Shown here: positions 1 to 64,000 of the stretch, in pieces | Layout of the letters: each line of letters begins with the position of its first letter | Position numbering within the stretch: the stretch's first letter is position 1 | Assembly: GCA_910583685.1 (NCBI GenBank) | Contig: CAJTXY010000001.1 | Span: 4,755 to 68,754, forward strand | From: an uncultured Bacilli bacterium | Lineage (GTDB): Bacteria > Bacillota_I > Bacilli_A > RF39 > UBA660 | Reading direction: 5' to 3' | Length of the DNA: 64,000 bases | Translations under genes and position numbers: made by a program | The notes under the pieces: generated by a model | What the model saw: only the letters and a program-made list of their open reading frames with translations | What the model was told of the DNA's origin: nothing | Database searches by the model: none

Positions 1-661
1 CCACTAATAAGCCCTCTATTTGCATAAACTGATGAGAGTGTGTTGCATCATCATCATCTCGTCGATATGTTTTTCCTGGACAAATCATTCGTATAGGTAT
101 TTCTCCTTTTCCCTCTAACATTGTTCTTACTTGTACTGGGGAGGTTTGACTACGAAGTAGTATTTCTTCTCCTTCTAAATAAAAGGTATCTTGTGCATCT
201 CTTGCAGGATGGCCTTTTGGTATATTTAACATTTCGAAATTGTATTTGTCATACTCGATTTCTGGCCCATCTACTACATCATAGCCCATTGACATAAATA
301 CCTCTTCTACTTCTTCTATTAACTTTTCTAAAATGTTGGGAGATCCTGTTGGTATTTTTGTGGCAGGAAGATTAATATCTAGTGCTTCTTTCGCAAGTTT
401 TTCATTTAGGATTGCCTCTTCTAACTCATTCTTCTTCTCTTCATAAAACTCAGTAAAAAGATTTCTCACCTCATTTACTTTTTGTCCAAATTCACGCTTT
501 TCCTCGTTTGGAATATTACGAATTTCTGCATTCAACTCTGAAATAAGTCCTTTTTTTCCAAGGTATTTTACCTTTAAATCATTTACCTCTTTTAAATCAT
601 TAATGCTATTTTTATCAATTTCAATTAGCTGTTTAATTTCATCAAATTTCTTATTTTCCAC
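1..661 (-). CDS. pheS: Phenylalanine--tRNA ligase alpha subunit, N-terminal ~220 aa; the 3' end runs off the window
   Basis: Hand translation of the minus strand from GTG at 661-659 gives VENKKFDEIKQLIEID...MLNIPKGHPARDAQDTFYLEGEE...LRSQTSPVQVRTM..., which carries the PheS class II motifs. GGAGTG lies 7 nt upstream of the GTG. This ORF is absent from the supplied track because it has a non-ATG start and is truncated. Confidence 0.8.
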   Translation of the reverse strand, partial: MENKKFDEIKQLIEIDKNSINDLKEVNDLKVKYLGKKGLISELNAEIRNIPNEEKREFGQKVNEVRNLFTEFYEEKKNELEEAILNEKLAKEALDINLPATKIPTGSPNILEKLIEEVEEVFMSMGYDVVDGPEIEYDKYNFEMLNIPKGHPARDAQDTFYLEGEEILLRSQTSPVQVRTMLEGKGEIPIRMICPGKTYRRDDDDATHSHQFMQIEGLLV

Positions 662-930
662 AAGTTTTCACTCCTTTATCTTTCTATTTACTTCCTTTTG
701 CCCTTACAAATAGCAATTAAAAAAACTATAAATTTAAGGACGGATTTCTCCGCGGTACCACCTTAATTTATAGTTATTACTATACACTTAAATCTTTTAA
801 CGCAAGAATTACGCTTACTATTAATAAGGACTCCTAAGACGAATTCATAAACTATCTTTCCTTGTTTTCACCAGCCACAAGGTCTCTTAAAAAGAATTAT
901 TTACTACTACTTCTTAATCAACATCGATAT
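662..930 (-). promoter_or_regulatory. T-box riboswitch leader upstream of pheS
   Basis: The minus strand reads AATTAAGGTGGTACCGCGG at 768..751, a near-perfect T-box consensus (AGGGUGGNACCGCG). It is followed by a short hairpin (CGGAGAAATCCG) and a T-run (TTTATAGTTTTTTT) about 60 nt before the pheS start, consistent with a terminator/antiterminator. pheS/pheT are classic T-box-regulated genes in Firmicutes. Confidence 0.6.
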
Positions 931-934
931 GCTT

Positions 935-963
935 ATTTTAACATATTTTCTTTCTTTTGTCAT
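935..963 (-). promoter_or_regulatory. Putative sigma-A promoter for the T-box leader and pheS
   Basis: The minus strand reads ATGACA, then 17 nt, then TAAAAT, immediately downstream of the frr stop. Confidence 0.35.
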
Positions 964-969
964 TACTTT

Positions 970-1524
970 TTATACTGTTAATAAATCTTGTTCTTTTACT
1001 TTTAACATTTCTTCTATTTTTTTGTTATATGTATTTACTAGATCTTGAATTTCTTTTTCCATTCCTTTTTCTATGTCTTCTGGCAACTCTTCCTTTTCTA
1101 ATTTTTCAATGGCCTCATGACGAATATTACGAACGCTCACTTTTCCTTCTTCGCTCATTGCTTTTACTTGTTTTGTTAATTCTTTTCGTCTTTCTTCTGT
1201 TAATGGTGGGATGACAATTCTGATTGTTTCTCCATCATTACTAGGATTATATCCTAAATTTGCAGCAATGATTCCCTTTTCAATAGCAGCAAGACAACTT
1301 TTATCAAATGGCTTAATTAATAACTGATTTCCCTCTGGTACAGATATTGTAGTTAATTGTTTCAGTGGTGTCATACTTCCATAGTAATCTACCATAACAC
1401 CGTCAAGGCTTGATGGATTAGCACGTCCTGCACGCACCGTTGCAAATTTCTTTTCTAAAGCTTCTATTGTTTTATCAAATTTTTCAATACTTTCTGGAAT
1501 AATTTTATTTTCCATCGCATTCAC
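970..1524 (-). CDS. frr: Ribosome recycling factor
   Basis: Full-length RRF-like sequence (ATVRAGRANPSSLDGVMVDYYGSMTPLKQL...TEERRKELTKQVK), 184 aa. Confidence 0.9.
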   Translation of the reverse strand: MNAMENKIIPESIEKFDKTIEALEKKFATVRAGRANPSSLDGVMVDYYGSMTPLKQLTTISVPEGNQLLIKPFDKSCLAAIEKGIIAANLGYNPSNDGETIRIVIPPLTEERRKELTKQVKAMSEEGKVSVRNIRHEAIEKLEKEELPEDIEKGMEKEIQDLVNTYNKKIEEMLKVKEQDLLTV

Positions 1525-1582
1525 TCTCCCTTGTTATCATTATATTATAAGTTTATGAGAATGAAAAGAAATATTTTATTTT

Positions 1583-1614
1583 AAAGTAGAAAAGGAAGCT
1601 TAACTTGCTTCCTT
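1583..1614 (-). terminator. Putative intrinsic terminator overlapping the stop of the lipoprotein gene
   Basis: 8-bp stem AAGGAAGC/GCTTCCTT with a 7-nt loop. It is followed on the minus strand by TTTTCTACTTTAAAATAAAAT. Confidence 0.4.
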
Positions 1615-2145
1615 CTTTTGATATTTTTTTATTAATTCTATATATTTTTCTTGCAATTTCTTTCGTTCCTTTGCTGTAAATCCCTCTTCATTACCTTTGG
1701 TAATTTTCTCATAATCCAAGCTGTAAGAGACAATTTTCCCATCTCTTATAAAAAATAAAGCTGGTGTTTTTAAAGTCTCATCTTCTTTTAAAGCTGGTGT
1801 TATTTTCTTTATTAAATTCTTATATTTCTGAGGCTGCTTTTTTCTTGCTATCTTTAAATTAATGTAAGAAACTTTTTCTACTTTGGTCTTTTTTAGTGCT
1901 TCATTTAATACTTTCGCAGATAATCTTGACCATTCCTCATCTGGGTTTCCTAAAAAAAACATACCATTTCCCTCTGTAAAAATCGTAAGGGATTTTTCTA
2001 TTGAAATATAATGAAAAGGATTGTTTTTGCTTATGTTATACTCAATTGCAAATTTTTCGGCATCTGTTTGCTCCTCTATCTTTTGGATGGAGCAGCCTGT
2101 AATACAAAATGTCATTATTAGGAAAAGTACTGCTTTTTTCATCAC
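1600..2145 (-). CDS. Lipoprotein of unknown function, possibly a thioredoxin-like fold without a CXXC motif. It sits where pyrH normally lies between tsf and frr.
   Basis: Signal peptide plus lipobox (LIMTFCITGC|S). The C-terminal region (TPALFFIRDGKIV) resembles the thioredoxin-fold strand motif, but no catalytic cysteines are present. Confidence 0.45.
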   Translation of the reverse strand: MMKKAVLFLIMTFCITGCSIQKIEEQTDAEKFAIEYNISKNNPFHYISIEKSLTIFTEGNGMFFLGNPDEEWSRLSAKVLNEALKKTKVEKVSYINLKIARKKQPQKYKNLIKKITPALKEDETLKTPALFFIRDGKIVSYSLDYEKITKGNEEGFTAKERKKLQEKYIELIKKYQKKEAS

Positions 2146-2156
2146 TTCTCCAACAA

Positions 2157-3029
2157 TTAACCATTGATTTGATTCATCACTTCATCAGCAAAGTTTTCTT
2201 CTTTTTTCTCAATTCCTTCACCAACAGCGAAACGTGTCATAGATACGATTTCTCCGCCGTTATTCTTCACAAACTCACTAACAGTTACTGAAGTATCTTT
2301 GATAAACTCTTGTTCTTCTAAGCAAGATTCCTTATAGAATTTATTAATTCTTCCTGCAACCATTTTTTCGGCAATCTCTTCTGGTTTCCCTTCATTCATT
2401 ACTTGTTCTTTTATCACTTTCTTTTCATGCTCTAATACGTCTTCTGGCATTTCATCACGACGTGCACAAATTGGGTTCATTGCTGCAACGTGCATTGCAA
2501 CATCTTTGGCAACTTCTTCTGTTGCATTTTGTGTTACAACTAAAGTTGCAATTCTTCCTCCCATATGTAAGTATGGTCCAAATTGCTCGTTTTCTTGTTT
2601 TTGTACTTTTACAAAACGACGGAAACTGATTTTTTCTCCAATTTTTGCAGTAAGAGCCACTAATTTTTGCTCTAATGTCTCTCCAGCATCCTCTATTTTT
2701 AAAACTTCTTCTACTGTATTGGCATTGTTTTTTAAGATCAATGTTGCTAAATAATCTACAAAGTTTACAAATTCTTCATTTTTAGCTACAAAGTCTGTTT
2801 CAGAGTTTACTTCTAATACTACTGCTGTATTTTCTTCTGTTTTAATTGCACATAACCCTTCTGCTGCAATTCTTGACTCTTTTTTTGCTGCTTTGGCAAT
2901 TCCTTTTTCTCTTAACCAATCAATAGCAGCTTCCATTTGTCCTTCTGTTGCTTCCAATGCTTTTTTACAATCAAGCATTCCAGCCCCTGTTTTTTCTCTT
3001 AATTCTTTTACATCACTTGCTTTAAACAT
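2157..3029 (-). CDS. tsf: Elongation factor Ts
   Basis: The N-terminal MFKASDVKELREKTGAGMLDCKKAL is a classic EF-Ts UBA-like start. 290 aa. Confidence 0.9.
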   Translation of the reverse strand: MFKASDVKELREKTGAGMLDCKKALEATEGQMEAAIDWLREKGIAKAAKKESRIAAEGLCAIKTEENTAVVLEVNSETDFVAKNEEFVNFVDYLATLILKNNANTVEEVLKIEDAGETLEQKLVALTAKIGEKISFRRFVKVQKQENEQFGPYLHMGGRIATLVVTQNATEEVAKDVAMHVAAMNPICARRDEMPEDVLEHEKKVIKEQVMNEGKPEEIAEKMVAGRINKFYKESCLEEQEFIKDTSVTVSEFVKNNGGEIVSMTRFAVGEGIEKKEENFADEVMNQING

Positions 3030-3099
3030 AGTAATCCTCCTCTTTCATTTTCGTTTTCGTTTTATTCAAAAAAAGGGTGTATACCTACCACCCTCCTTT

Positions 3100-4035
3100 T
3101 TATCTTAATGCATCAATTAGTTCTTGCTTTTTCATTGTAGAGTATCCCTTAACTTCTTTTTCTTTTGCTATCTTTTTTAAATCTGCTAAAGTCATACTCT
3201 CTAAGTCAGTTGTTTCCTCTTTTACTTCTGCTGGTTCTTCTTTTTTTACTTCTTCTTTTGTTGTTTCTTGAGCTACTACTGCTTTTTCTTCCTTTTTTGC
3301 TTCTTTCTTAGTTGCTTTTTGTTTATCTTCTTCTGTTACATAGTCAATTACTTCATTTCCATTTACTTCGGCAATCGCATTTGTAAGAGAACCGATAATT
3401 AGTTTTACAGCACGAACCGCATCGTCATTTCCTGGAATTACATAATCTACTACATCAGGATCACAGTTTGTATCTACAATACCGAATACTGGAATTCCTA
3501 AAATATGTGCCTCTTTAATGGCGATATCTTCTTTTCTAGGATCTACAATTACTAATGCTTGAGGAAGTTTCTTCATTTCGCGAATTCCTCTTAAGTTACG
3601 ATTTAATTTTTCGTATTCTTTTTTAATTTTAATTACTTCTTTTTTAGGTAGTAAATCAAAAGTTCCGTCAGACTCCATTTTATCGATTTCATCCATTCTT
3701 CTAACACGAGAACGAATTGTTTTAAAGTTTGTTAGTGTTCCTCCTAACCATCTTTCGTTTACAAAATACATATTTGTTCTAACAGCGGCCTCTTCACAAG
3801 CTTCTTGTGCTTGTTTTTTTGTTCCAACAAATAGGAATTTACCACCATCTTCCGCAATTTTTTTCATTGCTTCATATGCTTCTTCTAGTTTTTTTACTGT
3901 TTTTTGTAAATCGATAATATAAATATCATCTCTAGTTGTATAGATGTATTCCTTCATTTTAGGATTCCATCTTCTTTTTTGGTGTCCAAAATGTACACCT
4001 GATTCTAATAAATAATTCATTGATACAATTGTCAT
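3100..4035 (-). CDS. rpsB: 30S ribosomal protein S2 with a roughly 100-aa Lys/Glu-rich C-terminal extension ending in a Rho_N-like module
   Basis: [27 protein letters not shown] is a canonical S2 N-terminus. The start is set at the ATG preceded by AAAGGAG (9-nt spacer). The track ORF begins 23 codons further upstream. The C-terminal tail reads ...[34 protein letters not shown]. Confidence 0.9.
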
Positions 4036-4125
4036 ATCTAAAATTCTCCTTTTCGTTTTTCTTCTATTAGCTTCTAATAAATGCCACCCGTAGGCACTAG
4101 GCATTTAAATTCACCAATATGTTTA

Positions 4126-4716
4126 TTATTTTAAAGCTTCAATTAATTCCGCTTTTTTCATTGTAGTTGCCCCTTTAATTCCTTGTGCTTTTGCTGCTTC
4201 TTTTAACTCGGCAACTGACATCTTGCTGTAATCAGTAGTTGTTGATTCTTTTTTTGCTGCTTTTTTGCTTTCTTTTTTATCATCCTTGATAGTCTCTTTT
4301 TTCGCACCACCTTGGATTGTTACTTCTGCTAATTGTGCAACTTCTTTTTTGCTAATTTTTCCTTCTTTTCCATCTTTTGCAATTTTTACAAATTCTGAAA
4401 ACATCTTTGGATCATTGATTGCAATTTCTGATAACATCTTACGGTTTACTTCCACACCTGCTTTTGTTAATCCTTCAATAAATCTAGAATAACTAATTCC
4501 GTTTTCACGGCATGCAGCGTTAATTCTAGTAATCCATAATTTTCTGAACTCTCTTTTCTTTTGTTTACGGTCACGATAAGCATATTGTCCTGAATGCATT
4601 AATTGTTCTTTTGCTGTTTTATATAGTCTATGCTTACTTCCAAAATAACCTTTGGCTTGTTTTAATACTTTTTTATGACGAGCTTTTGTAACTGCTCCAT
4701 TTTTTACTCTTGCCAT
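4126..4716 (-). CDS. rplT: 50S ribosomal protein L20 with a roughly 75-aa C-terminal extension ending in a Rho_N-like module
   Basis: [26 protein letters not shown]...RLYK is a canonical L20. The tail reads ...[35 protein letters not shown]. Confidence 0.9.
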
Positions 4717-4734
4717 TTTATACTCCTCCTTTTA

Positions 4735-4926
4735 TTATTTAATAATATTTTGTAAACGATTTTGATCTGCTTTACTTAAAGTAGACCCTTTTCTATTTTT
4801 ACGATTGATGGCACTTGATTTTTTACCTGTATTATGACGGCTACCTGGTCTACCAATACTGATGGTTCCACCTTTTCTCACCTTTAGAACTTTCTTTGTT
4901 CCTTTATGTGTTTTCATTTTTGGCAT
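4735..4926 (-). CDS. rpmI: 50S ribosomal protein L35
   Basis: MPKMKTHKGTKKVLKVRKGG..., 63 aa. Confidence 0.85.
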   Translation of the reverse strand: MPKMKTHKGTKKVLKVRKGGTISIGRPGSRHNTGKKSSAINRKNRKGSTLSKADQNRLQNIIK

Positions 4927-4941
4927 ACTTATTTCCTCCTA

Positions 4942-5475
4942 CTATTTTTCTTTTTTAGGCACTAATACACAAGACATTACTCTACCATCCAACTTTGGTT
5001 GCTGGTCAATATCGGCATAGTCTTTTGTTTTTTCAATAAAACGCATAATAACTTCACGACCTAATTCTGTATGAGCCATTTGTCGTCCTTTAAAGCGTAC
5101 AGTTAATTTAATGCGATCTCCTTTTTGCAAGTACTTTAGTGCATTTCTAAGCTTTGTCTCAAAATCTCCAATATCAATTGTCGGAGACAAACGATACTCT
5201 TTTAATTCAGACATATTGGCACGTTGACGTTTTAATGCCTCTTTTTCCTTTTTTTGCTTCTCATAACGATATTTGTTATAATCCATTACTTTACAAACAG
5301 GTGGCGTGGCATTCGGACTGATCAGAACTAAATCAAGAGATGCATATTGGGCTAATGTTAAGGCATCATTGATACTCTTGATACCAACTTGTTCTCCATT
5401 TGGTCCTATTACTAATACTTCTCTTGCTTTGATTTGCTCGTTAATCATCATGTTATTTTTATTGTTTGCGATAAT
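4942..5475 (-). CDS. infC: Translation initiation factor IF-3, with a probable non-canonical AUU/AUC start
   Basis: ...INEQIKAREVLVIGPNGEQVGIKSINDALTLAQYASLDLVLISPNATPPVCKVMDYNKYRYEKQKK is IF-3. The track ATG at 5487 is immediately followed by GGAGGTG (a strong SD) and then ATT (5475-5473) / ATC (5472-5470). This fits the conserved AUU-start autoregulation of infC. The 5' end is uncertain by about 15 nt. Confidence 0.8.
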   Translation of the reverse strand: MIANNKNNMMINEQIKAREVLVIGPNGEQVGIKSINDALTLAQYASLDLVLISPNATPPVCKVMDYNKYRYEKQKKEKEALKRQRANMSELKEYRLSPTIDIGDFETKLRNALKYLQKGDRIKLTVRFKGRQMAHTELGREVIMRFIEKTKDYADIDQQPKLDGRVMSCVLVPKKEK

Positions 5476-5680
5476 TAACACCTCCATAAATTAAGAAAAG
5501 TGAATACAATCATTATATCCACTTTAAAAACCAATATAAAATTTTATATTTTTTGGCTTTTAACCTACCACTATTCGCGGTCAGGTGGATATAAACATCT
5601 CTTTCCTTTTCTCGACTGTTATAAGTATATGAAAAAAACTTGAAAAAGTCAACTCTTTTTTTACTTATATAAATTTTTCT

Positions 5681-5710
5681 ATATAAAAAGTCTAAGAAAG
5701 CGTCTTAGAC
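5681..5710 (-). terminator. Leader terminator/attenuator hairpin in the infC 5' leader
   Basis: Perfect 8-bp stem GTCTAAGA/TCTTAGAC with a 5-nt loop. It is followed on the minus strand by TTTTTATATAG. It lies about 200 nt upstream of infC, as in the L20-regulated attenuator of Bacillus. Confidence 0.5.
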
Positions 5711-5840
5711 TAACGATAAAACCTGTCCTTACGTACAGGTGGGTGCCCCGTGATAAGCCTTTAGGATTCCTACGAACTGTAGGCGTTCAACACCAGCAAA
5801 TCATTCCCGGCTCCCTTATCGTCAATTTAGTCGGTTTTAT
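5711..5840 (-). promoter_or_regulatory. Structured GC-rich RNA leader, putative L20-binding leader of the infC-rpmI-rplT operon
   Basis: A GC-rich island in an AT-rich intergenic region with several nested helices (ACCTGT...ACAGGT, CCTAC...GTAGG, and long-range GATAAG...CTTATC). Position and orientation match the Firmicutes L20 leader. The primary sequence could not be matched to a covariance model by eye. Confidence 0.45.
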
Positions 5841-5972
5841 ATTAAGTCTGTTCGCATTTCTTAGACATTTTTAGTATACCATAACTATTATAAAAAATAC
5901 AATGATATTTTACAGTTTTATAAATTTACTTTCTAATGAACAGATCATTTGCTTTTACATAGATTACTATAG

Positions 5973-6740
5973 GTGATTGTTATGTATTATAAAAATAATG
6001 ATATGACTTTATACTATAGAAAATATGGTTGTGCAAAGGATGTTATTGTCATTCTACCTGGTTGGGGTGATACTAGACATACTTTTGATTTCTTGGTTTC
6101 TTATTTGGCAAAAGATTACACTGTTTACATTTTCGATTATCCTGGTTTTGGCAAAAGTACTTTCCCAGGAGAAGATCTTACTATTTATCATTATGGTATA
6201 TTCTTCCAAGATTTTCTAAAGGCTAAGAATATTAAAAATCCCATTATTATTGGCCACTCTTTTGGCGGTAGAATTGCTATTTTACTAGCAGGTCTTTACA
6301 AAGTGAATTGTAAAAAAATCATTTTGATAGATGCTGCTGGGATTAAACCTCATAAAGGTATTTTGAAACTTATTCGTCAAACTGTCTACAAAGTTCTCAA
6401 ACGTTTAAAATATCTACTTCCTAATAAGATAAGAGATCGTTATCAAAAATGGTTATTAAAAAAGTTTTCATCCGCAGATTATCAGGCCTTGCCACCACAA
6501 ATGATGAAGACATTTCGGAATATAATCCAAGAAGATTTAAAAGGGTATCTTAAAAGTGTGGAGGCAGAAGTTTTGCTAATTTGGGGGGAATATGATTGTG
6601 ATACTCCACTTTCTGATGGATGCTATATGGCAAAAAAAATTCCAGATGCTGCACTTATTTGTGTTCGCAAAGCTTCTCACTATAGCTATTTAGAACAGCC
6701 TCTTTACGTCTTGCGAATTATAAAGCAATTTATAAAATAA
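5973..6740 (+). CDS. Alpha/beta-hydrolase fold protein (esterase/lipase-like)
   Basis: Nucleophile-elbow motif GHSFGG and an alpha/beta-hydrolase-like length and layout. The start may be the internal Met (MTLYYRKYG). Confidence 0.6.
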   Translation: MIVMYYKNNDMTLYYRKYGCAKDVIVILPGWGDTRHTFDFLVSYLAKDYTVYIFDYPGFGKSTFPGEDLTIYHYGIFFQDFLKAKNIKNPIIIGHSFGGRIAILLAGLYKVNCKKIILIDAAGIKPHKGILKLIRQTVYKVLKRLKYLLPNKIRDRYQKWLLKKFSSADYQALPPQMMKTFRNIIQEDLKGYLKSVEAEVLLIWGEYDCDTPLSDGCYMAKKIPDAALICVRKASHYSYLEQPLYVLRIIKQFIK

Positions 6741-6762
6741 AAAAAGAGCTACTCTGCTCTTT
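6733..6762. terminator. Bidirectional intrinsic terminator between the convergent hydrolase gene and ftsZ
   Basis: 7-bp stem AAAGAGC/GCTCTTT with a 6-nt loop. An A-run lies on the plus side and a T-run (TTTTTATTTTA) on the minus side. It overlaps the ftsZ stop codon. Confidence 0.5.
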
Positions 6763-7903
6763 AGTAGTTCCTATCTCTTAGGAATGGTGGTAAGTCATAA
6801 TCTCCATCATTATCATCGTTTGTAGTATCTTCTACAACTTCGGTTGTTGTAACATAACTTGGTTCTGGTTCTACACGAGTTGCTCTTCGAGGTTGTTGAA
6901 CGTTAGAATATACTGGTTGTTGCACCGCTTCTGGTGCTTTTTGTTTAAGACGAGCATTTTTATCAAAACCAGTAGCAATTACTGTTACGATAACTTCGTC
7001 TGATAAGTTTTCATTGATTACAGATCCAAAAATTGTATTAATATCGGTATTGGATGCGGAACGAACTACTTCTGCTGCTTGTTCTGCTTCAAATAAAGTT
7101 AGGTTTACTCCTCCCGTAATATTAATAATAGCATCTGTGGCACCATTTATTGATGTTTCTAATAATGGTGATGATACTGCCTGTTTTGCTGCTTCTATGG
7201 CTCTATCTTCTCCCATTCCTATACCAATTCCAATAATAGCATTTCCAGAATCCTTCATTACCGCTTTTACATCGGCAAAGTCAAGGTTGACAAGTCCTAC
7301 TACTGCAATTAAATCAGAGATTGACTGTACACCACGTCGAAGTACATTATCTACTTCTTTAAAGGCTTCTAACATTGGTGTTGTTTTGTCAATAATTTCT
7401 CTTAGACGATCATTTGGAATAATAATCAATGTATCTACGTGTTTTCTTAGCTCATCAATTCCGGCAATTGCATTCTGCATTCTTTTCTTACCTTCAAATG
7501 AGAATGGCTTTGTAACAATTGCTACTGTAAGGGCTCCTAATGCTTGTGCAATCTCTGCAACAACTGGTGCTGCTCCTGTCCCAGTTCCTCCACCCATTCC
7601 ACAAGTAACAAATACCATATCTGCACCTGTTAGAGCATCTTCAATCTCTTTTTTTGATTCTAGGGCTGCTTCTTTTCCAATTTCTGGTTTTGCCCCTGCT
7701 CCAAGTCCATCTGTAAGTGATGCACCAATTTGGATTTTTACATCAGCTTTCGAATTATTTAAAACTTGCAAATCTGTATTTGCAACAATAAATTCTACTC
7801 CTTTTACACCTGATTCTACCATTCTATTTACGGCATTTCCACCGCCACCACCAAGGCCAATTACTTTAATTTTGGCTAATTGATCCATTTCTAATCCATT
7901 CAT
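6761..7903 (-). CDS. ftsZ: Cell division GTPase FtsZ
   Basis: Tubulin signature [24 protein letters not shown], and a C-terminal conserved peptide (DLPPFLR). Confidence 0.95.
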
Positions 7904-7916
7904 ACCTTAATCCTCC

Positions 7917-9143
7917 TTAATTGTCAAAAAAATGTCCAAACACTTTATTGATAATATGTTCATTTGAAATTTCTTGTTTTTTTTCTTTTAACAATAAATC
8001 AGCATCACTTTCTGTAAACATACTCTTATGTTTTCCACGCAAACGCAATTTATCATCATAATACTTTAATACGCCTAAAACACTAGAATACTTATTATGT
8101 CTTACTCCAATTGTCGAGATGTTACAAACTTTTGCACTTCTTTCTAAAATATCTTCTACTGCATATTGAAATCCCGCGAGTTCGCTAAGACCTCCTGTTA
8201 TAATTATATAACGGATTTCTCTATTTGTTAAGGCCTTTAACTCTTTTTTTACAAGTTTTAGGATTTCATAAACACGTGATTCTACTACTCTTGATAGTTC
8301 GGTTTGTTCTATTTCTTTTTTTTCATCATCCATTGTCAATTCGTAAACATCATTGCTGTCTGCGTATCGCATTACTGCTGTTGCAAATTCTTCCTTCAGT
8401 TTTTTTGCTGTATTTTCTTCTATTTTGTAGACATATGCAATATCTTTATCTACAAAGCAGCTTCCTACTGGAACTTTTGTACTTTTTATCATAATTCCCT
8501 TATTAAAAACAGATACCGTACTTATTTCTTTTCCAATATTTACGATCGCCCCTACTTCACTATCGATACGCTCACTTCTTACTTCGAAATAGTCTCCAGT
8601 TGTATGAAAGGCAACATCTACTGCTTCTAGACCTGCTAATTTTACAACTTCTAATAATCGATATAATGGTTCCTTGGGTACTGTTGTAATTACTGCTTTC
8701 ATTTCTAAGGTGTCTCCGCTTAAGCCTTTTGGATCCTTTACCATTTCTTCTCCCACAGTAAAATGAATTGGCATTGCTGTGATTAACTCTTGATCTTCTT
8801 CAATTTTTCCTAGCAAGGCATCTTTTAGCACACGGTTTACATCTTCCCCTGTTACTTTTTTTTCTGCAAGCTCTACCTTTCCAGTGACAATGGTAATTGT
8901 TAAATCTTCTTCTGGCACACACACAATTGCTTTTTTCAAAGTCGCACCCAACATCTCTTCTGTTTCTAAGATGCATTTTTTCAGACTAGCAACTGCATCT
9001 TTGGTGTTTACAATTTGCCTTTTTTTGATTCCTGATGATGGATGTGATGAGGCAGCTAAGATGTGAAATTTCTTGTTCAGTTTATCTGCAACAACAATTT
9101 TTATACTATCTGAGCCCAAATCAATTCCAGTATATATTGTCCT
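7917..9143 (-). CDS. ftsA: Cell division protein FtsA
   Basis: IYTGIDLGSDSIKIVVAD... is an actin-like ATPase. The start is set at the ATG preceded by GGAAGGAG. Confidence 0.9.
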   Translation of the reverse strand, partial: RTIYTGIDLGSDSIKIVVADKLNKKFHILAASSHPSSGIKKRQIVNTKDAVASLKKCILETEEMLGATLKKAIVCVPEEDLTITIVTGKVELAEKKVTGEDVNRVLKDALLGKIEEDQELITAMPIHFTVGEEMVKDPKGLSGDTLEMKAVITTVPKEPLYRLLEVVKLAGLEAVDVAFHTTGDYFEVRSERIDSEVGAIVNIGKEISTVSVFNKGIMIKSTKVPVGSCFVDKDIAYVYKIEENTAKKLKEEFATAVMRYADSNDVYELTMDDEKKEIEQTELSRVVESRVYEILKLVKKELKALTNREIRYIIITGGLSELAGFQYAVEDILERSAKVCNISTIGVRHNKYSSVLGVLKYYDDKLRLRGKHKSMFTESDADLLLKEKKQEISNEHIINKVFGHFFDN

Positions 9144-9215
9144 CATCTCATCTTCTCCTTCCCTACTATCATAATTCATTATACTATAACTTTTTTACTT
9201 TTCAAAGTTTTTTGA

Positions 9216-10541
9216 TTAATTTAGTTGATAAACGTCAAAATATAGGACCTTATCGACCCTTTTTCCGTTTTTTATTATGTATTTTAAGACCTCTTTGTCA
9301 GTTTGAGTTGAATAGTTTAATTCTTCTTTATTGATCAAAAATAATGTGCTTTTTTTCTTTTGAATTGCTTTTATCATTTTTTTAGTTCCGTCTTTTCCCC
9401 AATTCCCCCTATTGATTAAATCTAGTTTTTCAATTCTACGATGATTACTTAATTTAAAAATATAAGATGTACTAGATAAAATTATAATGTCCTCTTCCAA
9501 ATGATTGTCACTATATTCTTTTAGTGTTTCTGCATTATGGTATTCCATAGGATTTAAATAACGGTATTCATAATTTCTAATATGATTAGGGTAGACTCCT
9601 TTCGCATTTAAGGTTACCAGCATATTTCCTATTGGAAACAAGATGATCAGCCATAAGAAAAATTTTTCTAAGTGGTAATTAAACAAAAAATCACTATGTG
9701 CTATTATTGCCGTTAGTATTATAAATAATCCCAATAAAAAGTGTAATAAATCGAAGAGTGGAAAACATATAAAATAAAAGGCCACTGCGTAAATCCACTC
9801 TGTTTCATATTTTTGTTTTCTAAAATAAAATAGGAAGGCAATCCAAATTACAATTATAGAAATAGGCCTCCATATTGCTACTGATTCTCCATTTTTGGAA
9901 AACTCAAACATTCCTAAAAAACATTGATCTATGAAATCATTGAAATTTCCTGCTAATAAAAGATATGTAAAAATAAAGAACGTGGGAATTGCTACTCCTA
10001 AACATCTTTTCTTCAATCTTTCTTTATCATTCTTTACAAGATAGCATCCGCATAATAGGATCAAAAAACCAATCGATTGTTTTGTAAATAAAATGAGGCC
10101 TAACAGGAGGCCAATTTCTAGGTCTTTGGCCTTCCTTTTTTCTGCATAAATTAAAGCTAAAACGATGCAACAACAGAGCGTATTGTAAGTTGGCAGTCCA
10201 TTGACTATTGGTAATAATATAAGTAAAAAAATAAGAATTACCGATTTTTCTTTTGTTAACTTTTCTAATAAATAACAAATTACCACCATCAGCAGTGCTT
10301 GCTCAATATGAAACATTAAAATGCCCTTATAAAAGAAAAGTCCTATTGAAAATAGGAATGAAAATACAGGTGGTACAATCATATTAAAGTCTTGGTAAGG
10401 AACGAGTCCACTTGCAATATTATAGGAAAAGCCATAACTCCACGTTTCGTCTGCTGATACTTTTCTTAAAAACAAGTAAGAAATTAAAAAGGAAAAAAAG
10501 AAAAAGATATATTTGGTTTTACTTAAAATTTTGTCTCTCAT
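9216..10541 (-). CDS. Polytopic (about 10-12 TM) membrane protein with a roughly 110-aa C-terminal soluble domain. It is embedded in the dcw operon between divIB and ftsA. Function unknown; possibly a GT-C-like glycosyltransferase or O-antigen-ligase-like protein.
   Basis: Hydrophobic segments span the first ~330 aa. It is tightly packed (4-nt gap to divIB, 37-nt gap to ftsA) and co-oriented with the dcw genes. Confidence 0.45.
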   Translation of the reverse strand: MRDKILSKTKYIFFFFSFLISYLFLRKVSADETWSYGFSYNIASGLVPYQDFNMIVPPVFSFLFSIGLFFYKGILMFHIEQALLMVVICYLLEKLTKEKSVILIFLLILLPIVNGLPTYNTLCCCIVLALIYAEKRKAKDLEIGLLLGLILFTKQSIGFLILLCGCYLVKNDKERLKKRCLGVAIPTFFIFTYLLLAGNFNDFIDQCFLGMFEFSKNGESVAIWRPISIIVIWIAFLFYFRKQKYETEWIYAVAFYFICFPLFDLLHFLLGLFIILTAIIAHSDFLFNYHLEKFFLWLIILFPIGNMLVTLNAKGVYPNHIRNYEYRYLNPMEYHNAETLKEYSDNHLEEDIIILSSTSYIFKLSNHRRIEKLDLINRGNWGKDGTKKMIKAIQKKKSTLFLINKEELNYSTQTDKEVLKYIIKNGKRVDKVLYFDVYQLN

Positions 10542-10544
10542 TTG

Positions 10545-11225
10545 TTACTCCATAATCTTAAAATGATTTCCAGAATCTAGATAAAGGATCCCTTTTTTTC
10601 CTTCCAGCTGAGTTAGAACATCATTATAGTAATTTATCATATCAAATTTAGTTAATGTTAAATAGACACTGTTTCCGTCATCCATATATAATAAAAAGCG
10701 GTCTTTATCGTGTTCATTTGGTTGATACTGAACTTCCGAGACTTTTCCTAAGATGTCCTTATTAATTTTGGCCATTTTTTGAACGAATTTTTTATATTTT
10801 GTATTTGGTACATAATTCATTAAAGTCGGAATTCTAGTATTTTTATTTAATTCTATTTCCTTTTCATCATCTAGTACTACTTTATTATTTTCTTTTTTGA
10901 TAAATAATGGTTGATGTTCTTCTATTTCGATAGTTAAGATATGATAGAAGGAACGCTTTATCTTTATTTTTTTTACTAACGGATTTTTTGATAATTTTTT
11001 TGTAATTGATTTCTTTGTTGTCAAATAAAAGCTAGGGTAATCAAGCAGTTCTGCCTGCACCATTACTTCATCATCTGTTAGATAATTATTTCCTGTTATT
11101 ATAAGATTTTTAATTTTTGTATTGAGATATAAATAACCAGCAAAAAAAACCATTCCTAATAATATGATTATTAGAAGTAAGCGAAATACTCTTAGTTTTT
11201 TCTTTTTTACTATTTTTTTTGCCAC
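10545..11225 (-). CDS. divIB: Cell division protein DivIB/FtsQ (N-terminal TM plus POTRA-like domain)
   Basis: A short basic cytoplasmic N-terminus, one TM, and an extracellular domain. Conserved dcw position between murB and ftsA. Confidence 0.7.
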   Translation of the reverse strand: MAKKIVKKKKLRVFRLLLIIILLGMVFFAGYLYLNTKIKNLIITGNNYLTDDEVMVQAELLDYPSFYLTTKKSITKKLSKNPLVKKIKIKRSFYHILTIEIEEHQPLFIKKENNKVVLDDEKEIELNKNTRIPTLMNYVPNTKYKKFVQKMAKINKDILGKVSEVQYQPNEHDKDRFLLYMDDGNSVYLTLTKFDMINYYNDVLTQLEGKKGILYLDSGNHFKIME

Positions 11226-11232
11226 AATATCT

Positions 11233-12141
11233 CTACTCCCAATTTACAAATTCTTGTTCTACTTTTAGTTTAACTTTATAATGCTCTTCTATAGTTTGTT
11301 GGACAAACTCAATTAGACTTTTAATATCATCTGCGCTAGCGCCACCTGCGTTTATAATAAAGTTTGCATGTTTCGTACTAATTTGGGCTCCCCCTTTTGT
11401 TAGACCTTTTAGTCCCACATCTTCAATTAGTTTCCCTGCTGCTGGCATATTCTCTGGGTTTCTAAATACACTGCCTGCAGATGGAAAATCTAGGGGTTGC
11501 GTCTCTACTCTTCTTTTTTTTCTTTCATCCATCACTTCTTCAATTGCCTTTTTCTTTCCATATTTTAACCGAAGAGTTGCCTCTAAAATAATGTAGTCTT
11601 TATGTTTTTGAAAAAAGGAAGAACGATAATGGAAATCGAGTTCTGAATTTGTTAATTCAATAATACGCAAATCTGGTGTTAAAACTTTTACACTTGCTAC
11701 AATATAACCCATATCACTTTTGTAAGCTCCTGCGTTCATAAAGACTGCTCCCCCAATAGTTCCTGGGATCCCTGCAGCAAACTCTAGGCCTGTTAAAGAT
11801 TTCTTCATAGCATCTCTAGATAGACGCATCAACGAATAACCTGCTCCTACTGTTATCTTATTATTTATAATTTCAAGATGATTTAAGTTGCTTAGACTGA
11901 TTAGAACATCTTCATACTTTCGATCACTGAACAATAGATTCGAACCCTTGCCTAATATTTTATATTTTAATTGATACTTTTTAATTAGTTTTGTTAGGTC
12001 TACTAGTTTATCTATGTTTTTTGGGTATATAATGCAACTTGCTAGCCCCCCAACTTTATATGTTGTATAGTTACTTAAGAATACATCACTTTCTATTTTG
12101 CCAATATTTTGTTTTTCTACTTCATTTAAAAATTCTTTCAT
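11233..12141 (-). CDS. murB: UDP-N-acetylenolpyruvoylglucosamine reductase
   Basis: FAD-binding motifs: GGLASCIIYPKN and FAAGIPGTIGGAVFMNAGAY. Confidence 0.9.
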   Translation of the reverse strand: MKEFLNEVEKQNIGKIESDVFLSNYTTYKVGGLASCIIYPKNIDKLVDLTKLIKKYQLKYKILGKGSNLLFSDRKYEDVLISLSNLNHLEIINNKITVGAGYSLMRLSRDAMKKSLTGLEFAAGIPGTIGGAVFMNAGAYKSDMGYIVASVKVLTPDLRIIELTNSELDFHYRSSFFQKHKDYIILEATLRLKYGKKKAIEEVMDERKKRRVETQPLDFPSAGSVFRNPENMPAAGKLIEDVGLKGLTKGGAQISTKHANFIINAGGASADDIKSLIEFVQQTIEEHYKVKLKVEQEFVNWE

Positions 12142-12143
12142 AA

Positions 12144-13223
12144 CTACTCTCCAATTACCTTCTTGATTTCTTGATAAACTTTCGTTGCGGAATCGCTAAC
12201 TCCTAAACTTTTGGTGCTTAACTTCATACTTTTATATAAACCTGTATCGTTTAAAACTTCATCGATCATAGGGATTAATGTATCTTTTGAAAAATTCTTC
12301 TCCTCTAATATTTTAGCGGCATTTATTTTTTCTAATTCTTGGGCATTTTTCATTTGATGGTTTTCTGTTACATAAGGAGATGGTACTAAGATGGAAGGAA
12401 GTCCAATTGCTGTAATTTCTGCAATGGTTGATGCTCCTGCACGTGAAACTAATAAATCTGTCTTTTTTAAGAGTTCTATTAAATTATCTATATAAGGCAG
12501 GATGGCAACATTTGATGGTACCTTAATGTTTTCGTATTCTTTATAATAATTTTTACCTGTAATTAGCACTACTTGATAAGGTTTATTTGAAAAAGCGGGA
12601 ATTAACTCCTTTAGCTTTTCTGTCATCGTTGTACTTCCTAGTGATCCCATTACAATTACTACTAATTTACGAGACTCATCTAAACCAAATTTTCTTTTAT
12701 CAATTGCTTTGGTATCTAAAATTTGTTCACTTCTTGGATTTCCTGTATAGACTGCTTTATTCCCCTCAAACTTCGTAATGGTATCAGGAAGCGATACACA
12801 AACTCGATCTACATATTTAGAGATATAGCGATTGGAAACTCCTGGTGTAGAATTTTGTTCGTGGATTAGCGTTTTATACTTTAATTTATGAGCGGCAATA
12901 ATGACAGGAGCACTAATATAGCCTCCTACTCCGACTACAATATCTGGATGAAACTTTTCTATTTCTTCTTTCGCCTTTTTGATTGCTTTTTTAAAAGTAA
13001 AATACACTGAGATATTTTTGATCAGATTTTTTCTATTAATCCCTTTCATTTCAATTCCAACGTATGGAATTTTTAATTTGGGAACAATATCTGCTTCCAT
13101 TCTATCTGTTGTTCCAATATATAAAATTTCACTACCTGGTTCTTGTTCTTTTATTTTTTCTAATATGGCAAGAGCAGGATAGATATGGCCTCCTGTTCCG
13201 CCAGCTGTTATTACAATACGCAA
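12144..13223 (-). CDS. murG: UDP-GlcNAc:undecaprenyl-PP-MurNAc-pentapeptide GlcNAc transferase
   Basis: MRIVITAGGTGGHIYPALAI is a canonical MurG N-terminus. Confidence 0.9.
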   Translation of the reverse strand: MRIVITAGGTGGHIYPALAILEKIKEQEPGSEILYIGTTDRMEADIVPKLKIPYVGIEMKGINRKNLIKNISVYFTFKKAIKKAKEEIEKFHPDIVVGVGGYISAPVIIAAHKLKYKTLIHEQNSTPGVSNRYISKYVDRVCVSLPDTITKFEGNKAVYTGNPRSEQILDTKAIDKRKFGLDESRKLVVIVMGSLGSTTMTEKLKELIPAFSNKPYQVVLITGKNYYKEYENIKVPSNVAILPYIDNLIELLKKTDLLVSRAGASTIAEITAIGLPSILVPSPYVTENHQMKNAQELEKINAAKILEEKNFSKDTLIPMIDEVLNDTGLYKSMKLSTKSLGVSDSATKVYQEIKKVIGE

Positions 13224-13289
13224 AACTCATCACATCCTTATTAATTATATCGCTAAACAAAAAGATTTATGAAAAAAAGACCGTTCGGT

Positions 13290-13889
13290 CTATTCTCCAG
13301 TTTCATAGTTGGTATGACCTTCTTGTATTGCTTTTACTTTTATTCTTCCGTGAAAATGGGTTCCCATCACCTCATTTTGAGCAGTTTCTGAAATCCATAA
13401 TCTTAGTGTATATGTTGTTTTTTCATTTGGTGCTAATATGCTTGTGTCAAACACACCCTCATTGTCCTCTAATGTACCAATCAGTGGTGTTGCTCCATTT
13501 TTACTAAAAGAATAGCGAATTGACTGCCAAGGGAGCTTTTTGTCTAGACAATTGTCTGTGGTGTATTTATCTTCATCATTTTCTAGTACGATTTGATAAT
13601 TTGCTTTTAGGGTTCCTGTGTTTTCTACAGAAAATACATAAGGTGCATTAGCAAGACCATCCGCATCTGTTACTGGTACTGCATTTTCTAAAGTAATTCC
13701 ATTTGATGCAGACTCATCTAAAGTTAATACTAAGGTACCTGTTGAGATTTTGTTTTCCTTCGTTCCGTCTTTTGAAAAGGCAAAAACTGCATATGAGACA
13801 AATATAAACATCAAAATAGCACAAATTATAAAAAATCCATTTCTAATTATTTTTTTCTTACTTTCATCCATTTTATACACTCCCATCAT
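13290..13889 (-). CDS. TasA/camelysin-family secreted protein with a SipW-cognate-type signal peptide
   Basis: Signal anchor followed by YAVFAFSKDGTKENKISTGTLVLTLDESASNGITLENAVPVTD. This aligns with the TasA/CalY region AYFSDKEVSNNTFAAGTLDL...ENSASVNLSNLKPGD. Confidence 0.65.
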   Translation of the reverse strand: MMGVYKMDESKKKIIRNGFFIICAILMFIFVSYAVFAFSKDGTKENKISTGTLVLTLDESASNGITLENAVPVTDADGLANAPYVFSVENTGTLKANYQIVLENDEDKYTTDNCLDKKLPWQSIRYSFSKNGATPLIGTLEDNEGVFDTSILAPNEKTTYTLRLWISETAQNEVMGTHFHGRIKVKAIQEGHTNYETGE

Positions 13890-13943
13890 CTATATAAATT
13901 ATATCGTTATTTTAAAAAGATGTAAAGAAAAAAACAGCGAATC

Positions 13944-14555
13944 TTATTGTGAGATTGCTGTTGCGATGTCAACTCCATTTTCCACTACTTGAATTTTCCC
14001 GTGATAATGCATATCACTATCTAATGGCAAAGTGTTGTTGGTTGTCCAAAGACGAACTGTATAAGAGATACTCGCTTTTCCTTTTAATTTACGCGATAAA
14101 ACCGTTCCATCTTTTAAATCAGATAACATAAAGATTTTGTTTTCCTCTTTTTCTTTATGGATTGCCCCTTTGATAATACTTTGTGGAATCTGGTATTCAC
14201 CACATTCATCTTCTACTATTTTCTCATTGTCTTTTACTAGTTTAATACTATAGTTTACTGGTGTTTCTAAATTATTTTTTATCGTAAAAGTATAAGCATG
14301 AGAGCTTAGGCCAACAGAGTCTGATATGGATGTTACCTTTGTAAGAGTTATGCTATCTCCTGCTTTTTCGTGAAAAGTTACTTCCAGTGATTTTGAATTA
14401 TTAACCTGATTTCTCGTATCTTTAAATTTATAATATATATAATGAGTTGCTGTTAAGGCAAAGGTTAAAATGAAAGCGATTATTAGTCCACTTTTTATCA
14501 TTTGTTTTCTATAGTATGTTAACAAAATACCCCACTCCTGTCTAAATATAATCAT
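13944..14555 (-). CDS. TasA/camelysin-family paralogue, more divergent; start uncertain
   Basis: Shares the C-terminal block with the 13290 gene (TYTLRLW...HFHG.I.V vs SYTVRLW...HYHGKIQV) and an N-terminal YYKFKDTRNQVNNS motif. GGAGTGGGG lies inside the first codons of the track ORF, so a later TTG/ATG start is likely. Confidence 0.55.
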   Translation of the reverse strand: MIIFRQEWGILLTYYRKQMIKSGLIIAFILTFALTATHYIYYKFKDTRNQVNNSKSLEVTFHEKAGDSITLTKVTSISDSVGLSSHAYTFTIKNNLETPVNYSIKLVKDNEKIVEDECGEYQIPQSIIKGAIHKEKEENKIFMLSDLKDGTVLSRKLKGKASISYTVRLWTTNNTLPLDSDMHYHGKIQVVENGVDIATAISQ

Positions 14556-14626
14556 ATATCTAGTTTTAGGCAGAAGTCAACGAAAAAGAGTTTATTTTAC
14601 AGCAATATTGTAAAAGAAAAAAACGA

Positions 14627-15409
14627 TTATAGCTCTTTTGCTGCAATCGTTCTTGTTACTACATCTTTTACATTTGCTTCATTAAATGGTTTAGCAAGCA
14701 AATCTATTATTGCATATTGTTTTACCATATCAATGACTTCTTGTGTATAAGCCCCTGTAATTACTGAAACTGGGATTTTAGGAAATAGATTATGGCTTTT
14801 AAAATATTCTAATACTCCAAAACCATTTACATTTGGCATATAAATATCAAGCAACATACAACTAATTTTTCCGTTTATATCATTTTCAATTAGCTTTAAT
14901 GCTTCTGCTCCATCTTTGGCTGTTATTACATCATAGTCGTTATTAAATATTTTCTCAACAAAGGAGATTACTACTGAGGAATCATCTACTACTAAAATTT
15001 GTTTTTCTTTTGGTCCAATTACTTCAGGAGCAACAACGGGTGCTTGATCCTCTACTCCTAAATAAAGGCTTACCACTTTCATTACCCGAGAAACTTCAGC
15101 CATTAGAGAGTCAAAATTTGCATAAACGTAATTTGAATCATTCGCTTTACTTTTCATCTCATGATCATAGGCCATATCTCCTAGTCCCATAAACCCAAAA
15201 TATCTGGCATCACTTTTTAATGAATGTACAATTATGGCATAGTTTTGCATATCAGCAGATGCTTTATAGGCTTGTAATTGTCCTATTTTTTCTTTTAAAC
15301 CTGATAGGAAGTCAGGGAGTGTTGCATTATAAGTTTCCATATCTCCAAATAATTCTAGGCTTTTATTGACATCTGCCCCATTTGTGATTAAAAAATTTAC
15401 ATCTTTCAT
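14627..15409 (-). CDS. Phosphorelay protein with an N-terminal Hpt domain and a C-terminal receiver (REC) domain; no output domain
   Basis: Hpt-like helix with a conserved His (IIVHSLKSDARYFGFMGL). C-terminal REC: ILVVDDSSVVISF...D...LLDIYMP...K. Confidence 0.6.
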   Translation of the reverse strand: MKDVNFLITNGADVNKSLELFGDMETYNATLPDFLSGLKEKIGQLQAYKASADMQNYAIIVHSLKSDARYFGFMGLGDMAYDHEMKSKANDSNYVYANFDSLMAEVSRVMKVVSLYLGVEDQAPVVAPEVIGPKEKQILVVDDSSVVISFVEKIFNNDYDVITAKDGAEALKLIENDINGKISCMLLDIYMPNVNGFGVLEYFKSHNLFPKIPVSVITGAYTQEVIDMVKQYAIIDLLAKPFNEANVKDVVTRTIAAKEL

Positions 15410-15450
15410 TCTTACACCTCGCTACTTTCAAATTCATTATATCATAAAAA

Positions 15451-17262
15451 TTATGAGTTTAAATATTTTCTTATTACTTTTTCTAGTTCTACTTTATCAA
15501 TTGGTTTTGCTAAATAATCTTGAAAACCATCTTTCAAATATTTTTCTCTCATTCCAGAAATTGCGTTTGCTGTTAAAACAACGACAGGGGTTTCGAAACC
15601 TTCAATTCCTTTTAGTTTCTTTAAAGTCTCTACTCCACTCATCTTAGGCATCATATCGTCTAGTAGTATTAAATCATATTTTTCACCTGCTAGGACTTTG
15701 TCGATTGCCTCAAATCCACTTAAAGTTTGTGTAATAGCAAGGCCATACTTTCCAAGTAACATAGAAGCTACTTTTAAATTTAATTTATTGTCGTCTACTA
15801 GTAGAACCTTCTTACCAGAAACATTTAGTGGTATATCTATTTGTGTTTCGGTTGCAACTGCTTTTTCTGCAACGATCTTCTGATCAATAGCAACAGTAAA
15901 TTTAGAACCTTTTCCGTAGACACTTTGAGCAACAATTTTACCTTTCATTAATTCTACTAATCTTTTCGTAATGGCAAGACCCAACCCTGTTCCTTCAATA
16001 GTAATATTTTTTTCTAGATCTAATCGTTCGAATTTCATAAACAGTTTATCAATTTTATCTTGTTTAATACCAATGCCACTATCTTCAACGGCAATAATTA
16101 GTCTACAAGCTTTTCCGCTTTGAATCGTACTGATTTTAAAATCAATAAAACCTTCTTTGGTATATTTAGCGGCATTGGTTAAAAGATTTAAGATAATTTG
16201 TTTTAATCTGACATAATCTCCGTATAAAACCGCGGGGACACTTTCATCTAAATGTGTTCTAAATTCAATTGGCTTTTCCCCGATCCTAGCCTTGGTCAGT
16301 AGTACGAGTTCATCAAAGACTTTATGCAAATCATACTCTGTATTTACAATTTCTAACTTATTGGCCTCAATTTTGGAAATATCAAGGATTCCATTTACAA
16401 TTTCCAATAAGTTATCAGAAGCCATTAAAATATCTCTCGCTTTTTCTTTTGTACTATCTGGTAAATCCTCTTCCGATAAGCTTTGAGAAAATCCAACAAT
16501 AGCATTTAGTGGTGTTCTAATCTCGTGGGACATACTTGATAAAAAGTCGGTCTTAGCAGCATTAGCACGTTCTGCTTGATTACGAGCAAGTTCTAGTTCT
16601 GCAATCATCTTTAAATCAGGGTTTTCAATTGTAAAGTACATCAAAAATGTGGTAAATATTTGAACTGATTGAGTAAGTACTAATGTAGGTTTTATAATTT
16701 GAATAATTCCTGAAATTAAGAACAAAACGGCATATATTAAAACTGGTAAATACTTTTTTGTTAGCAATTCTTTGATATGTAGAAGCATACAAGCTATTGA
16801 AATTAATAGGAAGGAAATGGATACTATTTTTAGTAAATCGACACTCATTCCATAGGTGTAAGAATATAGGCTTTTAGTTGGTTCAAAGTAATACTGGATT
16901 GGTAATACTAAAAAACCTACTGAACATATGATGAAAATTAGAAAAACAATTAGGCTCAATTTTTTATGATACTTTTTGTTAAACGATATTACAATAGTAT
17001 AAACTAACAATAAGCTAATCCATAATAAAATATTCACTAAAAAGAGTCTAGAGGTTATAGCGTTAAGTAAGGGGATTTTCTCCATCACCATACATGTAAA
17101 TATTTGAGATATTTCTAAAACAACACCAGTTAGAGAGACGACAATTAAGCGTTGATAAATTCTATTTTCTAAAGTTTTAAGTCTTTTTTTTGAAAAAAAT
17201 ACAATCACCAAAAGGACAATATAAACTAGGCTAGTTAACGAAAAATATATATTATAATTCAC
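15451..17262 (-). CDS. Hybrid sensor histidine kinase (about 6 TM N-terminus, HisKA, HATPase_c, C-terminal REC)
   Basis: H-box MSHEIRTPLNAIVGFSQ; G-boxes DSGIGI/GTGLGLAI. C-terminal receiver: KKVLLVDDNKLN...LILLDDMMPKMSG...VVVLTANA. Confidence 0.8.
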   Translation of the reverse strand: MNYNIYFSLTSLVYIVLLVIVFFSKKRLKTLENRIYQRLIVVSLTGVVLEISQIFTCMVMEKIPLLNAITSRLFLVNILLWISLLLVYTIVISFNKKYHKKLSLIVFLIFIICSVGFLVLPIQYYFEPTKSLYSYTYGMSVDLLKIVSISFLLISIACMLLHIKELLTKKYLPVLIYAVLFLISGIIQIIKPTLVLTQSVQIFTTFLMYFTIENPDLKMIAELELARNQAERANAAKTDFLSSMSHEIRTPLNAIVGFSQSLSEEDLPDSTKEKARDILMASDNLLEIVNGILDISKIEANKLEIVNTEYDLHKVFDELVLLTKARIGEKPIEFRTHLDESVPAVLYGDYVRLKQIILNLLTNAAKYTKEGFIDFKISTIQSGKACRLIIAVEDSGIGIKQDKIDKLFMKFERLDLEKNITIEGTGLGLAITKRLVELMKGKIVAQSVYGKGSKFTVAIDQKIVAEKAVATETQIDIPLNVSGKKVLLVDDNKLNLKVASMLLGKYGLAITQTLSGFEAIDKVLAGEKYDLILLDDMMPKMSGVETLKKLKGIEGFETPVVVLTANAISGMREKYLKDGFQDYLAKPIDKVELEKVIRKYLNS

Positions 17263-17333
17263 AATATCACACTTCTTTATCTTTATATATTCAAATTATA
17301 CCACGCAAAAAAAAGTACTGCAACAAGTACTTT

Positions 17334-19208
17334 TTATCTCGACTTAGAAAAAGCTTTCGCTTGTTCCGTAATAATTCCTTTAGTAGCAACATAATCTCTT
17401 TGTAATGCCATTGTATCAATTTTTCCAACAGATGTAAGTGGCATAGAATCTTTGAAAACGATATCAACTGGGTAAGTATAATCGGGTAAATTTTCTTTAA
17501 TTAGTGAATATAATTCTTCTTTAATTGTTTCTTCCATCCCTTGATTACGATATTGTTCTTCTAAAACAGAAACAACAACAGGTGCATTTCCTTCTGTCAC
17601 ACTTGGTACTCCGATTGCAGAGCAACTTTGAACACAAGGGTATTTGCTTACTACATTTTCTAAAACAGATGGGAAAACTTTATAACCACTACGAATAATC
17701 ATACGTTTAATACGATCCTGATGATATACTTGTCCATCTTCTGCAACATAACCAATATCTTGCGAGTGAAGCCAAACTTTTCCATCTTTGTGAACTTTTA
17801 ACATATCGTCTGTTGCTTCTTGATTATTATAATAGCCTAGCATAACGGTTGGTCCAGTAATACATAATTCTCCTAATTCTCCATAACTTTTTTCCTCACC
17901 TGTTTCTGGGTCAAATGCAGAAACAGAATTTCGTGGAAGTGGTAACCCTACACTACCAATGCTATTAATAATATCACTGGAAACTGTTGCACAGGCAGCA
18001 CATTCTGTTAAACCATAACCTTTTTTTATAATACGACCATTATGCTTTAACATAAATCTGTCTAGTTCCAATTCTTTTTCTTTTTTCATAGCATCTCCAC
18101 CTACAATATAACTAACACCATATTCTAAATTGAGATTTTTCATAATTCTATTTTCCATCAAGGAATCAAAGTATGCAGGAACACCTAAACATATTTCTGG
18201 TTTTTCTTTGGCAATTAATTCTGGGAACTTTTCTTGATCCATTTTAGGAATTAGATTAGATACCCACCCTTTTGAAACTGCTGTATGAATTCCATTTACG
18301 GCACCATATGCAACAAATGGAACTAAAACATTTAAAAACTTACGATGTCTCTGTAAGTCAACGTGTACATAATCCAAACCATCAACCATAGCGTTCATAT
18401 TTTCGTTAGTTAGCATAACACCTTTTGGTGTTCCAGTTGTTCCACCAGTATGAACGATACAAGCAGGTTGATTAGCTTTAAACTCTGCATCTTCTACTTT
18501 CGAGATATCTCGTCCGGCTTTTATAAAATTATGCCAATTTATAAATGTATCATCATATTTTACAGATGGTATAGCACCCTTTTTTTGGTCTACATAATCT
18601 TTCAAGTTTTTTGCTTGCTTTAGGCCAAATGGAAGTGAATCATTTGGTGATAATACAACTACTTTTTCTATTTCAGTTTTTGGAATTGCATTCTTAACAA
18701 CATCATAACAAAGATTTAGCATTAGCATATATTTAGAATGCACTTCGTTTAAATAATCTGTCACTCCAATCTTTGTAGTTCTTGGGTCAATCATATTAGG
18801 AATTGCATTCATTTTGTTTAATGCATAAAATGAATAGATTAGTTCTGGACTATTAACAGACATAATCGTTACGATATCATTTTCTTTAACTCCTAGTTTA
18901 GAAAAAGCTTTTTGTGTTTCGTCAATTTTTTCAAAAAACTCTCTATAGGTGATATTTCTACCAAAATATTGTAAAACGATATCATTTAGATATGGCTGAT
19001 TTCTTTCTTTCATATATTGATAGGCATTAACTTTGGGTAATTCTGTTTCATACGATTCCTTTGGGAACCATCTTAAGTGTGGTTTGTCGATAGATGGCTT
19101 TCCTGTTAGTTTTTTACTTTCTTCGTGATTTACTACATATTTTTCTGAATCTTTCAATGTTGATTCATTTACTACTAATTCTTTCATTAGAACCTCCATA
19201 TTTTTCAA
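17334..19208 (-). CDS. AMP-dependent synthetase/ligase (acyl-CoA synthetase family)
   Basis: AMP-binding signature IVHTGGTTGTPKGVML, 624 aa. Confidence 0.8.
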   Translation of the reverse strand: MKNMEVLMKELVVNESTLKDSEKYVVNHEESKKLTGKPSIDKPHLRWFPKESYETELPKVNAYQYMKERNQPYLNDIVLQYFGRNITYREFFEKIDETQKAFSKLGVKENDIVTIMSVNSPELIYSFYALNKMNAIPNMIDPRTTKIGVTDYLNEVHSKYMLMLNLCYDVVKNAIPKTEIEKVVVLSPNDSLPFGLKQAKNLKDYVDQKKGAIPSVKYDDTFINWHNFIKAGRDISKVEDAEFKANQPACIVHTGGTTGTPKGVMLTNENMNAMVDGLDYVHVDLQRHRKFLNVLVPFVAYGAVNGIHTAVSKGWVSNLIPKMDQEKFPELIAKEKPEICLGVPAYFDSLMENRIMKNLNLEYGVSYIVGGDAMKKEKELELDRFMLKHNGRIIKKGYGLTECAACATVSSDIINSIGSVGLPLPRNSVSAFDPETGEEKSYGELGELCITGPTVMLGYYNNQEATDDMLKVHKDGKVWLHSQDIGYVAEDGQVYHQDRIKRMIIRSGYKVFPSVLENVVSKYPCVQSCSAIGVPSVTEGNAPVVVSVLEEQYRNQGMEETIKEELYSLIKENLPDYTYPVDIVFKDSMPLTSVGKIDTMALQRDYVATKGIITEQAKAFSKSR

Positions 19209-19538
19209 TTTATTTTTCCTATAAACTGCATCAGGAATTAATTATATTCTATACCAAAACGATAGGATAAGCAAATAAATTATGTAAAGCAAATAAGTAT
19301 AACATAAAGTTATATAGGCAATATAAGAAACAACACTTGATTTTCTTCGTTTTTTGGTACCTATATGAACACTTTATTTAATGAGTGAGAGAAATAAAAA
19401 ATGTAGAAAAAACTCAATATTATTTAGGAAAGAAATCGAGTATTTATTGATTTCTTTTCTTATATCAGAACATAGTATCCCTAATATTGACAAAAGTGTT
19501 GGTTTATAATTTAATAATTGCTAAAAAGGAGATACTTT

Positions 19539-20447
19539 ATGACTAATATTAATAAATCTATTGAAATTGCAAAGAATTTAATACTAACCGGCGAAGGCAA
19601 GGAAAAGTATATGCTATACCCTTATGCAACAGAAAATTTAGTTGGTCTATTTCATCAAATTGATGTATCTGGAAAAGACTGTCTTACTATTAATGGAAGT
19701 TTTGACCAAAGTCTAGATATGGCTTTGATGGGTGCTAAATCAGTTACAGCATTTGATATTAACCCATTATCTATTCCTTATGCTGAATTAAAAATGGCGC
19801 TTATTCTAACAGGCTACCGAAAAGAAATTTATTTTGGATTTTTAAATGGATACTATGATGTTTTAGAAAGTCTCGCCTTTCACCCAACAGTTTTTGAATA
19901 TATGAAGAAAAACATCTCTGAGTCTTCCCTAGTATTTTGGCAAGAAATGTTTCAAAACTTTGACAAGCGACAAATTTGTCAAAAACTTTTCTTTGATGGA
20001 TACCATTTTTCAGAGCAAAAAGATTTTGTAAATTATATGCAAGATGATAACTACACGAAATTACAAGGAATGTTACCCAATACCAATATCCAATTATTAG
20101 AATGTAATATTAGGGTATTACCAAATATGTTAAACAAAAGCTTCGACATTATACATTTTTCTAATATTATTGGATATCAAGATACAATGTATGAAGGAAA
20201 AAACAGAGAAGAAAAATTATATACTTACAAAGATTTGCTAGAAACTTATAGTCACTTTTTAAATAAAGACGGAAAAATTATTTCTTACATTTATGACCCT
20301 TTCAACAATCAAGGATGTGACGAGGTTCCAATTTTTGATAAAGACTTAAGAGATAAAATTTTTTCGGGAGACCAATATAGTTATATTTATTTTCCTGCAT
20401 ACTTTTCTGATGCAAAAGATGGATGTTTAATTTATACGAAAAAATAG
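19539..20447 (+). CDS. DUF3419 / BtaA-like SAM-binding protein
   Basis: DCLTINGSFDQSLDMALMGAKSVTAFDINPLSIPYAELKMALI matches the DUF3419 (BtaA-like) SAM-binding N-terminal block. The start is set at the ATG preceded by AAAGGAG rather than the track's TTG. Confidence 0.5.
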   Translation: MTNINKSIEIAKNLILTGEGKEKYMLYPYATENLVGLFHQIDVSGKDCLTINGSFDQSLDMALMGAKSVTAFDINPLSIPYAELKMALILTGYRKEIYFGFLNGYYDVLESLAFHPTVFEYMKKNISESSLVFWQEMFQNFDKRQICQKLFFDGYHFSEQKDFVNYMQDDNYTKLQGMLPNTNIQLLECNIRVLPNMLNKSFDIIHFSNIIGYQDTMYEGKNREEKLYTYKDLLETYSHFLNKDGKIISYIYDPFNNQGCDEVPIFDKDLRDKIFSGDQYSYIYFPAYFSDAKDGCLIYTKK

Positions 20448-20612
20448 AAATGGTAAAACTATCACTTCTATTTTCCTTATAATAATTGATTCGAAAAATT
20501 GTTCTTGAAATTCTGATAATGCTCTAATTTGTTCATCTGTATAATCTTTCTCACTAGGTGCCACTACTAACTTGTCATTATTATCATTTGTTCTATGAAT
20601 ATATGCAATCAC
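20427..20612 (-). CDS. Possible small protein (61 aa) whose start overlaps the Nudix stop
   Basis: 4-nt ATGA overlap with the upstream Nudix gene stop on the same strand. No homology recognised. It overlaps the 3' end of the convergent plus-strand gene. Confidence 0.25.
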   Translation of the reverse strand: MIAYIHRTNDNNDKLVVAPSEKDYTDEQIRALSEFQEQFFESIIIRKIEVIVLPFLFFRIN

Positions 20613-21055
20613 TTTTCATTTTCTATCTTCTTTAACTTTTCTATCACGTACCATAAAAGTGGTGAAGTATTTTCTCCTGTTAACTTGTCCATTTTAACCC
20701 ATACGGCGTCATCAGAATCGATACAGTCATCCCCACTTTTGATTCTAGACTCTTTTATTTCTACTTTATATAAAATGCCGATTCGTTGTAGGTCTTCTTG
20801 CGTAAATCTATTTATCTTCCACTTAACATTGACACTCGCCGTATCCCAAAGTTTTGCTTTTAACACCTCTGCCCCTAATTCTTCTTTACATTCTCTATAT
20901 AAAGCATCGATTGGATTTTCGTTATGTTCAATTCCACCACCTGGCAAATCATATTTTCCCTTGTCACCACCATACGCTTTTTTAATTAATGCTATTTTTT
21001 CTTCTTTTTCAATGATTGCATATGCACCAACTAATGTTTTTCTAACGATTCTCAT
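20609..21055 (-). CDS. NUDIX hydrolase
   Basis: Nudix box GGGIEHNENPIDALYRECKEELG. Confidence 0.8.
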   Translation of the reverse strand: MRIVRKTLVGAYAIIEKEEKIALIKKAYGGDKGKYDLPGGGIEHNENPIDALYRECKEELGAEVLKAKLWDTASVNVKWKINRFTQEDLQRIGILYKVEIKESRIKSGDDCIDSDDAVWVKMDKLTGENTSPLLWYVIEKLKKIENEK

Positions 21056-21963
21056 TTCTTCTCCTCCTCTGCTCCTTTAAAAATTTGTTTTATAATCTCT
21101 ACTCTTTTTTCATCAGGAATCCCAAAGCCACTTGCTTTTTTATGACCTCCACCCCCAAGGGTAGTTGCTAACTCCGCTAAATCTACATTATCCTTTTGTG
21201 TTCTAAGACTTACTCCTCCGCCAACATTTATCATTGCAATAAAATCAAGCTCTGGATGTGCATTTTGAAGCAGCATTCCAAGTTCACTGCGATAATTCTC
21301 TGCGAAAACAACACCGACTTTATAATTCTGATAAGTAAAAGTCAGCAATTGTTCATTTTTTCTTTCGAAGTATCGTTTGATTCTACTTTCCTCAATTTCC
21401 AAGATCTCTTCCTCTGTATTGGTGATTATAGGGACACCTTCATCATTTAAATTCTTAACAAAGTGATCAATATAGCCTAGATTCCCATATATTTCAAATA
21501 AGTCTCCTAATCTTTTGGCAGTAAAATCTTTCTTTGTAACCCAATGCCATAAATCAAGATTTTTTACACATTCTACATAATCATTTATTTTAGACGTGTT
21601 TAATTGTTCGTTGTTTGTTTTTAAATAATGATAAAACAAGGACGTTGCACATTCATTGATATCTAATGTAACAAATGGGTATTTAGAAGCATACTGCTGA
21701 CTAATATGATGGTCGAAGACACAAAATTTTTCTTTCCAGGATTGCTTTTCTATCCATTCATAAAGTTCTTCACTAAGAGATAAGTCTGTCACATAAATAT
21801 GTTCATAATTATCTAAATCTTCTTTAAGTAAAAGAGAAACTTTCTCTTCTACTTCTTCTATTTCTAATAAGTGAAAATCGACATCTCTTTTCAATAACTT
21901 TAATAAAATTACAGGACTTACCCCATCTACATCCTTTGCATGTGTTATGATCATATCTTTCAT
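21052..21963 (-). CDS. DHH/DHHA1 phosphoesterase (NrnA-like nanoRNase / pAp phosphatase family)
   Basis: Motifs DVDG, VTDLS, VFDHH and a C-terminal GGGGH (DHHA1). Confidence 0.7.
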   Translation of the reverse strand: MKDMIITHAKDVDGVSPVILLKLLKRDVDFHLLEIEEVEEKVSLLLKEDLDNYEHIYVTDLSLSEELYEWIEKQSWKEKFCVFDHHISQQYASKYPFVTLDINECATSLFYHYLKTNNEQLNTSKINDYVECVKNLDLWHWVTKKDFTAKRLGDLFEIYGNLGYIDHFVKNLNDEGVPIITNTEEEILEIEESRIKRYFERKNEQLLTFTYQNYKVGVVFAENYRSELGMLLQNAHPELDFIAMINVGGGVSLRTQKDNVDLAELATTLGGGGHKKASGFGIPDEKRVEIIKQIFKGAEEEKK

Positions 21964-22222
21964 CTTTTTACCTCTTTTCTTTTGATTTACTTATTTTTTT
22001 GACACCTACTTTTCCATCATAATCGTCATAATAGAAAAACCAATACTTTTTACCCTTTCTCTTATCCATATGTTATTTCCACTTTTTGTCTTATGTTCGT
22101 CATAAATAAAATACTCCCTACTTATTTATCTTCTATTTAGTATTATATCATACTGCAATCCTTTCTAAAAATTATTTTCTTACTTTATCAACTGCAATAA
22201 GTCTATTAAATATTTTTTATCA

Positions 22223-23311
22223 TTACTTGCTTTCCCTTGAAATATTAAGGAGAATCCCCATACTGACCATACTAATTAACAAGCTACTTCCGCCATAACT
22301 TAAAAATGGTAAAGTTACACCTGTTACAGGAATTAGTCCAACGACAACCATTAAGTTCATAAGGGACTGAAAAATGATTTGAAACACCATACCAAATGCT
22401 AGGTATTTCGGAAATTCCTCTTTTGCATTTAATGCAATTTTAATACCACGATATAAAAGGAGAACAAAAAGTCCACATACGATTACTACTCCCATCACAC
22501 CAAACTCCTCTGAAATGATAGAAAAAATAAAATCTGTCTGTGGTTCAGGCAAATAGAAATGTTTCTGAATGGAATTCAAATAACCATTTCCTAAAAGACC
22601 ACCTGGTCCTATTGCATAAAGAGACTGAATAATTTGAAATCCTGTTCCTAGTGCGTCACTCCAAGGATCTACGAATGAAGTAATTCTATCCATTCTATAA
22701 GGTGCAATGATGATTAAAATAACAATACCGATAATGCCTATTGCTCCACATCCCATAAAAAACTTCATATTCACTCCTGCAATAAAAAGAAGAGAAACGA
22801 TGGAAACCACTAAAATTACGCCTGTTCCTAGGTCTGGTTGTAGCATAATGAGGCCAAAGAAGAAAAGTGTTACTCCAAGTATGGGAAAGACACCGTCTTT
22901 TAAACTTTTTAAAAACTTATTACTCTTTTCTAGATACTTGCTTGTAAAAATAATAAGGCCTAATTTCGCAAACTCACTTGGCTGAATTCCTAAGGAACCA
23001 ATTCCAAACCAGCTTCTACTACCATTACGAATGCTACCAATTCCCGGAATTAGAACTAAAACCAAAAGGATCAAACAAATTAGCAAAATTAGATTGGATT
23101 TTTCTTTGTAAATAGAATAATGAATTTTGGAAATAGACATCATAATAAAAATACCCACCGCCAAAAAGATCGCCTGATACTTAATATAATGAAAACTATC
23201 ATGAAATTTATATTCTGCCCAAATACTAGAGGCAGAGTAGATCATAATCAGACCAAATACTGCTAATGTAATTACGGTTATAAATAAGGTTTTATCCAGT
23301 CCTCTTTTCAT
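22223..23311 (-). CDS. ftsW: SEDS-family peptidoglycan glycosyltransferase (FtsW/RodA/SpoVE)
   Basis: Ten TM helices, QPSEFAKL motif, and a C-terminal GGSSL-like block. Confidence 0.85.
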   Translation of the reverse strand: MKRGLDKTLFITVITLAVFGLIMIYSASSIWAEYKFHDSFHYIKYQAIFLAVGIFIMMSISKIHYSIYKEKSNLILLICLILLVLVLIPGIGSIRNGSRSWFGIGSLGIQPSEFAKLGLIIFTSKYLEKSNKFLKSLKDGVFPILGVTLFFFGLIMLQPDLGTGVILVVSIVSLLFIAGVNMKFFMGCGAIGIIGIVILIIIAPYRMDRITSFVDPWSDALGTGFQIIQSLYAIGPGGLLGNGYLNSIQKHFYLPEPQTDFIFSIISEEFGVMGVVIVCGLFVLLLYRGIKIALNAKEEFPKYLAFGMVFQIIFQSLMNLMVVVGLIPVTGVTLPFLSYGGSSLLISMVSMGILLNISRESK

Positions 23312-23339
23312 ATCATCACCCTATTAAATTATATTTTTT

Positions 23340-23385
23340 TATAACGAAAAAAGAACGAAAGAAAAAGGTATCATTCAATGATACC
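23340..23385 (-). terminator. Intrinsic terminator after the 725-aa surface protein gene
   Basis: 7-bp stem GGTATCA/TGATACC with a 5-nt loop, then TTTTTCTTTCGTTCTTTTTTCG on the minus strand, immediately after the stop. Confidence 0.5.
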
Positions 23386-23386
23386 C

Positions 23387-25564
23387 TTATATAATTACGG
23401 TTTGGATTGTTTTTGCAACAGATAACACAACTGAAGTTAATGCATCTGGAATTTCTGTTTTATCCCTTGAAGTGATGCCTCCATTTAATTCACTCTTAAT
23501 TTTGTCAATGTCAATATCAATCATAATATTTACACGATTACCATAACCATCTTTTAATCTTACAGTATCCATCATTGACTCCTCGTATATTTTAGAGAAA
23601 ATTTTGGAATTGCCTACTAATGTCCATCCCCTTGGTAAAAAGACACTTCGATTTGTTGTGATTGTTACTTTTACCTTGCCATCTTCTGTTAGACTATATT
23701 TAATATCAGAAATCTCTGGATTCTCTTTGTTGATATCAAACACTTCATATTCTACTTCTGCTATATTTCCAAGTTTATCTTGAACTTTTACTGTAGCCTT
23801 CGTATTTTCCGTAAACACTTTAGAGATTGATTTTTGATCATTTGATAAAGTCCATCCATTTTTCAAGTCTTCTAATTCTTCATCTGCCGATATCGTTACT
23901 ATTACATCCTTATTTGTTTTGATATGATCTGCATTACTAGTTGTAATTTTGATACCTGATACTTCACGATCTATATTAGAAACTATACATTCTACCTCTA
24001 TTTGATTTCCTGCTAGGTCCTCAATTGTTACTGTTTCTTCACCATTTTCTGTAAACAGCTTTGTAATTTCTGTCTTTGTAGTATTGTAATTCCAATCTTC
24101 ATTTCCTATTACCTTTATTTCTTCATCCGCAATAATTTTTCCAAGTACATCTTTATTGGTTTTTTGCATTGGACTAACCATAAAAATCGCCTTTGGTGGT
24201 GTTTTATCAATGTTATTTATTTCAATTGTAATATAGCCTGTATTTTGATAAGCGTCTGTCAGTTTTACTTTCTCTATCGTGTTTTTCTTATAGACTTTTC
24301 TAAAGACTGTTGAATTCTGCACCATTTGCCAGCCACTTGGAGCGAAAATAGATTTGTTCGTAGTGATAATAACTTCCACATCACCATTTGTAAGTTCTCT
24401 TGTACTATAAGTAATTCCATTTTCTACAATGGCTGGAATTTCTTTACTAATATCAAACACTTCGTAATTTGCCTTCACTGCATTTCCTGCTAAATCTTTT
24501 ATTTCTAGTTCTCCTGTAGTATTGGCAGCGAAAACTTTACTTAATTCTAAACCATTATCTGATAGTTTCCAACCTGAGACTGGTTGTAATTTCTCATTTG
24601 CTGTTATAAAAATAGTGACATCTTGATTCGTCTTTTCTCCATTATTACTACTTTTCACCGTAACAAGTGGTGCGGTTTTATCAATGGTAAATACTAGTGT
24701 TGCTTTTTGATAAGCACAATCTACCACCGTTACTTCGTATTTCCCCTCTGTTTGAAACGAAAGTGTCTTTTCTAAAGATACTGTTTTTCCATTTACCTGG
24801 ATCTCTTTTAGATTTTCTTCCTCAATTGTAAGAATAACATCATAGTTTACAATCGCGTTATTTGCTACTCCTGTTAATATAGGTTTTTTATTGTCATCTA
24901 AAATGATATTTAGGTTATCTAATTTTGATTTTAGTTCCAACTTTACCTTACTATCATCGATATTTTCAACTAAGGCATTTATATTTTGTTTATCTCTATA
25001 TTCTCTTGCCTCTAAAATTTCATCTCTGCTCTTTGCTGCATTTACTTTTTCCTGCAATGTTTCTACTAATTTTCTTATATCAGCATACGGATCTTTTTCA
25101 TCAGGAGAATCTGGATCTGTTGATCCTCCTGGCTTATCTGGTTTATCTGGAGTTTCTGGTTTATCTGGTTGATTTTCATTGTTATTATCAGGATCTGTAC
25201 TTTCTCCAGGTTTACCAGGTGTATCTGGATGGGTTATATTTCCTGAATCCGGATTTTGACTATTTTCATTTCCTGTAATCATATCTGCTACTGGCGGAAT
25301 TGTTACATTTTGATAGACAAAGTTTTGAATTCCTTTGGCATTATTTTGTTGTTTCCAGATATCTTGTGTCAAGTCAGTAGAAGAATTTTCTGTAAGCCCT
25401 TCTTTGGTTTCATTTTCAGAAATCGTTTTCCCTTCTTCTGGTATATATCTATTTTCTACTTCTTCTTCCAATTCTAAATACTCTTCATTTGGATTTGCAA
25501 ATACGAAAGTACCCAATCCTAAAAATAAAATAATCGCAATGATCCCTATTTTTTTCTTATTCAT
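23387..25564 (-). CDS. Large secreted/surface protein with a Pro/Asp-rich linker and at least 4 tandem Ig-like repeats (about 95 aa each)
   Basis: N-terminal signal LGLGTFVFANPNEEY resembles the SipW-cognate GGTFAYFSDKE motif. Low-complexity PDKPETPDKPDKPGG linker. Repeated blocks ...KTNKDV...WxLSxx...SKVFxxNT...ExxVxDISKExP. No LPXTG motif. Confidence 0.7.
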   Translation of the reverse strand: MNKKKIGIIAIILFLGLGTFVFANPNEEYLELEEEVENRYIPEEGKTISENETKEGLTENSSTDLTQDIWKQQNNAKGIQNFVYQNVTIPPVADMITGNENSQNPDSGNITHPDTPGKPGESTDPDNNNENQPDKPETPDKPDKPGGSTDPDSPDEKDPYADIRKLVETLQEKVNAAKSRDEILEAREYRDKQNINALVENIDDSKVKLELKSKLDNLNIILDDNKKPILTGVANNAIVNYDVILTIEEENLKEIQVNGKTVSLEKTLSFQTEGKYEVTVVDCAYQKATLVFTIDKTAPLVTVKSSNNGEKTNQDVTIFITANEKLQPVSGWKLSDNGLELSKVFAANTTGELEIKDLAGNAVKANYEVFDISKEIPAIVENGITYSTRELTNGDVEVIITTNKSIFAPSGWQMVQNSTVFRKVYKKNTIEKVKLTDAYQNTGYITIEINNIDKTPPKAIFMVSPMQKTNKDVLGKIIADEEIKVIGNEDWNYNTTKTEITKLFTENGEETVTIEDLAGNQIEVECIVSNIDREVSGIKITTSNADHIKTNKDVIVTISADEELEDLKNGWTLSNDQKSISKVFTENTKATVKVQDKLGNIAEVEYEVFDINKENPEISDIKYSLTEDGKVKVTITTNRSVFLPRGWTLVGNSKIFSKIYEESMMDTVRLKDGYGNRVNIMIDIDIDKIKSELNGGITSRDKTEIPDALTSVVLSVAKTIQTVII

Positions 25565-25597
25565 AACTCATACTCCCTACTATCCTATGTTATTCAA

Positions 25598-25640
25598 ATA
25601 TATCAAAAAAAAAGAGAAAATTCAATCTTTTTCTCTTTAA
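25598..25640 (-). terminator. Putative terminator between lepB and the 725-aa gene
   Basis: 10-bp stem AAAGAGAAAA/TTTTCTCTTT followed by a T9 run on the minus strand. Confidence 0.4.
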
Positions 25641-25695
25641 ATTTTCTAATTTCTACCATCTGTCTATAAATATGCTGTTATTTTATATAAATAAA

Positions 25696-26283
25696 TTATG
25701 ATATTAATTTGATACGGTTTATAGGAAAAATACGCAATGAGATTTTTCCTGTGATGTCACTTTTTTTAATAAGTCCTATTTTTCTACTGTCTAGGGAGTT
25801 TGTCCTATTATCGCCTAGTACTAAATACATATCTTTGGGTATTACATCATAGCCTATATCTTTTAAATGAAAATCTTTATATTTTAACTTTGTAGAAATA
25901 TACTTTTCTTGATATTTCTTACCGTTAATATGTAACTGGCTGTCTATGATATCGATATGCTCCCCTGGTAGTCCAATAATACGTTTGATTAAATATTTGG
26001 TATCTGCATACTTTAATGAGACTACATCCCCTCTTTCTATTTCAAAAAAGCGGTATCTCAGTTTATTTAAAATCAATACTTCTCCATCTTTTAATGTGGG
26101 ACTCATAGAGTCTCCTACTACTTGGGTGATGGATGCTACATAGAAAATAATAAACAAAATTAATATAATTACAATTGCATACTTTGCTATATCAAAGAAT
26201 AATTCCCGAATATCTAACCAATCCATATAATACTCCTTACTACTATCAGACATCATTATATACCAGCAATTCTTAGAATGCAA
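25696..26283 (-). CDS. lepB: Signal peptidase I (bacterial LepB/S26A type)
   Basis: SM/K catalytic boxes: VVGDSMSPTLKDGEVLI and YLVLGDNRTNSLDSR. Confidence 0.8.
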   Translation of the reverse strand: MHSKNCWYIMMSDSSKEYYMDWLDIRELFFDIAKYAIVIILILFIIFYVASITQVVGDSMSPTLKDGEVLILNKLRYRFFEIERGDVVSLKYADTKYLIKRIIGLPGEHIDIIDSQLHINGKKYQEKYISTKLKYKDFHLKDIGYDVIPKDMYLVLGDNRTNSLDSRKIGLIKKSDITGKISLRIFPINRIKLIS

Positions 26284-26296
26284 GAGTATTTAGTTA

Positions 26297-27898
26297 CTAT
26301 TCTATTTGTTGTTCTTCTGATGTTACGTGATCACTTATAATTTCCTGTTCTTGTGGTGGTACTGTTACATTCGTGGTGGAGTAATCGCTTACATTGCCAT
26401 TTTCTTCTGCTGGCGGCTCATTTATTACAGCAGGCGGCTCCTCTTCTTGTTTTTTTGTCACTTGAAAAGTAAGGTAACCATCTAATACTTGATAGGTATC
26501 ATTTTGTCTTTCCCAGGCAAATTTGTCACAGAGAGTGTTCATTAATGAAATTACATCCATTTGTGCAACATCTCGAGTGTCATAGTAAACTTGAATTTCA
26601 TAGGAATCCGTTTGTTCTATTATAGATACTGGCATAATAAAGGCTTCATTATAACCTTCTTTTAATACAATTTCTAACAGTATGCTACCGTTCTCATCCC
26701 CTACTACAAATTGTTTTTTATCACTAAGGGCGGCCTCATAAGTCATCGATACCCAATTTAAAATATCTTCCTGTTCTAGTAATTGTGCTTTTAGGGCATT
26801 AGAAAGAGTAGAATTCTGATTAATTGCTGTTTTAAAGAATTCTTTTTTCTTATCAGACTCTGGAGAATATAGTGTAACAGAAGAGTCCGTAACTAATTCA
26901 TATGCCTTTTCCATTAGACTCTCATCCAATACTAGTTTTCCTTCTGTTTTATCAAGAGTGATTCCTGGTACTACTATTTGTCCATTCCATAGTGCATAAA
27001 TACCATCTGTAGAGGCAATATAGTTAGAAATAAGATAGTAATTATCACGATTATTAAAACAATAATATTCTGCTAAATAGTATTCAAATGTCTCTTCAAT
27101 GGATGTTTTCTCATCTGTTGTAAAATACATAACATTTTTATCCACTTGGTTTATATTCTCATAATAGGTACGTGCGTAGCCAAGGAAGCTATCTAAAACG
27201 ACATAATTATAGTCATAATAATCACGGTAATCAATTTGAAGTCCTAAAATTTCATTTGGATTTTCGCAAGCTTTGATGTAACTTTCTATTTCCTCTTTAT
27301 AAGCATAAAGATATGGGTTATTTATCAACAAATTTTGAATTAGACTATCTTGAAATTGCAACATAGTTTCATCTGTGGTATCCTTCTCTTCTAATTCTAC
27401 AGATTTGGAAATAGGTTCTAAGTAGTGATATTCTTTATATAAAAAATATGCTTCATTCTCTATACTTTCCAATGCCGATACCGAAACATCCAACTTGCTT
27501 TCTTCTGTTATAATTTCACTTGTTTGTAAATTGCATATAAATTCTACTTTTATTTTTTCTTCTTCCTCAGGAATGATGAGGCTATTTTCAACTAAAGTCT
27601 CACAACCATTAGGAAGTACTAATTTATAGTTAGAGCTCTCATTTGTCATTACATTAGTACTGTCCTTAGGGATGAAAAGAGAGAATGTTGCTGTTTCTGT
27701 CTCAAGTTGTTCAAGGGTTATAGTGCCAACATCACTTTGTTTTTGAAAGGCTAATGTAGAATGATATTTTAAATAATCTGTTCTTTTTTCTTGATATTTT
27801 GCATTAGACTCAGGACAATGAAAAAGAAAGAAAGATACAAAGAATAAAAAGACAAGACAACTTGTTTGAATGGTACTTTTATATACTTTATTTTTCAT
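26297..27898 (-). CDS. Secreted protein of unknown function (533 aa, acidic, Tyr-rich)
   Basis: Signal peptide with an SNA|KY cleavage site. No recognised domains. Confidence 0.55.
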   Translation of the reverse strand: MKNKVYKSTIQTSCLVFLFFVSFFLFHCPESNAKYQEKRTDYLKYHSTLAFQKQSDVGTITLEQLETETATFSLFIPKDSTNVMTNESSNYKLVLPNGCETLVENSLIIPEEEEKIKVEFICNLQTSEIITEESKLDVSVSALESIENEAYFLYKEYHYLEPISKSVELEEKDTTDETMLQFQDSLIQNLLINNPYLYAYKEEIESYIKACENPNEILGLQIDYRDYYDYNYVVLDSFLGYARTYYENINQVDKNVMYFTTDEKTSIEETFEYYLAEYYCFNNRDNYYLISNYIASTDGIYALWNGQIVVPGITLDKTEGKLVLDESLMEKAYELVTDSSVTLYSPESDKKKEFFKTAINQNSTLSNALKAQLLEQEDILNWVSMTYEAALSDKKQFVVGDENGSILLEIVLKEGYNEAFIMPVSIIEQTDSYEIQVYYDTRDVAQMDVISLMNTLCDKFAWERQNDTYQVLDGYLTFQVTKKQEEEPPAVINEPPAEENGNVSDYSTTNVTVPPQEQEIISDHVTSEEQQIE

Positions 27899-27899
27899 A

Positions 27900-28508
27900 T
27901 TACTTTCCTCCTTTTAATTGTACTGCTGAATAATCAACGGTCACTACCTGTTTTGATATTTCATTTTTCTCTTGATATTCATAATAAGGAATTTCTTGAT
28001 TATGATAAACTAGATTATCTCCCTTATACTTCACAATCAGCTTATAATAGGTATTTTTTCCCTCATTAGGTGCTTTTACTGTTTCTAATTTTATTTCATT
28101 TAAAGTTCTTTTTCCCGTTAAGTCAATCTCTTCATAAGTGCCTTCTTCCCCGCTCTTAGCATATAAGCCAACGATTTCAAAATCAGTGGCAACTGAAATG
28201 GAAAGCACGAAGAAAACACTTACTTCAAATTCCGTAGAGGCTTTGAAATAATAAGGGATTTCAGTGGCTGGACGATAGTGTCCTGCCTCACAAATCTCCT
28301 CACCTTCTCCAGGATTACATCCATCTACATTAAAGTAGTCAATATCGATATTGAACTTTGCTACACGTGCTGAAGATTCGCTACTAAGCATAGAAACATA
28401 TTTAGAATAAGTTACTACTGTGGTAAATAGTAATAAAACTCCAATATACATTCCTAAATAACGATAGAATTTTCTTCTGAAATGTTCATTATGAAATAAA
28501 TTTTTCAC
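27900..28508 (-). CDS. Small secreted protein with a SipW-cognate-like N-terminal motif (TasA/camelysin-like substrate candidate)
   Basis: TM anchor, then YSKYVSMLSSESSARVAKFNIDI. It shares the [ST]YAKY...SARVA[KV][FW] motif with the 32125 gene. It sits immediately downstream of a sipW. Confidence 0.5.
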   Translation of the reverse strand: MKNLFHNEHFRRKFYRYLGMYIGVLLLFTTVVTYSKYVSMLSSESSARVAKFNIDIDYFNVDGCNPGEGEEICEAGHYRPATEIPYYFKASTEFEVSVFFVLSISVATDFEIVGLYAKSGEEGTYEEIDLTGKRTLNEIKLETVKAPNEGKNTYYKLIVKYKGDNLVYHNQEIPYYEYQEKNEISKQVVTVDYSAVQLKGGK

Positions 28509-28514
28509 AGATAA

Positions 28515-29174
28515 TCACCCTCTTCGTTGTTTTCTTTTGGCCCTCTTCTTTCTTTTTTTATTTTTTTTATTCTTTTTTATTGAAGTAGTTAGAATTTCCT
28601 TTTTTGCACTTATTTTCTTTCGGCTTTCATTTGGATTTTCTAAATACTTTAAAAACTCTTGATATTCTTTAGTATCCGCTAACACAACTTCTTCGTTTGG
28701 CATTGTCAAATAAGAAATGGTAGCTATGAGTGTAATTATTATAATCACGATCAGTGGATTTTTTAACAGAGCAATCACTTTCCCTGCTCCTCTTATATGA
28801 AAGATATATTTTCCAACAATTTTGTCCTTTTTTGTTTTGCCATCTTCTGTATGATTATGGTCTCCTTTTGTTATCACTGCTTCTTTTTCGGCGGCAACAA
28901 TACGATGGGTTACAAAACTTCCTTCCTTATCATAAAAAGTGATAATATCATCTTTTTTATACTTTTTGTCTTTCATATCAATAATGATATAATCACTTTT
29001 TTGCAAGGTCGGTTCCATAGAAGATGATACGACTTCTAACATTGCATAACCAAAAAATGGAGCAAGCGGTTTTTTCAATATCTTGAAACAGACAAAATTA
29101 TAAATATTTATTAAAATAATTAAAGTCAGGAAAAGGCCACTAAATATTACGGTTATTTTTCTGAATCTTTTCAT
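28515..29174 (-). CDS. sipW: SipW-type signal peptidase I (archaeal/ER Sec11-like, S26B) with a highly basic C-terminal tail
   Basis: FGYAMLEVVSSSMEPTLQKSDYIIID...THRIV...TKGDHN matches SipW/Sec11 catalytic boxes. C-terminal KKNKKNKKRKKRAKRKQRRG tail. Confidence 0.8.
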   Translation of the reverse strand: MKRFRKITVIFSGLFLTLIILINIYNFVCFKILKKPLAPFFGYAMLEVVSSSMEPTLQKSDYIIIDMKDKKYKKDDIITFYDKEGSFVTHRIVAAEKEAVITKGDHNHTEDGKTKKDKIVGKYIFHIRGAGKVIALLKNPLIVIIIITLIATISYLTMPNEEVVLADTKEYQEFLKYLENPNESRKKISAKKEILTTSIKKNKKNKKRKKRAKRKQRRG

Positions 29175-29183
29175 TTTTCCCTC

Positions 29184-32030
29184 CTACTTACAAAGTTTAT
29201 TTGTTTTAAAATGAAGGGCAACTGATAAAAAATAACGATCGTTTAAAGTTTCATCAAATTTTGCTTGTGCTGCTTGATTTCCAATTAGTGTATCTAATTT
29301 ATCGGACTCAGAATCCATCTCTACCCATTTCCAGAAAATCGTAATTGGTGCTTCTTCTCCTTTTTTAAGGGTAATTGGCTGATTGAAATTGATTTTCTTT
29401 CCTTTGTAATTAGGAAGAGTTGGATCTACATCATAATTTAGAACCTGATATTGATCTAGATTTCCATAATAGTAATAGGCTTCTTTTCCTAAGGCAGGAA
29501 TATGTCTTACAATATACCCCATATTCAAGCACCCTTTTTTAGGAATACAAATGGTATCTTCTAATAATGTCATTCCTGTAAGGGTAATGGAGTCTGCATA
29601 TTCATTTTTAAAGTTTGCAATGTAGTAGCCTTTGGCACCTGGGTAAATGACTTTATCTTTATGATATTGGTTGTAGTATTCCTCATTATGGAAAATCGGA
29701 ACATCTTTTAGCCATAAGACCTCTTCCAAAAGATCATCTGTTATGGGAATAGAAACCGAGTCATAAATTGCAAATAATTCTAAATCATCATCCAAGTTTT
29801 CAATTATTTTTTTATCTGACCGATTATATAGAATTGGTCCATCTATAGTCTTACTATAGCCAAGGAACTTATAATATTTACAGTGATCCTTCTCATCTAA
29901 CTTATATGGTTCATCATAGTCAGATAAGTCGATCTTTTCATCAGCAGAAATTTCGAATTGATAGTGATCTTCTGCTGCGTTGAATTGACCACCATTAGCA
30001 GAAAGAAAAACTGAATATTTACGAATTATTTCAATAGGAATCGATAAATTTTCAAATTCCTTTCCATTTAATACTCCACGAATAGTCAAAGTGGCTCCTC
30101 CAGGATTATTTCCATAAACCCCAATTGGTAAATAGCTTGGTGCTTCCTCAGAAGAGTCATAGGCAAGATATTCGATATTCTGATCGTTAGTAGAAACAAT
30201 GATACAAGTGTCTTGTTGCTTCAAAGAACATATTTTAATTTCCTTTTTATCATCACTTTCACTGACGGAAACTTTTCCTGTAAATATATTTGTATTTAGA
30301 ATAACATCTATATTTCCGCGAATATTTCCCGTTTCATCTTTAGAAACACTCATCTGGTATTTATCTTTTGAGGAATTTAAGTATGCTTTCACATCATCAA
30401 ATATAACTGTTGTTGTAGTAGAGGCATCTTGGTAATCTAGAGAGAGTTTTATACTCTGATTCAGAAATTTGTCCTTTAAAGTCTCGTCTGGTTTTAATAC
30501 TAAAACTCCCTTTTCAGGATTTTCCACTGAAATTACAGACGAAAATTTTTCGGAAATACTAGCACTAATTTTTGAATGATCATAATCAGTCGTTTCTATT
30601 CCATTCTTATATACTTTATATAAGATTGCAAAATCCAAGTTTTCTGTATACATCGAAAATTGGTATAAATTGCGATCAAATTTCAAAGTATATTTCGATT
30701 CCCTGTAAATATTAACAATGTAGTCTTTTAATGTTCCATCTTCAGCTCGAACTGTTATTACGACCTTGTTATCTCCATACTTTAAGTCTAAATCCTTTAA
30801 AGAAGATACTTTCTTTCCATTGTAGGTAATTTCTGCTTTGCTACTCTCGGCAATTGCTTTGATATCAATTTTATCTGTATTTGCATCTACTACTACCTTG
30901 TACTCTGTTTTCTCTTTTGAAAAATCGGGACTCAATTTACCTACACTTACTTGAATATCTTTCAAGTAGGCATTTGTATCTTTTTTCGCATCTTCCTTTT
31001 TCTCACGATGAATTGTAATGGTATAGCTTTTTGTTGAACCATCTTCCGCCCGAACTGTTATTACTACTGTGTTGTCACCATACTGAAGAGGAAAATCTTT
31101 TAGCGAAGATAGCTTCTTTCCATTATAGGTAATCACTGCGTTGCCACTTTCGGCAATTGCTCGTATATCGATTTTGTCAACACTGGATCCTACCTGTACA
31201 TAATAAGATGTACGATAAGGAGAGAATTTAGGAGACAAAGTTCCTGTACTTAGTTTAATATCTTTTAAGTTGCAATTTGCATCTTTATGTTTCTTTATTG
31301 TAATTTCATTTATTACTGTCAACAAGTATTTGGCCTTATATGTTTTGCCACGATAGCGAAGTGTTAATGTGATTGTTACTTTTCCTGTTTTAAATGCAGT
31401 AATTTTAAAATAACCATCTTTCAGCTCCACTTTTGCAATATGCTCATCACTAGAAGAAACCTTAGGACGGCCGCTTAGCCCAATAAATTGGTAGGTTACA
31501 AGCTTCTCATTCGTTTCTGCTAAGTTTATTGTCCCTTTTTGAGAAGATAGCTTAATAGAAGGTGCCACTTTTGTCTTTCCTACTTTAGCCAAAAGCGTCG
31601 CTTCATAGTGCATATGATTTGTTGTAGTTTGTAAGACTACTGTAACCGTTCCTTTTTTATGAGTATTGATTACAACATATTTTCCTACTACATAGCAGGT
31701 TGCTACAGAGGCATCACTTGTAGTACAAGAAAACTTTTGAGGTTTTATTTTTTTATATGAAAATCCTACTTTAGCTTTTTCTCCCACAGAAAGTTCCACG
31801 TAGTTTCTATCAAATTTTAACTCTTTATTTCGACGGGTTTCTAAATCTAGAATTTCTTTCTCAATGGTATAATCCCCTTGATTAAAGAACTCATCCCCAA
31901 TTTTGCCAAAAAACATAGAAGTACAACTGCAACTGGTAAGTAAAGTTATCAGAATAAGAATAATCATAATAGCATAGATGATAATATGTCTCATTCGGTT
32001 TTTGTCTTCTTGCTTTTCATCATGTATCAT
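29184..32030 (-). CDS. Giant surface lipoprotein (948 aa) with two cadherin-like beta-sandwich domains plus additional Ig-like domains
   Basis: Lipobox LLTSC. Two about 90-aa repeats: LKDI.LS.G.LSP.FS...T.Y.V.V.....KIDI.AIAES..A.ITYNGKK.SSLKD..L.YGDN.VVITVRAEDG..K.Y...I.RE, matching the cadherin-like domain pattern. Confidence 0.7.
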   Translation of the reverse strand: MIHDEKQEDKNRMRHIIIYAIMIILILITLLTSCSCTSMFFGKIGDEFFNQGDYTIEKEILDLETRRNKELKFDRNYVELSVGEKAKVGFSYKKIKPQKFSCTTSDASVATCYVVGKYVVINTHKKGTVTVVLQTTTNHMHYEATLLAKVGKTKVAPSIKLSSQKGTINLAETNEKLVTYQFIGLSGRPKVSSSDEHIAKVELKDGYFKITAFKTGKVTITLTLRYRGKTYKAKYLLTVINEITIKKHKDANCNLKDIKLSTGTLSPKFSPYRTSYYVQVGSSVDKIDIRAIAESGNAVITYNGKKLSSLKDFPLQYGDNTVVITVRAEDGSTKSYTITIHREKKEDAKKDTNAYLKDIQVSVGKLSPDFSKEKTEYKVVVDANTDKIDIKAIAESSKAEITYNGKKVSSLKDLDLKYGDNKVVITVRAEDGTLKDYIVNIYRESKYTLKFDRNLYQFSMYTENLDFAILYKVYKNGIETTDYDHSKISASISEKFSSVISVENPEKGVLVLKPDETLKDKFLNQSIKLSLDYQDASTTTTVIFDDVKAYLNSSKDKYQMSVSKDETGNIRGNIDVILNTNIFTGKVSVSESDDKKEIKICSLKQQDTCIIVSTNDQNIEYLAYDSSEEAPSYLPIGVYGNNPGGATLTIRGVLNGKEFENLSIPIEIIRKYSVFLSANGGQFNAAEDHYQFEISADEKIDLSDYDEPYKLDEKDHCKYYKFLGYSKTIDGPILYNRSDKKIIENLDDDLELFAIYDSVSIPITDDLLEEVLWLKDVPIFHNEEYYNQYHKDKVIYPGAKGYYIANFKNEYADSITLTGMTLLEDTICIPKKGCLNMGYIVRHIPALGKEAYYYYGNLDQYQVLNYDVDPTLPNYKGKKINFNQPITLKKGEEAPITIFWKWVEMDSESDKLDTLIGNQAAQAKFDETLNDRYFLSVALHFKTNKLCK

Positions 32031-32124
32031 TTTATTCGCATCCTTTCTTAATATTTAAGTTTCAAATAAACCTACGAGTTATTTTTCATAGGCTTATTTG
32101 GAAGTTAAATAAACTTCCACTTTA

Positions 32125-32835
32125 TTATTTAGTTGGTTTCTTTTCAGATTGAACAACATCAATCTTAACGCTAAGTGTAACATTTGCTTGTGCTCCTGTT
32201 GAACCATCTTTAGCAATACCATTTCCTAAATTAGTATCTTCTGCGTCATCACCATCGATAACCCATTCCCAACCGATTACATAAGTATGGTTAGGAGCAG
32301 TATTTGCTGCGTAAACTCCATTAAGCTCAGATCCAATTCCATTGATTAAGGCATTAATGTCGTTGTACTTTTCAGCATCAGTAAAGGCAAGAGATTGGAA
32401 TGTAGCTCCTGTTAGAGTTTGTCCAGTTACATCTCTTAGATAATATTTCATTTGACCATTACCTTTTGTAGTAATTTCATCAACTGAAGAATTATCGCTT
32501 ACTGTTAATTCATAGTTTGTTTCTGGTTTATTTTCACCTAAAGTGAATGTATAAATTCCAGAAGTACCTGGTGCTACCACTTTATCAGTACCATTTGCAG
32601 ATTCAACATCAACAGCATTATCTTGTCCTGCTAATGTAGTAGTATAAGATGCTGCAAATAAATTGATTTCGATTTCCTTATCGTTTTCAAATCCCCAAAC
32701 GGCAACACGTGCAGAATCAGTGAAAGAAAAATCTCCCACATATTTTGCATAAGTACCACTTACAGAATAACTAGTAATACCAACAAGTGCTAACAATGCA
32801 CAAAGAACTGTCATTTTCTTTTTCATCATTGTCAC
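32125..32835 (-). CDS. Secreted protein with a SipW-cognate-like N-terminal motif (TasA/camelysin-like substrate candidate)
   Basis: Signal then SGTYAKYVGDFSFTDSARVAVWGF, where GTYAKY resembles the GTFAYF motif of the SipW-cognate class. Immediately downstream of the second sipW. Confidence 0.55.
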   Translation of the reverse strand: MTMMKKKMTVLCALLALVGITSYSVSGTYAKYVGDFSFTDSARVAVWGFENDKEIEINLFAASYTTTLAGQDNAVDVESANGTDKVVAPGTSGIYTFTLGENKPETNYELTVSDNSSVDEITTKGNGQMKYYLRDVTGQTLTGATFQSLAFTDAEKYNDINALINGIGSELNGVYAANTAPNHTYVIGWEWVIDGDDAEDTNLGNGIAKDGSTGAQANVTLSVKIDVVQSEKKPTK

Positions 32836-32890
32836 CTCCTTTCTTAGATGTCATTTATATGTAAACCCTATAAAAGGTGTTTACCAGTAA

Positions 32891-33544
32891 TTATTTATTT
32901 TGCTTTGACTTTTTAGAATTCTTATTTTTTTCCTTTGTTTCTTGTTGTTCTCTCATTTTCTTAAATTCTAAAAACTCCTGACGTTCTCTTTCTCTTTCTT
33001 TTTTCGTAGAAATAGAAAAGCCAATTACAAATATTAAGGTAATTCCTAAAAATACTATAATAATAGTTGTTGGTTCTGCCAAACTATTCATAATAGAACC
33101 AATACTTGGAAATCTAGCAATATAAAGCCCTTCTACATCGCTAAATTCGACTAGATTTTTATCCTGTGCTGAGTTATTGTCACCTTTTGTAATAAAATAC
33201 TTCTCTCCATCTTCTTCTACAATATCAATGATACGATGGGTCGTAACAGTATTTTCAGCATCACGGAAAGCGATGACATCTTCCTTTTTTAGTGTTTTGG
33301 GATTTACCATTTTAGTTAGTACTAAATCACCTTTATGTATTTTGGTCTCCATTGAATTAGAAAGAACAATAAATGGTTTATACCCAAATACATTTGGCAC
33401 CTTGTCCTTGTTAATTTTTGACTGAACCATAATATATAAGTTCATAATTAAAATAGGCACCAATAGTAAGCATATTACAACAAAAATGATATTGCTTATT
33501 TTTTGATACCATACTTTTGATTTTTCATTTTCCATACTAATCAC
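32891..33544 (-). CDS. sipW: SipW-type signal peptidase I (second copy) with a charged C-terminal tail
   Basis: FGYKPFIVLSNSMETKIHKGDLVL...THRII...TKGDNN. C-terminal KKERERERQEFLEFKKMREQQETKEKNKNSKKSKQNK tail. Confidence 0.8.
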   Translation of the reverse strand: MISMENEKSKVWYQKISNIIFVVICLLLVPILIMNLYIMVQSKINKDKVPNVFGYKPFIVLSNSMETKIHKGDLVLTKMVNPKTLKKEDVIAFRDAENTVTTHRIIDIVEEDGEKYFITKGDNNSAQDKNLVEFSDVEGLYIARFPSIGSIMNSLAEPTTIIIVFLGITLIFVIGFSISTKKERERERQEFLEFKKMREQQETKEKNKNSKKSKQNK

Positions 33545-33863
33545 CTTTCCCTATTTTCATTCATTGAAAATTTTTAGACAAAATAATAAAACAATTGCAA
33601 TCTTTTCTTTTGCTATTTATTCAGTAGTAAAGGGATTAGATCATTGTTTTATTATTTCTTTTTATTCTTTTATTATAAAAGCTTTTTGGCTTTGCAAGTT
33701 CTATAATAACATAAAGTATTATTACTTCACAACAAAAAAATACATTTTTTTCACTTGCTATCTTTTTTTCAAGATTTAAGTATAATAAAAAGACCAATAT
33801 TCCTGGGATCATCAAACAAAATTTTTCTTACTTGTTTTTTTATAACCTATTGATCTTTTGCTT

Positions 33864-34256
33864 TTAAATTTCTGAACTCATCATTAGCTTATAAATTGCT
33901 TTGATGTTTTCTTTCTTATCGTGGTTCATTTCAATAAAGTTAAGATGTAGTTGATAGCCACTATCTAGGCTAAATAATAACTCTACCTTTCCTGGTTTAT
34001 AGTTAATTGCACTAGACGATATGGAACGATATGGAATAATATGAATTTTCTTGTAATATACACCTAGGGTATCTCTATCAAATAGAATCATCCTTTTGCT
34101 TGTAAAAACTACATAGTCTTTACTGTTCTTATAAGCAAAAACGAATTTTTCTTTTGCATCAATATATTCTCTTGCATATTCCTCTAACTCTTCTTCTTTT
34201 ACTTCATATTTAAAGTCAAAGTATTTTGCCAATTCTTTAAATTTAATGTATGCCAT
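33864..34256 (-). CDS. Small cytoplasmic protein, possibly a bacterial PH (YokE-like) domain
   Basis: Beta-rich pattern ...FVFAYKNSKDYVVFTSKRMILFD...KKIHIIPYRSISS...VELLFSL. Start set at MAYIKF; weak assignment. Confidence 0.35.
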   Translation of the reverse strand: MAYIKFKELAKYFDFKYEVKEEELEEYAREYIDAKEKFVFAYKNSKDYVVFTSKRMILFDRDTLGVYYKKIHIIPYRSISSSAINYKPGKVELLFSLDSGYQLHLNFIEMNHDKKENIKAIYKLMMSSEI

Positions 34257-34710
34257 ACACTCACCTCTTTTATTATCAAAGTTATTGTAACACACTTAAT
34301 TACAGAAGGAAAGCGCAATGTAAAATTAGACATTTTATTGACAGGAGCTATTTTCTGATATTTACATTTTGAATACATTATTATTTACGTTTTTTGTCAT
34401 ATTTTCGACATTTTTTGACGTTTTCGAATCCCTTTATTTTACTTTTCTATTTAACACTATATTTTTTATTGACACTATATTTGTACTCGGTTTTTACTGC
34501 TTTTCGTTTTGTCTCATAGATAGATTATTGAACACTACCGCCTTATTCCTATAAGTTTTTTTACAAATAAAAAGAGGAAAATAGATTGTATTTCTTCTGT
34601 CTTATTGTTATCATACTACAAGACTTCACGCACTTCCTCTTAGTGATCTATTGTACTCATTTTACCATTTTTTCTTCGAGTCATCCCCACATATTCTATC
34701 AATAAATTTC

Positions 34711-34737
34711 TAATAAAAAAAGGCGTTTTTGCGCCTT
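34711..34737 (-). terminator. Intrinsic terminator after mraY
   Basis: Stem AAGGCG/CGCCTT with a TTTTTG loop, followed on the minus strand by TTTTTTTATTAG, directly after the mraY stop. Confidence 0.6.
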
Positions 34738-34739
34738 AT

Positions 34740-35720
34740 TTATAACCATACTCCAAAGATAATTCCACTCATTGCTAGGATCAAACCGCCTACCCAAAAT
34801 AGCTTTACAATATCAGTTTCTGCCCATCCTAACTTTTCAAAATGATGATGAAGCGGTGTCATTAAAAATAATTTTTTGTGTAATACCTGTACCCAAAATG
34901 TCTGTATGATAACACTTAATGTCTCAATTACGAAGACACCTGCTACTACTAGCAACGTAAGCTCTCTATGCGTAAGAATAGCAATCGCAGCCATTGCCCC
35001 TCCTAGGGCAAGGGAACCTGTATCACCCATAAATACTTTTGCAGGATGCGTATTATAGATCAAAAATCCTATTAAACTTCCCACCAAAATTAAGCAAAAT
35101 AGACCAATGTCCTCGAAACCGACCATCAGAGATATTAGACTAAAAGCAATAAAGGCAATCGCAGAAAGACCACCTGCTAAGCCGTCTAAACCATCTGTTA
35201 AATTAACTGCATTCGAAGCTCCCACTAATACAAAGAGAATAAACAAACCATAAAGCCAGCCCATTTCAATATCAATATTTAATGTGCCAACAACCCAGGA
35301 AGTTTGCCCCCCACTACGCATATATATGTAGAAAAAGCCAATTGCAATTAAGACTTGCATAAATAGCTTTTGATAGGTAGTAAGTCCCTCATTATTTTTC
35401 TTTCGAATCGATAAAAAATCATCTAAAAAGCCAATTACAGCATACCCTACAAATACTAAAAGTACAATTCCTAGATTCGATGAGTATGAAACCTTATTGG
35501 TTAATAGTAAGCCCAAAGTAGTAATTACAGTTGGGGCAATAAAAATCAGTCCTCCCATCGTCGGCGTTCCCGATTTTTTTCTATGGTTTTCTCCTACAAA
35601 TATACTGATCGTTTGCCCTATTTTTAATCTTTTCAAAATTGGTACTAAAATAAGGCCTAAAACCGCTGAGGTTAAAAATCCAATCATAATTGCAAATACA
35701 GCTTTTGTTAAAAGCAACAT
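34740..35720 (-). CDS. mraY: Phospho-N-acetylmuramoyl-pentapeptide transferase
   Basis: TPTMGG and NAVNLTDGLDGLA motifs, 10 TM. Confidence 0.9.
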   Translation of the reverse strand: MLLLTKAVFAIMIGFLTSAVLGLILVPILKRLKIGQTISIFVGENHRKKSGTPTMGGLIFIAPTVITTLGLLLTNKVSYSSNLGIVLLVFVGYAVIGFLDDFLSIRKKNNEGLTTYQKLFMQVLIAIGFFYIYMRSGGQTSWVVGTLNIDIEMGWLYGLFILFVLVGASNAVNLTDGLDGLAGGLSAIAFIAFSLISLMVGFEDIGLFCLILVGSLIGFLIYNTHPAKVFMGDTGSLALGGAMAAIAILTHRELTLLVVAGVFVIETLSVIIQTFWVQVLHKKLFLMTPLHHHFEKLGWAETDIVKLFWVGGLILAMSGIIFGVWL

Positions 35721-35811
35721 TATTCTTCACTCCATTTCTTCGTAAGTATTATACCACATAAATTTACTCTATATTAGAAAACCCCTAATTTTAGACAAAA
35801 CTTTACATTCG

Positions 35812-37716
35812 TTAGTTTAGTAACAATCGAACAGTCCCACCTTCTGCTAATTTTTCACCAGCTTCTGGCGATTGTGAGATGACTTTTTCACCAGTTCCAG
35901 AATACTCAACAGTAAAGTTTTCTAACCTTTTTTTAGCCTCTTTTACATCCTTTCCAACTACATTTGGTACTTTGTAAGTAATTTTATCAGTCCATTCCAA
36001 GTCTTTTGCCATCTCTCCATCTTGCTTTTCAATCCCTAAGGCATCGATAATATCTAAGAGTATTTTTCTTGCTACTGGTGTAGTAGTATAGCTAGAAAGT
36101 TGAGCTGTATTTTTAGGATTATCAATCGCAATATATAAAACAGCTTCTGGATCATTTGAGGGAACGATTCCTACAAATGACATTATATAATTATTCACCA
36201 GATATCTACCATCTTCTACCTTTTGTGCTGTACCCGTTTTTCCGCCGATCCGGTAGCCTTCAATAAAAGCAGCCTTTCCTCCCCCTTTTGCAACGACACT
36301 TTCTAGGGCTCTTCTCATAATCTTAGATGTTTTTTTGCTAATTGTTTTTCTTACGACTTTTGGGTCTGTTTTTTGGATCACATTCCCGGTTTCTTTCTCC
36401 ATTACATTTTTCACAACATATGGTTGATATAAATTCCCTCCATTTAAAACGGCAGATACTGCTGTTACCTGTTGGATCGGCGTGACACTTACTCCTTGTC
36501 CAAAAGCAGTGGTTGCTAATTCTACATTTCCTACTTGATCTAAGTTAAAAATAATCCCCTTTCCTTCTCCATTTAAATCAATCCCTGTTTTTTCACCAAA
36601 TCCAAATAAGTCTAGATAGGAAAATAGCTTTTCCTTCCCAAGGAGTTGCCCCATTTTTACAAAACCTGGGTTGCAAGAGTTTTGGAGGACTTGTAAAAAG
36701 GTTTGATGCCCATGGCCTCCCGCTTTCCAACATTTGATACGGGCAGTATCCACCTGAACAGATCCAGAGTCAAAAAACTCATCTTTGTCCAAGTCAATTA
36801 ATCCTTCTTCTACTACAGCTGATGTCGTAATAATTTTAAAGGTGGATCCTGGTTCATAAGATGCCCAAATAGGTAAGTTTCTAGAAAGTTCTTCTGTTGA
36901 ATAGTTTTGATAGTTATTAGGATCGAAGTTTGGTCTACTACTCATTCCTAAGATTTCTCCTGTCTTAGGATTCATCACTACAGCTAAGGCCATTTCTGGT
37001 GAAAACATATCCACTACATTGTCCAGTTCTCGTTCTAATGATTTTTGAATATTAATATCAATTGTTAGTTGAATATTTAATCCATCTTGAGGCGCTACAT
37101 AAACGTCTGATAGGTTCAAGCGATTTCCCTTGGCATCTGAAAAGTATTTGATTGCTCCAGCTTCTCCAGTTAAGTATTTGTCATACTCTAATTCTAGCCC
37201 TGAGAGGCCCTGATTATCAATTCCAACATATCCTAAAACGTGCGAAAGTAAGTTGCCATACGGATAATACCTCTTAGCCTCTTTTACTAAATACACCCCT
37301 TCTAACTCTAATGCTGAAATCTTATCTGCTATCTCAAATGAAAGTCTTCTTCCTTCTGGGTGAACTCTTTCAATAGAAGTTTGTTTGCTCACGTGTGCAT
37401 ACATCTCTTTATAACTCACATTCAGAATGTCAGCAAGTTTCTTTGCTACTTCTTCTTTATTTTTGATTTGGTTGGGAATTAATACAAGTGAAGTTGTAGT
37501 TAGATTATCGGCAAGCACAACCCCATTTCTGTCCAATATTAGCCCACGACTTGCTTCAATTGGCAGATCTCTACTCCATAAATCTTTTGCAAGTGCAGAA
37601 AGTTTTTTGTAATCAAACACTTGAATATAGAAAACTTTAAATACGACTAAAAAGAATAATAAAGTAAAAATTAGAAATGTAATACGAATTCTAGCATCAA
37701 TCTTTTTTACAAACAT
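35812..37716 (-). CDS. Class B penicillin-binding protein (FtsI/PBP2B-like transpeptidase) with one C-terminal PASTA domain
   Basis: STFK, SCN and KTGT motifs. C-terminal PASTA-like VPNVVGKDVKEAKKRLE...ISQSPEAGEKL. Confidence 0.85.
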   Translation of the reverse strand: MFVKKIDARIRITFLIFTLLFFLVVFKVFYIQVFDYKKLSALAKDLWSRDLPIEASRGLILDRNGVVLADNLTTTSLVLIPNQIKNKEEVAKKLADILNVSYKEMYAHVSKQTSIERVHPEGRRLSFEIADKISALELEGVYLVKEAKRYYPYGNLLSHVLGYVGIDNQGLSGLELEYDKYLTGEAGAIKYFSDAKGNRLNLSDVYVAPQDGLNIQLTIDINIQKSLERELDNVVDMFSPEMALAVVMNPKTGEILGMSSRPNFDPNNYQNYSTEELSRNLPIWASYEPGSTFKIITTSAVVEEGLIDLDKDEFFDSGSVQVDTARIKCWKAGGHGHQTFLQVLQNSCNPGFVKMGQLLGKEKLFSYLDLFGFGEKTGIDLNGEGKGIIFNLDQVGNVELATTAFGQGVSVTPIQQVTAVSAVLNGGNLYQPYVVKNVMEKETGNVIQKTDPKVVRKTISKKTSKIMRRALESVVAKGGGKAAFIEGYRIGGKTGTAQKVEDGRYLVNNYIMSFVGIVPSNDPEAVLYIAIDNPKNTAQLSSYTTTPVARKILLDIIDALGIEKQDGEMAKDLEWTDKITYKVPNVVGKDVKEAKKRLENFTVEYSGTGEKVISQSPEAGEKLAEGGTVRLLLN

Positions 37717-37820
37717 AATATCACCTACACTACTTTATGAGCATAACGAAAAAACATGTCCACTTTTAAAACAAGGCATAAACCACATTTGTCTTTTCAT
37801 ATACTTTTCTAGGTGATAGT

Positions 37821-38543
37821 ATGAAAATCTTTTCATTAAAAAATAATCAATATAATAATTCTTCATTTATAGAAACGGTCTATAATGATAAAAACGTAGA
37901 AGGATTAGTACTGGATATCATTATGACTTTAGATCATAAAATTATTGTATTTCCAGAATCTACGAGTACATCTGTCGGTCTTGAATCTGTTCAAAAGAAA
38001 ACTTTAAAGGAGATTAAAGATTCTGAGATAGAGCTTTTGGAGACTTATTTAAAACAGCTTACTAATTTTAAAAAACGAATTATTCTTAATATTATACCAA
38101 TGGAACAACCTATTTTAACTGATTATACTGCTGAATCTATTTATAAGCAGAATTGTTTCTATATCGATCAAATATTAGAAATTGTTACACGTTACAAAGA
38201 ATGCGTTATTAGTATGATGAGTATTAGTACTTCACTTCTTAATATTTTAAAATCTAAAAAATTAGATTATAAATTAGGTTGGGTTATTGCTACAGAGAAT
38301 ACCAATTATATTGATCTTGATATGTACATTTTTGCAAGCAGCGTGCTTGATAATGCTGTTTTAATGCAGCAGATTGACCATAACAAAGAGATTATGGTTT
38401 ATGCTGTAGATGGCTATAGCATTAATAATGTTTTAAACTTTTTTAAAAGTAGAGAAAAAAGTTCTATTAAGAAAAAAATATTCAGTGAAATTTTTGTCAT
38501 CACCTATTATCCTGACATTTTCACTAATACTTATTTAAATTAA
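37821..38543 (+). CDS. Hypothetical protein, possibly a degenerate GDPD-like TIM-barrel
   Basis: EGLVLDIIMTLDHKIIVF weakly resembles the GDPD E.D...T.DG..V..HD motif. No other signal. Confidence 0.3.
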   Translation: MKIFSLKNNQYNNSSFIETVYNDKNVEGLVLDIIMTLDHKIIVFPESTSTSVGLESVQKKTLKEIKDSEIELLETYLKQLTNFKKRIILNIIPMEQPILTDYTAESIYKQNCFYIDQILEIVTRYKECVISMMSISTSLLNILKSKKLDYKLGWVIATENTNYIDLDMYIFASSVLDNAVLMQQIDHNKEIMVYAVDGYSINNVLNFFKSREKSSIKKKIFSEIFVITYYPDIFTNTYLN

Positions 38544-38565
38544 CCACCATAAAAAAAGAGTATCT

Positions 38566-38997
38566 CTACTCCAGTTCCAAAACTTCTATTTCGTCAACAA
38601 CAGCTAGCTGTTGTTCAATAATAAGCTTTAATTTTCTTTTAAATATTTTCATATTTTTCTCTATAACTTCTCGATTTACTTCGATTTTTTCTGCTTTTAG
38701 TAATGCTTCATTCACGATGCGATCTGCATTATGTTTTGCATTATCTATAATCATAGCAGATTCTTCTTTGGCTGTATTTTTTATGTTTTCGCCATTTATT
38801 TCAGCATTTCTTACAGCCTGTTTTAATGTTTCCTCTATTCTGCGATAATGCTCTAATTCACTTTTTAGCCGATCGATTTCTAGTTCTTGATGTCTGCATT
38901 TATTGACAATGTCTTCTGTTTGTGTAATAACATCATTAATAAATCGATTTACTTCATTGCGATTATATCCATTTGCCTCATAATTAAATTTTTCCAT
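38566..38997 (-). CDS. DivIVA-domain protein lacking the canonical N-terminal membrane-binding segment
   Basis: FNYEANGYNRNEVNRFINDVI matches the DivIVA motif F...RGY...EVD.FLD.V, followed by a coiled coil. An upstream in-frame TAG precludes a longer N-terminus. Confidence 0.5.
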   Translation of the reverse strand: MEKFNYEANGYNRNEVNRFINDVITQTEDIVNKCRHQELEIDRLKSELEHYRRIEETLKQAVRNAEINGENIKNTAKEESAMIIDNAKHNADRIVNEALLKAEKIEVNREVIEKNMKIFKRKLKLIIEQQLAVVDEIEVLELE

Positions 38998-39021
38998 ATA
39001 ATCACCCCTATAGGAAAAGTA

Positions 39022-39456
39022 TTACCAATTAAAATCGTCATCTTCCTTTTCTTTTTTGCTGCGACTAGTTTTTGGTGCTGCAGCTTCCTTATCATCACTA
39101 ATTTTTCCTTCAACATTAATATTGTTAGGAGTACATAGGAAAATACCACCACCTAGTTTTTGTAAATCACCACCAATTGCATATAGGGTTCCACTAAGGA
39201 AATCTACAATTCTCTTTCCCTGATCAGGTGTTACTCTTTTTAAATTCACTACTACTGCGTTACGTGCCTTTAAATAATCTGCAATTTGCTGAGACTCTGA
39301 ATATGCCCTAGGTTCTAATAGCATCATTTTAGATCCTGCCATTCCATTCTCATCATGATATTCTTCCCTCGATGTTGAATAGAATTCTTCTTCTACTACA
39401 TCCTCACTTACCTCTTCTTCTGGTCCAAATAATCCTTTTAATTTATCTAAAGCCAT
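39022..39456 (-). CDS. sepF: Cell division protein SepF
   Basis: [66 protein letters not shown] is a SepF core. Start set at MALDKL. Confidence 0.8.
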
Positions 39457-39552
39457 TTTATTTCCTCCATTCAAGCCTATCTTATCTTAACTATCTATCA
39501 TTGTAGCATATTTTTTTTATTTATAAAAGTATAAATTTGAAAATTTAATTAC

Positions 39553-41400
39553 CTATAGTGGGTCACTTGTATTCCCAACTCGTTCAATCGGTGTTACGGT
39601 AGTTTGGGTTGTTACTGGTGTTTGCATTTGTGTATAATGATACCAAATATTGTTTACATCTACATTGTTGCTTAATGGTGTAGGATTTGGTTTGTCTACA
39701 TACATAAATACTGGTACTTTGAAGGCATTTCCAAAAGCTACACAGTTACCAGGTTTTAGGCTTTTTAACTGCACTATTATTTCCTGCGATACGTTTGGTA
39801 CCATATTTTTAATATAATCTAAATCTTTTGGATGCAATGTTCTCAATATTACGAAATTTGAGCATTGAGATATCGCAGTATCAGAAAGCTCTGATGGTCT
39901 TTGCGTAATAAGACCTAGAATTACTCCATATTTTCTTCCCTCTTTTGTAATTCTATCAAAAATATTATAGCCTAAAATTTCTGTATCTGTATCTTTTTGA
40001 ACATAGCGATGTGCTTCTTCTATCAAAATATGAAATGGCATACTACCACGAACTGAATTTTCTACAGCCATATTAAATAACATTTTTGATAAAATTTTAG
40101 TAATCACTTTCGCAAGACGGTCATCAATATAGTTAATATTGAAATTTACAATTTGACATTTACTGTTACTCATTGGATCTGTCAATAATTTTTGGATATA
40201 ACCTGCTCGTGATACATACTCTGGGTAATCAAAATATGCTTTCGCTTCACTATTTGCTAATGTATGAAGTCTAACACTTAATACATTGGCATAGTCGAAT
40301 ACTTTATCACTTTTTAGAATTCCTTCAGAAATCAAGGCAAAGTCCATTGCTTGTTCTAAATCAGATAATGTATAGTAGACTGGTTGGTCTTGTGTTTTAT
40401 TTAAAGAGAGACTATCGTCTATAAAGCCTTTTACGAATTCAACGATTAACTCCATTTCTTGCATTTTGCCCATTTTATCAATTAATAAGCATTGTTTAAA
40501 CGTTCTAACATAACCAGGTTGGGCAATAGTAGACTCTAAGTTTAATTCTTCTGTATTAAATTTTGTAAGAACTGCTACTACTTGATCTCGAATTTTTGTA
40601 GCCTCGTGACCGCTTAGTAGAATATCTTCTAAGGCTCTTGCTATAATATCATTTTTATGTTTGATTACATCAGGAGAATTTCCTGCCAAGATTGGCACTA
40701 GTTTCAGCATTTTTTCAATGATTGGTAATTGATTTAGCGTTGTTACATCTAATAGTAATGCTAAGTCATCTACCCCTAGTAACCATACTGGTATTTTTAT
40801 AATATCAGTATCGGCAAATTTGGTGTTTGTTGTATAGGTTTTATAATGGATCATAGGATTGTGCTTATTTAAATCTTTAAAGGCACTTGTATACTCTCCA
40901 TAGGCATCAAACATAAAAATATTAGCACCTATAGGAGCATCTTTTCTCGAGTGGAAAAGCTTCTGTATTAGACTTGATACCGTAAAACTTTTTCCCGCTC
41001 CACTATTTCCTAAAATTGCAAAATGATTACTAAAAAAGTCATTTACAGGAACATTGATCTTATAATTTTTATATACATTGGAATAGCCAAAGAAGGTATA
41101 GCCATCTGTTGTTTCTTGTTTTCCTAAAAATACTTCTAGCTCTTCCATTTTTATCATTCGCACTAGAGATTTAAAAGCAGGTTTGGAAGAGACTCCTGGA
41201 GTAAAAGAGGCTCCTTTTAATTCACCAACAATATTAATAAGCATTTTTTTTTGATCTACATTTGCAATCTCTCCCACAATCTTTTCCTCGCCACTTTCAA
41301 AAACAACGTGAAGATTTACAAGATTGGGCTGCTTATTAATATCAATAGCGAGTTCTACAATGACACTGTTTTCTAATATTTCAATGATTTTCCCTAGCAT
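39553..41400 (-). CDS. HerA-family (DUF87) ATPase with an N-terminal HAS-barrel
   Basis: Walker A ILGNSGAGKS; FMFDAYGEY; Walker B HILIEEAHRYV; GLITQRPSELSDTAISQCSNFVILR (HerA/FtsK-type TQRP motif). N-terminal beta-barrel-like region. Confidence 0.7.
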   Translation of the reverse strand: MLGKIIEILENSVIVELAIDINKQPNLVNLHVVFESGEEKIVGEIANVDQKKMLINIVGELKGASFTPGVSSKPAFKSLVRMIKMEELEVFLGKQETTDGYTFFGYSNVYKNYKINVPVNDFFSNHFAILGNSGAGKSFTVSSLIQKLFHSRKDAPIGANIFMFDAYGEYTSAFKDLNKHNPMIHYKTYTTNTKFADTDIIKIPVWLLGVDDLALLLDVTTLNQLPIIEKMLKLVPILAGNSPDVIKHKNDIIARALEDILLSGHEATKIRDQVVAVLTKFNTEELNLESTIAQPGYVRTFKQCLLIDKMGKMQEMELIVEFVKGFIDDSLSLNKTQDQPVYYTLSDLEQAMDFALISEGILKSDKVFDYANVLSVRLHTLANSEAKAYFDYPEYVSRAGYIQKLLTDPMSNSKCQIVNFNINYIDDRLAKVITKILSKMLFNMAVENSVRGSMPFHILIEEAHRYVQKDTDTEILGYNIFDRITKEGRKYGVILGLITQRPSELSDTAISQCSNFVILRTLHPKDLDYIKNMVPNVSQEIIVQLKSLKPGNCVAFGNAFKVPVFMYVDKPNPTPLSNNVDVNNIWYHYTQMQTPVTTQTTVTPIERVGNTSDPL

Positions 41401-41470
41401 ACAAACACCCTCTTATTCTGTTAATATTATAACGAAAAAAAAATGAAAAGTCTAGTATCAGTTTTTCATT

Positions 41471-41953
41471 TTAGTTTAATTTAATGAACAATATATCATT
41501 ATCGTGTTCTGTAATCATCTTCTTAACATTATCGAAATCTAGAAAAACAGTGGCTGTGTTCGTATTTGGATGAAAACCAACATTCTGTTTCCCGATTAGC
41601 TCTTTATCAAAGAGAACTATTACACTTTTTGTCTCATCATTTAAGATGCCAAATGGTGAAACATAACCATTTTCCAACTTCAAGTATTTATCTAATCGTT
41701 CACTAGAAGCAAAACTAAGTCTTGTACTCCCAATTTTTTTAGCAATTTCATCTAGTTTTATCTCTTTCGAATGATGGCAACATAAAAGGAAGTGCATTTT
41801 CCCGTTTGCATTACGTAAAAATAAATTTTTACATACGTAACCCTTATCTAAAAGTCCCTCTTTTTCCATATCTTCAATAGTATGAACTTCTTTATGCTCT
41901 ACCAAGTTATATTTTATGTTTTTTGAATCCAAATAATCTAAAACTTCTTTCAT
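41471..41953 (-). CDS. ybaK: YbaK/ProX-family aminoacyl-tRNA deacylase (trans-editing of mischarged tRNA-Pro)
   Basis: HFLLCCHHSKEIKLDEIAKKIGSTRLSFASSERLDKYLKLENGYVSPFG resembles the YbaK core. Confidence 0.65.
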   Translation of the reverse strand: MKEVLDYLDSKNIKYNLVEHKEVHTIEDMEKEGLLDKGYVCKNLFLRNANGKMHFLLCCHHSKEIKLDEIAKKIGSTRLSFASSERLDKYLKLENGYVSPFGILNDETKSVIVLFDKELIGKQNVGFHPNTNTATVFLDFDNVKKMITEHDNDILFIKLN

Positions 41954-41963
41954 ACTTTCACCT

Positions 41964-42575
41964 CTATAAATCTATTTCATTTGCAATACTACACATTGCA
42001 GCAAGGGCAATACTTGCAAATTCTTCTAAATCAATTCCACATTTTTCTATTGCTAACATATAACTACGATTCGCTCCTCTTGCAAAGCGAGTTTCTTTAA
42101 ATCTTTTTAAGATAGAAGATACCTTTACACTGTTTACTTTTTTGTCAGGATAACCTCTAGCAATAGCCGAGATAAAGCCACTCATTGGATCTGCAGCTAA
42201 AAGTGCATACTCTATTTTTGTTTTTGCACGATACCCACATTTTGGATTATGGGCCATAATTGCATTATATAACGTGTCATCCCCGAAGCCTTCCTCTACT
42301 AAAATTTCCTTTGACTTCGGTCCATGTACTGCCATATTTTCCTGCCAAGGGCAAGACTCCTCATCTAAATCATGCAACAGTCCTGCAATTCCCCACTCTT
42401 CTATATGTTCTGAATCCAATTTTTCGGCAAGAGATCTCATAATTGCTTCTACTGCTAAAGAATGTTTAATATAAAAGTCCTCTTTCACATACTTATTTAA
42501 AATTTCAAAAGCTTGTTGTCTTTTTTCCATCAAATCACCTAAAATGAGTCTATCACATCCCTTATATAAAGTCAA
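41964..42575 (-). CDS. HD-domain phosphohydrolase
   Basis: H...(28)...HD motif: IKHSLAVE...GLLHDLDEE. The start is probably the internal MEKRQQ. Confidence 0.55.
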   Translation of the reverse strand: MTLYKGCDRLILGDLMEKRQQAFEILNKYVKEDFYIKHSLAVEAIMRSLAEKLDSEHIEEWGIAGLLHDLDEESCPWQENMAVHGPKSKEILVEEGFGDDTLYNAIMAHNPKCGYRAKTKIEYALLAADPMSGFISAIARGYPDKKVNSVKVSSILKRFKETRFARGANRSYMLAIEKCGIDLEEFASIALAAMCSIANEIDL

Positions 42576-42610
42576 AATTCAAAAGAAATAAACTTTTTTC
42601 TAAAAAATAG

Positions 42611-42640
42611 TTGACAAGTGCTCTTCTTTTATTGTATGAT
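42611..42640 (+). promoter_or_regulatory. Sigma-A-type promoter for tRNA-Pro
   Basis: TTGACA, then 18 nt, then TATGAT, 11 nt upstream of the tRNA 5' end. Confidence 0.5.
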
Positions 42641-42651
42641 TTAGTTGTCGC

Positions 42652-42728
42652 CGGGAAGTGGCTCAACTTGGTAGAGCACTTGGTTTGGGACCAAGGGGTT
42701 GCAGGTTCAAATCCTGTCTTCCCGACCA
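42652..42728 (+). tRNA. tRNA-Pro (anticodon UGG)
   Basis: Cloverleaf read by hand: acceptor CGGGAAG/CTTCCCG, anticodon stem CTTGG/CCAAG with loop TTTGGGA, T-loop GGTTCAAATCC, encoded CCA. Confidence 0.85.
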
Positions 42729-42822
42729 TTATTTAGAATTTGACTTATATCTGATAATGATATGAGTTTTTTTGTGCCTGCAATTCCCCGGTCCCTCCAA
42801 GTGCCATTATCAAATACTTATA

Positions 42823-43557
42823 TTATATTTGGTAAAACAAACTTTTTAAATCCCTTTTCTTTATTCGAAAAGCAGTTCCGTGATCGTGGATCTTGCCTTT
42901 TTTGGATCCCGTTCTAAAAACTCCAATTGTAAAGCATATTGTTATCTTTCCCTTCTCTATTGATTTTAAAAAGCACGAAAAGTTTCGTAAATGATATAGT
43001 TTAAGTGAAGTATATTGAAAATATTTTTCAGTACCTACTCTTTTTTCTTTGGCATCAATATAAGCCAGAATCGTAAGCTTTCTTTCTAACTTTTCCTTTA
43101 GCAAGCGAAAAGTCCAAAAGGTTTCCTTATCAATTAATTGTGAATTTCTGTAAATACATAAATATATTTTTTCTTCAAGGTAGTCTATTTCTAGTTTATA
43201 TGAATACCAAAGTCCTATTTTTTGCTTTTCTATAGCATTTACTTCTCCTTTTAATACCTTGCAATATTTCAAAATACGATCAGGATACCCATACATTTGT
43301 TGTAATCTTTTAATTTCAAATAAATATCTTCCATCGGGTGTTGCATTAAATAATGTTGTATAAGACTTACTATATTTTTTGTGGGTTTTTAACTCAATTC
43401 CTAAGTAATCGGGAAATTCAAAATTTTCTTTTTCTTTTCCTAATAATTTTTCAAGAGTAAGTCCTATACTCCCCTTTCCTTCATTCACACTTTTTACCCA
43501 TCCTAACTTTTTTACTTTTTTAAATTCTTTTTGTAATTGTTGCATTTCTTTTTTCAT
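42823..43557 (-). CDS. MvaI/BcnI-family type II restriction endonuclease homologue (no adjacent methyltransferase)
   Basis: KGSIGLTLEKLLGKEKENFEFPDYLGIELKTHKK parallels the BcnI/MvaI catalytic region (G..G..LE...G....N.....D.GE.ELK; PD-(D/E)XK). Confidence 0.55.
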   Translation of the reverse strand: MKKEMQQLQKEFKKVKKLGWVKSVNEGKGSIGLTLEKLLGKEKENFEFPDYLGIELKTHKKYSKSYTTLFNATPDGRYLFEIKRLQQMYGYPDRILKYCKVLKGEVNAIEKQKIGLWYSYKLEIDYLEEKIYLCIYRNSQLIDKETFWTFRLLKEKLERKLTILAYIDAKEKRVGTEKYFQYTSLKLYHLRNFSCFLKSIEKGKITICFTIGVFRTGSKKGKIHDHGTAFRIKKRDLKSLFYQI

Positions 43558-43982
43558 TCTATTTCCTCCTACTTTATTATTAGAAAAAAAAGAAGATTTT
43601 CGATATTATTTGAAAAAAACAAGAAAAATATATCATTCCAAGTTGTATATAAGTCTAAGCATTGATCGTTCTATAACTTTCATAGTCAACTAAGGCAAGT
43701 ACTTTTATATAACTGATTTCTATCTTTTAATCTCCATACAATGTGTTGTTTCAATTGTAATTTGTTTCCCCATTTCTAAATTAAAAATATTGAAAAGCAA
43801 TTTTAAACTTGAGTTACTGTATTTAATAGCCAATTTTTCTCAATAGCACTTTTCCTTCTTGGTTGTAATTTGAGCTTTATCACTTTTCTATATTTTATAT
43901 GAGACTACGCCTATTTCTCATTGCAGGATATACCTATTTATGGTAAAATACTAGCAGATAGCAATTTGAAGGAGGAGAAATT

Positions 43983-45425
43983 ATGTCAAAGACAGACAAA
44001 TATGTAAAAGCTATAACATCACAAAATGATGATTTTGCACAATGGTATACAGATGTTGTTAAAGAGGCAAAACTTTGTGATTATTCTGGTGTAAAAGGAT
44101 GCTTAAACTACTTACCGAATGGTTATGCCCTTTGGGAAAATATTCAAAAAGACTTAGATCAAAGATTTAAAGATACAGGAGTTGAAAATGTTTACTTGCC
44201 AGTTTTGATTCCTGAGAGTCTAATGGAAAAAGAAGGAGATCATATTGAAGGATTCGCTCCAGAAGTTGCTTGGGTTACACACGGTGGAATTGAACGCCTT
44301 GAAGAAAGGTTCTGTATTCGTCCAACCTCTGAAACACTATTCTGTGATCACTGGCAAAAGACAGTAAAGTCATACCGTGATTTACCAAAAGTATGGAATC
44401 AATGGAACTCTGTATTACGTTGGGAAAAAACAACAAGACCATTTTTACGTTCTCGTGAATTCTTATGGCAAGAAGGTCACACTTTACACGCAACAGCAGA
44501 AGAGGCTCGCGAGAGAACACAAATGATGCTAGATGTTTATTATGATTTTGTAACAGAAGATTTGGCAATTCCACTTATTAAAGGAAGAAAAACGGAAAGC
44601 GAAAAATTTGCAGGTGCTGAAGAGACTTATACGATTGAGTCTATGATGAAAGATGGAAAGGCACTACAATCTGGTACCAGTCATTTCTTTGGTCACGGAT
44701 TCCCAGATGCTTTTGATATTAAATATTTAGATCAAAATAACCAACTTCACAGTGCATATGAAACATCGTGGGGGCTTTCTACTCGTATTATTGGTGCCAT
44801 CATTATGGTTCATGGTGATGACTCAGGACTTGTACTGCCACCAAGAATAGCACCTACACAAGCAATGATTATTCCTATTGCACAACATAAGGAAGGTGTA
44901 TTAGAGAAAGCAGAAGAACTTTTAACATCTTTAAAAAATGCTAATATTCGTACAAAAATAGATGATAGTGAAAAAACGCCTGGTTATAAGTTTGCACAAC
45001 AGGAAGTTCTTGGAATTCCAGTTCGTATTGAAATAGGTCCTAAAGATATTGAAGAAAATCAAGTGGTAGTCGTACGCCGCGATAACCACGAAAAAATCAC
45101 TATTAAAATTGATGAGGTTACAGTAAAACTTCCAGAGATTTTTGAAACTATTCAAAAAGATATGTACCGTCGGGCTAAAGAGTTTTTGGACTCTCATTTA
45201 GATAGTGCAACTACAATGGAGGAAATGGTAGAAAAATTTAAAACCAATCGTGGATTTATCAAGGCGATGTGGTGTGGAGATGAAGTTTGTGAGGGAGAGA
45301 TCAAATATGAAACAGGCGGTGCCGGTTCTCGTTGTATTCCTTTTGATAGCAAACACCTATCTGATAAGTGTATCTATTGTGGTAAAGAAGCAAAGCATAT
45401 GGTTATTTGGGGAAAATCATATTAA
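43983..45425 (+). CDS. proS: Proline--tRNA ligase, archaeal/eukaryote-like type (no INS editing domain)
   Basis: N-terminus ...FAQWYTDVVKEAKLCDYSGVKGCLNYLPNGYALWE and a C-terminal Zn-binding CxxC...CxxC tail, typical of archaeal-type ProRS. 480 aa. RBS GGAGGAG. Confidence 0.9.
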   Translation: MSKTDKYVKAITSQNDDFAQWYTDVVKEAKLCDYSGVKGCLNYLPNGYALWENIQKDLDQRFKDTGVENVYLPVLIPESLMEKEGDHIEGFAPEVAWVTHGGIERLEERFCIRPTSETLFCDHWQKTVKSYRDLPKVWNQWNSVLRWEKTTRPFLRSREFLWQEGHTLHATAEEARERTQMMLDVYYDFVTEDLAIPLIKGRKTESEKFAGAEETYTIESMMKDGKALQSGTSHFFGHGFPDAFDIKYLDQNNQLHSAYETSWGLSTRIIGAIIMVHGDDSGLVLPPRIAPTQAMIIPIAQHKEGVLEKAEELLTSLKNANIRTKIDDSEKTPGYKFAQQEVLGIPVRIEIGPKDIEENQVVVVRRDNHEKITIKIDEVTVKLPEIFETIQKDMYRRAKEFLDSHLDSATTMEEMVEKFKTNRGFIKAMWCGDEVCEGEIKYETGGAGSRCIPFDSKHLSDKCIYCGKEAKHMVIWGKSY

Positions 45426-45431
45426 AAATAA

Positions 45432-45468
45432 AAGAACATTTCAAAATGAATTGTTCTTTTTTATTTTG
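45432..45468. terminator. Bidirectional intrinsic terminator between convergent proS and the 45461 gene
   Basis: 7-bp stem AAGAACA/TGTTCTT, flanked by an A-run and a T-run. Confidence 0.5.
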
Positions 45469-46213
45469 TACTTAAATACCATTCTTTAATTGCGGTGCTA
45501 CCTTCCTTTGCAAGGCCTGCAATAAGTGAAAACGATATTTTGAAACTATTTTTCATTGTCTTAAAGTCTTCCCTTGCCTGATGGCAAACATCTTCATAGT
45601 TTGTACAAATTTTATTGGTTGTTTCTAAATATGTTACGATAATTTTGGATTTCAAGTTAGAAGTTTCTTGTTTAAGGTATTCCTTATAATTTGGAAAGTG
45701 TTGGTCAATCTTGGAATCAATAGAAAGAGCAATTTTTAATGCTTGAAGTTTCGCACTACTACTTAACTCTTTAAATGTTTTTCCATAAATTGTTCCTCCA
45801 TGAAATAGGAACTGGTATATTGTACTTACACCATTTTTTAGATGTTCTCGAAGAGACGAATCTTGTTCTGAGTTAGAAGCATAACGTTCTTGTTCTAAAA
45901 AGTAGTTTACAATTTCACTATCACTAGCAGAAGTACTTTCTTGATTCGTATTAACATCAGGGTTAGAGTGATTGGTAGAATTTTCTATTTTTTGATTTTC
46001 TTTAACCTCTTCTTCCCTTTTTTGCTCTTCTTTCTCTATTATCTTTCCTGCGTTTGTAATACTTCTTGTAACTTCTTTTCCATCTATCTTTACCTCTTTA
46101 TAGTCCTGTTCTTGCATTATAAAAACAATAAGTCCTATACTAAGGAGCGCAATGAAAACACCACTGAAAAAAATTATAATATATTTTTTATTTAATGATT
46201 CTTTTACTTGCAT
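45461..46213 (-). CDS. Membrane-anchored hypothetical protein with an extracytoplasmic acidic linker plus a C-terminal domain
   Basis: Single N-terminal TM, Glu/Lys-rich linker. No recognised domain. Confidence 0.4.
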   Translation of the reverse strand: MQVKESLNKKYIIIFFSGVFIALLSIGLIVFIMQEQDYKEVKIDGKEVTRSITNAGKIIEKEEQKREEEVKENQKIENSTNHSNPDVNTNQESTSASDSEIVNYFLEQERYASNSEQDSSLREHLKNGVSTIYQFLFHGGTIYGKTFKELSSSAKLQALKIALSIDSKIDQHFPNYKEYLKQETSNLKSKIIVTYLETTNKICTNYEDVCHQAREDFKTMKNSFKISFSLIAGLAKEGSTAIKEWYLSTK

Positions 46214-46230
46214 TTATATATCACCTACTT

Positions 46231-46998
46231 CTATTGTACGATATTCTCCTTCATTTGTATACCAACGGGACAATGATCACTTCCATAAACAGAAGAATAT
46301 ATATGAACATCCTCTACTTTTTTTATCCATCTTTTTGAAATTAAAAAGTAATCAATACGCCACCCTATATTCCTTTCTCTAACTCCTTTCATATAACTCC
46401 ACCACGTATAGGCCTCTAATTTATCTGGGTAAAAGTTGCGATAGATATCAACTAGGCCTAAATTCAACAGGTTTGTAAATGCTAGTCTTTCTTCGTCTGT
46501 AAATCCTGCATTTCCACGATTTTGTTTTGCATTTTTAATGTCCATTTCTGTATGTGCAACATTGAAGTCTCCACAAATAATTACTGGTTTTTCTTTATCT
46601 AGTTTTCTTATATATCTCCGAAACTCCTTTTCCCATTCAATTCTAAATTCCATTCTAGCTAGAGTTCTTTGTACATTTGGAACATAAACGTTTACTAAAT
46701 AGAATTCTTTATATTCCAATGTCAACAGTCGTCCTTCACAGTCAAAGGCTTTCTTTCCTATTCCATAAGTTACTGTTAACGGTTCTTGTTTTGTATAAAT
46801 TAACACCCCTGAATACCCTTTTCTTTCAGCTGCATTTAAATACTCATAATAATTTTGTGGGTGAAAATCATATTGCTCTTTGGTTGCCTTTACTTCTTGT
46901 AAGCAGACAATATCGGCATCTGTCTGTTCAAAAAAAATGCGGAAGCCTTTTCTTAGACAGGCACGGAATCCTGCTACATTCCAAGAGACTATTTTCAT
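46231..46998 (-). CDS. xth: Exodeoxyribonuclease III (AP endonuclease)
   Basis: MKIVSWNVAGFRA..., C-terminal SDHCPV. Confidence 0.85.
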   Translation of the reverse strand: MKIVSWNVAGFRACLRKGFRIFFEQTDADIVCLQEVKATKEQYDFHPQNYYEYLNAAERKGYSGVLIYTKQEPLTVTYGIGKKAFDCEGRLLTLEYKEFYLVNVYVPNVQRTLARMEFRIEWEKEFRRYIRKLDKEKPVIICGDFNVAHTEMDIKNAKQNRGNAGFTDEERLAFTNLLNLGLVDIYRNFYPDKLEAYTWWSYMKGVRERNIGWRIDYFLISKRWIKKVEDVHIYSSVYGSDHCPVGIQMKENIVQ

Positions 46999-48050
46999 TT
47001 TTTCACCTCATTTATTACTATTTCTAGAAATGGTTGAAATGCACTTGGAAGTGCATATTTTTTTATAATCGTATCTAAGTCTAACCAAAGATAGTCTTTA
47101 GACTCTTCTTCTACTTTTATGATGAAACTTTCCATTTGCCATTTTAAATGAGTGAAGATATGTGTATAAGAACCACTTGGTTTTATTGAGGTTACAGTCA
47201 TAGAGCAATCTAACAAATATTGTTTTACCTCTTCTTTAGTATAAGTACCTAAAAGATTGGGAAACTCCCATAAATTTTTAAGCAGGCCCGAATCCTTTCT
47301 TTTATGAAGGGCAACTTTGTTACCGCATAACAGAAGGAGTACTACATACTTTTGGTTTTTCTTTTCCCTTTTCTCTTTGCGAACGGGAATGTTCATAAAT
47401 GTATGCTTTTCTTTTGCTTTACAGAAATCTTTTAACGGACAGAGATTACATTTAGGTATCCCATTTGGAATACAGATTACTTCGCCAAGTTCCATTAAGG
47501 CTTCATTAAACATTCCTGATTCTTTGGGTACAATTTTCATAAGACTTTCCCGCACACTTTTCCGTACTTTCACTTCATCAATGTTTTCCTTACTATTTTT
47601 AAGTCTTGAGTAGACTCTGAGTACATTTCCATCGATTGTAACTTCTTTTAATGAAAAGCAAATGGAAGCAATGGCACTGGCAGTATATTCCCCAATGCCT
47701 GGAAGTGCAATGATATCTTCAAACTTATCAGGGAATCTACCATTAAACTTTTCTTCTATTTCTATCGCTGCTTTTTTTAGATTCCTTGCTCTGTTATAAT
47801 AGCCCAGTCCTTCCCAGAGCTTCATCAGTTTATCATCTTCTACTCGTGCTAAAGCAGAAATGGTTGGTAGTTCACTCATAAAGCGTTCATAATAGGGAAT
47901 GACTGCTTCAATTCTTGTCTGTTGTAACATCACCTCAGAGATCCAGATGTGATAAGGATTTTTATTCAGTCTCCAAGGAAGAACTCTTCTTGTTTTTTGA
48001 TACCAATTTAATAAAGGGTCTACTATTCTTTTCATATACTTCTTCTCCAC
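46995..48050 (-). CDS. mutY: A/G-specific adenine DNA glycosylase
   Basis: HhH-GPD with PWR...PY.IW.SE.MLQQT and a C-terminal Nudix-like domain. 4-nt overlap with xth. Confidence 0.85.
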   Translation of the reverse strand: MEKKYMKRIVDPLLNWYQKTRRVLPWRLNKNPYHIWISEVMLQQTRIEAVIPYYERFMSELPTISALARVEDDKLMKLWEGLGYYNRARNLKKAAIEIEEKFNGRFPDKFEDIIALPGIGEYTASAIASICFSLKEVTIDGNVLRVYSRLKNSKENIDEVKVRKSVRESLMKIVPKESGMFNEALMELGEVICIPNGIPKCNLCPLKDFCKAKEKHTFMNIPVRKEKREKKNQKYVVLLLLCGNKVALHKRKDSGLLKNLWEFPNLLGTYTKEEVKQYLLDCSMTVTSIKPSGSYTHIFTHLKWQMESFIIKVEEESKDYLWLDLDTIIKKYALPSAFQPFLEIVINEVKK

Positions 48051-48128
48051 TCAAATCATATCATATTTTGACAAAAGAAAAAAGAACTATACTACTGTTC
48101 TAATTTTTTCTATGTTTTTTTAAATAGT

Positions 48129-49604
48129 CTATTTATATTTAATATCCCTAACACTTGGTCCTTTTATGCATTCACCATCTATTGTAAATCTGGAACTGTG
48201 GCATGGACAATCCCAAGTTTTTTCCTCCTTGTTAAAAATTAGGCTGCATCCTAAGTGCGGACACTTATTATAAACAATATGCTTTTGGCCTTGTTCATCT
48301 ATATAAATGCCTAGGCTTGTTCCATCCTCCCTATCAAACGTAAGGGTTTGTGGGTACCATATTTTCTTTTTGGCTAGTTTGGCCCCCAAAAAGGATTTTG
48401 TTTGTCCAAATAAATAATAAGGCATTTTTAAATAGAATGACGAGTTTCTCCTTCGTGGATCCAATAAGTTTTTGAATTCGTTTTCTTGATACTTTATTAG
48501 ATCTGATAGTATTTTTCCTGCTAAAACCCCATTAGTCATTCCCCAAGTGTTATACCCTACTCCTATATACATATTGTGCTTTACTTTTCCAATATAGGGC
48601 AGATGGTCTGGAGTCATAATATCGATATTACTATATTTTTCTATTATATTCTTCTCTTCGAGTCCAAAAATATCTTTTACACGTTGAAAATGCCTTTCAT
48701 CATTTTGATTGAATGCTATATTATGACTTTCGGCAAGACAGATCTGATAGATTTTTCCTTTATCTTCATAAAATCTGGTAGAATAAGTAGGATTACTTGA
48801 ACTGATGCAACTATATCCACCATCTTTTTCTACTTCACTTACTATGATATAGGACTTTTCTATCCATGAATGAACTGGCAAAAAGAAAGAAGAAAAGAGT
48901 GGTGGGTAGTGACAAGCAAAAATTACTCTTTTCGCCTTTATCTTTGCATTTTTACTATAGCAGTTATAGTAGTCATCCTGCTGTTTTATCTCTATAATTG
49001 GACTGTTTTCATAAATTGGCACTTTACTACTTTTTAAAATATCATACAGTGCACTTAAATATTTTAAAGGATGAAAAGTATAGGTATCTTCGATGCAGTA
49101 GGAGTTATATGTTGTTATCTTTTCTGGCAACTTTTTAGGAACTACATCGACTCCTTGTTCTTTCAAAAATGATATTTCTCTATTTAATGGCTCTATTTCT
49201 TTTTCTGTATTTGCAAATACAAAAGATGGGGTCTTTTTGAAATCACAAATAATATTTTCGCATTTGATGATTTCTTTTAAATAGGAAATTGCTTCTTTTT
49301 GGGACTTTAAATACATTTGAGCACTTTCTTTATTTAGTGCATTTTCTATTTGGGTATAGATTCTTTGTTGAAAATAGGTTACTTTTGCAGTTGTGTTTAA
49401 AGTAACTCCATAGCCAAAATTAGAGGCATCTACTACTGCTATACTGGGATGATCTTTTAGGTAATAAGCTGTTGTTAAACCTGTAATTCCTGCTCCAACA
49501 ATTAAAACATCTACTGTTATGTCCTCTTTTAATTCTACTGCTTTTCTTGTTTTTACTGTTTTATTCCATATACTCATATTATTCACCATTATTAGTATTG
49601 GCAA
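48129..49604 (-). CDS. FAD-dependent oxidoreductase with a C-terminal Rieske [2Fe-2S] domain
   Basis: N-terminal VDVLIVGAGITGLTTAY (GxGxxG); C-terminal CPHLGC...CPCHSS Rieske boxes. Confidence 0.7.
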   Translation of the reverse strand: MPILIMVNNMSIWNKTVKTRKAVELKEDITVDVLIVGAGITGLTTAYYLKDHPSIAVVDASNFGYGVTLNTTAKVTYFQQRIYTQIENALNKESAQMYLKSQKEAISYLKEIIKCENIICDFKKTPSFVFANTEKEIEPLNREISFLKEQGVDVVPKKLPEKITTYNSYCIEDTYTFHPLKYLSALYDILKSSKVPIYENSPIIEIKQQDDYYNCYSKNAKIKAKRVIFACHYPPLFSSFFLPVHSWIEKSYIIVSEVEKDGGYSCISSSNPTYSTRFYEDKGKIYQICLAESHNIAFNQNDERHFQRVKDIFGLEEKNIIEKYSNIDIMTPDHLPYIGKVKHNMYIGVGYNTWGMTNGVLAGKILSDLIKYQENEFKNLLDPRRRNSSFYLKMPYYLFGQTKSFLGAKLAKKKIWYPQTLTFDREDGTSLGIYIDEQGQKHIVYNKCPHLGCSLIFNKEEKTWDCPCHSSRFTIDGECIKGPSVRDIKYK

Positions 49605-49641
49605 ACTTTCTATTTTTAGACTTAAAATTTATTTTGTAGGC

Positions 49642-50532
49642 TTATTTTTCTTCTTCATCTATTACTATTAATTCATAGTTTCTAGTTCCCACATTTTGCT
49701 TTTCGGCACTTTCAATTGTAAGTAGACCATTTCGCGATTCAATTCTTTCTATTAAGTGATCTTTTCCTTTATCTTCTGCGTTGTAGACTAAATCGATACA
49801 AGCCTGGTCTAGTGCAACAGGATCTGTGGATGCTAGAAGTCCAATATCCTTCATACAAGGGTCTTCTGCTACAGCACAACAATCACAATCCACTGACATA
49901 TTTACCATAGCATTAAGGTAGACTATTTTACCTTGATAAAAATCTGTAATTGTTTTGGCTGCATCTGCCATTGATTTTAAAAATAAGTTATGATCTACTT
50001 GAAACATATCTTCATAGCTTGCATTTTCCTTCCCACCTGTATGAATATATCTTTTTCCTGCAGATGAGGCTAGGCCTATCGAAATATTTTTAATTGCTCC
50101 TCCGAAGCCACCCATAGGATGTCCTTTAAAATGTGATAATACTATCATAGCATCATAGTCTTTCATTTTAGCACCAACAAAGTTTTTCTGGATTACTTCT
50201 CCGCTTTTATTTTCTAAAGTCATATCTTCCTCACTGTCTAAGATATCAACTTCAAAATATTTGCTCCATCCGTGTTTTTCTAGCAGTTCTTTGTGCTTTT
50301 CTGTTGTATTTCTTGCACCTTCATAAGCAGTATTACATTCTACTACAACACCTCCTATTGCGTCCATCATTGGCTTTACAAATTCTGGTTTCATATAGTT
50401 TTGATTTCCTTCCTCACCAGAATGCAACTTCACAGCAATGCGTCCAGATAGATTGGTATTTAATTTTCGATACAATTTTATTAATCCCTCACCACTAATT
50501 TCTTTGGTAAAATATACTTTTGCTTTTTCCAT
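49642..50532 (-). CDS. DUF362-family protein
   Basis: KVYFT..., LSHFKGHPMGGFGGAIKNISIGLASSAGK matches the DUF362 core. Confidence 0.55.
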   Translation of the reverse strand: MEKAKVYFTKEISGEGLIKLYRKLNTNLSGRIAVKLHSGEEGNQNYMKPEFVKPMMDAIGGVVVECNTAYEGARNTTEKHKELLEKHGWSKYFEVDILDSEEDMTLENKSGEVIQKNFVGAKMKDYDAMIVLSHFKGHPMGGFGGAIKNISIGLASSAGKRYIHTGGKENASYEDMFQVDHNLFLKSMADAAKTITDFYQGKIVYLNAMVNMSVDCDCCAVAEDPCMKDIGLLASTDPVALDQACIDLVYNAEDKGKDHLIERIESRNGLLTIESAEKQNVGTRNYELIVIDEEEK

Positions 50533-50630
50533 ATATTTATTTCCTCCTATTTCTATTTATTTTACCATACTTATGTCAATTTTAAAATCAAGTAATAAAA
50601 ACACCAAATACTTATTTTCTATTTGATGCT

Positions 50631-52496
50631 TTATCTATAAATTGTAAACGGATTTTCTTTTGTTCCATTGCCACCTGTAATTTTGACATCTGATTTTAAG
50701 TAAAAGGCTGGTTTTATTCCCATTGTTTCTACATAATTTGGTGATATCGGTAAATGGATTAAAGCTCTTTGTTCCACCATTCTTACAGCATCAGCACCAT
50801 TATAAGGGAACTTAGTTATTAGCCAGTAGTTGGAATTTAAATTTGTAAAGTCTCCTCGATAATACTCCTCCTGTTGAGTAGCAAGCGGTTCCCCAAACCT
50901 CAACAATCCAATACTGGCAGTAGTTTGTGGAGCATAGTTTATTTTTTGTCTTTCTTGATATTTTGCTAAAAGATAACTTGCCTCTGGTCCCACAGTGCCA
51001 AGGTACCAAGTGGAATTTGGAAGAATCATTTCTACTTGCTCTTCTGTTAAATAACCATTTGCTGGATTTAGAAAATCGTTATTTAGAAAACTACCAAGGG
51101 TAGAATTTTTCGAATACTCATTTGTAGTACCAAATGCCATAGTTTTATATTGTCCATTTTCTCTTAATGGTTCTTTACTTGTAAGTTTAGCTGTTCCATT
51201 TTCGATATATACAATTTGATATAAGTTATTTTCTCCAGTTCCGAACCTTACATATTCACCACTGTATCTTGTGTTTAAGAGAGTATTTTCTAAATTTTTA
51301 TCATTGTCTCCTTTTAAACGGTACGGATTTTCTTTGCTTCCATCTCCACTTACTACTTCGACACTAGACTTTATATTAATACTGGGACGAATTCCATAGC
51401 CAGTAGTTGGATGAGAGAAATTATAATTCCCTTCATAACTAACATAGCCAAAAAAACTATTGGTAGAATTTGGTGTAATTAGATTCCACTCAACTCCATT
51501 ATTTAGATAACTTTTAGTAGATGATGATAAGTTTTTGTGACTCATTGTGAACTCATATATATTTAAAAGACCTACTGCATTTTGTAACATTACTGTTTTA
51601 GGTGGTTTATCAGCCTGTTCCGTTGGTGTTGCATTCCACATACTCTTTGTCTCTATAAACTTATCAGGTTCTCTCAAAGTTCCCAAGAAGCCGTCAATCG
51701 TTGGATCGTTTAACCACTCTTCTACATAACTACCTCTAAAGTCTCCTTTTGCCTCTCCCTCACTATAGGAGATTGAAGTAACTGGCCATTGAGTTATTAC
51801 TTTTACCGAGTTATTGGCAGGATCTTTTGATACTGCTCTCCAAAGTTTTCCAGAATACCATATATAATTTTTCGGGTCCTCTCCTGTTATAAAAATTTGT
51901 TCTTCATCACTGGTATCGAAAGCTCCTTTATCTCCCAGGCTATTACTCTCCTCAAATATTTTTTGATATAAAGGAAGACTATAGCGTTCAATTACTTTTT
52001 TCCTTTCATCAAATGATAAACTTTTATTATAAATTCCAACATCACTTCCGAAAGTTATTTTTTGAGAAGCCACAGTGTTATTTTCTATTCTAATGGTATA
52101 TGTTTTTACATCATTTTGTTTAATCACATACCCTTGTTTTGTGGGAGGTACATCACGGCTATTATCATATTTTGCTTCTACTCCTTCTATAGGGTCATAC
52201 CATAAATTAAATTTGGCATCTACTGCATTGATATTTTTTAATTGTATGGTGATTATTTTTACTTCTTTACTATTAATTATAATGCTATTGTTAGTATCTA
52301 AATCCTCACTTTCTATTAAAGAATAAAGATTTGCTGTTACGATATTTAGACTTCCTCTACTTTCTGTAGATGTTGTAAAAAGGGCAAAGGAAAAGCCGCC
52401 TATTAATAAAAATAGACTAACCATTCCAATTAGTATAAGGTAACCATCTTCTATACCAAATTTCTTTTTTAACTGATATTTGATTTTCCCTAACAT
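50631..52496 (-). CDS. Large secreted protein with a SipW-cognate-like N-terminal motif and two C-terminal G.G(S/T)KENP(Y/F) repeats
   Basis: IGGFSFALFTTSTESRGSLNIVTANLYSL aligns with the CalY/TasA signal region IGGGTFAYFSDKEVSNNTFAAGTLDLTL. C-terminal VVSGDGSKENPYRLKG / KITGGNGTKENPFTIYR. Confidence 0.5.
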   Translation of the reverse strand: MLGKIKYQLKKKFGIEDGYLILIGMVSLFLLIGGFSFALFTTSTESRGSLNIVTANLYSLIESEDLDTNNSIIINSKEVKIITIQLKNINAVDAKFNLWYDPIEGVEAKYDNSRDVPPTKQGYVIKQNDVKTYTIRIENNTVASQKITFGSDVGIYNKSLSFDERKKVIERYSLPLYQKIFEESNSLGDKGAFDTSDEEQIFITGEDPKNYIWYSGKLWRAVSKDPANNSVKVITQWPVTSISYSEGEAKGDFRGSYVEEWLNDPTIDGFLGTLREPDKFIETKSMWNATPTEQADKPPKTVMLQNAVGLLNIYEFTMSHKNLSSSTKSYLNNGVEWNLITPNSTNSFFGYVSYEGNYNFSHPTTGYGIRPSINIKSSVEVVSGDGSKENPYRLKGDNDKNLENTLLNTRYSGEYVRFGTGENNLYQIVYIENGTAKLTSKEPLRENGQYKTMAFGTTNEYSKNSTLGSFLNNDFLNPANGYLTEEQVEMILPNSTWYLGTVGPEASYLLAKYQERQKINYAPQTTASIGLLRFGEPLATQQEEYYRGDFTNLNSNYWLITKFPYNGADAVRMVEQRALIHLPISPNYVETMGIKPAFYLKSDVKITGGNGTKENPFTIYR

Positions 52497-52578
52497 ACAG
52501 CACCTCTATTATCGTTTTAAGTTTATCACTTATTACCTTCTTTGTAAAGATTGCTATCTTTCTATTCCTTATTCTACC

Positions 52579-52600
52579 AAAAAAAAAAAAAAAAAAAAAA
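52579..52600. repeat. Homopolymeric A22 tract (T22 on the minus strand) in the promoter region of the 50631..52496 gene
   Basis: 22 consecutive A on the plus strand, about 85 nt upstream (minus sense) of the ATG. It is flanked (minus strand) by TTGC..., then the T-tract, then GG TAGAAT. Confidence 0.9.
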
Positions 52601-52685
52601 GCAAGAATTTGCGTTTAAAAACTCAGGTGAGATGCTCTACTTGGTCTCCCATGTAAAGCAATTTCATTATACCTCTTTTTTTCTT

Positions 52686-54329
52686 TTATTTCAAGTGATT
52701 TTCAAAAAATTCTACTCTTTTTTTTAAATTTTCTTTTCCTAAGATAGAAAGAAGTTGATAAAGGTCTGGTGTCTTCGTTCTTCCTGTTAGGCAAAAACGA
52801 ATCATCTCACAAATATTTCCTACATGACCTTTATAGTTTTCTGGATTTTCTTTGTATGCTTTTACTTCACTTGCATAGTGATTTCTACTAGCAAAATCTT
52901 TCACCCTTTGGTACCACTCTTCATAGGAATCATTTTCATTAAATTCTTCACTATATGCTTTCAATAGATCGATATCATAGTTTTGCCCTTCAGAACTTTT
53001 ATATGTTTCGTTACTATCTTTAAAAAAGTATTCATCTATCATATAGGTGCTTTCTTCTTTTAAATCTTTTAGAGTAGCAATATCTTTTCGTGGTCTTTTT
53101 GCATCTCTTTCAATGTTTAAAAATGCGATTAATCTTTCTTCATTTTCCTTCATTATATGAGCAAAATCTTTATCGTATTTTAGATTATACTCAAGTGAGT
53201 CATCATATATTTGTTTTGCAGATAATCTTGAAAAATAGGTGCGACAAATATTGTTTAATTTTTCCATATCGAAGAGGGTTCCACCTACTGGCATTTTTTT
53301 ATAACTAAATGTAAAATCTTCTAAAGTTTTATCCTTGTTTTGTAAATACCACTCTTCAAAGTTTGTATTTGTTAAGGTTGCTAAATATAATCTCACTGCT
53401 TCTGCTGGAATTCCTGCTTCTTGGTAGTAGCTTACGGAAAACTCTGGATCTTTTCTTTTACTTAGTTTTCGTACCTTTCCATCTTCTTTTTTTGTAAGTG
53501 GTGCATGGTGTGCATATTTTGGCGACTTCCAACCTAGTAGTTGAAATAATTGTAAGTGTTTTGGGTAACTAGGCACCCATTCATCACCACGAATTACGTG
53601 TGTTGTTTTCATTAGATGATCGTCTACTACGTGTGCAAAATGATAGGTTGGGATTCCATCTTTTTTTAGAATTACCTCATCTATTATATTTTCAGGGAGA
53701 AGAATATCTCCTTTGATTAAATCGTGAAGGACAATTTGCTTGTTTGCATCTCCTGGAGACTTAATCCGGATAACAAAATGGTCTTTTTTTTCTAAATGCT
53801 TTTTTACCTCTTCTATTGATAAATCTCTATCTACTGCATAATGGCCATAAATACCTGTAATTTCTTTTCGAAGCTCTTGTCCTTCCCTTATTTCTTGCAG
53901 TTCAGATTCTGTCATAAAACAAGGATAAGCTTTTCCCTCTTCTACTAAGGCCTTGGCAAATACTTGATAAATTTCTTTACGTTCACTTTGAACATATGGC
54001 CCATAGTTTCCTTCTTTTCCATATCCTTCATTATAGGGGATAGAAAAGTGTTTTAATGAATTTAGTATTAATTCATTTGCTCCTTCTACTTGACGCTTGC
54101 TATCAGTATCTTCTAATCGCAAATACATTATTCCACCAGTTTGATGTGCCATTACAGAGTCAAGAAAGGCTCCACACAAATTTCCGATGTGCATAAATCC
54201 AGTTGGAGATGGCCCGAATCTGGTTACCATTGCCCCTTCTTTTAGATTTCTTTCTGGAAACATTTTTTCTATATCTTCTCTTGTTTTTTTTATATCTGGA
54301 AATAATAATTCCGCTAATTCGTGATTCAT
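52686..54329 (-). CDS. gltX: Glutamate--tRNA ligase (probably non-discriminating)
   Basis: TRFGPSPTGFMHIGN (HIGH), LEDTDSKRQ, KLSKRK (KMSKS). 547 aa. Confidence 0.8.
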   Translation of the reverse strand: MNHELAELLFPDIKKTREDIEKMFPERNLKEGAMVTRFGPSPTGFMHIGNLCGAFLDSVMAHQTGGIMYLRLEDTDSKRQVEGANELILNSLKHFSIPYNEGYGKEGNYGPYVQSERKEIYQVFAKALVEEGKAYPCFMTESELQEIREGQELRKEITGIYGHYAVDRDLSIEEVKKHLEKKDHFVIRIKSPGDANKQIVLHDLIKGDILLPENIIDEVILKKDGIPTYHFAHVVDDHLMKTTHVIRGDEWVPSYPKHLQLFQLLGWKSPKYAHHAPLTKKEDGKVRKLSKRKDPEFSVSYYQEAGIPAEAVRLYLATLTNTNFEEWYLQNKDKTLEDFTFSYKKMPVGGTLFDMEKLNNICRTYFSRLSAKQIYDDSLEYNLKYDKDFAHIMKENEERLIAFLNIERDAKRPRKDIATLKDLKEESTYMIDEYFFKDSNETYKSSEGQNYDIDLLKAYSEEFNENDSYEEWYQRVKDFASRNHYASEVKAYKENPENYKGHVGNICEMIRFCLTGRTKTPDLYQLLSILGKENLKKRVEFFENHLK

Positions 54330-54357
54330 AATTTCACTCCTTATAATAAAAAATATA

Positions 54358-54432
54358 TGGCTGCCCCGGCTAGATTCGAACTAGCGCATAAAGCGGTCAG
54401 AGCGCTCTGCCTTACCACTTGGCTACGGGGCA
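54358..54432 (-). tRNA. tRNA-Gln (anticodon CUG)
   Basis: Cloverleaf read by hand: acceptor TGCCCCG/CGGGGCA, anticodon stem GAGCG/CGCTT with loop CTCTGAC, T-arm GCTAG-TTCGAAT-CTAGC, encoded CCA. Confidence 0.7.
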
Positions 54433-54499
54433 ATTCATACATTAGTATTTTATAATAAATTCTTTAAAATAGCAAGAAAAAAGCCTAATTTTTATTATT

Positions 54500-55111
54500 T
54501 TAGGCCTTTTTTCTTTTTACTGCTATTTTTATTACTTCATCATTACATTCTTTGCTTTTTAAATAATCTGTAATTCCTAGTTGTCTTAAATTATAGTACT
54601 GAATTGCTCCTCGTAAATTATTTTCATAATTTAAGTAATTCTCTATATTCTTTTGTTTTATGAGACTTTGTTCTAGTTCATATAGTGGAAGGTTGGTAAC
54701 AAATTGAATTGCCTCCTGATTTTCTTCAAACTCCTCATTAATTTTCATTAGAGAAGTTTTAAATACACTCATATTTCTTTCTGATAAACGAAAATCCATT
54801 TTTAACATATTTTTTAACGAGATCTGTCCATCATTGGCTTCTCTTTCTTCCACTACTTCCTCTATATATTCTTTTAATTTTTCATCTCCAATTATTGGCC
54901 AAATACCATTGCACTGTCTTCTTCGTTCTAGAGCATTTCTTAAAATTGCCATATGCATTTTACTAAAATTATAACTAATGACATATGAAGAAAGAGTACC
55001 TTCTATTTGTGCTAATTGCTCAGAAGAGATTTGTGATGGATCTTCTGTAATTTCTAATGCTTGTGCAATATATTTAACAAATGGATTAGTAAAATCAACT
55101 TTTGGCTTCAT
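54500..55111 (-). CDS. Hypothetical cytoplasmic protein (203 aa)
   Basis: ORF with reasonable codon usage. No recognised motif. Confidence 0.4.
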   Translation of the reverse strand: MKPKVDFTNPFVKYIAQALEITEDPSQISSEQLAQIEGTLSSYVISYNFSKMHMAILRNALERRRQCNGIWPIIGDEKLKEYIEEVVEEREANDGQISLKNMLKMDFRLSERNMSVFKTSLMKINEEFEENQEAIQFVTNLPLYELEQSLIKQKNIENYLNYENNLRGAIQYYNLRQLGITDYLKSKECNDEVIKIAVKRKKA

Positions 55112-55328
55112 ATAAATCCCCCTTTAAATTCTTGCATATTATACTATAAATTTGTAATTTTGTCAATATTTCTATGTATTTTCTTCTTTTCTCCTTATAT
55201 AATATGATTAAATATAAAATAAAGATACTGCAATTTGATTTACTGTTTATTATTAAGTTTTATGTAAATTCCTGTCTTATTCATTATAATATAAAAACGA
55301 CTTATCAATGAGTCGTTTGATATCAATA

Positions 55329-55405
55329 TGGTAGCGACGGAGGGAATCGAACCCCCGACCTTTCGGGTATGAACCGAACGCTCTAGCCAGCTGAGCTACA
55401 TCGCC
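55329..55405 (-). tRNA. tRNA-Met (anticodon CAU), elongator-like
   Basis: GGCGATGTAGCTCAGCTGGCTAGAGCGTTCGGTTCATACCCGAAAGGTCGGGGGTTCGATTCCCTCCGTCGCTACCA is nearly identical to the Bacillus elongator tRNA-Met. Confidence 0.8.
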
Positions 55406-55474
55406 ATTTCGTCTTAGCAAACTAATTATAACAAAAGAAGTTCTTTTTGACAATGTTTTTTGTAAAATTTCTTC

Positions 55475-56251
55475 TCATCTAATAAATATCAGGAAAAATT
55501 TTGCCATAATGACTTGTAAAAGTGGTGTGCGTATTTTAAACTTTGGATTTTCCCTTTCTATCTCCCTTACTACCTTTTTAACTATAGACGATAAAGATTT
55601 TTTCTCTATTAATGAGAACAGATTTCTTTGTAGACGTGTTATATTATCTTCATCTTTCATACCCCATAATCTTTTTCCTTTTTTGTCAATCATCACTTGG
55701 TTAAATCCGGTTTGATAGGCCCCTGGTTCAATTAGAGAAATGGTGATATTAGGGTTTAATACCTTTAATTCCCTTTGAATGGTAAATACAAGCATAGAGA
55801 TCGCTGCTTTTGAGGATGTATAGCATCCCAAATATGGAAATGGTAAAATGCTTGCTAGACTAGACGTTACAAATATCTTGCCTTTTTTATTTTTTTCTTG
55901 CATATGATGATAAATTTCTTGAAGCAGGCGGAAATTCCCAAAGATATTAACATCATAAACCCTTTTTAGCGAAACCATATCTATTTCTAAAAGACTTCCG
56001 CTTTCTCCTACTCCTGCGTGACTTAAGAAACAATCAAAATCTATTTTTGCTACTTTCAAAATATCTTTTTCCTCTGTTACATCAAGTTTTAGGCATATTG
56101 CTTTCAGTCCTTCTTTTTCCAATTTTTGTTTTAAGCTTTCACATTGACCCTTTGTATGTGTGCCTAAATAGAGACTATGTCCTCTTCTAATTAATTCTCT
56201 TGCCACATTGTAGGCAATTCCACTTGTTGCTCCTGTTATCAGTATTTTCAT
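55475..56251 (-). CDS. Short-chain dehydrogenase/reductase (SDR) family oxidoreductase
   Basis: MKILITGATSGIAYNVAREL (TGxxxGIG), and the catalytic YTSSK. Start set at the ATG after GGTGA, which also avoids overlapping the HK gene. Confidence 0.75.
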   Translation of the reverse strand: MKILITGATSGIAYNVARELIRRGHSLYLGTHTKGQCESLKQKLEKEGLKAICLKLDVTEEKDILKVAKIDFDCFLSHAGVGESGSLLEIDMVSLKRVYDVNIFGNFRLLQEIYHHMQEKNKKGKIFVTSSLASILPFPYLGCYTSSKAAISMLVFTIQRELKVLNPNITISLIEPGAYQTGFNQVMIDKKGKRLWGMKDEDNITRLQRNLFSLIEKKSLSSIVKKVVREIERENPKFKIRTPLLQVIMAKFFLIFIR

Positions 56252-56288
56252 ACTATCACCTTTTTTAGCATAACCAAAAAAAGGAATT

Positions 56289-57566
56289 TTATTTATGAAT
56301 TCCTTTTGTGATAACAAATGATACACCTTTTTTCTCATTTTTAATGATAATATCATAACCCATCATATTTAAAGTCTTTTTGACAATGGACAATCCTAGG
56401 CCAAATTCGCCTTTGATCCCTTTACGGAACGGAGTAAAAATTCCATTAAGTAAATCATCATCGATATTAGCACCATCATTATATAATATAATTTTATTAT
56501 ATTTAGCAGTTATTTTAATAGTCGTATTTGCATATCTCATAAAATTCCCAAGCAAATTGTCCAGTATTGTTTCCCAGTGTTCATCGGTTCCATAATACTT
56601 TGATCTTTTATCCATATCAAGAATAAATTTAATATCTTTTCTTTGAAACTTGAACTTAGAAACCTCGTCTTCTAAAATTTTTTTCATATCTACTAAAACA
56701 ATATTTAAATCTTTAGAATTCTTGAGATAATCTAGTTTATTTAAGTAAAGAAGTGAGTGTACTTTCTGTTCTAATTTATTTGTTTGCTCTCCAATGACCT
56801 TTAGAGCGGTATCTTTTTCTTCTACTCCGTCTTGGACAGCTTCCACATAAGATTTTATAACGGTGAGAGGTGTCTTAAAATCATGGGATATATTTTGATA
56901 CATTTGATTGCGGTACTCTTCCTGGTTCTTAAGAGATATCCGCATATCTTCAATAGCAAGTGCTAAAGACCGCATTTCATCATCCACTTCAAAATCTACT
57001 TTATGGTTATAGTCATCATTATCAATATTGTCAATTTTATTTTTGAGTTTTTCTATTTTTCTTACAATAAAGCCACTCCATATAATTAGTATTAAGGATA
57101 TTGAAAGAAAGGTTATTAGAACAATTGGTAGAATTGCTCCTAATATCTTTGCTTTTGTATGGTTAATATAAGTGTCATTACTAATTGCCACTTTTATAAC
57201 CGCATTTTTTCTAATTGTATAATAATAGTAAGTGTTATGTTGATATACAAATTTACCATAGTCATCTGTTAATTTTTTGACAAGAACTTTAGGATCTCTA
57301 ATATGTACAATATCATAAATATTTTCACTGGCAACAATAGAATCATTGACGATATATAAATATCCTACTTCTGTATTTAACAGATCTGTCTTTGTATTTG
57401 ACTCGATTAACTCTAATGGTTCTCTTAGATAATTATAAATATTTTCTTCTGCAACTGGCATAAGTACCTTAGGAATTATCACACCAAGAGCAATGAAGAT
57501 AATGGCAAAGGTGGCAACAATCAAGCATAAAAGTTGCCTCGATAGTTTAGATGTCATTGTCTTCAT
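56289..57566 (-). CDS. Sensor histidine kinase (2 TM, HisKA plus HATPase_c)
   Basis: H-box ISHDFKTPLTVIKSYVEAV; G-box GLGLSIVK. Confidence 0.8.
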   Translation of the reverse strand: MKTMTSKLSRQLLCLIVATFAIIFIALGVIIPKVLMPVAEENIYNYLREPLELIESNTKTDLLNTEVGYLYIVNDSIVASENIYDIVHIRDPKVLVKKLTDDYGKFVYQHNTYYYYTIRKNAVIKVAISNDTYINHTKAKILGAILPIVLITFLSISLILIIWSGFIVRKIEKLKNKIDNIDNDDYNHKVDFEVDDEMRSLALAIEDMRISLKNQEEYRNQMYQNISHDFKTPLTVIKSYVEAVQDGVEEKDTALKVIGEQTNKLEQKVHSLLYLNKLDYLKNSKDLNIVLVDMKKILEDEVSKFKFQRKDIKFILDMDKRSKYYGTDEHWETILDNLLGNFMRYANTTIKITAKYNKIILYNDGANIDDDLLNGIFTPFRKGIKGEFGLGLSIVKKTLNMMGYDIIIKNEKKGVSFVITKGIHK

Positions 57567-58216
57567 AGGCGATACCCATAACCATAGATTGCAGAAATAT
57601 TAAGTTTCGGCATTTTCTTGCGAAGTCTTCTAACCAAATCATCTACGACTCTATCTGAGCCAAAATAGTCATCTCCCCATACAGAGTTTAGAATTTCTTC
57701 CCTTGAAAAGCTCTTTCGTTCATTTTTGATAAAAAGTAATAGCAAATCGAATTCTAAAGTGGTAAGAATAATATCTTTTGTTTTGTCCTTTACTATTCGT
57801 TCTTCTACATCGATTGCATAATCTTTATAAGTAATAAGTGTATTTGAATTTTTATAAACTCGTTTAATAATATTATTCACTCTTAAAACGAGTTCTTTAC
57901 TAGAATAAGGTTTTGTAATGTAATCATCGCTTCCTAGTTCTAAACCTAAGATTTTATCCAAGTCTTGGTCTCTTGCTGATGTGAAAATTACAGGTATATG
58001 TGAGTCCTTTTCTCGGATTGCCTTGATTACATCATATCCACTGATATCATCTCCTAACATAATATCTAAGATCCATAAATGGCAAGGGCTTCCAATATAG
58101 GTAATCGCATCCCCTCCTTTTTCGAAAGTTATGACATTATAGCCTTCTTTCTCTAAATAAACCTTAATTAAATTGGATAAGTCCTTCTCATCTTCTACTA
58201 AACAAATTGTATACAT
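57563..58216 (-). CDS. OmpR-family response regulator
   Basis: REC (VEDEKDL...LDIMLGDD...) plus a winged-helix C-terminus (GYGYRL). 4-nt overlap with the kinase. Confidence 0.85.
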   Translation of the reverse strand: MYTICLVEDEKDLSNLIKVYLEKEGYNVITFEKGGDAITYIGSPCHLWILDIMLGDDISGYDVIKAIREKDSHIPVIFTSARDQDLDKILGLELGSDDYITKPYSSKELVLRVNNIIKRVYKNSNTLITYKDYAIDVEERIVKDKTKDIILTTLEFDLLLLFIKNERKSFSREEILNSVWGDDYFGSDRVVDDLVRRLRKKMPKLNISAIYGYGYRL

Positions 58217-58500
58217 CCTACTTCACCCACTAATAGTATATCACTATTTTCATATTTTTCTAACCCCTTATAGGCAGTCCCTCCTTTCCTATAATTTATA
58301 TAAAGGTTATTTTGGTCATTTTGTTATTTTAGAAAATATTATTATCTTATAGGCATCTCCTCCTTTTGATGTATTCATTGTAACAATCAATTATCAGAGA
58401 ATTATCAAATAATTATGGGAAATTATGGGAAATTTTATTTTATTTTCTTTTATTTATTATTATGTTAGAATAAGTAGCAATTTAGAGGAGGAGATATTGG

Positions 58501-59322
58501 ATGGAAAAAGCAAAATTCAAAGATTTAGATATTAGCTCTTTAGAAAAATTTAAATATCAGGGTGGCAGCAGTACTTTATTTCAAGATGGAGATATGCTTA
58601 TTAAAGTATTAGATAGGTTTTCTGATGCTGAAAAAAAAGAACTTTTAAAAAAGGCATTAAAAATGGATGGTGTTTCTCTTAAACAAGTTTTACTTCCTAA
58701 AACTCTATACACAACGGATGGTAAGTTAGAAGCCTATTCTATTGATAATTATTTAGATTCCAAGACACTTTTTGACTTTTATAATGATTGCTCCTATATA
58801 CATTGCCAAAGTCTGTTTGCTCCAGTAAGAGATGCTAGTTTTATCCTGCGAGATATTCATAAAAATGGCTTTTGTTGTAACGATGTATCCTTTGATAATA
58901 TTTTGATTAATAATAAAGGAGAAGTAAAATATACCGATTTTTTTGATAACTGTACTTTTGGCTCTTTTTCTTCTTATCATATGTCTAGATATTTTTTCCG
59001 TTTTATGTTTTTTTATCGAAGAGAACATATAGGCCCTGGCTGTAGCAACTCTGATAAGATTACTTTTCTTTTAAATTTTTATGAGTTGCTATATCAAAAA
59101 GGAATTCATAATATATCTCAAAAACAGTATCAGGCACTAGAAGAGTCATCTTTAACACTTCAAAATGCAAAAAAATATGTGGATTTATTGTTAGACAAAA
59201 GTAAGATGCTTCCTGAGATTCCTTATATGGATGAATTGATTGATAATTATGATGATTTTATAATTGATCGTAGTAGGCAATGTCCTCTTTTTACAAAAAC
59301 GATATCAAAATATAAAAAATAG
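58501..59322 (+). CDS. Protein-kinase-like fold protein (APH/CotS-like), atypical catalytic loop
   Basis: ILRDIHKNGFCCNDVSFDNILINNKGEVKYTDFFDN resembles the kinase catalytic loop H.D....N plus DFG, with Cys-Asn in place of His-Gly. RBS GGAGGAG. Confidence 0.4.
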   Translation: MEKAKFKDLDISSLEKFKYQGGSSTLFQDGDMLIKVLDRFSDAEKKELLKKALKMDGVSLKQVLLPKTLYTTDGKLEAYSIDNYLDSKTLFDFYNDCSYIHCQSLFAPVRDASFILRDIHKNGFCCNDVSFDNILINNKGEVKYTDFFDNCTFGSFSSYHMSRYFFRFMFFYRREHIGPGCSNSDKITFLLNFYELLYQKGIHNISQKQYQALEESSLTLQNAKKYVDLLLDKSKMLPEIPYMDELIDNYDDFIIDRSRQCPLFTKTISKYKK

Positions 59323-59356
59323 AAAAATAATTTTACATATTTTTCTATTTTCTTTT

Positions 59357-59674
59357 CTAGCCATTTAAATCAGAAAGCTCTACTCCTAGTGTCTGTGCTT
59401 TGGTATCAATTTTTGTACTCTCTGCTTTTTCTAACTTGTACCAGCCTTTTTGGAATGATAGTTCGAATACTTCTCTTTGCATTTGAGCAATGTTTAAAAA
59501 CATACTTTTATAGCTTTCATATAAATGTTCATTGCTTGCTTCTGTCATTGCTACTACATAATCTTTTTCCATACATTTTAAACAAGATAATAAATCTCCA
59601 AGATGATCTTTATCATTTAACTGCATTCCCTTTGGTACTTCTACTTTTGGATTTGATATTTCGTTATTATTCAT
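59357..59674 (-). CDS. Spore coat protein F (Coat_F domain)-like
   Basis: LNDKDHLGDLLSCLKCMEKDYVVAMTEASNEHLYESYKSMF...QKGWY resembles the CotF-domain pattern. Confidence 0.45.
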   Translation of the reverse strand: MNNNEISNPKVEVPKGMQLNDKDHLGDLLSCLKCMEKDYVVAMTEASNEHLYESYKSMFLNIAQMQREVFELSFQKGWYKLEKAESTKIDTKAQTLGVELSDLNG

Positions 59675-59894
59675 TAGTGCCTCCTTGATTTAATATATTT
59701 AGTATGGTCTGTGTATTGTTATGAAACATTTCACTGGCACGTCTTATTATATCTTTGATGTCATTTTCTTTCACTTGCTCTAGACAATTACTTAATTTTT
59801 TATAGGCAGAAAGGTTCCAGTTGAACATATCTGATAAATAGTCTAAGTCTTTTCCTGTAATGATATTTGGTACTTCGTTATAACTTTCTTGCAT
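59667..59894 (-). CDS. Small Coat_F-like partner protein
   Basis: ITGKDLDYLSDMFNWNLSAYKKLSNCLEQ. Start set at the ATG after AAAGGAG. 8-nt overlap with the downstream CotF-like gene. Confidence 0.35.
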   Translation of the reverse strand: MQESYNEVPNIITGKDLDYLSDMFNWNLSAYKKLSNCLEQVKENDIKDIIRRASEMFHNNTQTILNILNQGGTNE

Positions 59895-59975
59895 AAATTC
59901 ATCTCCTTTATTTTTATTATGCCTCAGAAAGTATTTATTCATACAAAAAAGAACCAACAATGCTAGTTCTTATTT

Positions 59976-60824
59976 CTAAATTACTTGAATGATAAAATAT
60001 ACAACGACTGCTAATATGGCCAGTAATAATAATATTAATACTACTTTTATTGGTGTTGAAATTTTTCTTCTATATTCATCTTCTTCATCGTCAAGACCGA
60101 AATCTTTGTCCGATAAGTCCATTGATCTTGTATAGAACGATTTATCCATATCATCTAATTCACTGTTTTTTTCTTCTTTTGCTTTTTCAAGAGGATCTTT
60201 ATCTACAATTTCTTTACTTAAATTTATATCTTCTAACTTTACGCGATCAGTGGCACTTGTTGCCATTAAATCACTTAATAGATCAACGCTCGTTGCCTTG
60301 TCAATCTCCCCACATAAGGTTTTAGAAGTAATCGTATCAATTAGATCTCTTAATTCTTCAGGATCTGGTTTTGTGCTCTTTTGTTTTTCCATACGATACT
60401 TTTCTAATTCTTCAGGATCTAGACTGGCTAATATATTATAATTTGTATTTTTTAATTTTCTTTTCTTTTCCAATTCATCTTTTTCTTCACGATGTTCTCT
60501 TGCTTCTTTTAATACACTATTAATATCATACACTCTATTCTCGTGGTCTTGATATAAATAGTTAAATTCATCTAACTCTCTTTTAACCTTTGGTTTTTCG
60601 AGAAGTTCACTGTAATCTTTAATTTGATGATACCCTTCTCTAGTTCGATAGCTTTTTGTTGCAGCATCTAAGTCGATGGCATTAGCGTTACTAACATCAG
60701 TAAAATTTGTATACTTTGTATTTCTTCCAAGATCTTGATATAACTGTTGATTTTTATCTGATCTCGATGTTCTTATATCTTGTGTTGTTTCTTCTTGATG
60801 GTAGCGTTCCATTCTACTGCGCAT
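59976..60824 (-). CDS. Highly charged protein with a single C-terminal TM anchor (tail-anchored), function unknown
   Basis: Glu/Asp/Lys-rich with a C-terminal IKVVLILLLLAILAVVVYFIIQVI. Confidence 0.4.
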   Translation of the reverse strand: MRSRMERYHQEETTQDIRTSRSDKNQQLYQDLGRNTKYTNFTDVSNANAIDLDAATKSYRTREGYHQIKDYSELLEKPKVKRELDEFNYLYQDHENRVYDINSVLKEAREHREEKDELEKKRKLKNTNYNILASLDPEELEKYRMEKQKSTKPDPEELRDLIDTITSKTLCGEIDKATSVDLLSDLMATSATDRVKLEDINLSKEIVDKDPLEKAKEEKNSELDDMDKSFYTRSMDLSDKDFGLDDEEDEYRRKISTPIKVVLILLLLAILAVVVYFIIQVI

Positions 60825-60943
60825 ATCTTCACCTTCTTACTATTTCCATTCTATCATAAGCTTTCTTAAAACAAAAGAAGTATAAGTTTTTCTTTACGTA
60901 AACATAGAATATTAGTATAATAGAATTGTAAAGGAGAAAAATT

Positions 60944-61132
60944 ATGAAAGTAAATGTTAATAAAGATGCTTGTATTGGTTGTGGGGCTTGTGCTGCCATC
61001 TGTCCTGATGTTTTCGAAATGGATGATGCGGGACTATCTACTGTTATTACAGAAGAAGTGCATTCTTCTTTAGTAGATGATGCAAAGGAAGCAATTGAGT
61101 CTTGCCCAACAAGTGCAATTGTTGAAGAATAA
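60944..61132 (+). CDS. Ferredoxin (single [4Fe-4S] cluster)
   Basis: CIGCGACAAICP ... CP motif in 62 aa. RBS AAAGGAG. Confidence 0.75.
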   Translation: MKVNVNKDACIGCGACAAICPDVFEMDDAGLSTVITEEVHSSLVDDAKEAIESCPTSAIVEE

Positions 61133-61154
61133 AAAGATGGTGTCAATATAGACA

Positions 61155-61871
61155 TCATCTTTTTTCTAGGCTATATATAATTTGAACTTCTTTTGGTGTT
61201 AATCTTCTATACTCCCCGCTTTTCAAGTTGTCTATCGTAAAGATTCCAATGCGTTTTCTTTTTAATTTCAATACTTCATACCCAACTGCGGCAAACATAT
61301 TTTTCACTTGATGGTTGTGACCTTCATGAATCGTTAATTCTACTATTGATGTATTGGTAGTAGCATCGCTTTTTCGTAGTTTCACTTTAGATGCTTGCAT
61401 TTTTCTACCCTCTACAATCATTCCCTCTTTTAGTTTTTTAATACTGTCTCCCTTTATTAAGCCTCTGATTTTAGCAATATAAACTTTATCAATTTCATAT
61501 TGAGGATGCATTATGATATTAGCGAATGTCCCATCATTGGTTAATAAAATAGCACCCGTTGTATCATAGTCTAGCCGTCCTACTGGGTAAATTCTAGTTT
61601 CTGTCTCAATTAAGTCTACTACTGTTTTTCTTTTTTTATCATCTTCTACAGAAGAAATGACACCTCTTGGTTTATTTAATAAAAAATATACGTGATCTTT
61701 TTTACTAATTAGAATATCGTCTACTTCAACTTTATCTTTTGTCGATACTTTTACTCCCAGTTCTTTGACCTTAATTCCATTTACCTTTACTCTTCCTTCT
61801 TGGATCATTACTTCGGCTTTTCTACGCGATGTTATGCCACTATTTGCAATTACTTTTTGAAGTCGTTCCAC
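61155..61871 (-). CDS. rRNA pseudouridine synthase (RsuA/RluB family) with an N-terminal S4 domain
   Basis: S4 (RLQKVIANSGITSRRKAEVMI) plus catalytic VGRLDYDTTGAILLTNDG. Confidence 0.8.
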   Translation of the reverse strand: MERLQKVIANSGITSRRKAEVMIQEGRVKVNGIKVKELGVKVSTKDKVEVDDILISKKDHVYFLLNKPRGVISSVEDDKKRKTVVDLIETETRIYPVGRLDYDTTGAILLTNDGTFANIIMHPQYEIDKVYIAKIRGLIKGDSIKKLKEGMIVEGRKMQASKVKLRKSDATTNTSIVELTIHEGHNHQVKNMFAAVGYEVLKLKRKRIGIFTIDNLKSGEYRRLTPKEVQIIYSLEKR

Positions 61872-61920
61872 TTTATCACCTCTATTTTTATTCTATCTTA
61901 ATATGTTGAAAAAGGAAATC

Positions 61921-64000
61921 CTATTTTTTCCTCTTTACAAAAGAAAATTCATTATTTCCGTTTAAGATATTTCTTACAGCTACTAGCTCTTCTATTTGTC
62001 TTTCATCGTCTGTTGGTAAAACCATCTCTTCCACACTACCATCTTTTTTAATTGCGATATACCAATCTTGTCCTTTATAGACCTCTTCATATTCAAAGAG
62101 GTAAGCGTTATCAAAGTTGTTTTCTCTTTCCAATCTTTTATGCTCTTTTTTATCCATTATTACTTTTAAGGCTCTTATCTTATTAATATCTTCCATCGAT
62201 AAGTCTTCTTTTGTTGAGATTTTATCTCTTGTTTGTCTATAAAGCATCGTTGGAGTATTTTCTTCTAAAACCATTCTGTTTTCATTTCCACCAATTAGAT
62301 AATTACTAGCTAACCAATCAACGTGTGGGAGAGAGTCTATAATTTTAGGGTTCATTACCAAGGTATAATCTTCTAAATCAATTCTGGCATCTTTTGTTAA
62401 AAAGACATAGTCAATTTTGTCACCTGCCTTTTGTGCTTTTAATAACAGTTCATTAGAAATTTGTGATAAAAATTCTTTTTTATAAAGATCCTGATATAGG
62501 CCACTTTCTCCAATAATGGATGAGCATACTATATAATTGCCTTTCCTGAAAAAAAGCATACGAGCAATAAATTCTCCTTTTATTCCTTTTATCATTAAAA
62601 CATCTGCATTTTTCTTTGTTAGTGTTTCTGTAAATGCCTCTTTTCCTTCTCCACCTGGTCCAAGGCAACTATAACTACAATTACATCCCATTAAAAGACG
62701 CATTATGTCATACATATTTCCACTTTCATATGTATACTCTTGGTAAGTTCCCAAAAGAGGTGGAATTTCCTTTTTTGTCGTCTTTAGCATTTCTAGATAG
62801 ATATCTACGTATTCTTTTGGATCATTACTTTTCTTTGCTTTATTATAACATAATATTTTTTCTATAGTCTCTTCTCCTAAAATGCTTCTTATTTCTTCTG
62901 TGGTATGACTATAAATTGTAGATAACTTTAATACCTGATGAAATCTACTTAAAATACTTTTAAGGCTCCCATCAAAATTAGGGTTCTCTTCTTTTAGGCG
63001 TTTTATAATCTGGTTTGAATATTTAAGTATATTCATCATCTCTCTTGTTTTAAATTCCTCTACTAAATTAACAATGGGTAGTAGTTCTAACCATACTTGA
63101 CTGCTTTCTTCTTCAAAAATTTCTAGGCCTGTATTTTCCTTTTTACATAATGTTAAAAGCTCTTGTAAATTTTTTTGATACCATAAATTATCACCAATTA
63201 ATAAATGGTTATAGTTATACTCTATTTTTTCTCTAAGAAGCTCTTCCTTTAACGTAAGACGTTCAGCAATTATTGGCAGCATTTTTTTATTGTACTCATT
63301 TCTAATTTCTTTTACTTCGTTTTCTGATAGAAAAAGATTACAACTTTCTTCTATATGTTCCTTTGTAAGTTTTCCTGTAAAGAATAACTTTCCTACATCA
63401 AAAAGTATCTCTTCTGGTAAATCAGATATGTTCTTTTTTAAATGCTTTTTACTTATTACTTGTTTTGATACTTCTTCTATTATTTTTATAATATCTTTAG
63501 TAGTTAATCCGAAGTCCTCCTGCTTTTTCTCTTGAAATAAAGCATTCATCTGTTTTAAGGCCATAGTTCTTTTTCGCTTTGCCTCTTGTTTGGGTGTTAG
63601 TCGAAGTGTTTGTTTCAAATCCGCTTTTATGCCTGCTTTTTCCCATCTACAAAATTCATCCTGTTGTTTATTTAGAATTTCATTAAAAAATGGGGTCGTT
63701 AATTCTTTCGATAATGTTTTATATTTCCTATAAAACATATAGAACTGAGCTAGAGTTTGTTTATAATAAGGCAATTCCTCTTTTTTATTTGTCGCCTTAT
63801 ATATTTGAATGGCCAGTTTTTCAATTTTCTCTTTCTCATTAAATCTATTCATCGCTTCAAAAGTGGCAAGAGTCGTATCACAAAGGTAGGCAATAGATGC
63901 AAAACGTTTATTTTCACTATTATTTTTATAACGTAGTAAAACACAGGCGTCCATTATTTTATCGAGCATATAAAAATAATACTCTTGAACATCTGCATTT
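61921..64000 (-). CDS. Large hypothetical protein (at least 693 aa). The reading frame stays open to the window edge, so the N-terminus may lie outside the window.
   Basis: The track ORF starts at 63969, but the frame has no stop between there and position 64000. No recognised domain. Confidence 0.45.
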   Translation of the reverse strand, partial: NADVQEYYFYMLDKIMDACVLLRYKNNSENKRFASIAYLCDTTLATFEAMNRFNEKEKIEKLAIQIYKATNKKEELPYYKQTLAQFYMFYRKYKTLSKELTTPFFNEILNKQQDEFCRWEKAGIKADLKQTLRLTPKQEAKRKRTMALKQMNALFQEKKQEDFGLTTKDIIKIIEEVSKQVISKKHLKKNISDLPEEILFDVGKLFFTGKLTKEHIEESCNLFLSENEVKEIRNEYNKKMLPIIAERLTLKEELLREKIEYNYNHLLIGDNLWYQKNLQELLTLCKKENTGLEIFEEESSQVWLELLPIVNLVEEFKTREMMNILKYSNQIIKRLKEENPNFDGSLKSILSRFHQVLKLSTIYSHTTEEIRSILGEETIEKILCYNKAKKSNDPKEYVDIYLEMLKTTKKEIPPLLGTYQEYTYESGNMYDIMRLLMGCNCSYSCLGPGGEGKEAFTETLTKKNADVLMIKGIKGEFIARMLFFRKGNYIVCSSIIGESGLYQDLYKKEFLSQISNELLLKAQKAGDKIDYVFLTKDARIDLEDYTLVMNPKIIDSLPHVDWLASNYLIGGNENRMVLEENTPTMLYRQTRDKISTKEDLSMEDINKIRALKVIMDKKEHKRLERENNFDNAYLFEYEEVYKGQDWYIAIKKDGSVEEMVLPTDDERQIEELVAVRNILNGNNEFSFVKRKK

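What the first reader, a model, noticed from the sequence alone, without database searches (positions are those of the whole stretch)
3100..4716. Duplicated Rho_N-like C-terminal modules appended to both ribosomal protein S2 and L20
S2 ends ...[35 protein letters not shown]20 ends ...[34 protein letters not shown]. The shared pattern (M[TS][LV]A[DE]LK..AK....KG..TMKK.ELI.AL[RK]) resembles the Rho N-terminal/HeH nucleic-acid-binding motif (E. coli Rho: LTELK...LENLARMRKQDIIFAILK). In each protein it is preceded by a Lys/Glu/Ala-rich linker. The same small module grafted onto two unrelated r-proteins, one from each subunit, suggests a lineage-specific ribosome decoration or a moonlighting tether.
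Basis: partly seen in the sequence, partly recalled or inferred. Interest (0 to 1): 0.55.

Follow-up and report, generated by a model that had tools for sequence, protein, structure and literature searches.

The report
Rho_N-type tails on ribosomal S2 and L20
In this uncultured gut bacterium two ribosomal proteins, one from each subunit, each end in a floppy linker carrying the same small nucleic-acid-binding type of domain; the feature is real, conserved across the lineage and under selection, but the domain fusion is already in databases and its function is untested.

Summary
rpsB (3100-4035, minus strand) and rplT (4126-4716, minus strand) each encode a normal core, a low-complexity K/E-rich linker of about 40 residues, and a 36-residue C-terminal module. 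Both modules score above Pfam's cut-off for Rho_N. An AlphaFold model gives a helix-extended loop-helix that fits the E. coli Rho N-terminus best.

There is no frameshift. All of the top 120 homologue clusters listed for each protein carry the module, as do 72 of 80 related species for L20 and 37 of 37 complete adjacent S2 genes. Module dN/dS is about 0.22.

New here:
- The two tails evolve in concert by repeated gene conversion. Within-genome dS falls to 0.09-0.20, against 0.90 in this window.
- Eight species have an L20 tail with no module and a strongly basic K/A/T-rich tail instead.
- Marine Flavobacteriaceae carry the same module on bL21, which I recall is the ribosomal neighbour of bL20.

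My best reading is flexible, non-specific nucleic-acid-binding arms on both solvent faces of the ribosome. RNA is favoured because the plant RHON1 Rho-N motif binds RNA.

The architecture is already annotated (Pfam; NCBIfam "L20/unknown domain fusion"). I found no paper on it. Moderate interest.

The parts
3100..4035 (-). rpsB, ribosomal protein uS2 with C-terminal extension (311 aa plus stop); the listed ORF start at 4104 is an upstream over-extension
   Evidence: Pfam Ribosomal_S2 1.2e-99 and TIGR01011 338 bits; RBS AAAGGAG before the ATG at 4035
3331..4035 (-). uS2 core (aa 1-235)
   Evidence: Pfam PF00318 covers aa 9-223 in 311-aa numbering
3211..3330 (-). uS2 linker (aa 236-275), K/E-rich polyampholyte with net charge -2; length and sequence vary among orthologues (median 43 aa; upper range 60; some computed lengths were 0)
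3103..3210 (-). uS2 C-terminal Rho_N-type helix-extension-helix module (aa 276-311: [36 protein letters not shown])
   Evidence: PF07498 44.6 bits (51.1 when scanned alone); AF2 pLDDT 87.4 with H10-19, loop, H30-37; best structural matches are the E. coli Rho N-terminus at TM 0.80-0.84
4126..4716 (-). rplT, ribosomal protein bL20 with C-terminal extension (196 aa plus stop)
   Evidence: Pfam Ribosomal_L20 7e-49; TIGR01032 169.7 bits; NCBIfam PRK14537 'L20/unknown domain fusion' 185.5 bits against a cut-off of 187
4363..4716 (-). bL20 core (aa 1-118)
4237..4362 (-). bL20 conserved stub (DGKxGK..EV..EVT, about aa 115-134) followed by a variable K/E/T-rich linker; aa 135-159 are predicted disordered
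   Evidence: alignment A3; AF2 of full-length L20 gives pLDDT 33-47 for aa 135-159
4129..4236 (-). bL20 C-terminal Rho_N/SAP-type module (aa 161-196: [36 protein letters not shown])
   Evidence: PF07498 32.9 bits and PF02037 28.7 bits; AF2 helices 168-177 and 188-195 with pLDDT 75-80
4036..4125 (-). 90-nt rplT-rpsB spacer with no T-run terminator, so the two module-bearing genes are direct neighbours and probably co-transcribed
4735..5609 (-). operon context: sub-threshold L20 leader (5486-5609), infC (4942-5487), rpmI (4735-4926)

Best explanation
uS2 and bL20 of this uncultured gut Bacilli lineage are genuine extended ribosomal proteins. Each consists of a normal core, a disordered K/E-rich linker of about 40 residues, and a 36-residue helix-extension-helix module of the Rho_N/SAP class at the extreme C-terminus. 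The two modules are paralogues. Repeated gene conversion between the neighbouring rplT and rpsB genes keeps them similar, and purifying selection maintains them. The following is inferred, not shown. The modules hang from the solvent faces of the 30S and 50S subunits as flexible arms. They bind nucleic-acid backbone non-specifically through the conserved basic patch (AK at the end of helix 1, MKK at the start of helix 2). RNA, whether mRNA or nascent or neighbouring rRNA, is the favoured ligand. The effect would be to hold RNA near the ribosome or near assembling subunits, rather than to make one fixed contact.
For: SHOWN. Rho_N is above Pfam's cut-off on both tails. AF2 gives a confident helix-loop-helix whose best PDB fits are the Rho N-terminus, then the FAN1 and Tho1 SAP domains. 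The profile hits the Ku70 SAP domain and Rho in PDB sequences. The linker is predicted disordered while the module is folded. Conservation is lineage-wide. Module dN/dS is 0.21-0.23. The module always sits 0-1 residue from the C-terminus. There is concerted evolution: same-genome L20 and S2 modules reach 95-96% nt identity with dS 0.09-0.20. A one-residue loop deletion is shared by both proteins in 9 genomes but is found on L20 only in 6 others. These states are scattered over the core-protein tree. I take this to mean the two copies are interchangeable, which argues for a common, generic ligand.

SUPPORT FOR A POLYANION LIGAND. In 8 species the L20 tail lacks the module. These species do not group together by L20-core identity. 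In each the tail is strongly basic and K/A/T-rich, with net charge +10 to +16, against a mean of +3.3 for the linkers of module-bearing L20.

SUPPORT FOR A RIBOSOME-SURFACE ROLE. The same module sits on a similar linker on bL21 in marine Flavobacteriaceae. From my own knowledge, bL21 is the direct neighbour of bL20 on the 50S subunit.

PRECEDENT FOR RNA. The isolated 40-residue C-terminal Rho-N motif of Arabidopsis RHON1 also follows a highly charged stretch. It shifts 16S and 23S rRNA fragments in gel-shift assays, and RHON1 associates with rRNA in vivo (PMC3458557).
Against: There is no direct evidence that the tails are present on mature ribosomes, and none that they bind anything. No solved ribosome chain contains the module. 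The L20 tail passes the SAP threshold, and the best PDB sequence hit is the Ku70 SAP domain, which is classically a DNA binder, so DNA cannot be ranked far below RNA. The Foldseek E-values are not significant (above 1) because the domain is tiny. The window's S2 linker is net acidic (-2), which does not help polyanion binding. Gene conversion between adjacent similar sequences can be neutral, so it does not prove a shared function. The positions of the uS2 and bL20 C-termini on the ribosome are taken from general knowledge and were not computed here.
Confidence: 0.5

Rival explanations
1. The modules act as SAP-like double-stranded-DNA binders that tether ribosomes or free subunits to the nucleoid, for example to keep translation close to transcription in a small cell.
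For: The L20 tail passes the Pfam SAP cut-off (28.7 against 23.9). The best PDB sequence hit of the module profile is the Ku70 SAP domain (E = 8.5e-7). FAN1 and Tho1 SAP domains are among the best structural matches. The module-less L20 tails resemble histone-H1-like K/A/T repeats.
Against: The S2 tail is below the SAP cut-off (15.6 in the whole protein, 23.6 alone). Rho_N scores higher than SAP on both tails. The one isolated Rho-N motif that has been tested binds RNA (PMC3458557). The context is an RNA machine.
Confidence: 0.2
2. The modules are protein-protein docking units. They could recruit a common partner (RNA polymerase or Nus factors, an RNase or helicase, or a membrane protein bearing the same module), or pair with each other to link ribosomes in polysome or hibernation arrays.
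For: The two copies are kept interchangeable by conversion. A thioredoxin-like membrane protein in a related gut contig carries the same module on a cytoplasmic acidic linker (L103). RHON1 dimerises and binds RNase E (PMC3458557).
Against: No partner has been identified. Replacement of the module by plain basic tails fits a charge-based ligand better than a specific protein interface. The RHON1 dimerisation and RNase E contacts reported in the passages read concern the whole protein, not the Rho-N motif.
Confidence: 0.15
3. The tails act in cis. They would stabilise their own ribosome or guide assembly (bL20 is an early 50S assembly protein) by stapling a nearby rRNA element, as many lineage-specific r-protein extensions do.
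For: bL20 and bL21 both carry the module in different phyla, and I recall that they neighbour each other on the 50S subunit. RHON1 Rho-N binds 23S rRNA fragments. A conserved stub follows the L20 core.
Against: A 40-residue disordered linker that varies in length is not what a fixed staple needs. The free exchange of the module between uS2 and bL20, which sit on different subunits, argues against a site-specific rRNA contact.
Confidence: 0.12
4. Artefact or neutral baggage: the extension arises from a frameshift, read-through or mis-assembly, or it is a tolerated but functionless appendage.
For: Several metagenomic proteins containing the module are clearly assembly chimeras (P0001, P0011, P0121, P0125). 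One genome has an in-frame stop before the L20 module (L033).
Against: The frames are continuous in the window. Hundreds of independent clusters and assemblies share the architecture. dN/dS is about 0.22. The module is conserved while the linker drifts.
Confidence: 0.03

Closest known systems
N-terminal helical subdomain of transcription terminator Rho (Pfam Rho_N, PF07498)
   Same: Same Pfam family above threshold. Same helix-extended loop-helix shape, with rmsd of about 1.0-1.2 A over 36 residues to E. coli Rho. Same G.GY..M[KR]K..L signature.
   Different: The module is at the C-terminus rather than the N-terminus. It is not followed by Rho's OB-fold RNA-binding domain or ATPase. It is attached to ribosomal proteins through a disordered linker. 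These proteins are not Rho.
SAP domains (Ku70, FAN1, Tho1; PF02037) and HeH/LEM (PF12949)
   Same: Same fold class and size. The L20 tail passes the SAP cut-off. Ku70 SAP is the best PDB sequence hit.
   Different: The S2 tail is below the SAP cut-off, and both tails are below the HeH/LEM cut-off. SAP domains are mostly eukaryotic DNA binders.
Arabidopsis RHON1 C-terminal Rho-N motif (PMC3458557)
   Same: A Rho-N motif of about 40 residues at the extreme C-terminus, after a highly charged stretch. It has been shown to bind rRNA fragments on its own.
   Different: The host is a plant chloroplast RNase E partner, not a ribosomal protein. Homology beyond shared membership of the Rho_N family was not examined.
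NCBIfam NF011109 / PRK14537 '50S ribosomal protein L20/unknown domain fusion protein'
   Same: Same architecture. Profile positions 188-224 of 232 align with the module of both tails.
   Different: The window's L20 scores 185.5 against a cut-off of 187, so it narrowly misses. The model calls the domain 'unknown'. There is no equivalent model for the S2 fusion.
bL21 with K/A-rich tail in Flavobacterium johnsoniae (PDB 7jil_R) and bL21 plus Rho_N in marine Flavobacteriaceae
   Same: A basic or charged tail, with or without the same module, on another large-subunit ribosomal protein. This parallels the L20 variants with and without the module seen here.
   Different: Different phylum and different host protein. 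The F. johnsoniae tail has no module.
NCBIfam 'sunset domain variant' models for S2 (NF051451) and L20 (NF051450)
   Same: The same two ribosomal proteins are singled out as carrying a shared C-terminal domain in some lineage (model names only).
   Different: Scores are far below the cut-offs (290 against 710, and 144 against 375), and the module does not match these models. I found no paper that describes the sunset domain.

Membership tests
Pfam Rho_N (PF07498) | Score at or above the gathering threshold (24.9 bits) | tested here: met
   S2 scores 44.6 bits and L20 32.9 bits in the whole proteins; the isolated tails score 51.1 and 36.8 bits
Pfam Rho_N (PF07498) | Helix-extended loop-helix fold like residues 1-45 of Rho | tested here: met
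   AF2 pLDDT 87.4 with H10-19, loop 20-29 and H30-37. The top Foldseek PDB hits are E. coli Rho (TMq 0.80-0.84, rmsd 1.0-1.2 A). The E-values are above 1 because the domain has only 38 residues.
Transcription termination factor Rho (TIGR00767) | Rho_N followed by a cold-shock-like RNA-binding domain and a RecA-type ATPase | tested here: not met
   Only positions 3-38 of the Rho models match, at 15-23 bits against cut-offs of 315 and 509. The rest of each protein is S2 or L20.
Pfam SAP (PF02037) | Score at or above 23.9 bits | tested here: inconclusive
   L20 tail 28.7 (met). S2 tail 15.6 in the whole protein and 23.6 alone (just below).
Pfam HeH/LEM (PF12949) | Score at or above 28.9 bits | tested here: not met
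   15.0-20.3 bits for both tails
NCBIfam PRK14537 L20/unknown-domain fusion | Whole-protein score at or above 187 | tested here: not met
   185.5 bits, which narrowly misses. The architecture and the module alignment agree.
NCBIfam S2 / L20 'sunset domain variants' | Whole-protein score at or above 710 (S2) or 375 (L20) | tested here: not met
   290.5 and 144.5 bits; the alignments stop before the module
Bacterial uS2 (TIGR01011) and bL20 (TIGR01032) | Equivalog score above the cut-off | tested here: met
   338.3 against 76.3, and 169.7 against 65.65
RHON1-like C-terminal Rho-N RNA-binding appendage | Binds RNA as an isolated motif of about 40 residues | not testable with these tools
   Only the architecture (charged stretch followed by a terminal Rho-N motif) could be compared
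Ribosome-incorporated extension | The extended protein is present in mature 70S ribosomes | not testable with these tools
   No solved ribosome chain carries the module, and no proteomic data were available

The most novel reading that the evidence does not exclude
The paired arms on the 30S (uS2) and 50S (bL20, or bL21 in Flavobacteriaceae) solvent faces form a dedicated ribosome-organising system. Interchangeable HeH modules would bind a common polymer or each other to string ribosomes together, tether them to nascent transcripts or the nucleoid, or tether them to membrane proteins carrying the same module (as in L103). This would be a bacterial counterpart of eukaryotic SAP/HeH scaffolding, and it would have evolved convergently in two phyla.
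Probability: 0.12. Interest if true: 0.75.

Novelty: new member of a known kind. Interest (0 to 1): 0.45.

Why it matters
Bacterial ribosomal-protein extensions are increasingly seen as lineage-specific functional add-ons. Here a recognisable nucleic-acid-binding fold sits on long flexible linkers on both subunits. It occurs in a widespread uncultured gut lineage and, convergently, on a 50S protein (bL21) in marine Flavobacteriaceae. If the arms bind RNA or DNA in trans, they would be a simple, previously unstudied way of coupling ribosomes to transcripts, to the nucleoid or to each other. The concerted evolution of the two tails is also a clean natural example of gene conversion between parts of two essential, otherwise unrelated genes. 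If the tails turn out to be inert, the finding is only an annotation detail.

Tried and rejected
- Frameshift or read-through origin: rejected. The frames are continuous and the architecture is conserved in hundreds of clusters.
- Further copies in the window: none found in six frames.
- Rho or rRNA genes in the window for context: none. Two ORFs of Rho-like length (441 and 425 aa) were scanned; one has no Pfam hit and one is a histidine kinase. Rfam finds no rRNA.
- Literature: eight of the nine searches used targeted this (Rho_N, PF07498, HeH, SAP or 'sunset domain' combined with ribosomal proteins). None found a paper on these fusions. The F. johnsoniae ribosome paper does not discuss the bL21 tail.
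- 'Sunset domain' equals this module: rejected.
- Apparent loss of the L20 module in L074 and L033: not real losses. L074 is a contig end, and L033 has an in-frame stop with the module intact downstream.
- Long or odd homologues P0001, P0011, P0121 and P0125: assembly chimeras with internal duplications, so ignored.
- 'L20' matches to the multi-module proteins P0254 and P0255: spurious low-complexity hits.
- The representative-library search: its top hits are mostly tandem multi-copy proteins and metagenome fragments, so it gave the family size (8,922 clusters at E <= 0.001) but no clean census of host proteins.
- Homology between window ORF 1600-2145 and the module-bearing thioredoxin-like protein of L103: none.
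- Foldseek significance: the E-values are all above 1, so the fold match is supporting evidence only.

Full report
1. WHAT IS THERE

The minus strand of the window carries infC (4942-5487), rpmI (4735-4926), rplT (4126-4716), rpsB, tsf (2157-3029) and, further on, frr. The exact L20 protein is on record on MAG contig CATLHO010000001.1 of assembly GCA_949948905.1, with the same gene order.

The listed rpsB ORF starts at 4104. The ATG at 4035 has AAAGGAG 8 nt upstream and gives the canonical N-terminus [19 protein letters not shown], so the gene is 3100-4035 and the protein has 311 aa.

The window also encodes FtsZ, FtsA, SepF, DivIVA and MraY, so the organism is walled.

2. IS THE RESEMBLANCE REAL?

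- The two tails align at 54% identity over 37 residues, E = 2e-11.
- Pfam Rho_N is above its gathering score on both: S2 44.6 bits and L20 32.9 bits, against a cut-off of 24.9.
- SAP is passed by the L20 tail only, and HeH/LEM by neither.
- A profile of 14 diverse tails (A2) hits the Ku70 SAP domain and three Rho proteins in PDB sequences, and no ribosomal chain.
- AlphaFold2 on that alignment gives pLDDT 87.4, with helix 10-19, an extended loop 20-29, and helix 30-37.
- The best Foldseek matches in the PDB are the E. coli Rho N-terminus (TM 0.80-0.84, rmsd about 1.0-1.2 A over 36 residues), followed by the FAN1 and Tho1 SAP domains. The E-values are above 1 because the query has 38 residues.
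- Full-length L20 models as a folded core, a low-confidence stretch at residues 135-159 (pLDDT 33-47), and a separately folded terminal module (pLDDT 75-80).
- Only these two copies exist in the 64 kb window.

3. CONSERVATION

- All top 120 clusters homologous to L20 and all top 120 homologous to S2 carry PF07498 in their precomputed annotation. The module always ends 0-1 residue before the stop.
- A scan of species-representative genomes returned 80 loci. All are uncultured gut 'Bacilli', 'Tenericutes' or 'Erysipelotrichaceae'-labelled MAGs, including Clostridium sp. CAG:433 and Candidatus Ventrenecus. The longest contigs are about 1.2 Mb, including one 1.26 Mb record labelled 'circ' and 'chromosome: 1'.
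- Seventy L20 genes hit a simple two-sequence profile. Two more carry the module behind a contig end (L074) or an in-frame stop (L033). Eight have no module in any frame.
- rpsB is adjacent to rplT in 38 loci. All 37 complete copies carry the module.
- In the L20 alignment the core and the module are conserved, while the linker between them varies in sequence and length. S2 linkers have a median of 43 residues and L20 linkers 38.5.
- For eight independent species pairs, module dN/dS is 0.21 (L20) and 0.23 (S2).
- The tails are therefore translated and under purifying selection, and they are not an artefact.

4. CONCERTED EVOLUTION (NEW)

- In many genomes the L20 and S2 modules resemble each other more than either resembles its orthologues. 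In 18 of 64 comparisons the same-genome paralogue is at least as close as any orthologue among 32 genomes.
- Nucleotide identity within a genome reaches 90-92% over local alignments of 124-175 nt that run into the linker, and 95-96% over the module codons alone.
- Synonymous divergence between the two modules is 0.09 in L031 and 0.20 in L001. It is 0.90 in the window and up to 2.2 elsewhere.
- A one-residue deletion in the loop is present in both proteins in nine genomes, in L20 only in six, and in neither in the rest.
- On a neighbour-joining tree of the concatenated cores, these states and the high-identity pairs are scattered.
- Low dS rules out convergence at the protein level. The pattern indicates repeated gene conversion between the 3' ends of two adjacent genes. 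At least some transfers went from L20 to S2; L020, for example, sits among genomes where only L20 has the short loop.
- The window's own pair has not been homogenised recently (53% aa identity, about 66-68% nt identity).
- Several odd metagenomic 'proteins' carry internal duplications that look like assembly chimeras. I suspect, but did not test, that the repeated module promotes them.

5. CLUES TO FUNCTION

(a) Basic tails in place of the module. The eight module-less L20 tails do not form one group by L20-core identity. Their nearest neighbours at 92-97% core identity have the module. All eight are strongly basic K/A/T-rich repeats with net charge +10 to +16, against a mean of +3.3 for the linkers of module-bearing L20. 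A module that can be replaced by a plain polycation probably works on a polyanion.

(b) Other host proteins. A metagenome scan with the module profile returned 90 module-bearing ORFs: 51 S2, 32 L20 and 7 others.
- Two of the seven are fragments: L127 is an L20 fragment and L129 is probably an S2 fragment.
- Four are bL21 with a K/A-rich linker and the same module (Pfam-confirmed).
- This bL21 plus Rho_N architecture is annotated in 119 of the top 120 clusters. The few that carry names are labelled Flavobacteriaceae MAGs or come from Tara samples.
- The solved F. johnsoniae bL21 (7jil_R, 147 aa) has the K/A tail without the module.
- From my own knowledge, not computed here, bL21 is the immediate neighbour of bL20 on the back of the 50S subunit. 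On that basis two phyla have placed the same module on the same patch of the ribosome through different proteins.

(c) A non-ribosomal host. One gut contig encodes a thioredoxin-like membrane protein whose cytoplasmic acidic tail ends in the module (L103).

(d) Experimental precedent. In Arabidopsis RHON1, a Rho-N motif of 40 residues sits at the extreme C-terminus after a highly negatively charged stretch. On its own it shifts 16S and 23S rRNA fragments, and RHON1 co-purifies with rRNA (PMC3458557).

(e) Family size. The module family is very large, with 8,922 representative clusters at E <= 0.001. Members are often tandemly repeated with charged spacers. That looks like a generic binding unit.

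6. MECHANISM

Shown: the architecture, fold class, conservation, selection, interchangeability and convergence.

Inferred:
- From established ribosome structure, the uS2 C-terminus lies on the 30S solvent side near the bS1 and mRNA-exit region. The bL20 C-terminal domain lies on the 50S solvent side next to bL21.
- A 40-residue disordered linker would let each module sweep several nanometres, and up to about 14 nm if fully extended.
- I propose that the modules bind nucleic-acid backbone non-specifically through the invariant AK and MKK lysines. RNA is the more likely ligand given RHON1 and the setting.
- The arms would act in trans, on mRNA, nascent rRNA or neighbouring ribosomes, rather than as fixed staples.
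- I give this reading about 0.5.

Rivals: a SAP-like DNA or nucleoid tether (0.2), a protein-docking or homotypic linker (0.15), a cis rRNA staple or assembly aid (0.12), and artefact or inert baggage (0.03).

7. COMPARISON WITH WHAT IS KNOWN, AND NOVELTY

These proteins are bona fide uS2 and bL20 (TIGR01011 and TIGR01032 are met). Their tails are members of Pfam Rho_N. They are not Rho, and they fail the HeH/LEM cut-off.

NCBIfam already has a model named 'L20/unknown domain fusion protein' (PRK14537). Its C-terminal positions 188-224 align with this module, and the window's L20 misses its cut-off by 1.5 bits. NCBIfam also names 'sunset domain variants' of exactly S2 and L20. These are not met here, and I found no paper that describes them.

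The fusion is therefore visible in databases, but eight targeted literature searches found no study of it. I class it as a new member of known kinds: lineage-specific r-protein extensions, and Rho_N/SAP-type appendages.

What this analysis adds:
- identification of the 'unknown domain';
- the S2 partner;
- the gene-conversion dynamics;
- basic tails in place of the module in eight species;
- the convergent bL21 case.

8. VERDICT

The function is open. Interest is moderate (0.45): a ribosome specialist would find the paired, interchangeable arms and the bL20/bL21 convergence noteworthy and easy to test, but nothing here overturns current understanding.

Noticed in passing
window 5685-5870 (-): 6S RNA (RF00013, 51.7 bits, above the gathering score) lies immediately upstream of the infC-rpmI-rplT operon leader.
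   Followed up: no
window 5486-5609 (-): A sub-threshold match to the L20 leader (RF00558, 31.8 bits against 58.7, E = 0.003) sits directly upstream of infC. This suggests that L20 autoregulation is retained in divergent form.
   Followed up: no
window 733-930 (-): T-box leader (RF00230, 127.6 bits) downstream of frr.
   Followed up: no
window 3068-3094 (-) and 4036-4125 (-): A terminator-like hairpin (AGGGTG, 9-nt loop, CACCCT, then a T-run) lies between rpsB and tsf. The tool missed it because the loop exceeds 8 nt. The 90-nt rplT-rpsB spacer has no T-run terminator. rplT and rpsB are adjacent here and in 38 of 80 related genomes.
   Followed up: partly
window 1600-2145 (-) and 9216-10541 (-): Two ORFs have no Pfam match. 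One is a lipoprotein-like 181-aa protein between tsf and frr, where I would have expected pyrH (from memory). The other is a 441-aa protein next to ftsA.
   Followed up: partly
L145:3602-4105, L155:3560-4114 (also L157, L158): Ribosomal protein bL21 carries a K/A-rich linker and the same Rho_N-type module. The architecture is annotated in 119 of the top 120 clusters, some labelled Flavobacteriaceae MAGs. F. johnsoniae bL21 in PDB 7jil has the basic tail only.
   Followed up: partly
L103:335-1204: A thioredoxin-like (CxxC) membrane protein from a gut metagenome contig has a cytoplasmic acidic linker that ends in the same module.
   Followed up: partly
L035, L048, L049, L051, L057, L073, L076, L079 (L20 genes at about 6000-6600): These L20 orthologues lack the module and instead carry strongly basic K/A/T-rich tails of 58-89 residues (net charge +10 to +16). 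They do not group together by L20-core identity. S2 in the same genomes, where adjacent, keeps the module.
   Followed up: yes
L033:5992-6540: An in-frame stop codon lies between the L20 linker and an intact module. It could be a sequencing error, a nonsense mutation or read-through.
   Followed up: partly
proteins P0001, P0011, P0121, P0125, P0382 and others: These metagenomic gene products carry internal duplications or foreign N-termini joined to the module. They look like assembly chimeras; a link to the repeated tail sequence was not tested.
   Followed up: partly
NCBIfam NF051451 / NF051450: Curated models exist for 'sunset domain variants' of exactly S2 and L20, so another lineage may also share a C-terminal domain between these two proteins. 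They are not met here, and I found no paper describing them.
   Followed up: partly

Follow-up and report, generated by a model that had tools for sequence, protein, structure and literature searches.

A paralogous gene pair upstream of murG in an uncultured Bacilli bacterium: possible envelope proteins of a divergent TasA/BsaA-type branch

Two adjacent minus-strand genes in the window, the whole 64,000-nucleotide stretch of DNA that was analyzed, encode the paralogous proteins ORF A and ORF B. We propose, tentatively, that both are envelope proteins of a divergent branch of the TasA/BsaA type: ORF A would be exported and cleaved, ORF B would remain anchored in the membrane, and the two would act as subunit and base, respectively. 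Because the pair belongs to a large unnamed family, we regard it as a variant of a known theme and not as a textbook TasA operon.

The mechanical gene calls placed ORF A at 13290..13889 (199 aa) and ORF B at 13944..14555 (203 aa), both on the minus strand. Both reading frames are present, as the preliminary description of this DNA had reported, and their mechanical starts are probably wrong. A GGGAG ribosome-binding site precedes ATG 13871 of ORF A, whose homologues are 191–195 aa long. An AGGAG site with a 9-nt spacer lies ahead of TTG 14525 of ORF B; the protein P0029 begins MLTYYRKQ, and the mechanical ATG at 14555 falls within the −10 box. Because the ribosome-binding sites and the homologue lengths indicate them, ATG 13871 and TTG 14525 are preferred as the true starts, giving 13290..13871 for ORF A and 13944..14525 for ORF B (minus strand, 193 aa each). 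A chance ORF or non-coding artefact was rejected because conserved homologues number in the hundreds and the folds are confident (AF2 models with pLDDT 80 and a core above 90 for ORF A, and pLDDT 84 for ORF B), and both ORFs are therefore taken as genuine. They share 27% identity over 176 aa (BLASTP, E = 5e-21), which makes them true paralogues, and the window encodes no further member of their family. Since murG (12144..13223), like the other genes concerned, is itself a minus-strand gene, the pair lies upstream of it, not downstream as had been stated. Nor does the pair separate the dcw block from a phosphorelay: the interval of the dcw cluster from ftsW (22223..23311) to murG holds the pair together with an Hpt-receiver protein gene (14627..15409), which adjoins the ORF B side, a hybrid histidine kinase gene (15451..17262), and five other genes.

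ORF A combines a hydrophobic N-terminus, a signal-peptidase-type site, and a predicted β-sandwich domain. Its putative signal peptide, M7–A34 (13788..13871, minus strand), ends in S-Y-A, after which cleavage would occur. Y33 and A34 are nearly invariant in the A-family alignment, and hhalign aligns this segment with the T-W-A site of TasA. The A-family motif consists of [SAT]-Y-A, 16 residues, and then TGTL.LTLDES; ORF A has GTL 16 residues after S-Y-A, that is, a small-aromatic-Ala triplet at the fixed spacing from GTL. Residues 35–50 (VFAFSKDGTKENKIST; 13740..13787, minus strand) align with the donor strand of TasA, which comprises residues 28–38 (PMC9674648), and with its linker, and this segment of ORF A may thus play a donor-strand role. 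At the C-terminus, the hallmark TYTLRLW...HFHG (13347..13415, minus strand) contains the invariant Y160, L164, and W165 and the nearly invariant F179 and G181 (A-family alignment).

In ORF B, a transmembrane helix is followed by a conserved juxtamembrane block and a predicted β-sandwich domain. The block, A-T-H-Y-I-Y-Y-K-F-K-D (14418..14450, minus strand), takes the place of what in ORF A are the S-Y-A site and the counterpart of the donor strand, and it is modeled as a confident helix (pLDDT ~95). The B-family alignment shows no variation at T37, I40, and Y41 and almost none at A33 and F44, and it has no A-x-A-type site and no small residue at −1 and −3. The hallmark YTVRLW...HYHG (13998..14063, minus strand) has invariant R168, W170, H183, and H185 and nearly invariant Y165 and G186, and K93 and H62/E63 are near-invariant elsewhere in the B family. 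The C-terminal block that the preliminary description saw in both proteins is indeed shared, with S preceding the YTVRLW of ORF B. Identity to orthologues is 48–58% for ORF A versus 54–75% for ORF B and is higher for B in every locus, as expected for an embedded anchor compared with an exposed subunit. Judged from these sequences, ORF B is the slower-evolving and more widespread paralogue (homologues in 173 clusters) and ORF A the faster-evolving one. In many genomes B is present with no adjacent A, and B must therefore be capable of functioning without this A, a point against the subunit-and-base reading. Distant B homologues adjoin yceD-like/rpmF genes, not dcw genes; a gene of ~155–160 aa that follows them was tested as a hidden paralogue and found to be unrelated (it is adjacent to rpmF and looks YceD-like).

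The N-terminal half of ORF A resembles the corresponding region of Bacillus subtilis TasA and Bacillus cereus CalY (PF12389; 5OF1 and 8AUR) in sequence. In these proteins the signal peptide likewise ends in a small-aromatic-Ala triplet, followed by a GTL.L strand ~14–16 residues on, an L.N..P turn, and an F.x.N.G strand, and ORF A has the same register. The hhalign alignment matched the A family with T-W-A followed by AFND...GTLDL and with F.F.N.GSL of TasA, the sequence and mature N-terminus of which were verified against 8aur. The hhalign probability for TasA/CalY was 72.6% with the A-family profile and 91.7% with a profile of 142 modules, in both cases over the N-terminal 80 columns only. 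It dropped to 24% over 49 columns when the signal peptides were removed, so part of the 92% reflects signal-peptide composition. A combined A and B profile gave 3.6%, and the B family alone gave E = 0.2 against a single TasA sequence. In the C-terminal half, hhalign found no similarity to TasA (isolated C-terminal blocks, E ~0.5); an N-x3-G-x10-A-x-Q spacing noticed by eye in the last strand of TasA and in HFHG...AIQ of ORF A was dropped at this E value. The mature domain is also shorter than that of TasA (~160 versus ~234 aa).

Among 195 ORFs of the window, ORF A was the sole match to a TasA/CalY profile (E = 5.7e-4, 13 bits). In the HMM searches that the preliminary description had proposed, Pfam Peptidase_M73 (PF12389) gave ORF A 14.0 bits (E = 0.044, residues 18–104 only) against a gathering threshold of 22.5 and did not match ORF B or any of 32 B-family members. 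Weak matches to PF12389 were found for 6 of 22 members of the A-family alignment (E ≤ 0.1; best E = 1e-5) and for 7 of 59 members of the superfamily set (best E = 4e-5). TIGR04088, the model for SipW-cognate class signal peptides, matched neither protein at E ≤ 10, where HMMER filters may drop weak matches to a short model, and none of the 59 superfamily members at E ≤ 1e-3; no other NCBIfam model matched ORF A or ORF B. A search of PDB sequences with the family profile returned no TasA or CalY chain and only non-significant cadherin matches. Of the proposed tandem TasA/camelysin paralogues, the paralogy stands and the Peptidase_M73 membership does not; a TasA-family identity is weakly favored by the profile match of ORF A and opposed by its score below the gathering threshold and by the lack of any match for ORF B. 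Similarly, the string quoted as a SipW-cognate N-terminus is present in ORF A, but "textbook" overstates it, with no TIGR04088 match; ORF B lacks the cleavage-type motif.

Foldseek gave the archaeal bundling pilin AbpA (7UEG) as the best match of ORF A (probability 0.99, E = 1.4e-3), and the Pyrodictium cannula proteins CanA and CanX were also found. The TM-scores with these proteins are 0.31–0.34 at ~11% sequence identity. AbpA and CanA/CanX are chaperone-free donor-strand polymers related to TasA (PMC9245690; bioRxiv 10.1101/2024.12.30.630787); all three are archaeal, with signal types different from that of ORF A.

The C-terminal block YT.R.W...H.HG marks a family of 4,834 representative clusters without a Pfam or NCBIfam model, and for ten clusters checked no source gave a name. 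The motif R.W...H.H[GA] is present in 81 of 142 superfamily modules and in 0 of 30 TasA-family proteins. A Cys is found in 88 of the 142 modules, and the conserved Cys of the ORF A/B family is absent from all 30 TasA-family proteins. The block, which had been presented as a TasA-family feature, is therefore nothing of the kind; its H-x-H-G element shows no variation among B proteins and is also conserved in A. At the N-terminus, [GSTA]-[YFW]-A sites occur in 106 of the 142 modules, and sites at a TasA-like spacing to GTL occur in 81 of these 142 and in 26 of the 30 TasA-family proteins. In 72 of 148 top representatives, the module forms the N-terminus of a longer protein carrying LRR, PARCEL/DUF285, Flg_new, Laminin_G, or Big_2 regions, and these adhesin-type fusions point to surface display.

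SipW-type peptidases are encoded in the same genome, as in organisms with TasA/CalY. Two SipW/archaeal-type signal peptidase I genes on the minus strand, at 28515..29174 and 32891..33544, scored 73.9 and 100.9 bits with TIGR02228 (cutoff 51.85); the second also scored 101 bits against the equivalog model for Bacillus SipW, short of the cutoff of 190. They are 14.6 and 19.0 kb from the pair, unlinked to it and among unrelated neighbors, in agreement with the earlier remark that sipW is not nearby and that the SipW genes are 14–19 kb away. No SipW homologue was found near the pair in the flanks of the related loci L001–L014 (up to ~10 kb, less on short contigs). The locus differs from that of TasA in having no sipW and no tapA, as well as in the missing cleavage site of ORF B. 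Both peptidases are candidate processing enzymes for ORF A. The 202-aa and 236-aa proteins adjacent to the SipW genes were checked for membership as well and do not belong to the family.

Here, we propose a scheme for the pair based on these comparisons, taking both as very divergent members of the TasA/BsaA-type superfamily, in which a SipW-type signal precedes a β-sandwich. Expression of ORF A would come from a strong promoter of its own, and the protein would be exported via Sec. One of the genome's type I signal peptidases, most obviously one of the two unlinked SipW-type enzymes, would cut it after S-Y-A and so free the N-terminal counterpart of the TasA donor strand. ORF B appears to have lost the cleavage site and to have kept the transmembrane helix and the highly conserved juxtamembrane segment, and it would for this reason stay in the membrane. 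A surface structure may then form without sortase, with B tethered in the membrane as its base or nucleator and A exposed as a subunit that possibly polymerizes, analogous to the TapA/TasA or BsaB/BsaA pairs. In this scheme, we infer the signal cleavage, the acting peptidase, donor-strand exchange or polymerization, and the A–B interaction, whereas the paralogy, the size of the family, the β-sandwich fold in the models of both proteins, the likeness of the N-terminus to TasA, the conserved motifs, the arrangement of transcription signals, and the synteny come from the analysis itself.

The TasA/BsaA superfamily is characterized by extreme sequence divergence and common tandem paralogues, with some members in Coprobacillaceae (PMC11580942, PMC7395162). 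In Clostridium perfringens (sipW-bsaABCRSD), BsaA and BsaB are likewise tandem paralogues of ~20–23 kDa with remote TasA homology, a likeness drawn here from their description. BsaA polymerizes and BsaB does not, and the BsaA oligomers are membrane-anchored (PMC11580942); as in the structure proposed for A and B, the anchoring is independent of sortase. A two-component system is encoded nearby, as beside ORF A and ORF B. The C. perfringens genes form an operon driven by sipW, whereas here sipW is not adjacent and each gene has its own promoter-like and terminator-like signals. A further apparent difference concerns the isopeptide triad of BsaA (donor-strand Asn, catalytic Glu, and acceptor Lys), which has no evident conserved equivalent in ORF A: N46 in KEN.I..GTL, the counterpart of the Asn, occurs commonly in the family consensus, but the Lys-equivalent position (F.V.x.N.G) varies among E, R, K, and Q across the A family, with no conserved Lys. 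In the B family, the near-invariant K93 and H62/E63 are the residues that may bear on such a triad. TapA, a minor and cell-associated partner of TasA, contributes the first donor strand and keeps the fiber tethered (PMC9674648). The nucleator or anchor role suggested for ORF B is alike as a functional analogy only. TapA is cut by SipW and is no paralogue of TasA over the whole domain, whereas ORF B is a full-length paralogue that retains its transmembrane helix. In the AF2 monomer model of ORF A, residues 38–47 have pLDDT below 50, which parallels the disorder of residues 28–38 in monomer models of BsaA (PMC11580942) and is the sole, indirect hint of donor-strand exchange in ORF A.

Each gene of the pair has putative transcription signals of its own. 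A σ70-like promoter of ORF A (TTTACA-17-TATAAT; 13898..13926, minus strand) matches the consensus at 11 of 12 positions, and its hexamers and spacing are identical in L001, L004, L008, L009, L010, and L011. Directly 3′ of the ORF A stop is a terminator-like hairpin, AGACCGAACGGTCT, with a T7 run (13271..13291, minus strand), after which come a promoter-like site and the ribosome-binding site of murG. A hairpin and T-run are found at the same place in L004, L008, L009, L011, and L013, where stems and loops vary and pairing is kept; the hairpin of L010 is merely weak (−2.7 kcal/mol), and in L001 a T-run follows a weak fold (−4.2 kcal/mol). For ORF B, the consensus match is TTGACT-18-TATGAT (14551..14580, minus strand). 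An imperfect, terminator-like hairpin read from the sequence, CAGCAATC...GATTCGCTG with a T7 run, overlaps the ORF B stop (13928..13960, minus strand); it was not called by a simple terminator scanner, and an equivalent CAGCGA...TCGCTG hairpin with a T-run is present in L004, L008, L009, and L011. The near-consensus promoter, good ribosome-binding site, and terminator predicted for ORF A are typical for an abundant structural protein.

As an alternative, A and B could be non-polymerizing bitopic membrane proteins, each with an uncleaved signal anchor and an extracytoplasmic Ig-like domain, that serve envelope housekeeping (peptidoglycan synthesis, division, or metal or ligand binding through the conserved H-x-H, Cys, and Asp); the TasA-like N-terminus would then be convergent or a relic. 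We consider this somewhat unlikely, although several observations speak for it. The hydrophobic segment of ORF A, at 22 residues, has the length of a transmembrane helix and no helix breaker ahead of S-Y-A, so ORF A is possibly an uncleaved anchor, and the transmembrane and juxtamembrane residues of B are invariant. The A-type gene lies directly upstream of murG wherever it is present (murG itself is 58–82% identical, and the upstream flank varies), and B lies within the ftsW–murG interval or near ftsW in several lineages. In four of six loci, B is conserved to nearly the same degree as ftsA and the kinase; relative to the kinase, it is ~20 points lower in L010 and ~20 points higher in L012. 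The H-x-H-G element and the Cys, shared so widely by the modules and absent from TasA, fit a binding role as well. On the other hand, the frequency of the [GSTA]-[YFW]-A site and of its TasA-like spacing to GTL is hard to explain without cleavage. The conserved terminator parts ORF A from murG and indicates no operon link, the distant B homologues are not beside dcw genes, half of the family members carry fused adhesin-type domains, and no metal-binding or division family was matched in any library searched.

It is very unlikely that the pair encodes bona fide TasA/CalY (Peptidase_M73) fiber subunits whose production is switched on by the adjacent phosphorelay for a biofilm matrix. The sub-threshold PF12389 match of ORF A and the weak matches of some relatives are in its favor, as is the precedent of the C. 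perfringens bsa operon, which is under two-component control (PMC7395162). Also, the genes immediately upstream, on the same strand, are those of the kinase and the Hpt-receiver protein, an arrangement that the closer clade (L004, L005, and L008–L012) retains. Against it are the scores under the family cutoffs, the absence of a match for ORF B, the C-terminal block foreign to TasA, and the separate signals of A and B. Moreover, a DNA-binding output domain is missing from the Hpt-receiver protein, and L001, L002, and L013 keep the pair or an A-type gene beside murG without the kinase and regulator. Because these two genes are missing in the more distant relatives and ORF A has conserved signals of its own, the regulated matrix production that had been suggested is unsupported. 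A type IV pilin- or archaellin-like protein, with a class III signal cut by prepilin peptidase before a hydrophobic helix that drives filament assembly, is likewise very unlikely: the helix-plus-β-sandwich architecture, one family member matching Pfam Arch_flagellin (E = 3e-4), and an L014 member ~1.4 kb downstream of putative PilC-like and prepilin-peptidase-like genes (from translations read) are outweighed by the lack of a conserved Gly at −1 and Glu at +5 (the pre-helix residue varies among G, S, E, L, and Q in both families), a conserved motif located after the helix and not before it, and the fact that neither the window nor the syntenic loci have a gene for a pilus assembly ATPase or platform protein close to the pair.

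If the proposed cleaved-subunit and anchored-base arrangement is true, the signal-peptide and donor-strand design of TasA would reach far beyond the annotated camelysin/TasA family and take in a very large, unmodeled set of surface proteins, many with adhesin domains, from uncultured gut Bacilli. Paired cleavable and non-cleavable paralogues would be a simple model for fiber nucleation and tethering without sortase or TapA, and ~4,800 protein clusters now without a Pfam or NCBIfam model could receive one. A bolder and rather improbable version is that B-type proteins are dedicated membrane-embedded anchors whose tethered, invariant juxtamembrane T-H-x-I-Y-Y-K-F-K-D segment would serve as the first donor strand, nucleating the A fibers and holding them, and more generally thousands of adhesin-fused modules, on the cell, and together constitute a sortase-independent, donor-strand-based surface display in this uncultured gut Bacilli lineage.

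The near-invariant H-x-H-G and Cys are left unexplained by a purely structural fiber role; in the bolder version, the H-x-H/Cys site might be a metal-dependent lock. This signature sets the branch apart from TasA in a concrete and testable manner.

The two genes lie on the minus strand at 13290..13889 (ORF A, 199 aa as called mechanically) and 13944..14555 (ORF B, 203 aa as called mechanically). For both genes the mechanical start is probably not the true one: GGGAG, a ribosome-binding site, stands ahead of ATG 13871 in ORF A and AGGAG ahead of TTG 14525 in ORF B, and the ATG at 14555 falls inside a −10 box. Homologs are 189–195 aa long with the N-termini MDE... and MLTYYRKQ..., so each protein should have ~193 aa. 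ORF A contains AFSKDGTKENKISTGTLVLTLDES and TYTLRLW...HFHG, and ORF B contains SYTVRLW...HYHG, as quoted in the preliminary description. The products share 27% identity across 176 residues (BLASTP, E = 5e-21) and, judged by this similarity, are true paralogs; neither tblastn nor the family HMMs found further copies of the pair in the window. A contig of MAG GCA_949948905.1 matches the window exactly, and the relatives are mouse and rabbit gut MAGs labeled uncultured Bacilli or Tenericutes.

The pair had been placed downstream of murG (12144..13223); with all the genes here on the minus strand, it is in fact upstream. In the order of transcription, ftsW (22223..23311), five unrelated genes, a hybrid histidine kinase (15451..17262, minus strand), an Hpt-receiver protein (14627..15409, minus strand), ORF B, and ORF A are followed by murG, murB, divIB, a membrane protein, ftsA, and ftsZ; the pair is thus inside an interrupted division/cell-wall (dcw) cluster. 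The B–A–murG–murB order is kept at every locus with A (L001, L002, and L004–L012). At L013, murG shares only 58% identity; an A-type gene again immediately precedes it, pnp is on the opposite side, and B is missing. The ftsW–murG gap (13224..22222, ~9 kb) holds DHHA1, NUDIX, a DUF3419-like gene on the plus strand, an AMP-binding enzyme, the kinase, the Hpt-receiver, ORF B, and ORF A, and its contents vary among relatives (sigma factor, epimerase, and FemAB in L001).

Of the proposed TasA/camelysin identity, only a marginal N-terminal resemblance of ORF A stands. ORF A reached 14 bits against Pfam Peptidase_M73 (E = 0.044, residues 18–104), under the cutoff of 22.5, and ORF B had no match; against NCBIfam, including TIGR04088, nothing relevant was found for either even at E ≤ 10. 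Neither is formally a member of the TasA/Peptidase_M73 family. PF12389 weakly matched 6 of the 22 sequences in the A-family alignment (best 1.1e-5) and 0 of the 32 B-family members, which gave weak generic Ig-like matches only, and a search of PDB sequences with the family profile yielded no chain of TasA or CalY. A TasA/CalY alignment of 30 members was assembled from named PF12389 proteins, and the TasA sequence was checked against 8aur and 5of1 (residues 28–261 identical). In hhalign, the A family matched the TasA family at 72.6% (E = 3.2e-5), A and B combined at 3.6%, and the B family alone matched a single TasA sequence at E = 0.2. The profile of 142 superfamily modules (related domains) reached 91.7% (E = 7.6e-7), and 24% over 49 columns with signal peptides removed. 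The alignments with TasA covered in every case only the first ~80 columns, comprising the signal peptide, the small–aromatic–Ala site, GTL.L, L.N..P, and F.x.N.G; the C-terminal block showed no similarity to the TasA C-terminus (E about 0.5). Of the window's 195 ORFs, ORF A was the only one matched by the TasA-family HMM (E = 5.7e-4, 13 bits). These hhalign and HMM results suggest that the resemblance of the ORF A N-terminus is real but marginal; by the same comparisons, none was detectable for ORF B.

Alignment-free motif counts were made for the 142 modules and the 30 TasA-family proteins. [GSTA][YFW]A occurs within the first 70 residues of 106 modules, and at TasA-like spacing to GTL in 81/142 modules and 26/30 TasA-family proteins; 17/142 modules have the B-type T[HYN]xIY block. 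R.W...H.H[GA] is present in 81/142 modules and a Cys in the mature part in 88/142, compared with 0/30 TasA-family proteins for each. The C-terminal block, previously read as a TasA-family signature, is by these counts the hallmark of a separate, unmodeled family. Word-indexed searches returned 25 clusters for ORF A and 173 for ORF B, all of them unnamed and lacking Pfam domains. With a combined profile, an exhaustive HMM search detected 4,834 representative clusters at E ≤ 1e-3, of which 2,663 remain at E ≤ 1e-10. Among the best 148 representatives, 76 are stand-alone proteins (≤230 aa), and 72 carry the module N-terminally in longer proteins of up to ~2,100 aa. The C-terminal regions of 59 sampled proteins include BspA-type LRR, DUF285/PARCEL, Flg_new, Laminin_G_3, and Big_2, labeled adhesin-like by NCBIfam; the module itself is matched by no library model. 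One might speculate that B-type proteins anchor such adhesins to the cell by donor strands, independently of sortase. The locus is not a textbook TasA locus; its two genes belong to a large unmodeled family whose leader and first strands are TasA-like and whose C-terminal signature is its own, represented here by an anchor-type and a subunit-type member stably placed beside murG.

The A family retains [SAT]-Y-A, with Y33 and A34 nearly invariant. In its place, the B family has an invariant A-T-[HY]-x-I-Y-Y-K-F-K-D block, which lacks a small residue at positions −1 and −3; in the model it forms a confident helix. At every shared locus, B (54–75%) is more conserved than A (48–58%). B is also found far more widely. 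Distant B homologs have no adjacent A but an unrelated yceD-like gene and rpmF as neighbors, and A looks like a lineage-specific duplicate that has kept the ancestral N-terminus, cleavable as is typical in the wider family. In two distant relatives, L015 (8579..9257) and L016 (8592..9288), the ORF B homolog is directly upstream of a 155–160-aa gene and rpmF; this gene has no Pfam match and, from its classical yceD–rpmF position, may encode a very divergent YceD/DUF177. A His-x-His-Gly that is invariant or nearly so stands in the predicted extracytoplasmic domain, together with one Cys and acidic residues (C114, H178, and H180 in ORF A, about 13347..13550, minus strand; H62, D116, C118, H183, and H185 in ORF B). 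The set is conserved in over half of the superfamily but absent from TasA; it may be a site for a metal or ligand, or a lock between subunits.

AlphaFold2 models built with family alignments (pLDDT 80 for ORF A, with a core above 90, and 84 for ORF B) both consist of an N-terminal helix followed by a β-sandwich of ~nine strands. The best Foldseek match of ORF A was 7ueg (prob 0.99, E = 1.4e-3, TM 0.31–0.34), an archaeal bundling pilin that is itself TasA-like; CanA and chaperone–usher pilins were also among the matches. ORF A residues 38–47, the sole internal segment with pLDDT below 50, aligned to the TasA donor strand (residues 28–38; PMC9674648). As evidence for a donor-strand subunit, the predicted fold is compatible and mildly suggestive but not diagnostic.

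An iterative HMM search of the TasA/BsaA superfamily gave 2,172 proteins, only 632 of them of the camelysin family; tandem paralogs are common, oligomers are membrane-anchored, and BsaA polymerizes while BsaB only dimerizes (PMC11580942, PMC7395162). From these published facts, we tentatively favor A and B as the cleavable and non-cleavable paralogs of a very divergent branch. ORF A would be exported, processed after S-Y-A, and then exposed, possibly polymerizing through the freed N-terminal strand, and ORF B would stay membrane-anchored and act as a base or nucleator; we infer the processing and polymerization of A as well as the A–B interaction. A more doubtful reading, the main rival, makes both simple bitopic envelope proteins, perhaps binding a ligand or metal via the conserved H-x-H-G, Cys, and Asp; their constant place beside murG would then point to a role in the envelope.

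A bona fide TasA/CalY system under phosphorelay control is unlikely. The kinase (HisKA–HATPase–REC, polytopic N-terminus) and the Hpt–REC protein (Hpt 22.1 bits, just below the cutoff) form a phosphorelay (14627..17262, minus strand) with no recognizable output domain in the neighborhood. The Hpt-receiver has no DNA-binding domain. In the closer clade alone do the two genes directly precede the pair; in L001 and L002 their place is taken by FemAB, an epimerase, and a sigma factor. A promoter-like TTTACA-17-TATAAT (11/12 match) lies 5′ of ORF A, and a hairpin with a T7 run lies 3′ of it, followed by the −10 box and ribosome-binding site of murG; ORF B has a promoter-like TTGACT-18-TATGAT and an imperfect hairpin with a T-run. 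Such elements occur at the same positions in relatives, where the terminator-like stems differ in sequence and retain pairing. On this sequence-level evidence, ORF A is probably a separate, strongly expressed transcription unit, and these signals argue against an operon with the phosphorelay or murG; the suggested link of the pair to the phosphorelay is not supported.

The noted absence of a nearby sipW was borne out: no locus compared has one within the flanks of the pair (up to about 10 kb). The two SipW/archaeal-type signal peptidase genes of the window (28515..29174 and 32891..33544, minus strand) have their own neighbors outside the ORF A/B family. A small, secreted-looking protein follows each (236 aa with ...GTYAKYVGDFSFTDSARVAVW; 202 aa with ...VTYSKYVSMLSSESSARVAKF); the two share an N-terminal motif different from ORF A/B and are probably the real cognate substrates. 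The region (27900..33544, minus strand) also holds a cadherin-like/Big_2 protein of 948 aa and one of 533 aa without a family; none of these proteins is a member of the ORF A/B family or is hit by a TasA HMM, and they may form a separate surface or matrix system.

A type IV pilin-like identity is improbable for the pair. At L014 (1215..5531), a 213-aa family member is ~1.4 kb downstream of PilC/GspF-like platform and prepilin-peptidase-like genes, with a DnaD-like gene between (assigned by eye from translations). Since C. perfringens requires type IV pilus genes to secrete BsaC (PMC11580942), this adjacency may or may not be meaningful.

L008 (CAZWXX010000044.1) has the full HK–RR–B–A–murG–murB order in a MAG labeled "uncultured Muribaculaceae" (Bacteroidota), in which the contig is probably a binning contaminant. 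Between divIB and ftsA, the window encodes a 441-aa polytopic membrane protein (9216..10541, minus strand) of no Pfam family, and L001 has three tandem genes (13344..17370; 453, 445, and 445 aa; no Pfam matches) at the same position; this may be an unrecognized dcw-associated membrane protein of the lineage.

Follow-up and report, generated by a model that had tools for sequence, protein, structure and literature searches.

The closest described relatives of the system considered here combine the same signalling modules in several different ways. In the ArcB-ArcA, BarA-UvrY, TorS-TorR and EvgS-EvgA systems the kinase is of the unorthodox (tripartite) type and itself carries the Hpt domain, and for ArcB and TorS reverse phosphotransfer through Hpt is established. 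In the PA1611/SagS-HptB-HsbR relay of P. aeruginosa, LuxQ/LuxN-LuxU-LuxO of Vibrio and Sln1-Ypd1-Ssk1 of yeast Hpt is a free protein, while in RcsC-RcsD-RcsB it is a part of RcsD, and these relays end in a regulator with an output of its own (sigma-54 activator, PP2C/STAS or HTH). In Firmicutes the four-step His-Asp-His-Asp scheme is represented by the Bacillus sporulation phosphorelay (KinA-E, Spo0F, Spo0B, Spo0A), where the kinases are of the non-hybrid type, the phosphotransferase Spo0B is a HisKA-like dimer and not a monomeric Hpt bundle, and the output of Spo0A is DNA-binding. Receivers devoid of an output domain and possessing the complete catalytic quintet, such as CheY, DivK, Spo0F, MrrA and EpsW, are free-standing, none of them having an N-terminal Hpt; according to two papers (PMC5964349, PMC12802240), single-domain regulators work by means of phospho-dependent protein-protein contacts or as relay intermediates. 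Hybrid kinases (HKRR) account for less than 1% of TCS proteins in Firmicutes according to a census (PMC4558063), and in the literature we found no characterisation of Hpt-REC fusion proteins or of the present system in RF39-like Bacilli.

Here, we describe a locus from a Gram-positive lineage of gut Bacilli in which the four modules of such a relay are divided between two genes at an unusual place. Both open reading frames, 15451-17262 and 14627-15409, lie on the minus strand of the window, i.e., of the whole 64-kb stretch of DNA subjected to analysis. In the direction of transcription the locus and its surroundings comprise the following features:

17334..19208, minus strand: AMP-dependent acyl ligase, 624 aa (Pfam AMP-binding, 205 bits), the most conserved neighbour of the kinase, by association only
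17295..17335, minus strand: hairpin and U-run after the ligase gene (17335-17307), then an extended -10 box TGGTATAAT (17303-17295) upstream of the kinase (sequence reading, RNA fold)
15451..17262, minus strand: hybrid sensor histidine kinase, 603 aa, with modules H1 and D1 (Pfam HisKA, HATPase_c and Response_reg above cut-offs)
16627..17262, minus strand: membrane-embedded N-terminal sensor region (aa 1-212) with 6-7 hydrophobic segments almost without loops (Kyte-Doolittle scan)
16363..16557, minus strand: HisKA dimerisation/phospho-acceptor domain (aa 236-300, Pfam 63.4 bits) with H-box SHEIRTPLN and H246 at 16525-16527 (codon checked)
15880..16221, minus strand: HATPase_c catalytic domain (aa 348-461, Pfam 89.4 bits) with N box NLLTNAAKYT, G1 DSGIGI and G2 GTGLGL
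15472..15807, minus strand: REC1, the kinase-fused receiver (aa 486-597, PF00072, 80.3 bits against a cut-off of 30.2), with D490 D491, phospho-acceptor D535 (15658-15660), T564 and K586 (codons checked)
14627..15409, minus strand: Hpt-REC protein, 260 aa, with modules H2 and D2 and without output domain (Pfam, model, orthologue alignment)
15056..15382, minus strand: Hpt four-helix-bundle domain (aa 10-118) with phospho-acceptor H62 at 15224-15226 in HSLKSDARYFGF
15005..15055, minus strand: flexible, sequence-variable linker (aa 119-135; pLDDT below 50 for residues 123-132)
14642..15004, minus strand: REC2, the terminal receiver (Response_reg at aa 138-251, PF00072, 64.9 bits against a cut-off of 30.2), with D142 D143, phospho-acceptor D188 (14846-14848), T218 and K240 (codons checked), and KPFNE after beta5
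14617..14650, minus strand: hairpin and U-run over the Hpt-REC stop codon, a predicted possible terminator of the HK/Hpt-REC unit (RNA fold, sequence reading)
13290..14555, minus strand: two small paralogues, beta-rich and anchored by the N-terminus (203 and 199 aa; 13944-14555 and 13290-13889), earlier called "TasA-like" (context)

The upstream gene encodes a hybrid kinase with HisKA, HATPase and C-terminal REC, just as a first-pass annotation of this DNA had proposed: the H-box histidine, the N, G1 and G2 boxes and the C-terminally fused receiver are all present, and along the protein NCBIfam gives matches below cut-off to TorS, BarA, LuxQ and ArcB. Across 54 full-length orthologues (49-81% identity) the H-box is invariant, the three ATPase motifs are kept in the alignment and D490, D491, D535, T564 and K586 of REC1 are conserved. 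The sensor region, having no match to a Pfam family over aa 1-212, is the least conserved part of these kinases, with mean majority frequency of 0.43 versus 0.69-0.81 elsewhere. The six transmembrane segments ascribed to it earlier are approximately right, in that six clear hydrophobic segments are accompanied by a weaker seventh and the true number is 6 or 7. In place of the periplasmic or PAS sensors of the unorthodox kinases, this protein has a polytopic domain that is embedded in the membrane and loop-less.

The second gene departs further from the described systems, since Hpt is placed on the receiver polypeptide and not on the kinase, and in contrast to the relays with free Hpt it is covalently tethered to a receiver lacking any output. 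The family numbers more than 2400 homologues, and conservation was assessed in 196 distinct orthologues (49-86% identity). For the window protein the Pfam Hpt match (PF01627, aa 33-85) reaches 22.1 bits against the gathering cut-off of 24.6, which is exceeded by orthologues and same-subtype relatives (for example, P0146 with 35.0 and P0149 with 28.7 bits), and many homologues carry a precomputed PF01627 match. Search of PDB sequences with the whole protein as a single query returned REC matches only, and the search had to be made with a profile built for the N-terminal domain from the family; the best sequence match of Hpt is CheA P1, and H62 is aligned with the phospho-histidines of both CheA P1 and LuxU. 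Modelled alone, separately from the full-length protein, the N-terminal domain has the fold of a monomeric four-helix-bundle Hpt. The first-pass annotation had named the absence of this fold and a lack of conservation of the histidine as the two findings that would speak against its Hpt assignment; the fold is there, the proposed motif VHSLKSDARYFG is present, and H62 as well as the K, S, D, Y and G of HSLKSDARYFGF are invariant in 196/196 orthologues.

REC2 is preserved to the same degree, D188, the DD pair and K240 being found in 196/196 and T218 in 194/196 orthologues, so that its catalytic quintet is complete; among NCBIfam models a DivK-like family matches it best. Beyond the catalytic residues the KPFNE motif after beta5 is invariant as well, which points to a conserved interaction in addition to catalysis. 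Neither Pfam nor NCBIfam detects anything except Hpt and REC on this protein, or a DNA-binding or enzymatic output on either partner, confirming what had been read from the open reading frames; in the model the chain stops about four residues past helix alpha5, and none of the variants carries an output domain, relatives of 400-440 aa containing only a longer linker where one was sought. Thus, the product is not a canonical terminal response regulator and differs in this respect from the DNA-binding regulators served by unorthodox kinases, while it shares the lack of output and the complete quintet with the single-domain receivers listed above, which have no fused Hpt. The stretch joining the two domains is 18-20 residues long in 164/196 orthologues, and a linker of such constrained length, predicted by the model to be disordered, is consistent with transfer between tethered Hpt and REC2; with pTM of 0.52 the full-length model allows no docking geometry of the two domains to be read. 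Similarity to the sporulation phosphorelay is confined to the four-step scheme, as the H2 module is a canonical monomeric-type Hpt bundle and models of Spo0A and Spo0F match the REC part only, far below their cut-offs. Nor does the pair belong to CheA/CheY, for Hpt-REC lacks the CheA kinase and CheW domains and the adjacent kinase is of the HisKA type.

Among uncultured gut Bacilli, the Hpt-REC family is present in no fewer than 553 genomes at species level. The earlier remark that relays of this kind are uncommon in Firmicutes outside sporulation agrees with the census figure for hybrid kinases; in the present lineage, however, such a system is common. Of 80 species-level loci, covered up to 10 kb on each side of Hpt-REC, 57 have the kinase directly upstream in the same orientation, with a median gap of 33 bp that is smaller than the gaps to either flanking gene. 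An alternative arrangement, HK-REC-Hpt, exists as well, in which Hpt of the same subtype (45% identity) forms the C-terminal part of a kinase with 34% identity along its entire length. In loci L084-L086 this fusion is followed by a REC-only gene 39% identical to REC2, i.e., the same four modules are present with a different boundary. Three further loci with enough flank (L087, L088 and L091) have no REC gene adjacent to the fused kinase, L090 being too short to judge, which indicates that an Hpt of this subtype is able to serve receivers encoded elsewhere. Because a REC-only gene follows the fusion in some loci and not in others, the fusions support the chain of modules and leave REC2 as its end point unproven. 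Domain, alignment and locus checks together demonstrate that the four phospho-sites H1, D1, H2 and D2 are all present, intact and genetically linked. Given the relatives with Hpt on the kinase and the conservation of every module, the system represents an ordinary His-Asp-His-Asp relay in which the boundary between the genes is unusual, and that the pair encodes a four-module phosphorelay appears to us very probable. This is a real and widely conserved system of a conventional bacterial kind.

The order of phosphotransfer that we infer would begin with autophosphorylation on H246 (H1) of the kinase with its purely membrane-embedded sensor region, followed by passage of the phosphoryl group to D535 (D1) of its own fused receiver; Hpt of the next gene product would take it on H62 (H2) and hand it over to D188 (D2) of the receiver held by a flexible tether roughly 19 residues long. 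A receiver fused to a hybrid kinase need not participate in a relay, as was shown in vitro for MA4377 (bioRxiv 10.1101/2021.03.04.434021). Since REC2 lacks an output domain, its most likely role is that of a single-domain response regulator, and protein-protein outputs of single-domain receivers are documented (PMC5964349, PMC12802240). Phosphorylated REC2 would then bind and control another protein in the manner of CheY, DivK, MrrA and EpsW. Protein-protein signalling by the terminal receiver is the reading that we favour, and the statement as a whole, a complete relay split at an unusual place plus this type of output, appears to us somewhat more probable than not.

The phosphate-sink role of REC2 that the first reading had mentioned is the most probable of the alternatives, tentative and rather unlikely as it appears. 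According to it, the true output belongs to an unlinked DNA-binding or enzymatic response regulator fed by Hpt, while REC2 drains or buffers phosphate or gates Hpt, thereby shaping the kinetics. Unlinked partners are indeed possible in view of several fused HK-REC-Hpt relatives without an adjacent receiver, and most orthologues have Asn at position D+2 and Asp or Glu at T+2 of REC2, presumably recalling CheY-like receivers with quick dephosphorylation. Receivers acting as phosphate sinks are, moreover, a known design in the literature. Nevertheless, no second receiver gene is conserved nearby, other REC-containing open reading frames being absent from the 64-kb window and limited to three sporadic cases across 80 loci; REC2, with its invariant KPFNE, is conserved as strongly as Hpt, and in L084, where Hpt moves to the kinase, REC2 stays as a separate gene.

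As to the identity of a target protein of REC2, gene neighbourhood alone offers membrane-lipid acyl metabolism or the cell envelope as the best lead. The acyl ligase, whose best solved relative is the long-chain fatty-acid-CoA ligase 3g7s, directly precedes the kinase in 34 out of 57 copies, with an acyltransferase at this place in nine more, so that an acyl-AMP ligase or acyltransferase is a more frequent neighbour of the relay than the "TasA-like" genes. In the window the ligase is separated from the kinase by the hairpin/U-run and the promoter-like box; the 56-nt stretch 17295-17350 holding the ligase-end hairpin has MFE of -10.3 kcal/mol, and the -10 box is a consensus match only. One might speculate, at long odds, that the relay is the main conserved envelope-sensing pathway of these reduced-genome gut Bacilli, where the kinase would read membrane-lipid state (exogenous fatty acids, lysolipids or bile stress) and the phosphorylated stand-alone receiver would exert direct post-translational control, bypassing any transcription factor, over the co-located acyl-AMP ligase/PlsC-like acyltransferase or over proteins of cell division or the envelope.

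The idea, implied by the heading of the first-pass annotation, that the relay governs the adjacent "TasA-like" secreted-protein genes as a matrix or fibre regulon is very unlikely, even though adjacency itself, as claimed at first, holds in the window, where the small genes follow directly downstream on the same strand. In 8 of 77 loci, among them the distant lineages L028, L037, L040, L041 and L080 with the domain inside larger proteins, the family profile detects a member of their family no more than two genes downstream from Hpt-REC, which means that adjacency is missing in about 90% of loci and the link is weak. Neither relay protein has a DNA-binding domain. Putative transcription signals also set the small genes apart: the 61-nt stretch 14590-14650 over the Hpt-REC stop codon has MFE of -12.4 kcal/mol as a whole, a second downstream hairpin included, and each small gene has its own hairpin/U-run just upstream together with a -10-like box, the -10/-35 match being strong before orf199 and the -10-like one weaker before orf203. 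The label could not be confirmed. In Pfam scans at E up to 10 neither small protein has a match above cut-off, the best being Peptidase_M73 (PF12389) with 14.0 bits and E of 0.044 against a cut-off of 22.5, confined to one of the paralogues, where it spans 87 N-terminal residues; the 11-member family profile has no significant PDB match. PF12389 appears at E not exceeding 1 in one of 11 family members scanned individually and is carried by one 39%-identical homologue; from these faint hints in the sequences, remote homology to TasA/camelysin is possible.

Least probable of all is a branched wiring, in which H246 would phosphorylate REC2 without intermediates, like the two partners of a classical two-component system, and REC1 plus Hpt would form a side branch or serve dephosphorylation by reverse transfer. 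In its favour are the fused receivers of one archaeal hybrid kinase, which lay outside the relay in vitro, and the reverse transfer through Hpt in ArcB and TorS. Against it, every catalytic residue is kept in all four modules (54-196 orthologues), and Hpt, fused either to REC1 or to REC2, is never lost, in keeping with an H2 step that is obligatory between D1 and D2.

Verified residue-level annotation becomes available for a protein pair that in at least 553 species-level genomes has no name at present or is called just "response regulator", and the lineage is seen to use a relay of all four steps, with a receiver devoid of output as its probable last module. Occurrence of this relay in two interchangeable gene arrangements, with Hpt on the receiver or on the kinase, represents a natural experiment on the partitioning of phosphorelay modules. 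If the connection to acyl-lipid enzymes is functional, it would open a way into membrane homeostasis of these as yet uncultured organisms.

Two co-directional open reading frames of the window, separated by 41 bp, encode the signaling pair considered here:

14627-15409, minus strand, Hpt-REC gene, product of 260 aa
15451-17262, minus strand, hybrid kinase gene, product of 603 aa, GTG start

The first-pass annotation had proposed a 6-TM sensor kinase with HisKA, HATPase and receiver domains; its coordinates proved exact, and Pfam placed all three domains (HisKA 63.4 bits, HATPase_c 89.4, Response_reg 80.3). The membrane part (aa 1-212, no Pfam family match) does contain six strongly hydrophobic segments with loops almost absent, but a weaker seventh is also present, and this is the least conserved region of the protein (mean majority frequency 0.43 vs 0.69-0.81 elsewhere). 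Conserved across 54 full-length orthologues are the H-box (SHEIRTPLN, with H246), the N, G1 and G2 boxes, and residues D490/D491, D535, T564 and K586 of the fused receiver (REC1). Since alignments of the kinase core with the NCBIfam models of TorS, BarA, LuxQ and ArcB all score far under equivalog cut-offs, the protein is regarded as a generic hybrid kinase rather than an orthologue of a named one.

For the 260-aa partner, Pfam reports Response_reg at 64.9 bits and Hpt at 22.1 bits, under the gathering score of 24.6 bits. The proposed N-terminal Hpt nevertheless stands: many of the more than 2400 database homologues (the best 120 full-length, 53-100% identity) have a precomputed Pfam Hpt match, and a profile of residues 1-122 built from 22 orthologues and run against PDB sequences retrieved, as its best three, two CheA P1 domains (E = 2.6e-4 and 1.4e-3) and LuxU (E = 0.029), whose phospho-accepting histidine aligns with H62 in each case. 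H62 is invariant in 196 distinct orthologues (49-86% identity), together with K65, S66, D67, Y70 and G72 of the motif HS.KSD..Y.GF. Neither observation named in the first-pass annotation as refuting the Hpt, a missing Hpt fold or a histidine not conserved in orthologues, was made. The same orthologues retain in the terminal receiver (REC2, aa 136-256) D142, D143, the acceptor D188 and K240 (each 196/196), T218 (194/196) and, after beta5, a non-catalytic KPFNE stretch that does not vary. The predicted full-length model (pLDDT 86.7) comprises two well-folded domains and a disordered linker (pLDDT <50 at residues 123-132), with inter-domain geometry that is not confident (pTM 0.52); linker sequence is variable, and its length is 18-20 residues in 164/196 orthologues. 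In agreement with the initial reading, no DNA-binding or enzymatic output domain was detected in either protein, and a family-built REC profile found no other receivers in the 64-kb window.

The best-supported interpretation is a standard His-Asp-His-Asp relay, in which the phosphoryl group would pass from H246 to D535, then to H62 and finally to D188; the architecture itself is evident, and the order of transfer is deduced from the established behavior of hybrid kinases and Hpt domains. Qualified evidence of Rosetta-stone type that the kinase with REC1, Hpt and REC2 form one pathway comes from a fused variant found in a search of the Hpt profile against 1.84 billion representative proteins (4700 matches at E ≤ 1e-3, 168 at E ≤ 1e-30). 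Two main architectures occur among the best 150 matches, the remainder being mostly fragments of either type. In the first, with at least 40 representatives that usually measure about 250-290 aa, Hpt is N-terminal and REC comes after it; in the second, with at least 35 representatives, Hpt forms the C-terminus of TM-HisKA-HATPase-REC kinases 660-1040 aa long. Four representatives of the first type with 400-440 aa (P0140, P0146, P0149 and P0185) differ only by a longer linker of ~180 residues with no recognizable extra domain. The fused kinase P0150 (locus L084, where it and the next gene span 6001-8784) shares 34% identity with the window kinase across its whole length, membrane part included, and its Hpt is 45% identical to that of the window. 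A 193-aa REC-only gene, 39% identical to REC2, lies 10 bp beyond the kinase gene and precedes Obg, SpoU, RimM and TrmD, a context shared with many Hpt-REC loci. This evidence is qualified by the degenerate H-box of P0150 (Cys in place of His) and by three other fused variants that lack an adjacent receiver (see below). P0150 also has a Thr to Ile change in REC1 while keeping the Hpt histidine motif and the downstream REC-only gene, and may be a pseudo-kinase still using the Hpt-REC step.

Since a short, length-constrained linker tethers Hpt to REC2, REC2 persists where Hpt has moved to the kinase, and an output domain is absent from every variant examined, REC2 is favored as the acceptor for Hpt, and on the same three grounds its output is favored to be protein-protein, as with CheY, DivK, MrrA or EpsW. 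Less probable but plausible is the main rival explanation, in which REC2 would serve as a sink or modulator and the real output would belong to an unlinked regulator; it draws on the unlinked receivers evidently used by fused relatives: no receiver gene adjoins the fused variants in L087, L088 and L091 (L090 is too short to judge). A Spo0-type relay is ruled out, because the second histidine module is a canonical Hpt and not a Spo0B-like dimer.

With each species represented by a single genome, at least 553 of the scanned genomes encode a relative, and almost all of the top 80 are MAGs of uncultured gut "Bacilli", "Tenericutes" or "Firmicutes" whose hosts are mouse, rabbit, chicken, human and ruminant; contig CATLHO010000001.1 of GCA_949948905.1 matches the window. 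Clustering of ORFs from these 80 loci placed a hybrid kinase directly upstream of Hpt-REC on the same strand in 57, with 4 further loci ending at a contig edge; the median gap within the pair is 33 bp, shorter than the 55 bp to the upstream and the 85.5 bp to the downstream gene. In the window, ligase and kinase are separated by a predicted hairpin with U-run and, after it, an extended -10 box (TGGTATAAT), and another predicted hairpin with U-run overlaps the Hpt-REC stop codon, which suggests that the pair is its own bicistronic unit. Deviating arrangements were also observed: a 104-aa REC-only ORF immediately upstream of Hpt-REC in L062 (9574-9888), with the hybrid kinase ~5.5 kb further upstream, and, in a contig from another sample (L082, 6601-8408), the identical Hpt-REC protein beside a kinase that is broken into one ORF of 386 aa and one of 195 aa, a split due either to an error of assembly or to a frameshift or pseudogenization in the strain concerned.

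For 34/57 kinase copies, the gene directly upstream encodes an AMP-dependent acyl ligase, and for 9 others it encodes a PF01553 glycerolipid acyltransferase; L024, L066 and L079 have both, and such a ligase also precedes the fused kinase of L091. The window ligase (17334-19208, minus strand) is a generic ANL enzyme with a long-chain fatty-acid-CoA ligase as its best solved relative. The pattern suggests an acyl-lipid theme that recalls the bifunctional enzyme Aas, and these recurrent neighbors, together with the loop-less, poorly conserved polytopic domain, suggest from neighborhood a membrane or lipid cue for the kinase. L066 and L079 carry two tandem hybrid kinases, in the order ligase, kinase, acyltransferase, kinase, Hpt-REC.

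Genes downstream of Hpt-REC are variable across the 80 loci and mostly housekeeping (Obg, YebC, RimM, TrmD, SpoU methylase). In the window they are the two small genes (13290-14555, minus strand) previously called TasA-like, paralogues of 24% identity with an N-terminal hydrophobic anchor, a beta-rich body and their own predicted terminator-like and promoter-like signals. Their adjacency was correctly noted, but the label is tentative: Pfam Peptidase_M73/camelysin reaches 14 bits (cut-off 22.5) in one of the two only, PF12389 appears at E ≤ 1 in 1/11 family members, and the family profile has no significant match in PDB. One database homologue (39% identical) carries PF12389, and remote kinship to TasA/camelysin is possible. 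In 8/77 loci, some in distant lineages, a profile search located a family member no more than two genes downstream of Hpt-REC, so the association is recurrent but confined to a minority. Since a 621-aa protein (50631-52496, minus strand) matches the profile (E 1.5e-8), the domain is not restricted to the relay neighborhood.

The block 13290-21963 (relay, ligase, two small secreted proteins, DHH-family, Nudix and DUF3419-like genes) sits between ftsW (22223-23311) and murG (12144-13223), thus interrupting the usual order of the division and cell-wall (dcw) cluster; Hpt-REC adjoins ftsW or murG/murB also in L025, L029, L054, L062 and L080. The cluster additionally contains, between divIB (10545-11225) and ftsA (7917-9179), a 441-aa polytopic membrane protein (9216-10541, minus strand) with no Pfam match and with conservation in L001 and L003, the closest relatives.

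Functionally closest are the unorthodox-kinase systems ArcB, BarA and TorS and the relays combining a hybrid kinase with a free Hpt (HptB, LuxU, RcsD, Ypd1), from both of which the window system differs by an Hpt that is joined N-terminally to the terminal receiver, by the absence of any output domain from that receiver and by a purely membrane-embedded sensor. Literature searches found no paper characterizing the Hpt-REC family. The kind of system is already known, proteins combining RR and HPt domains being listed in a 2015 census as a rare type (312 proteins in 264 organisms), and hybrid kinases accounting there for <1% of Firmicutes two-component proteins (PMC4558063). The window relay is an uncharacterized, well-supported system, conventional in mechanism and widespread in an uncultured lineage.
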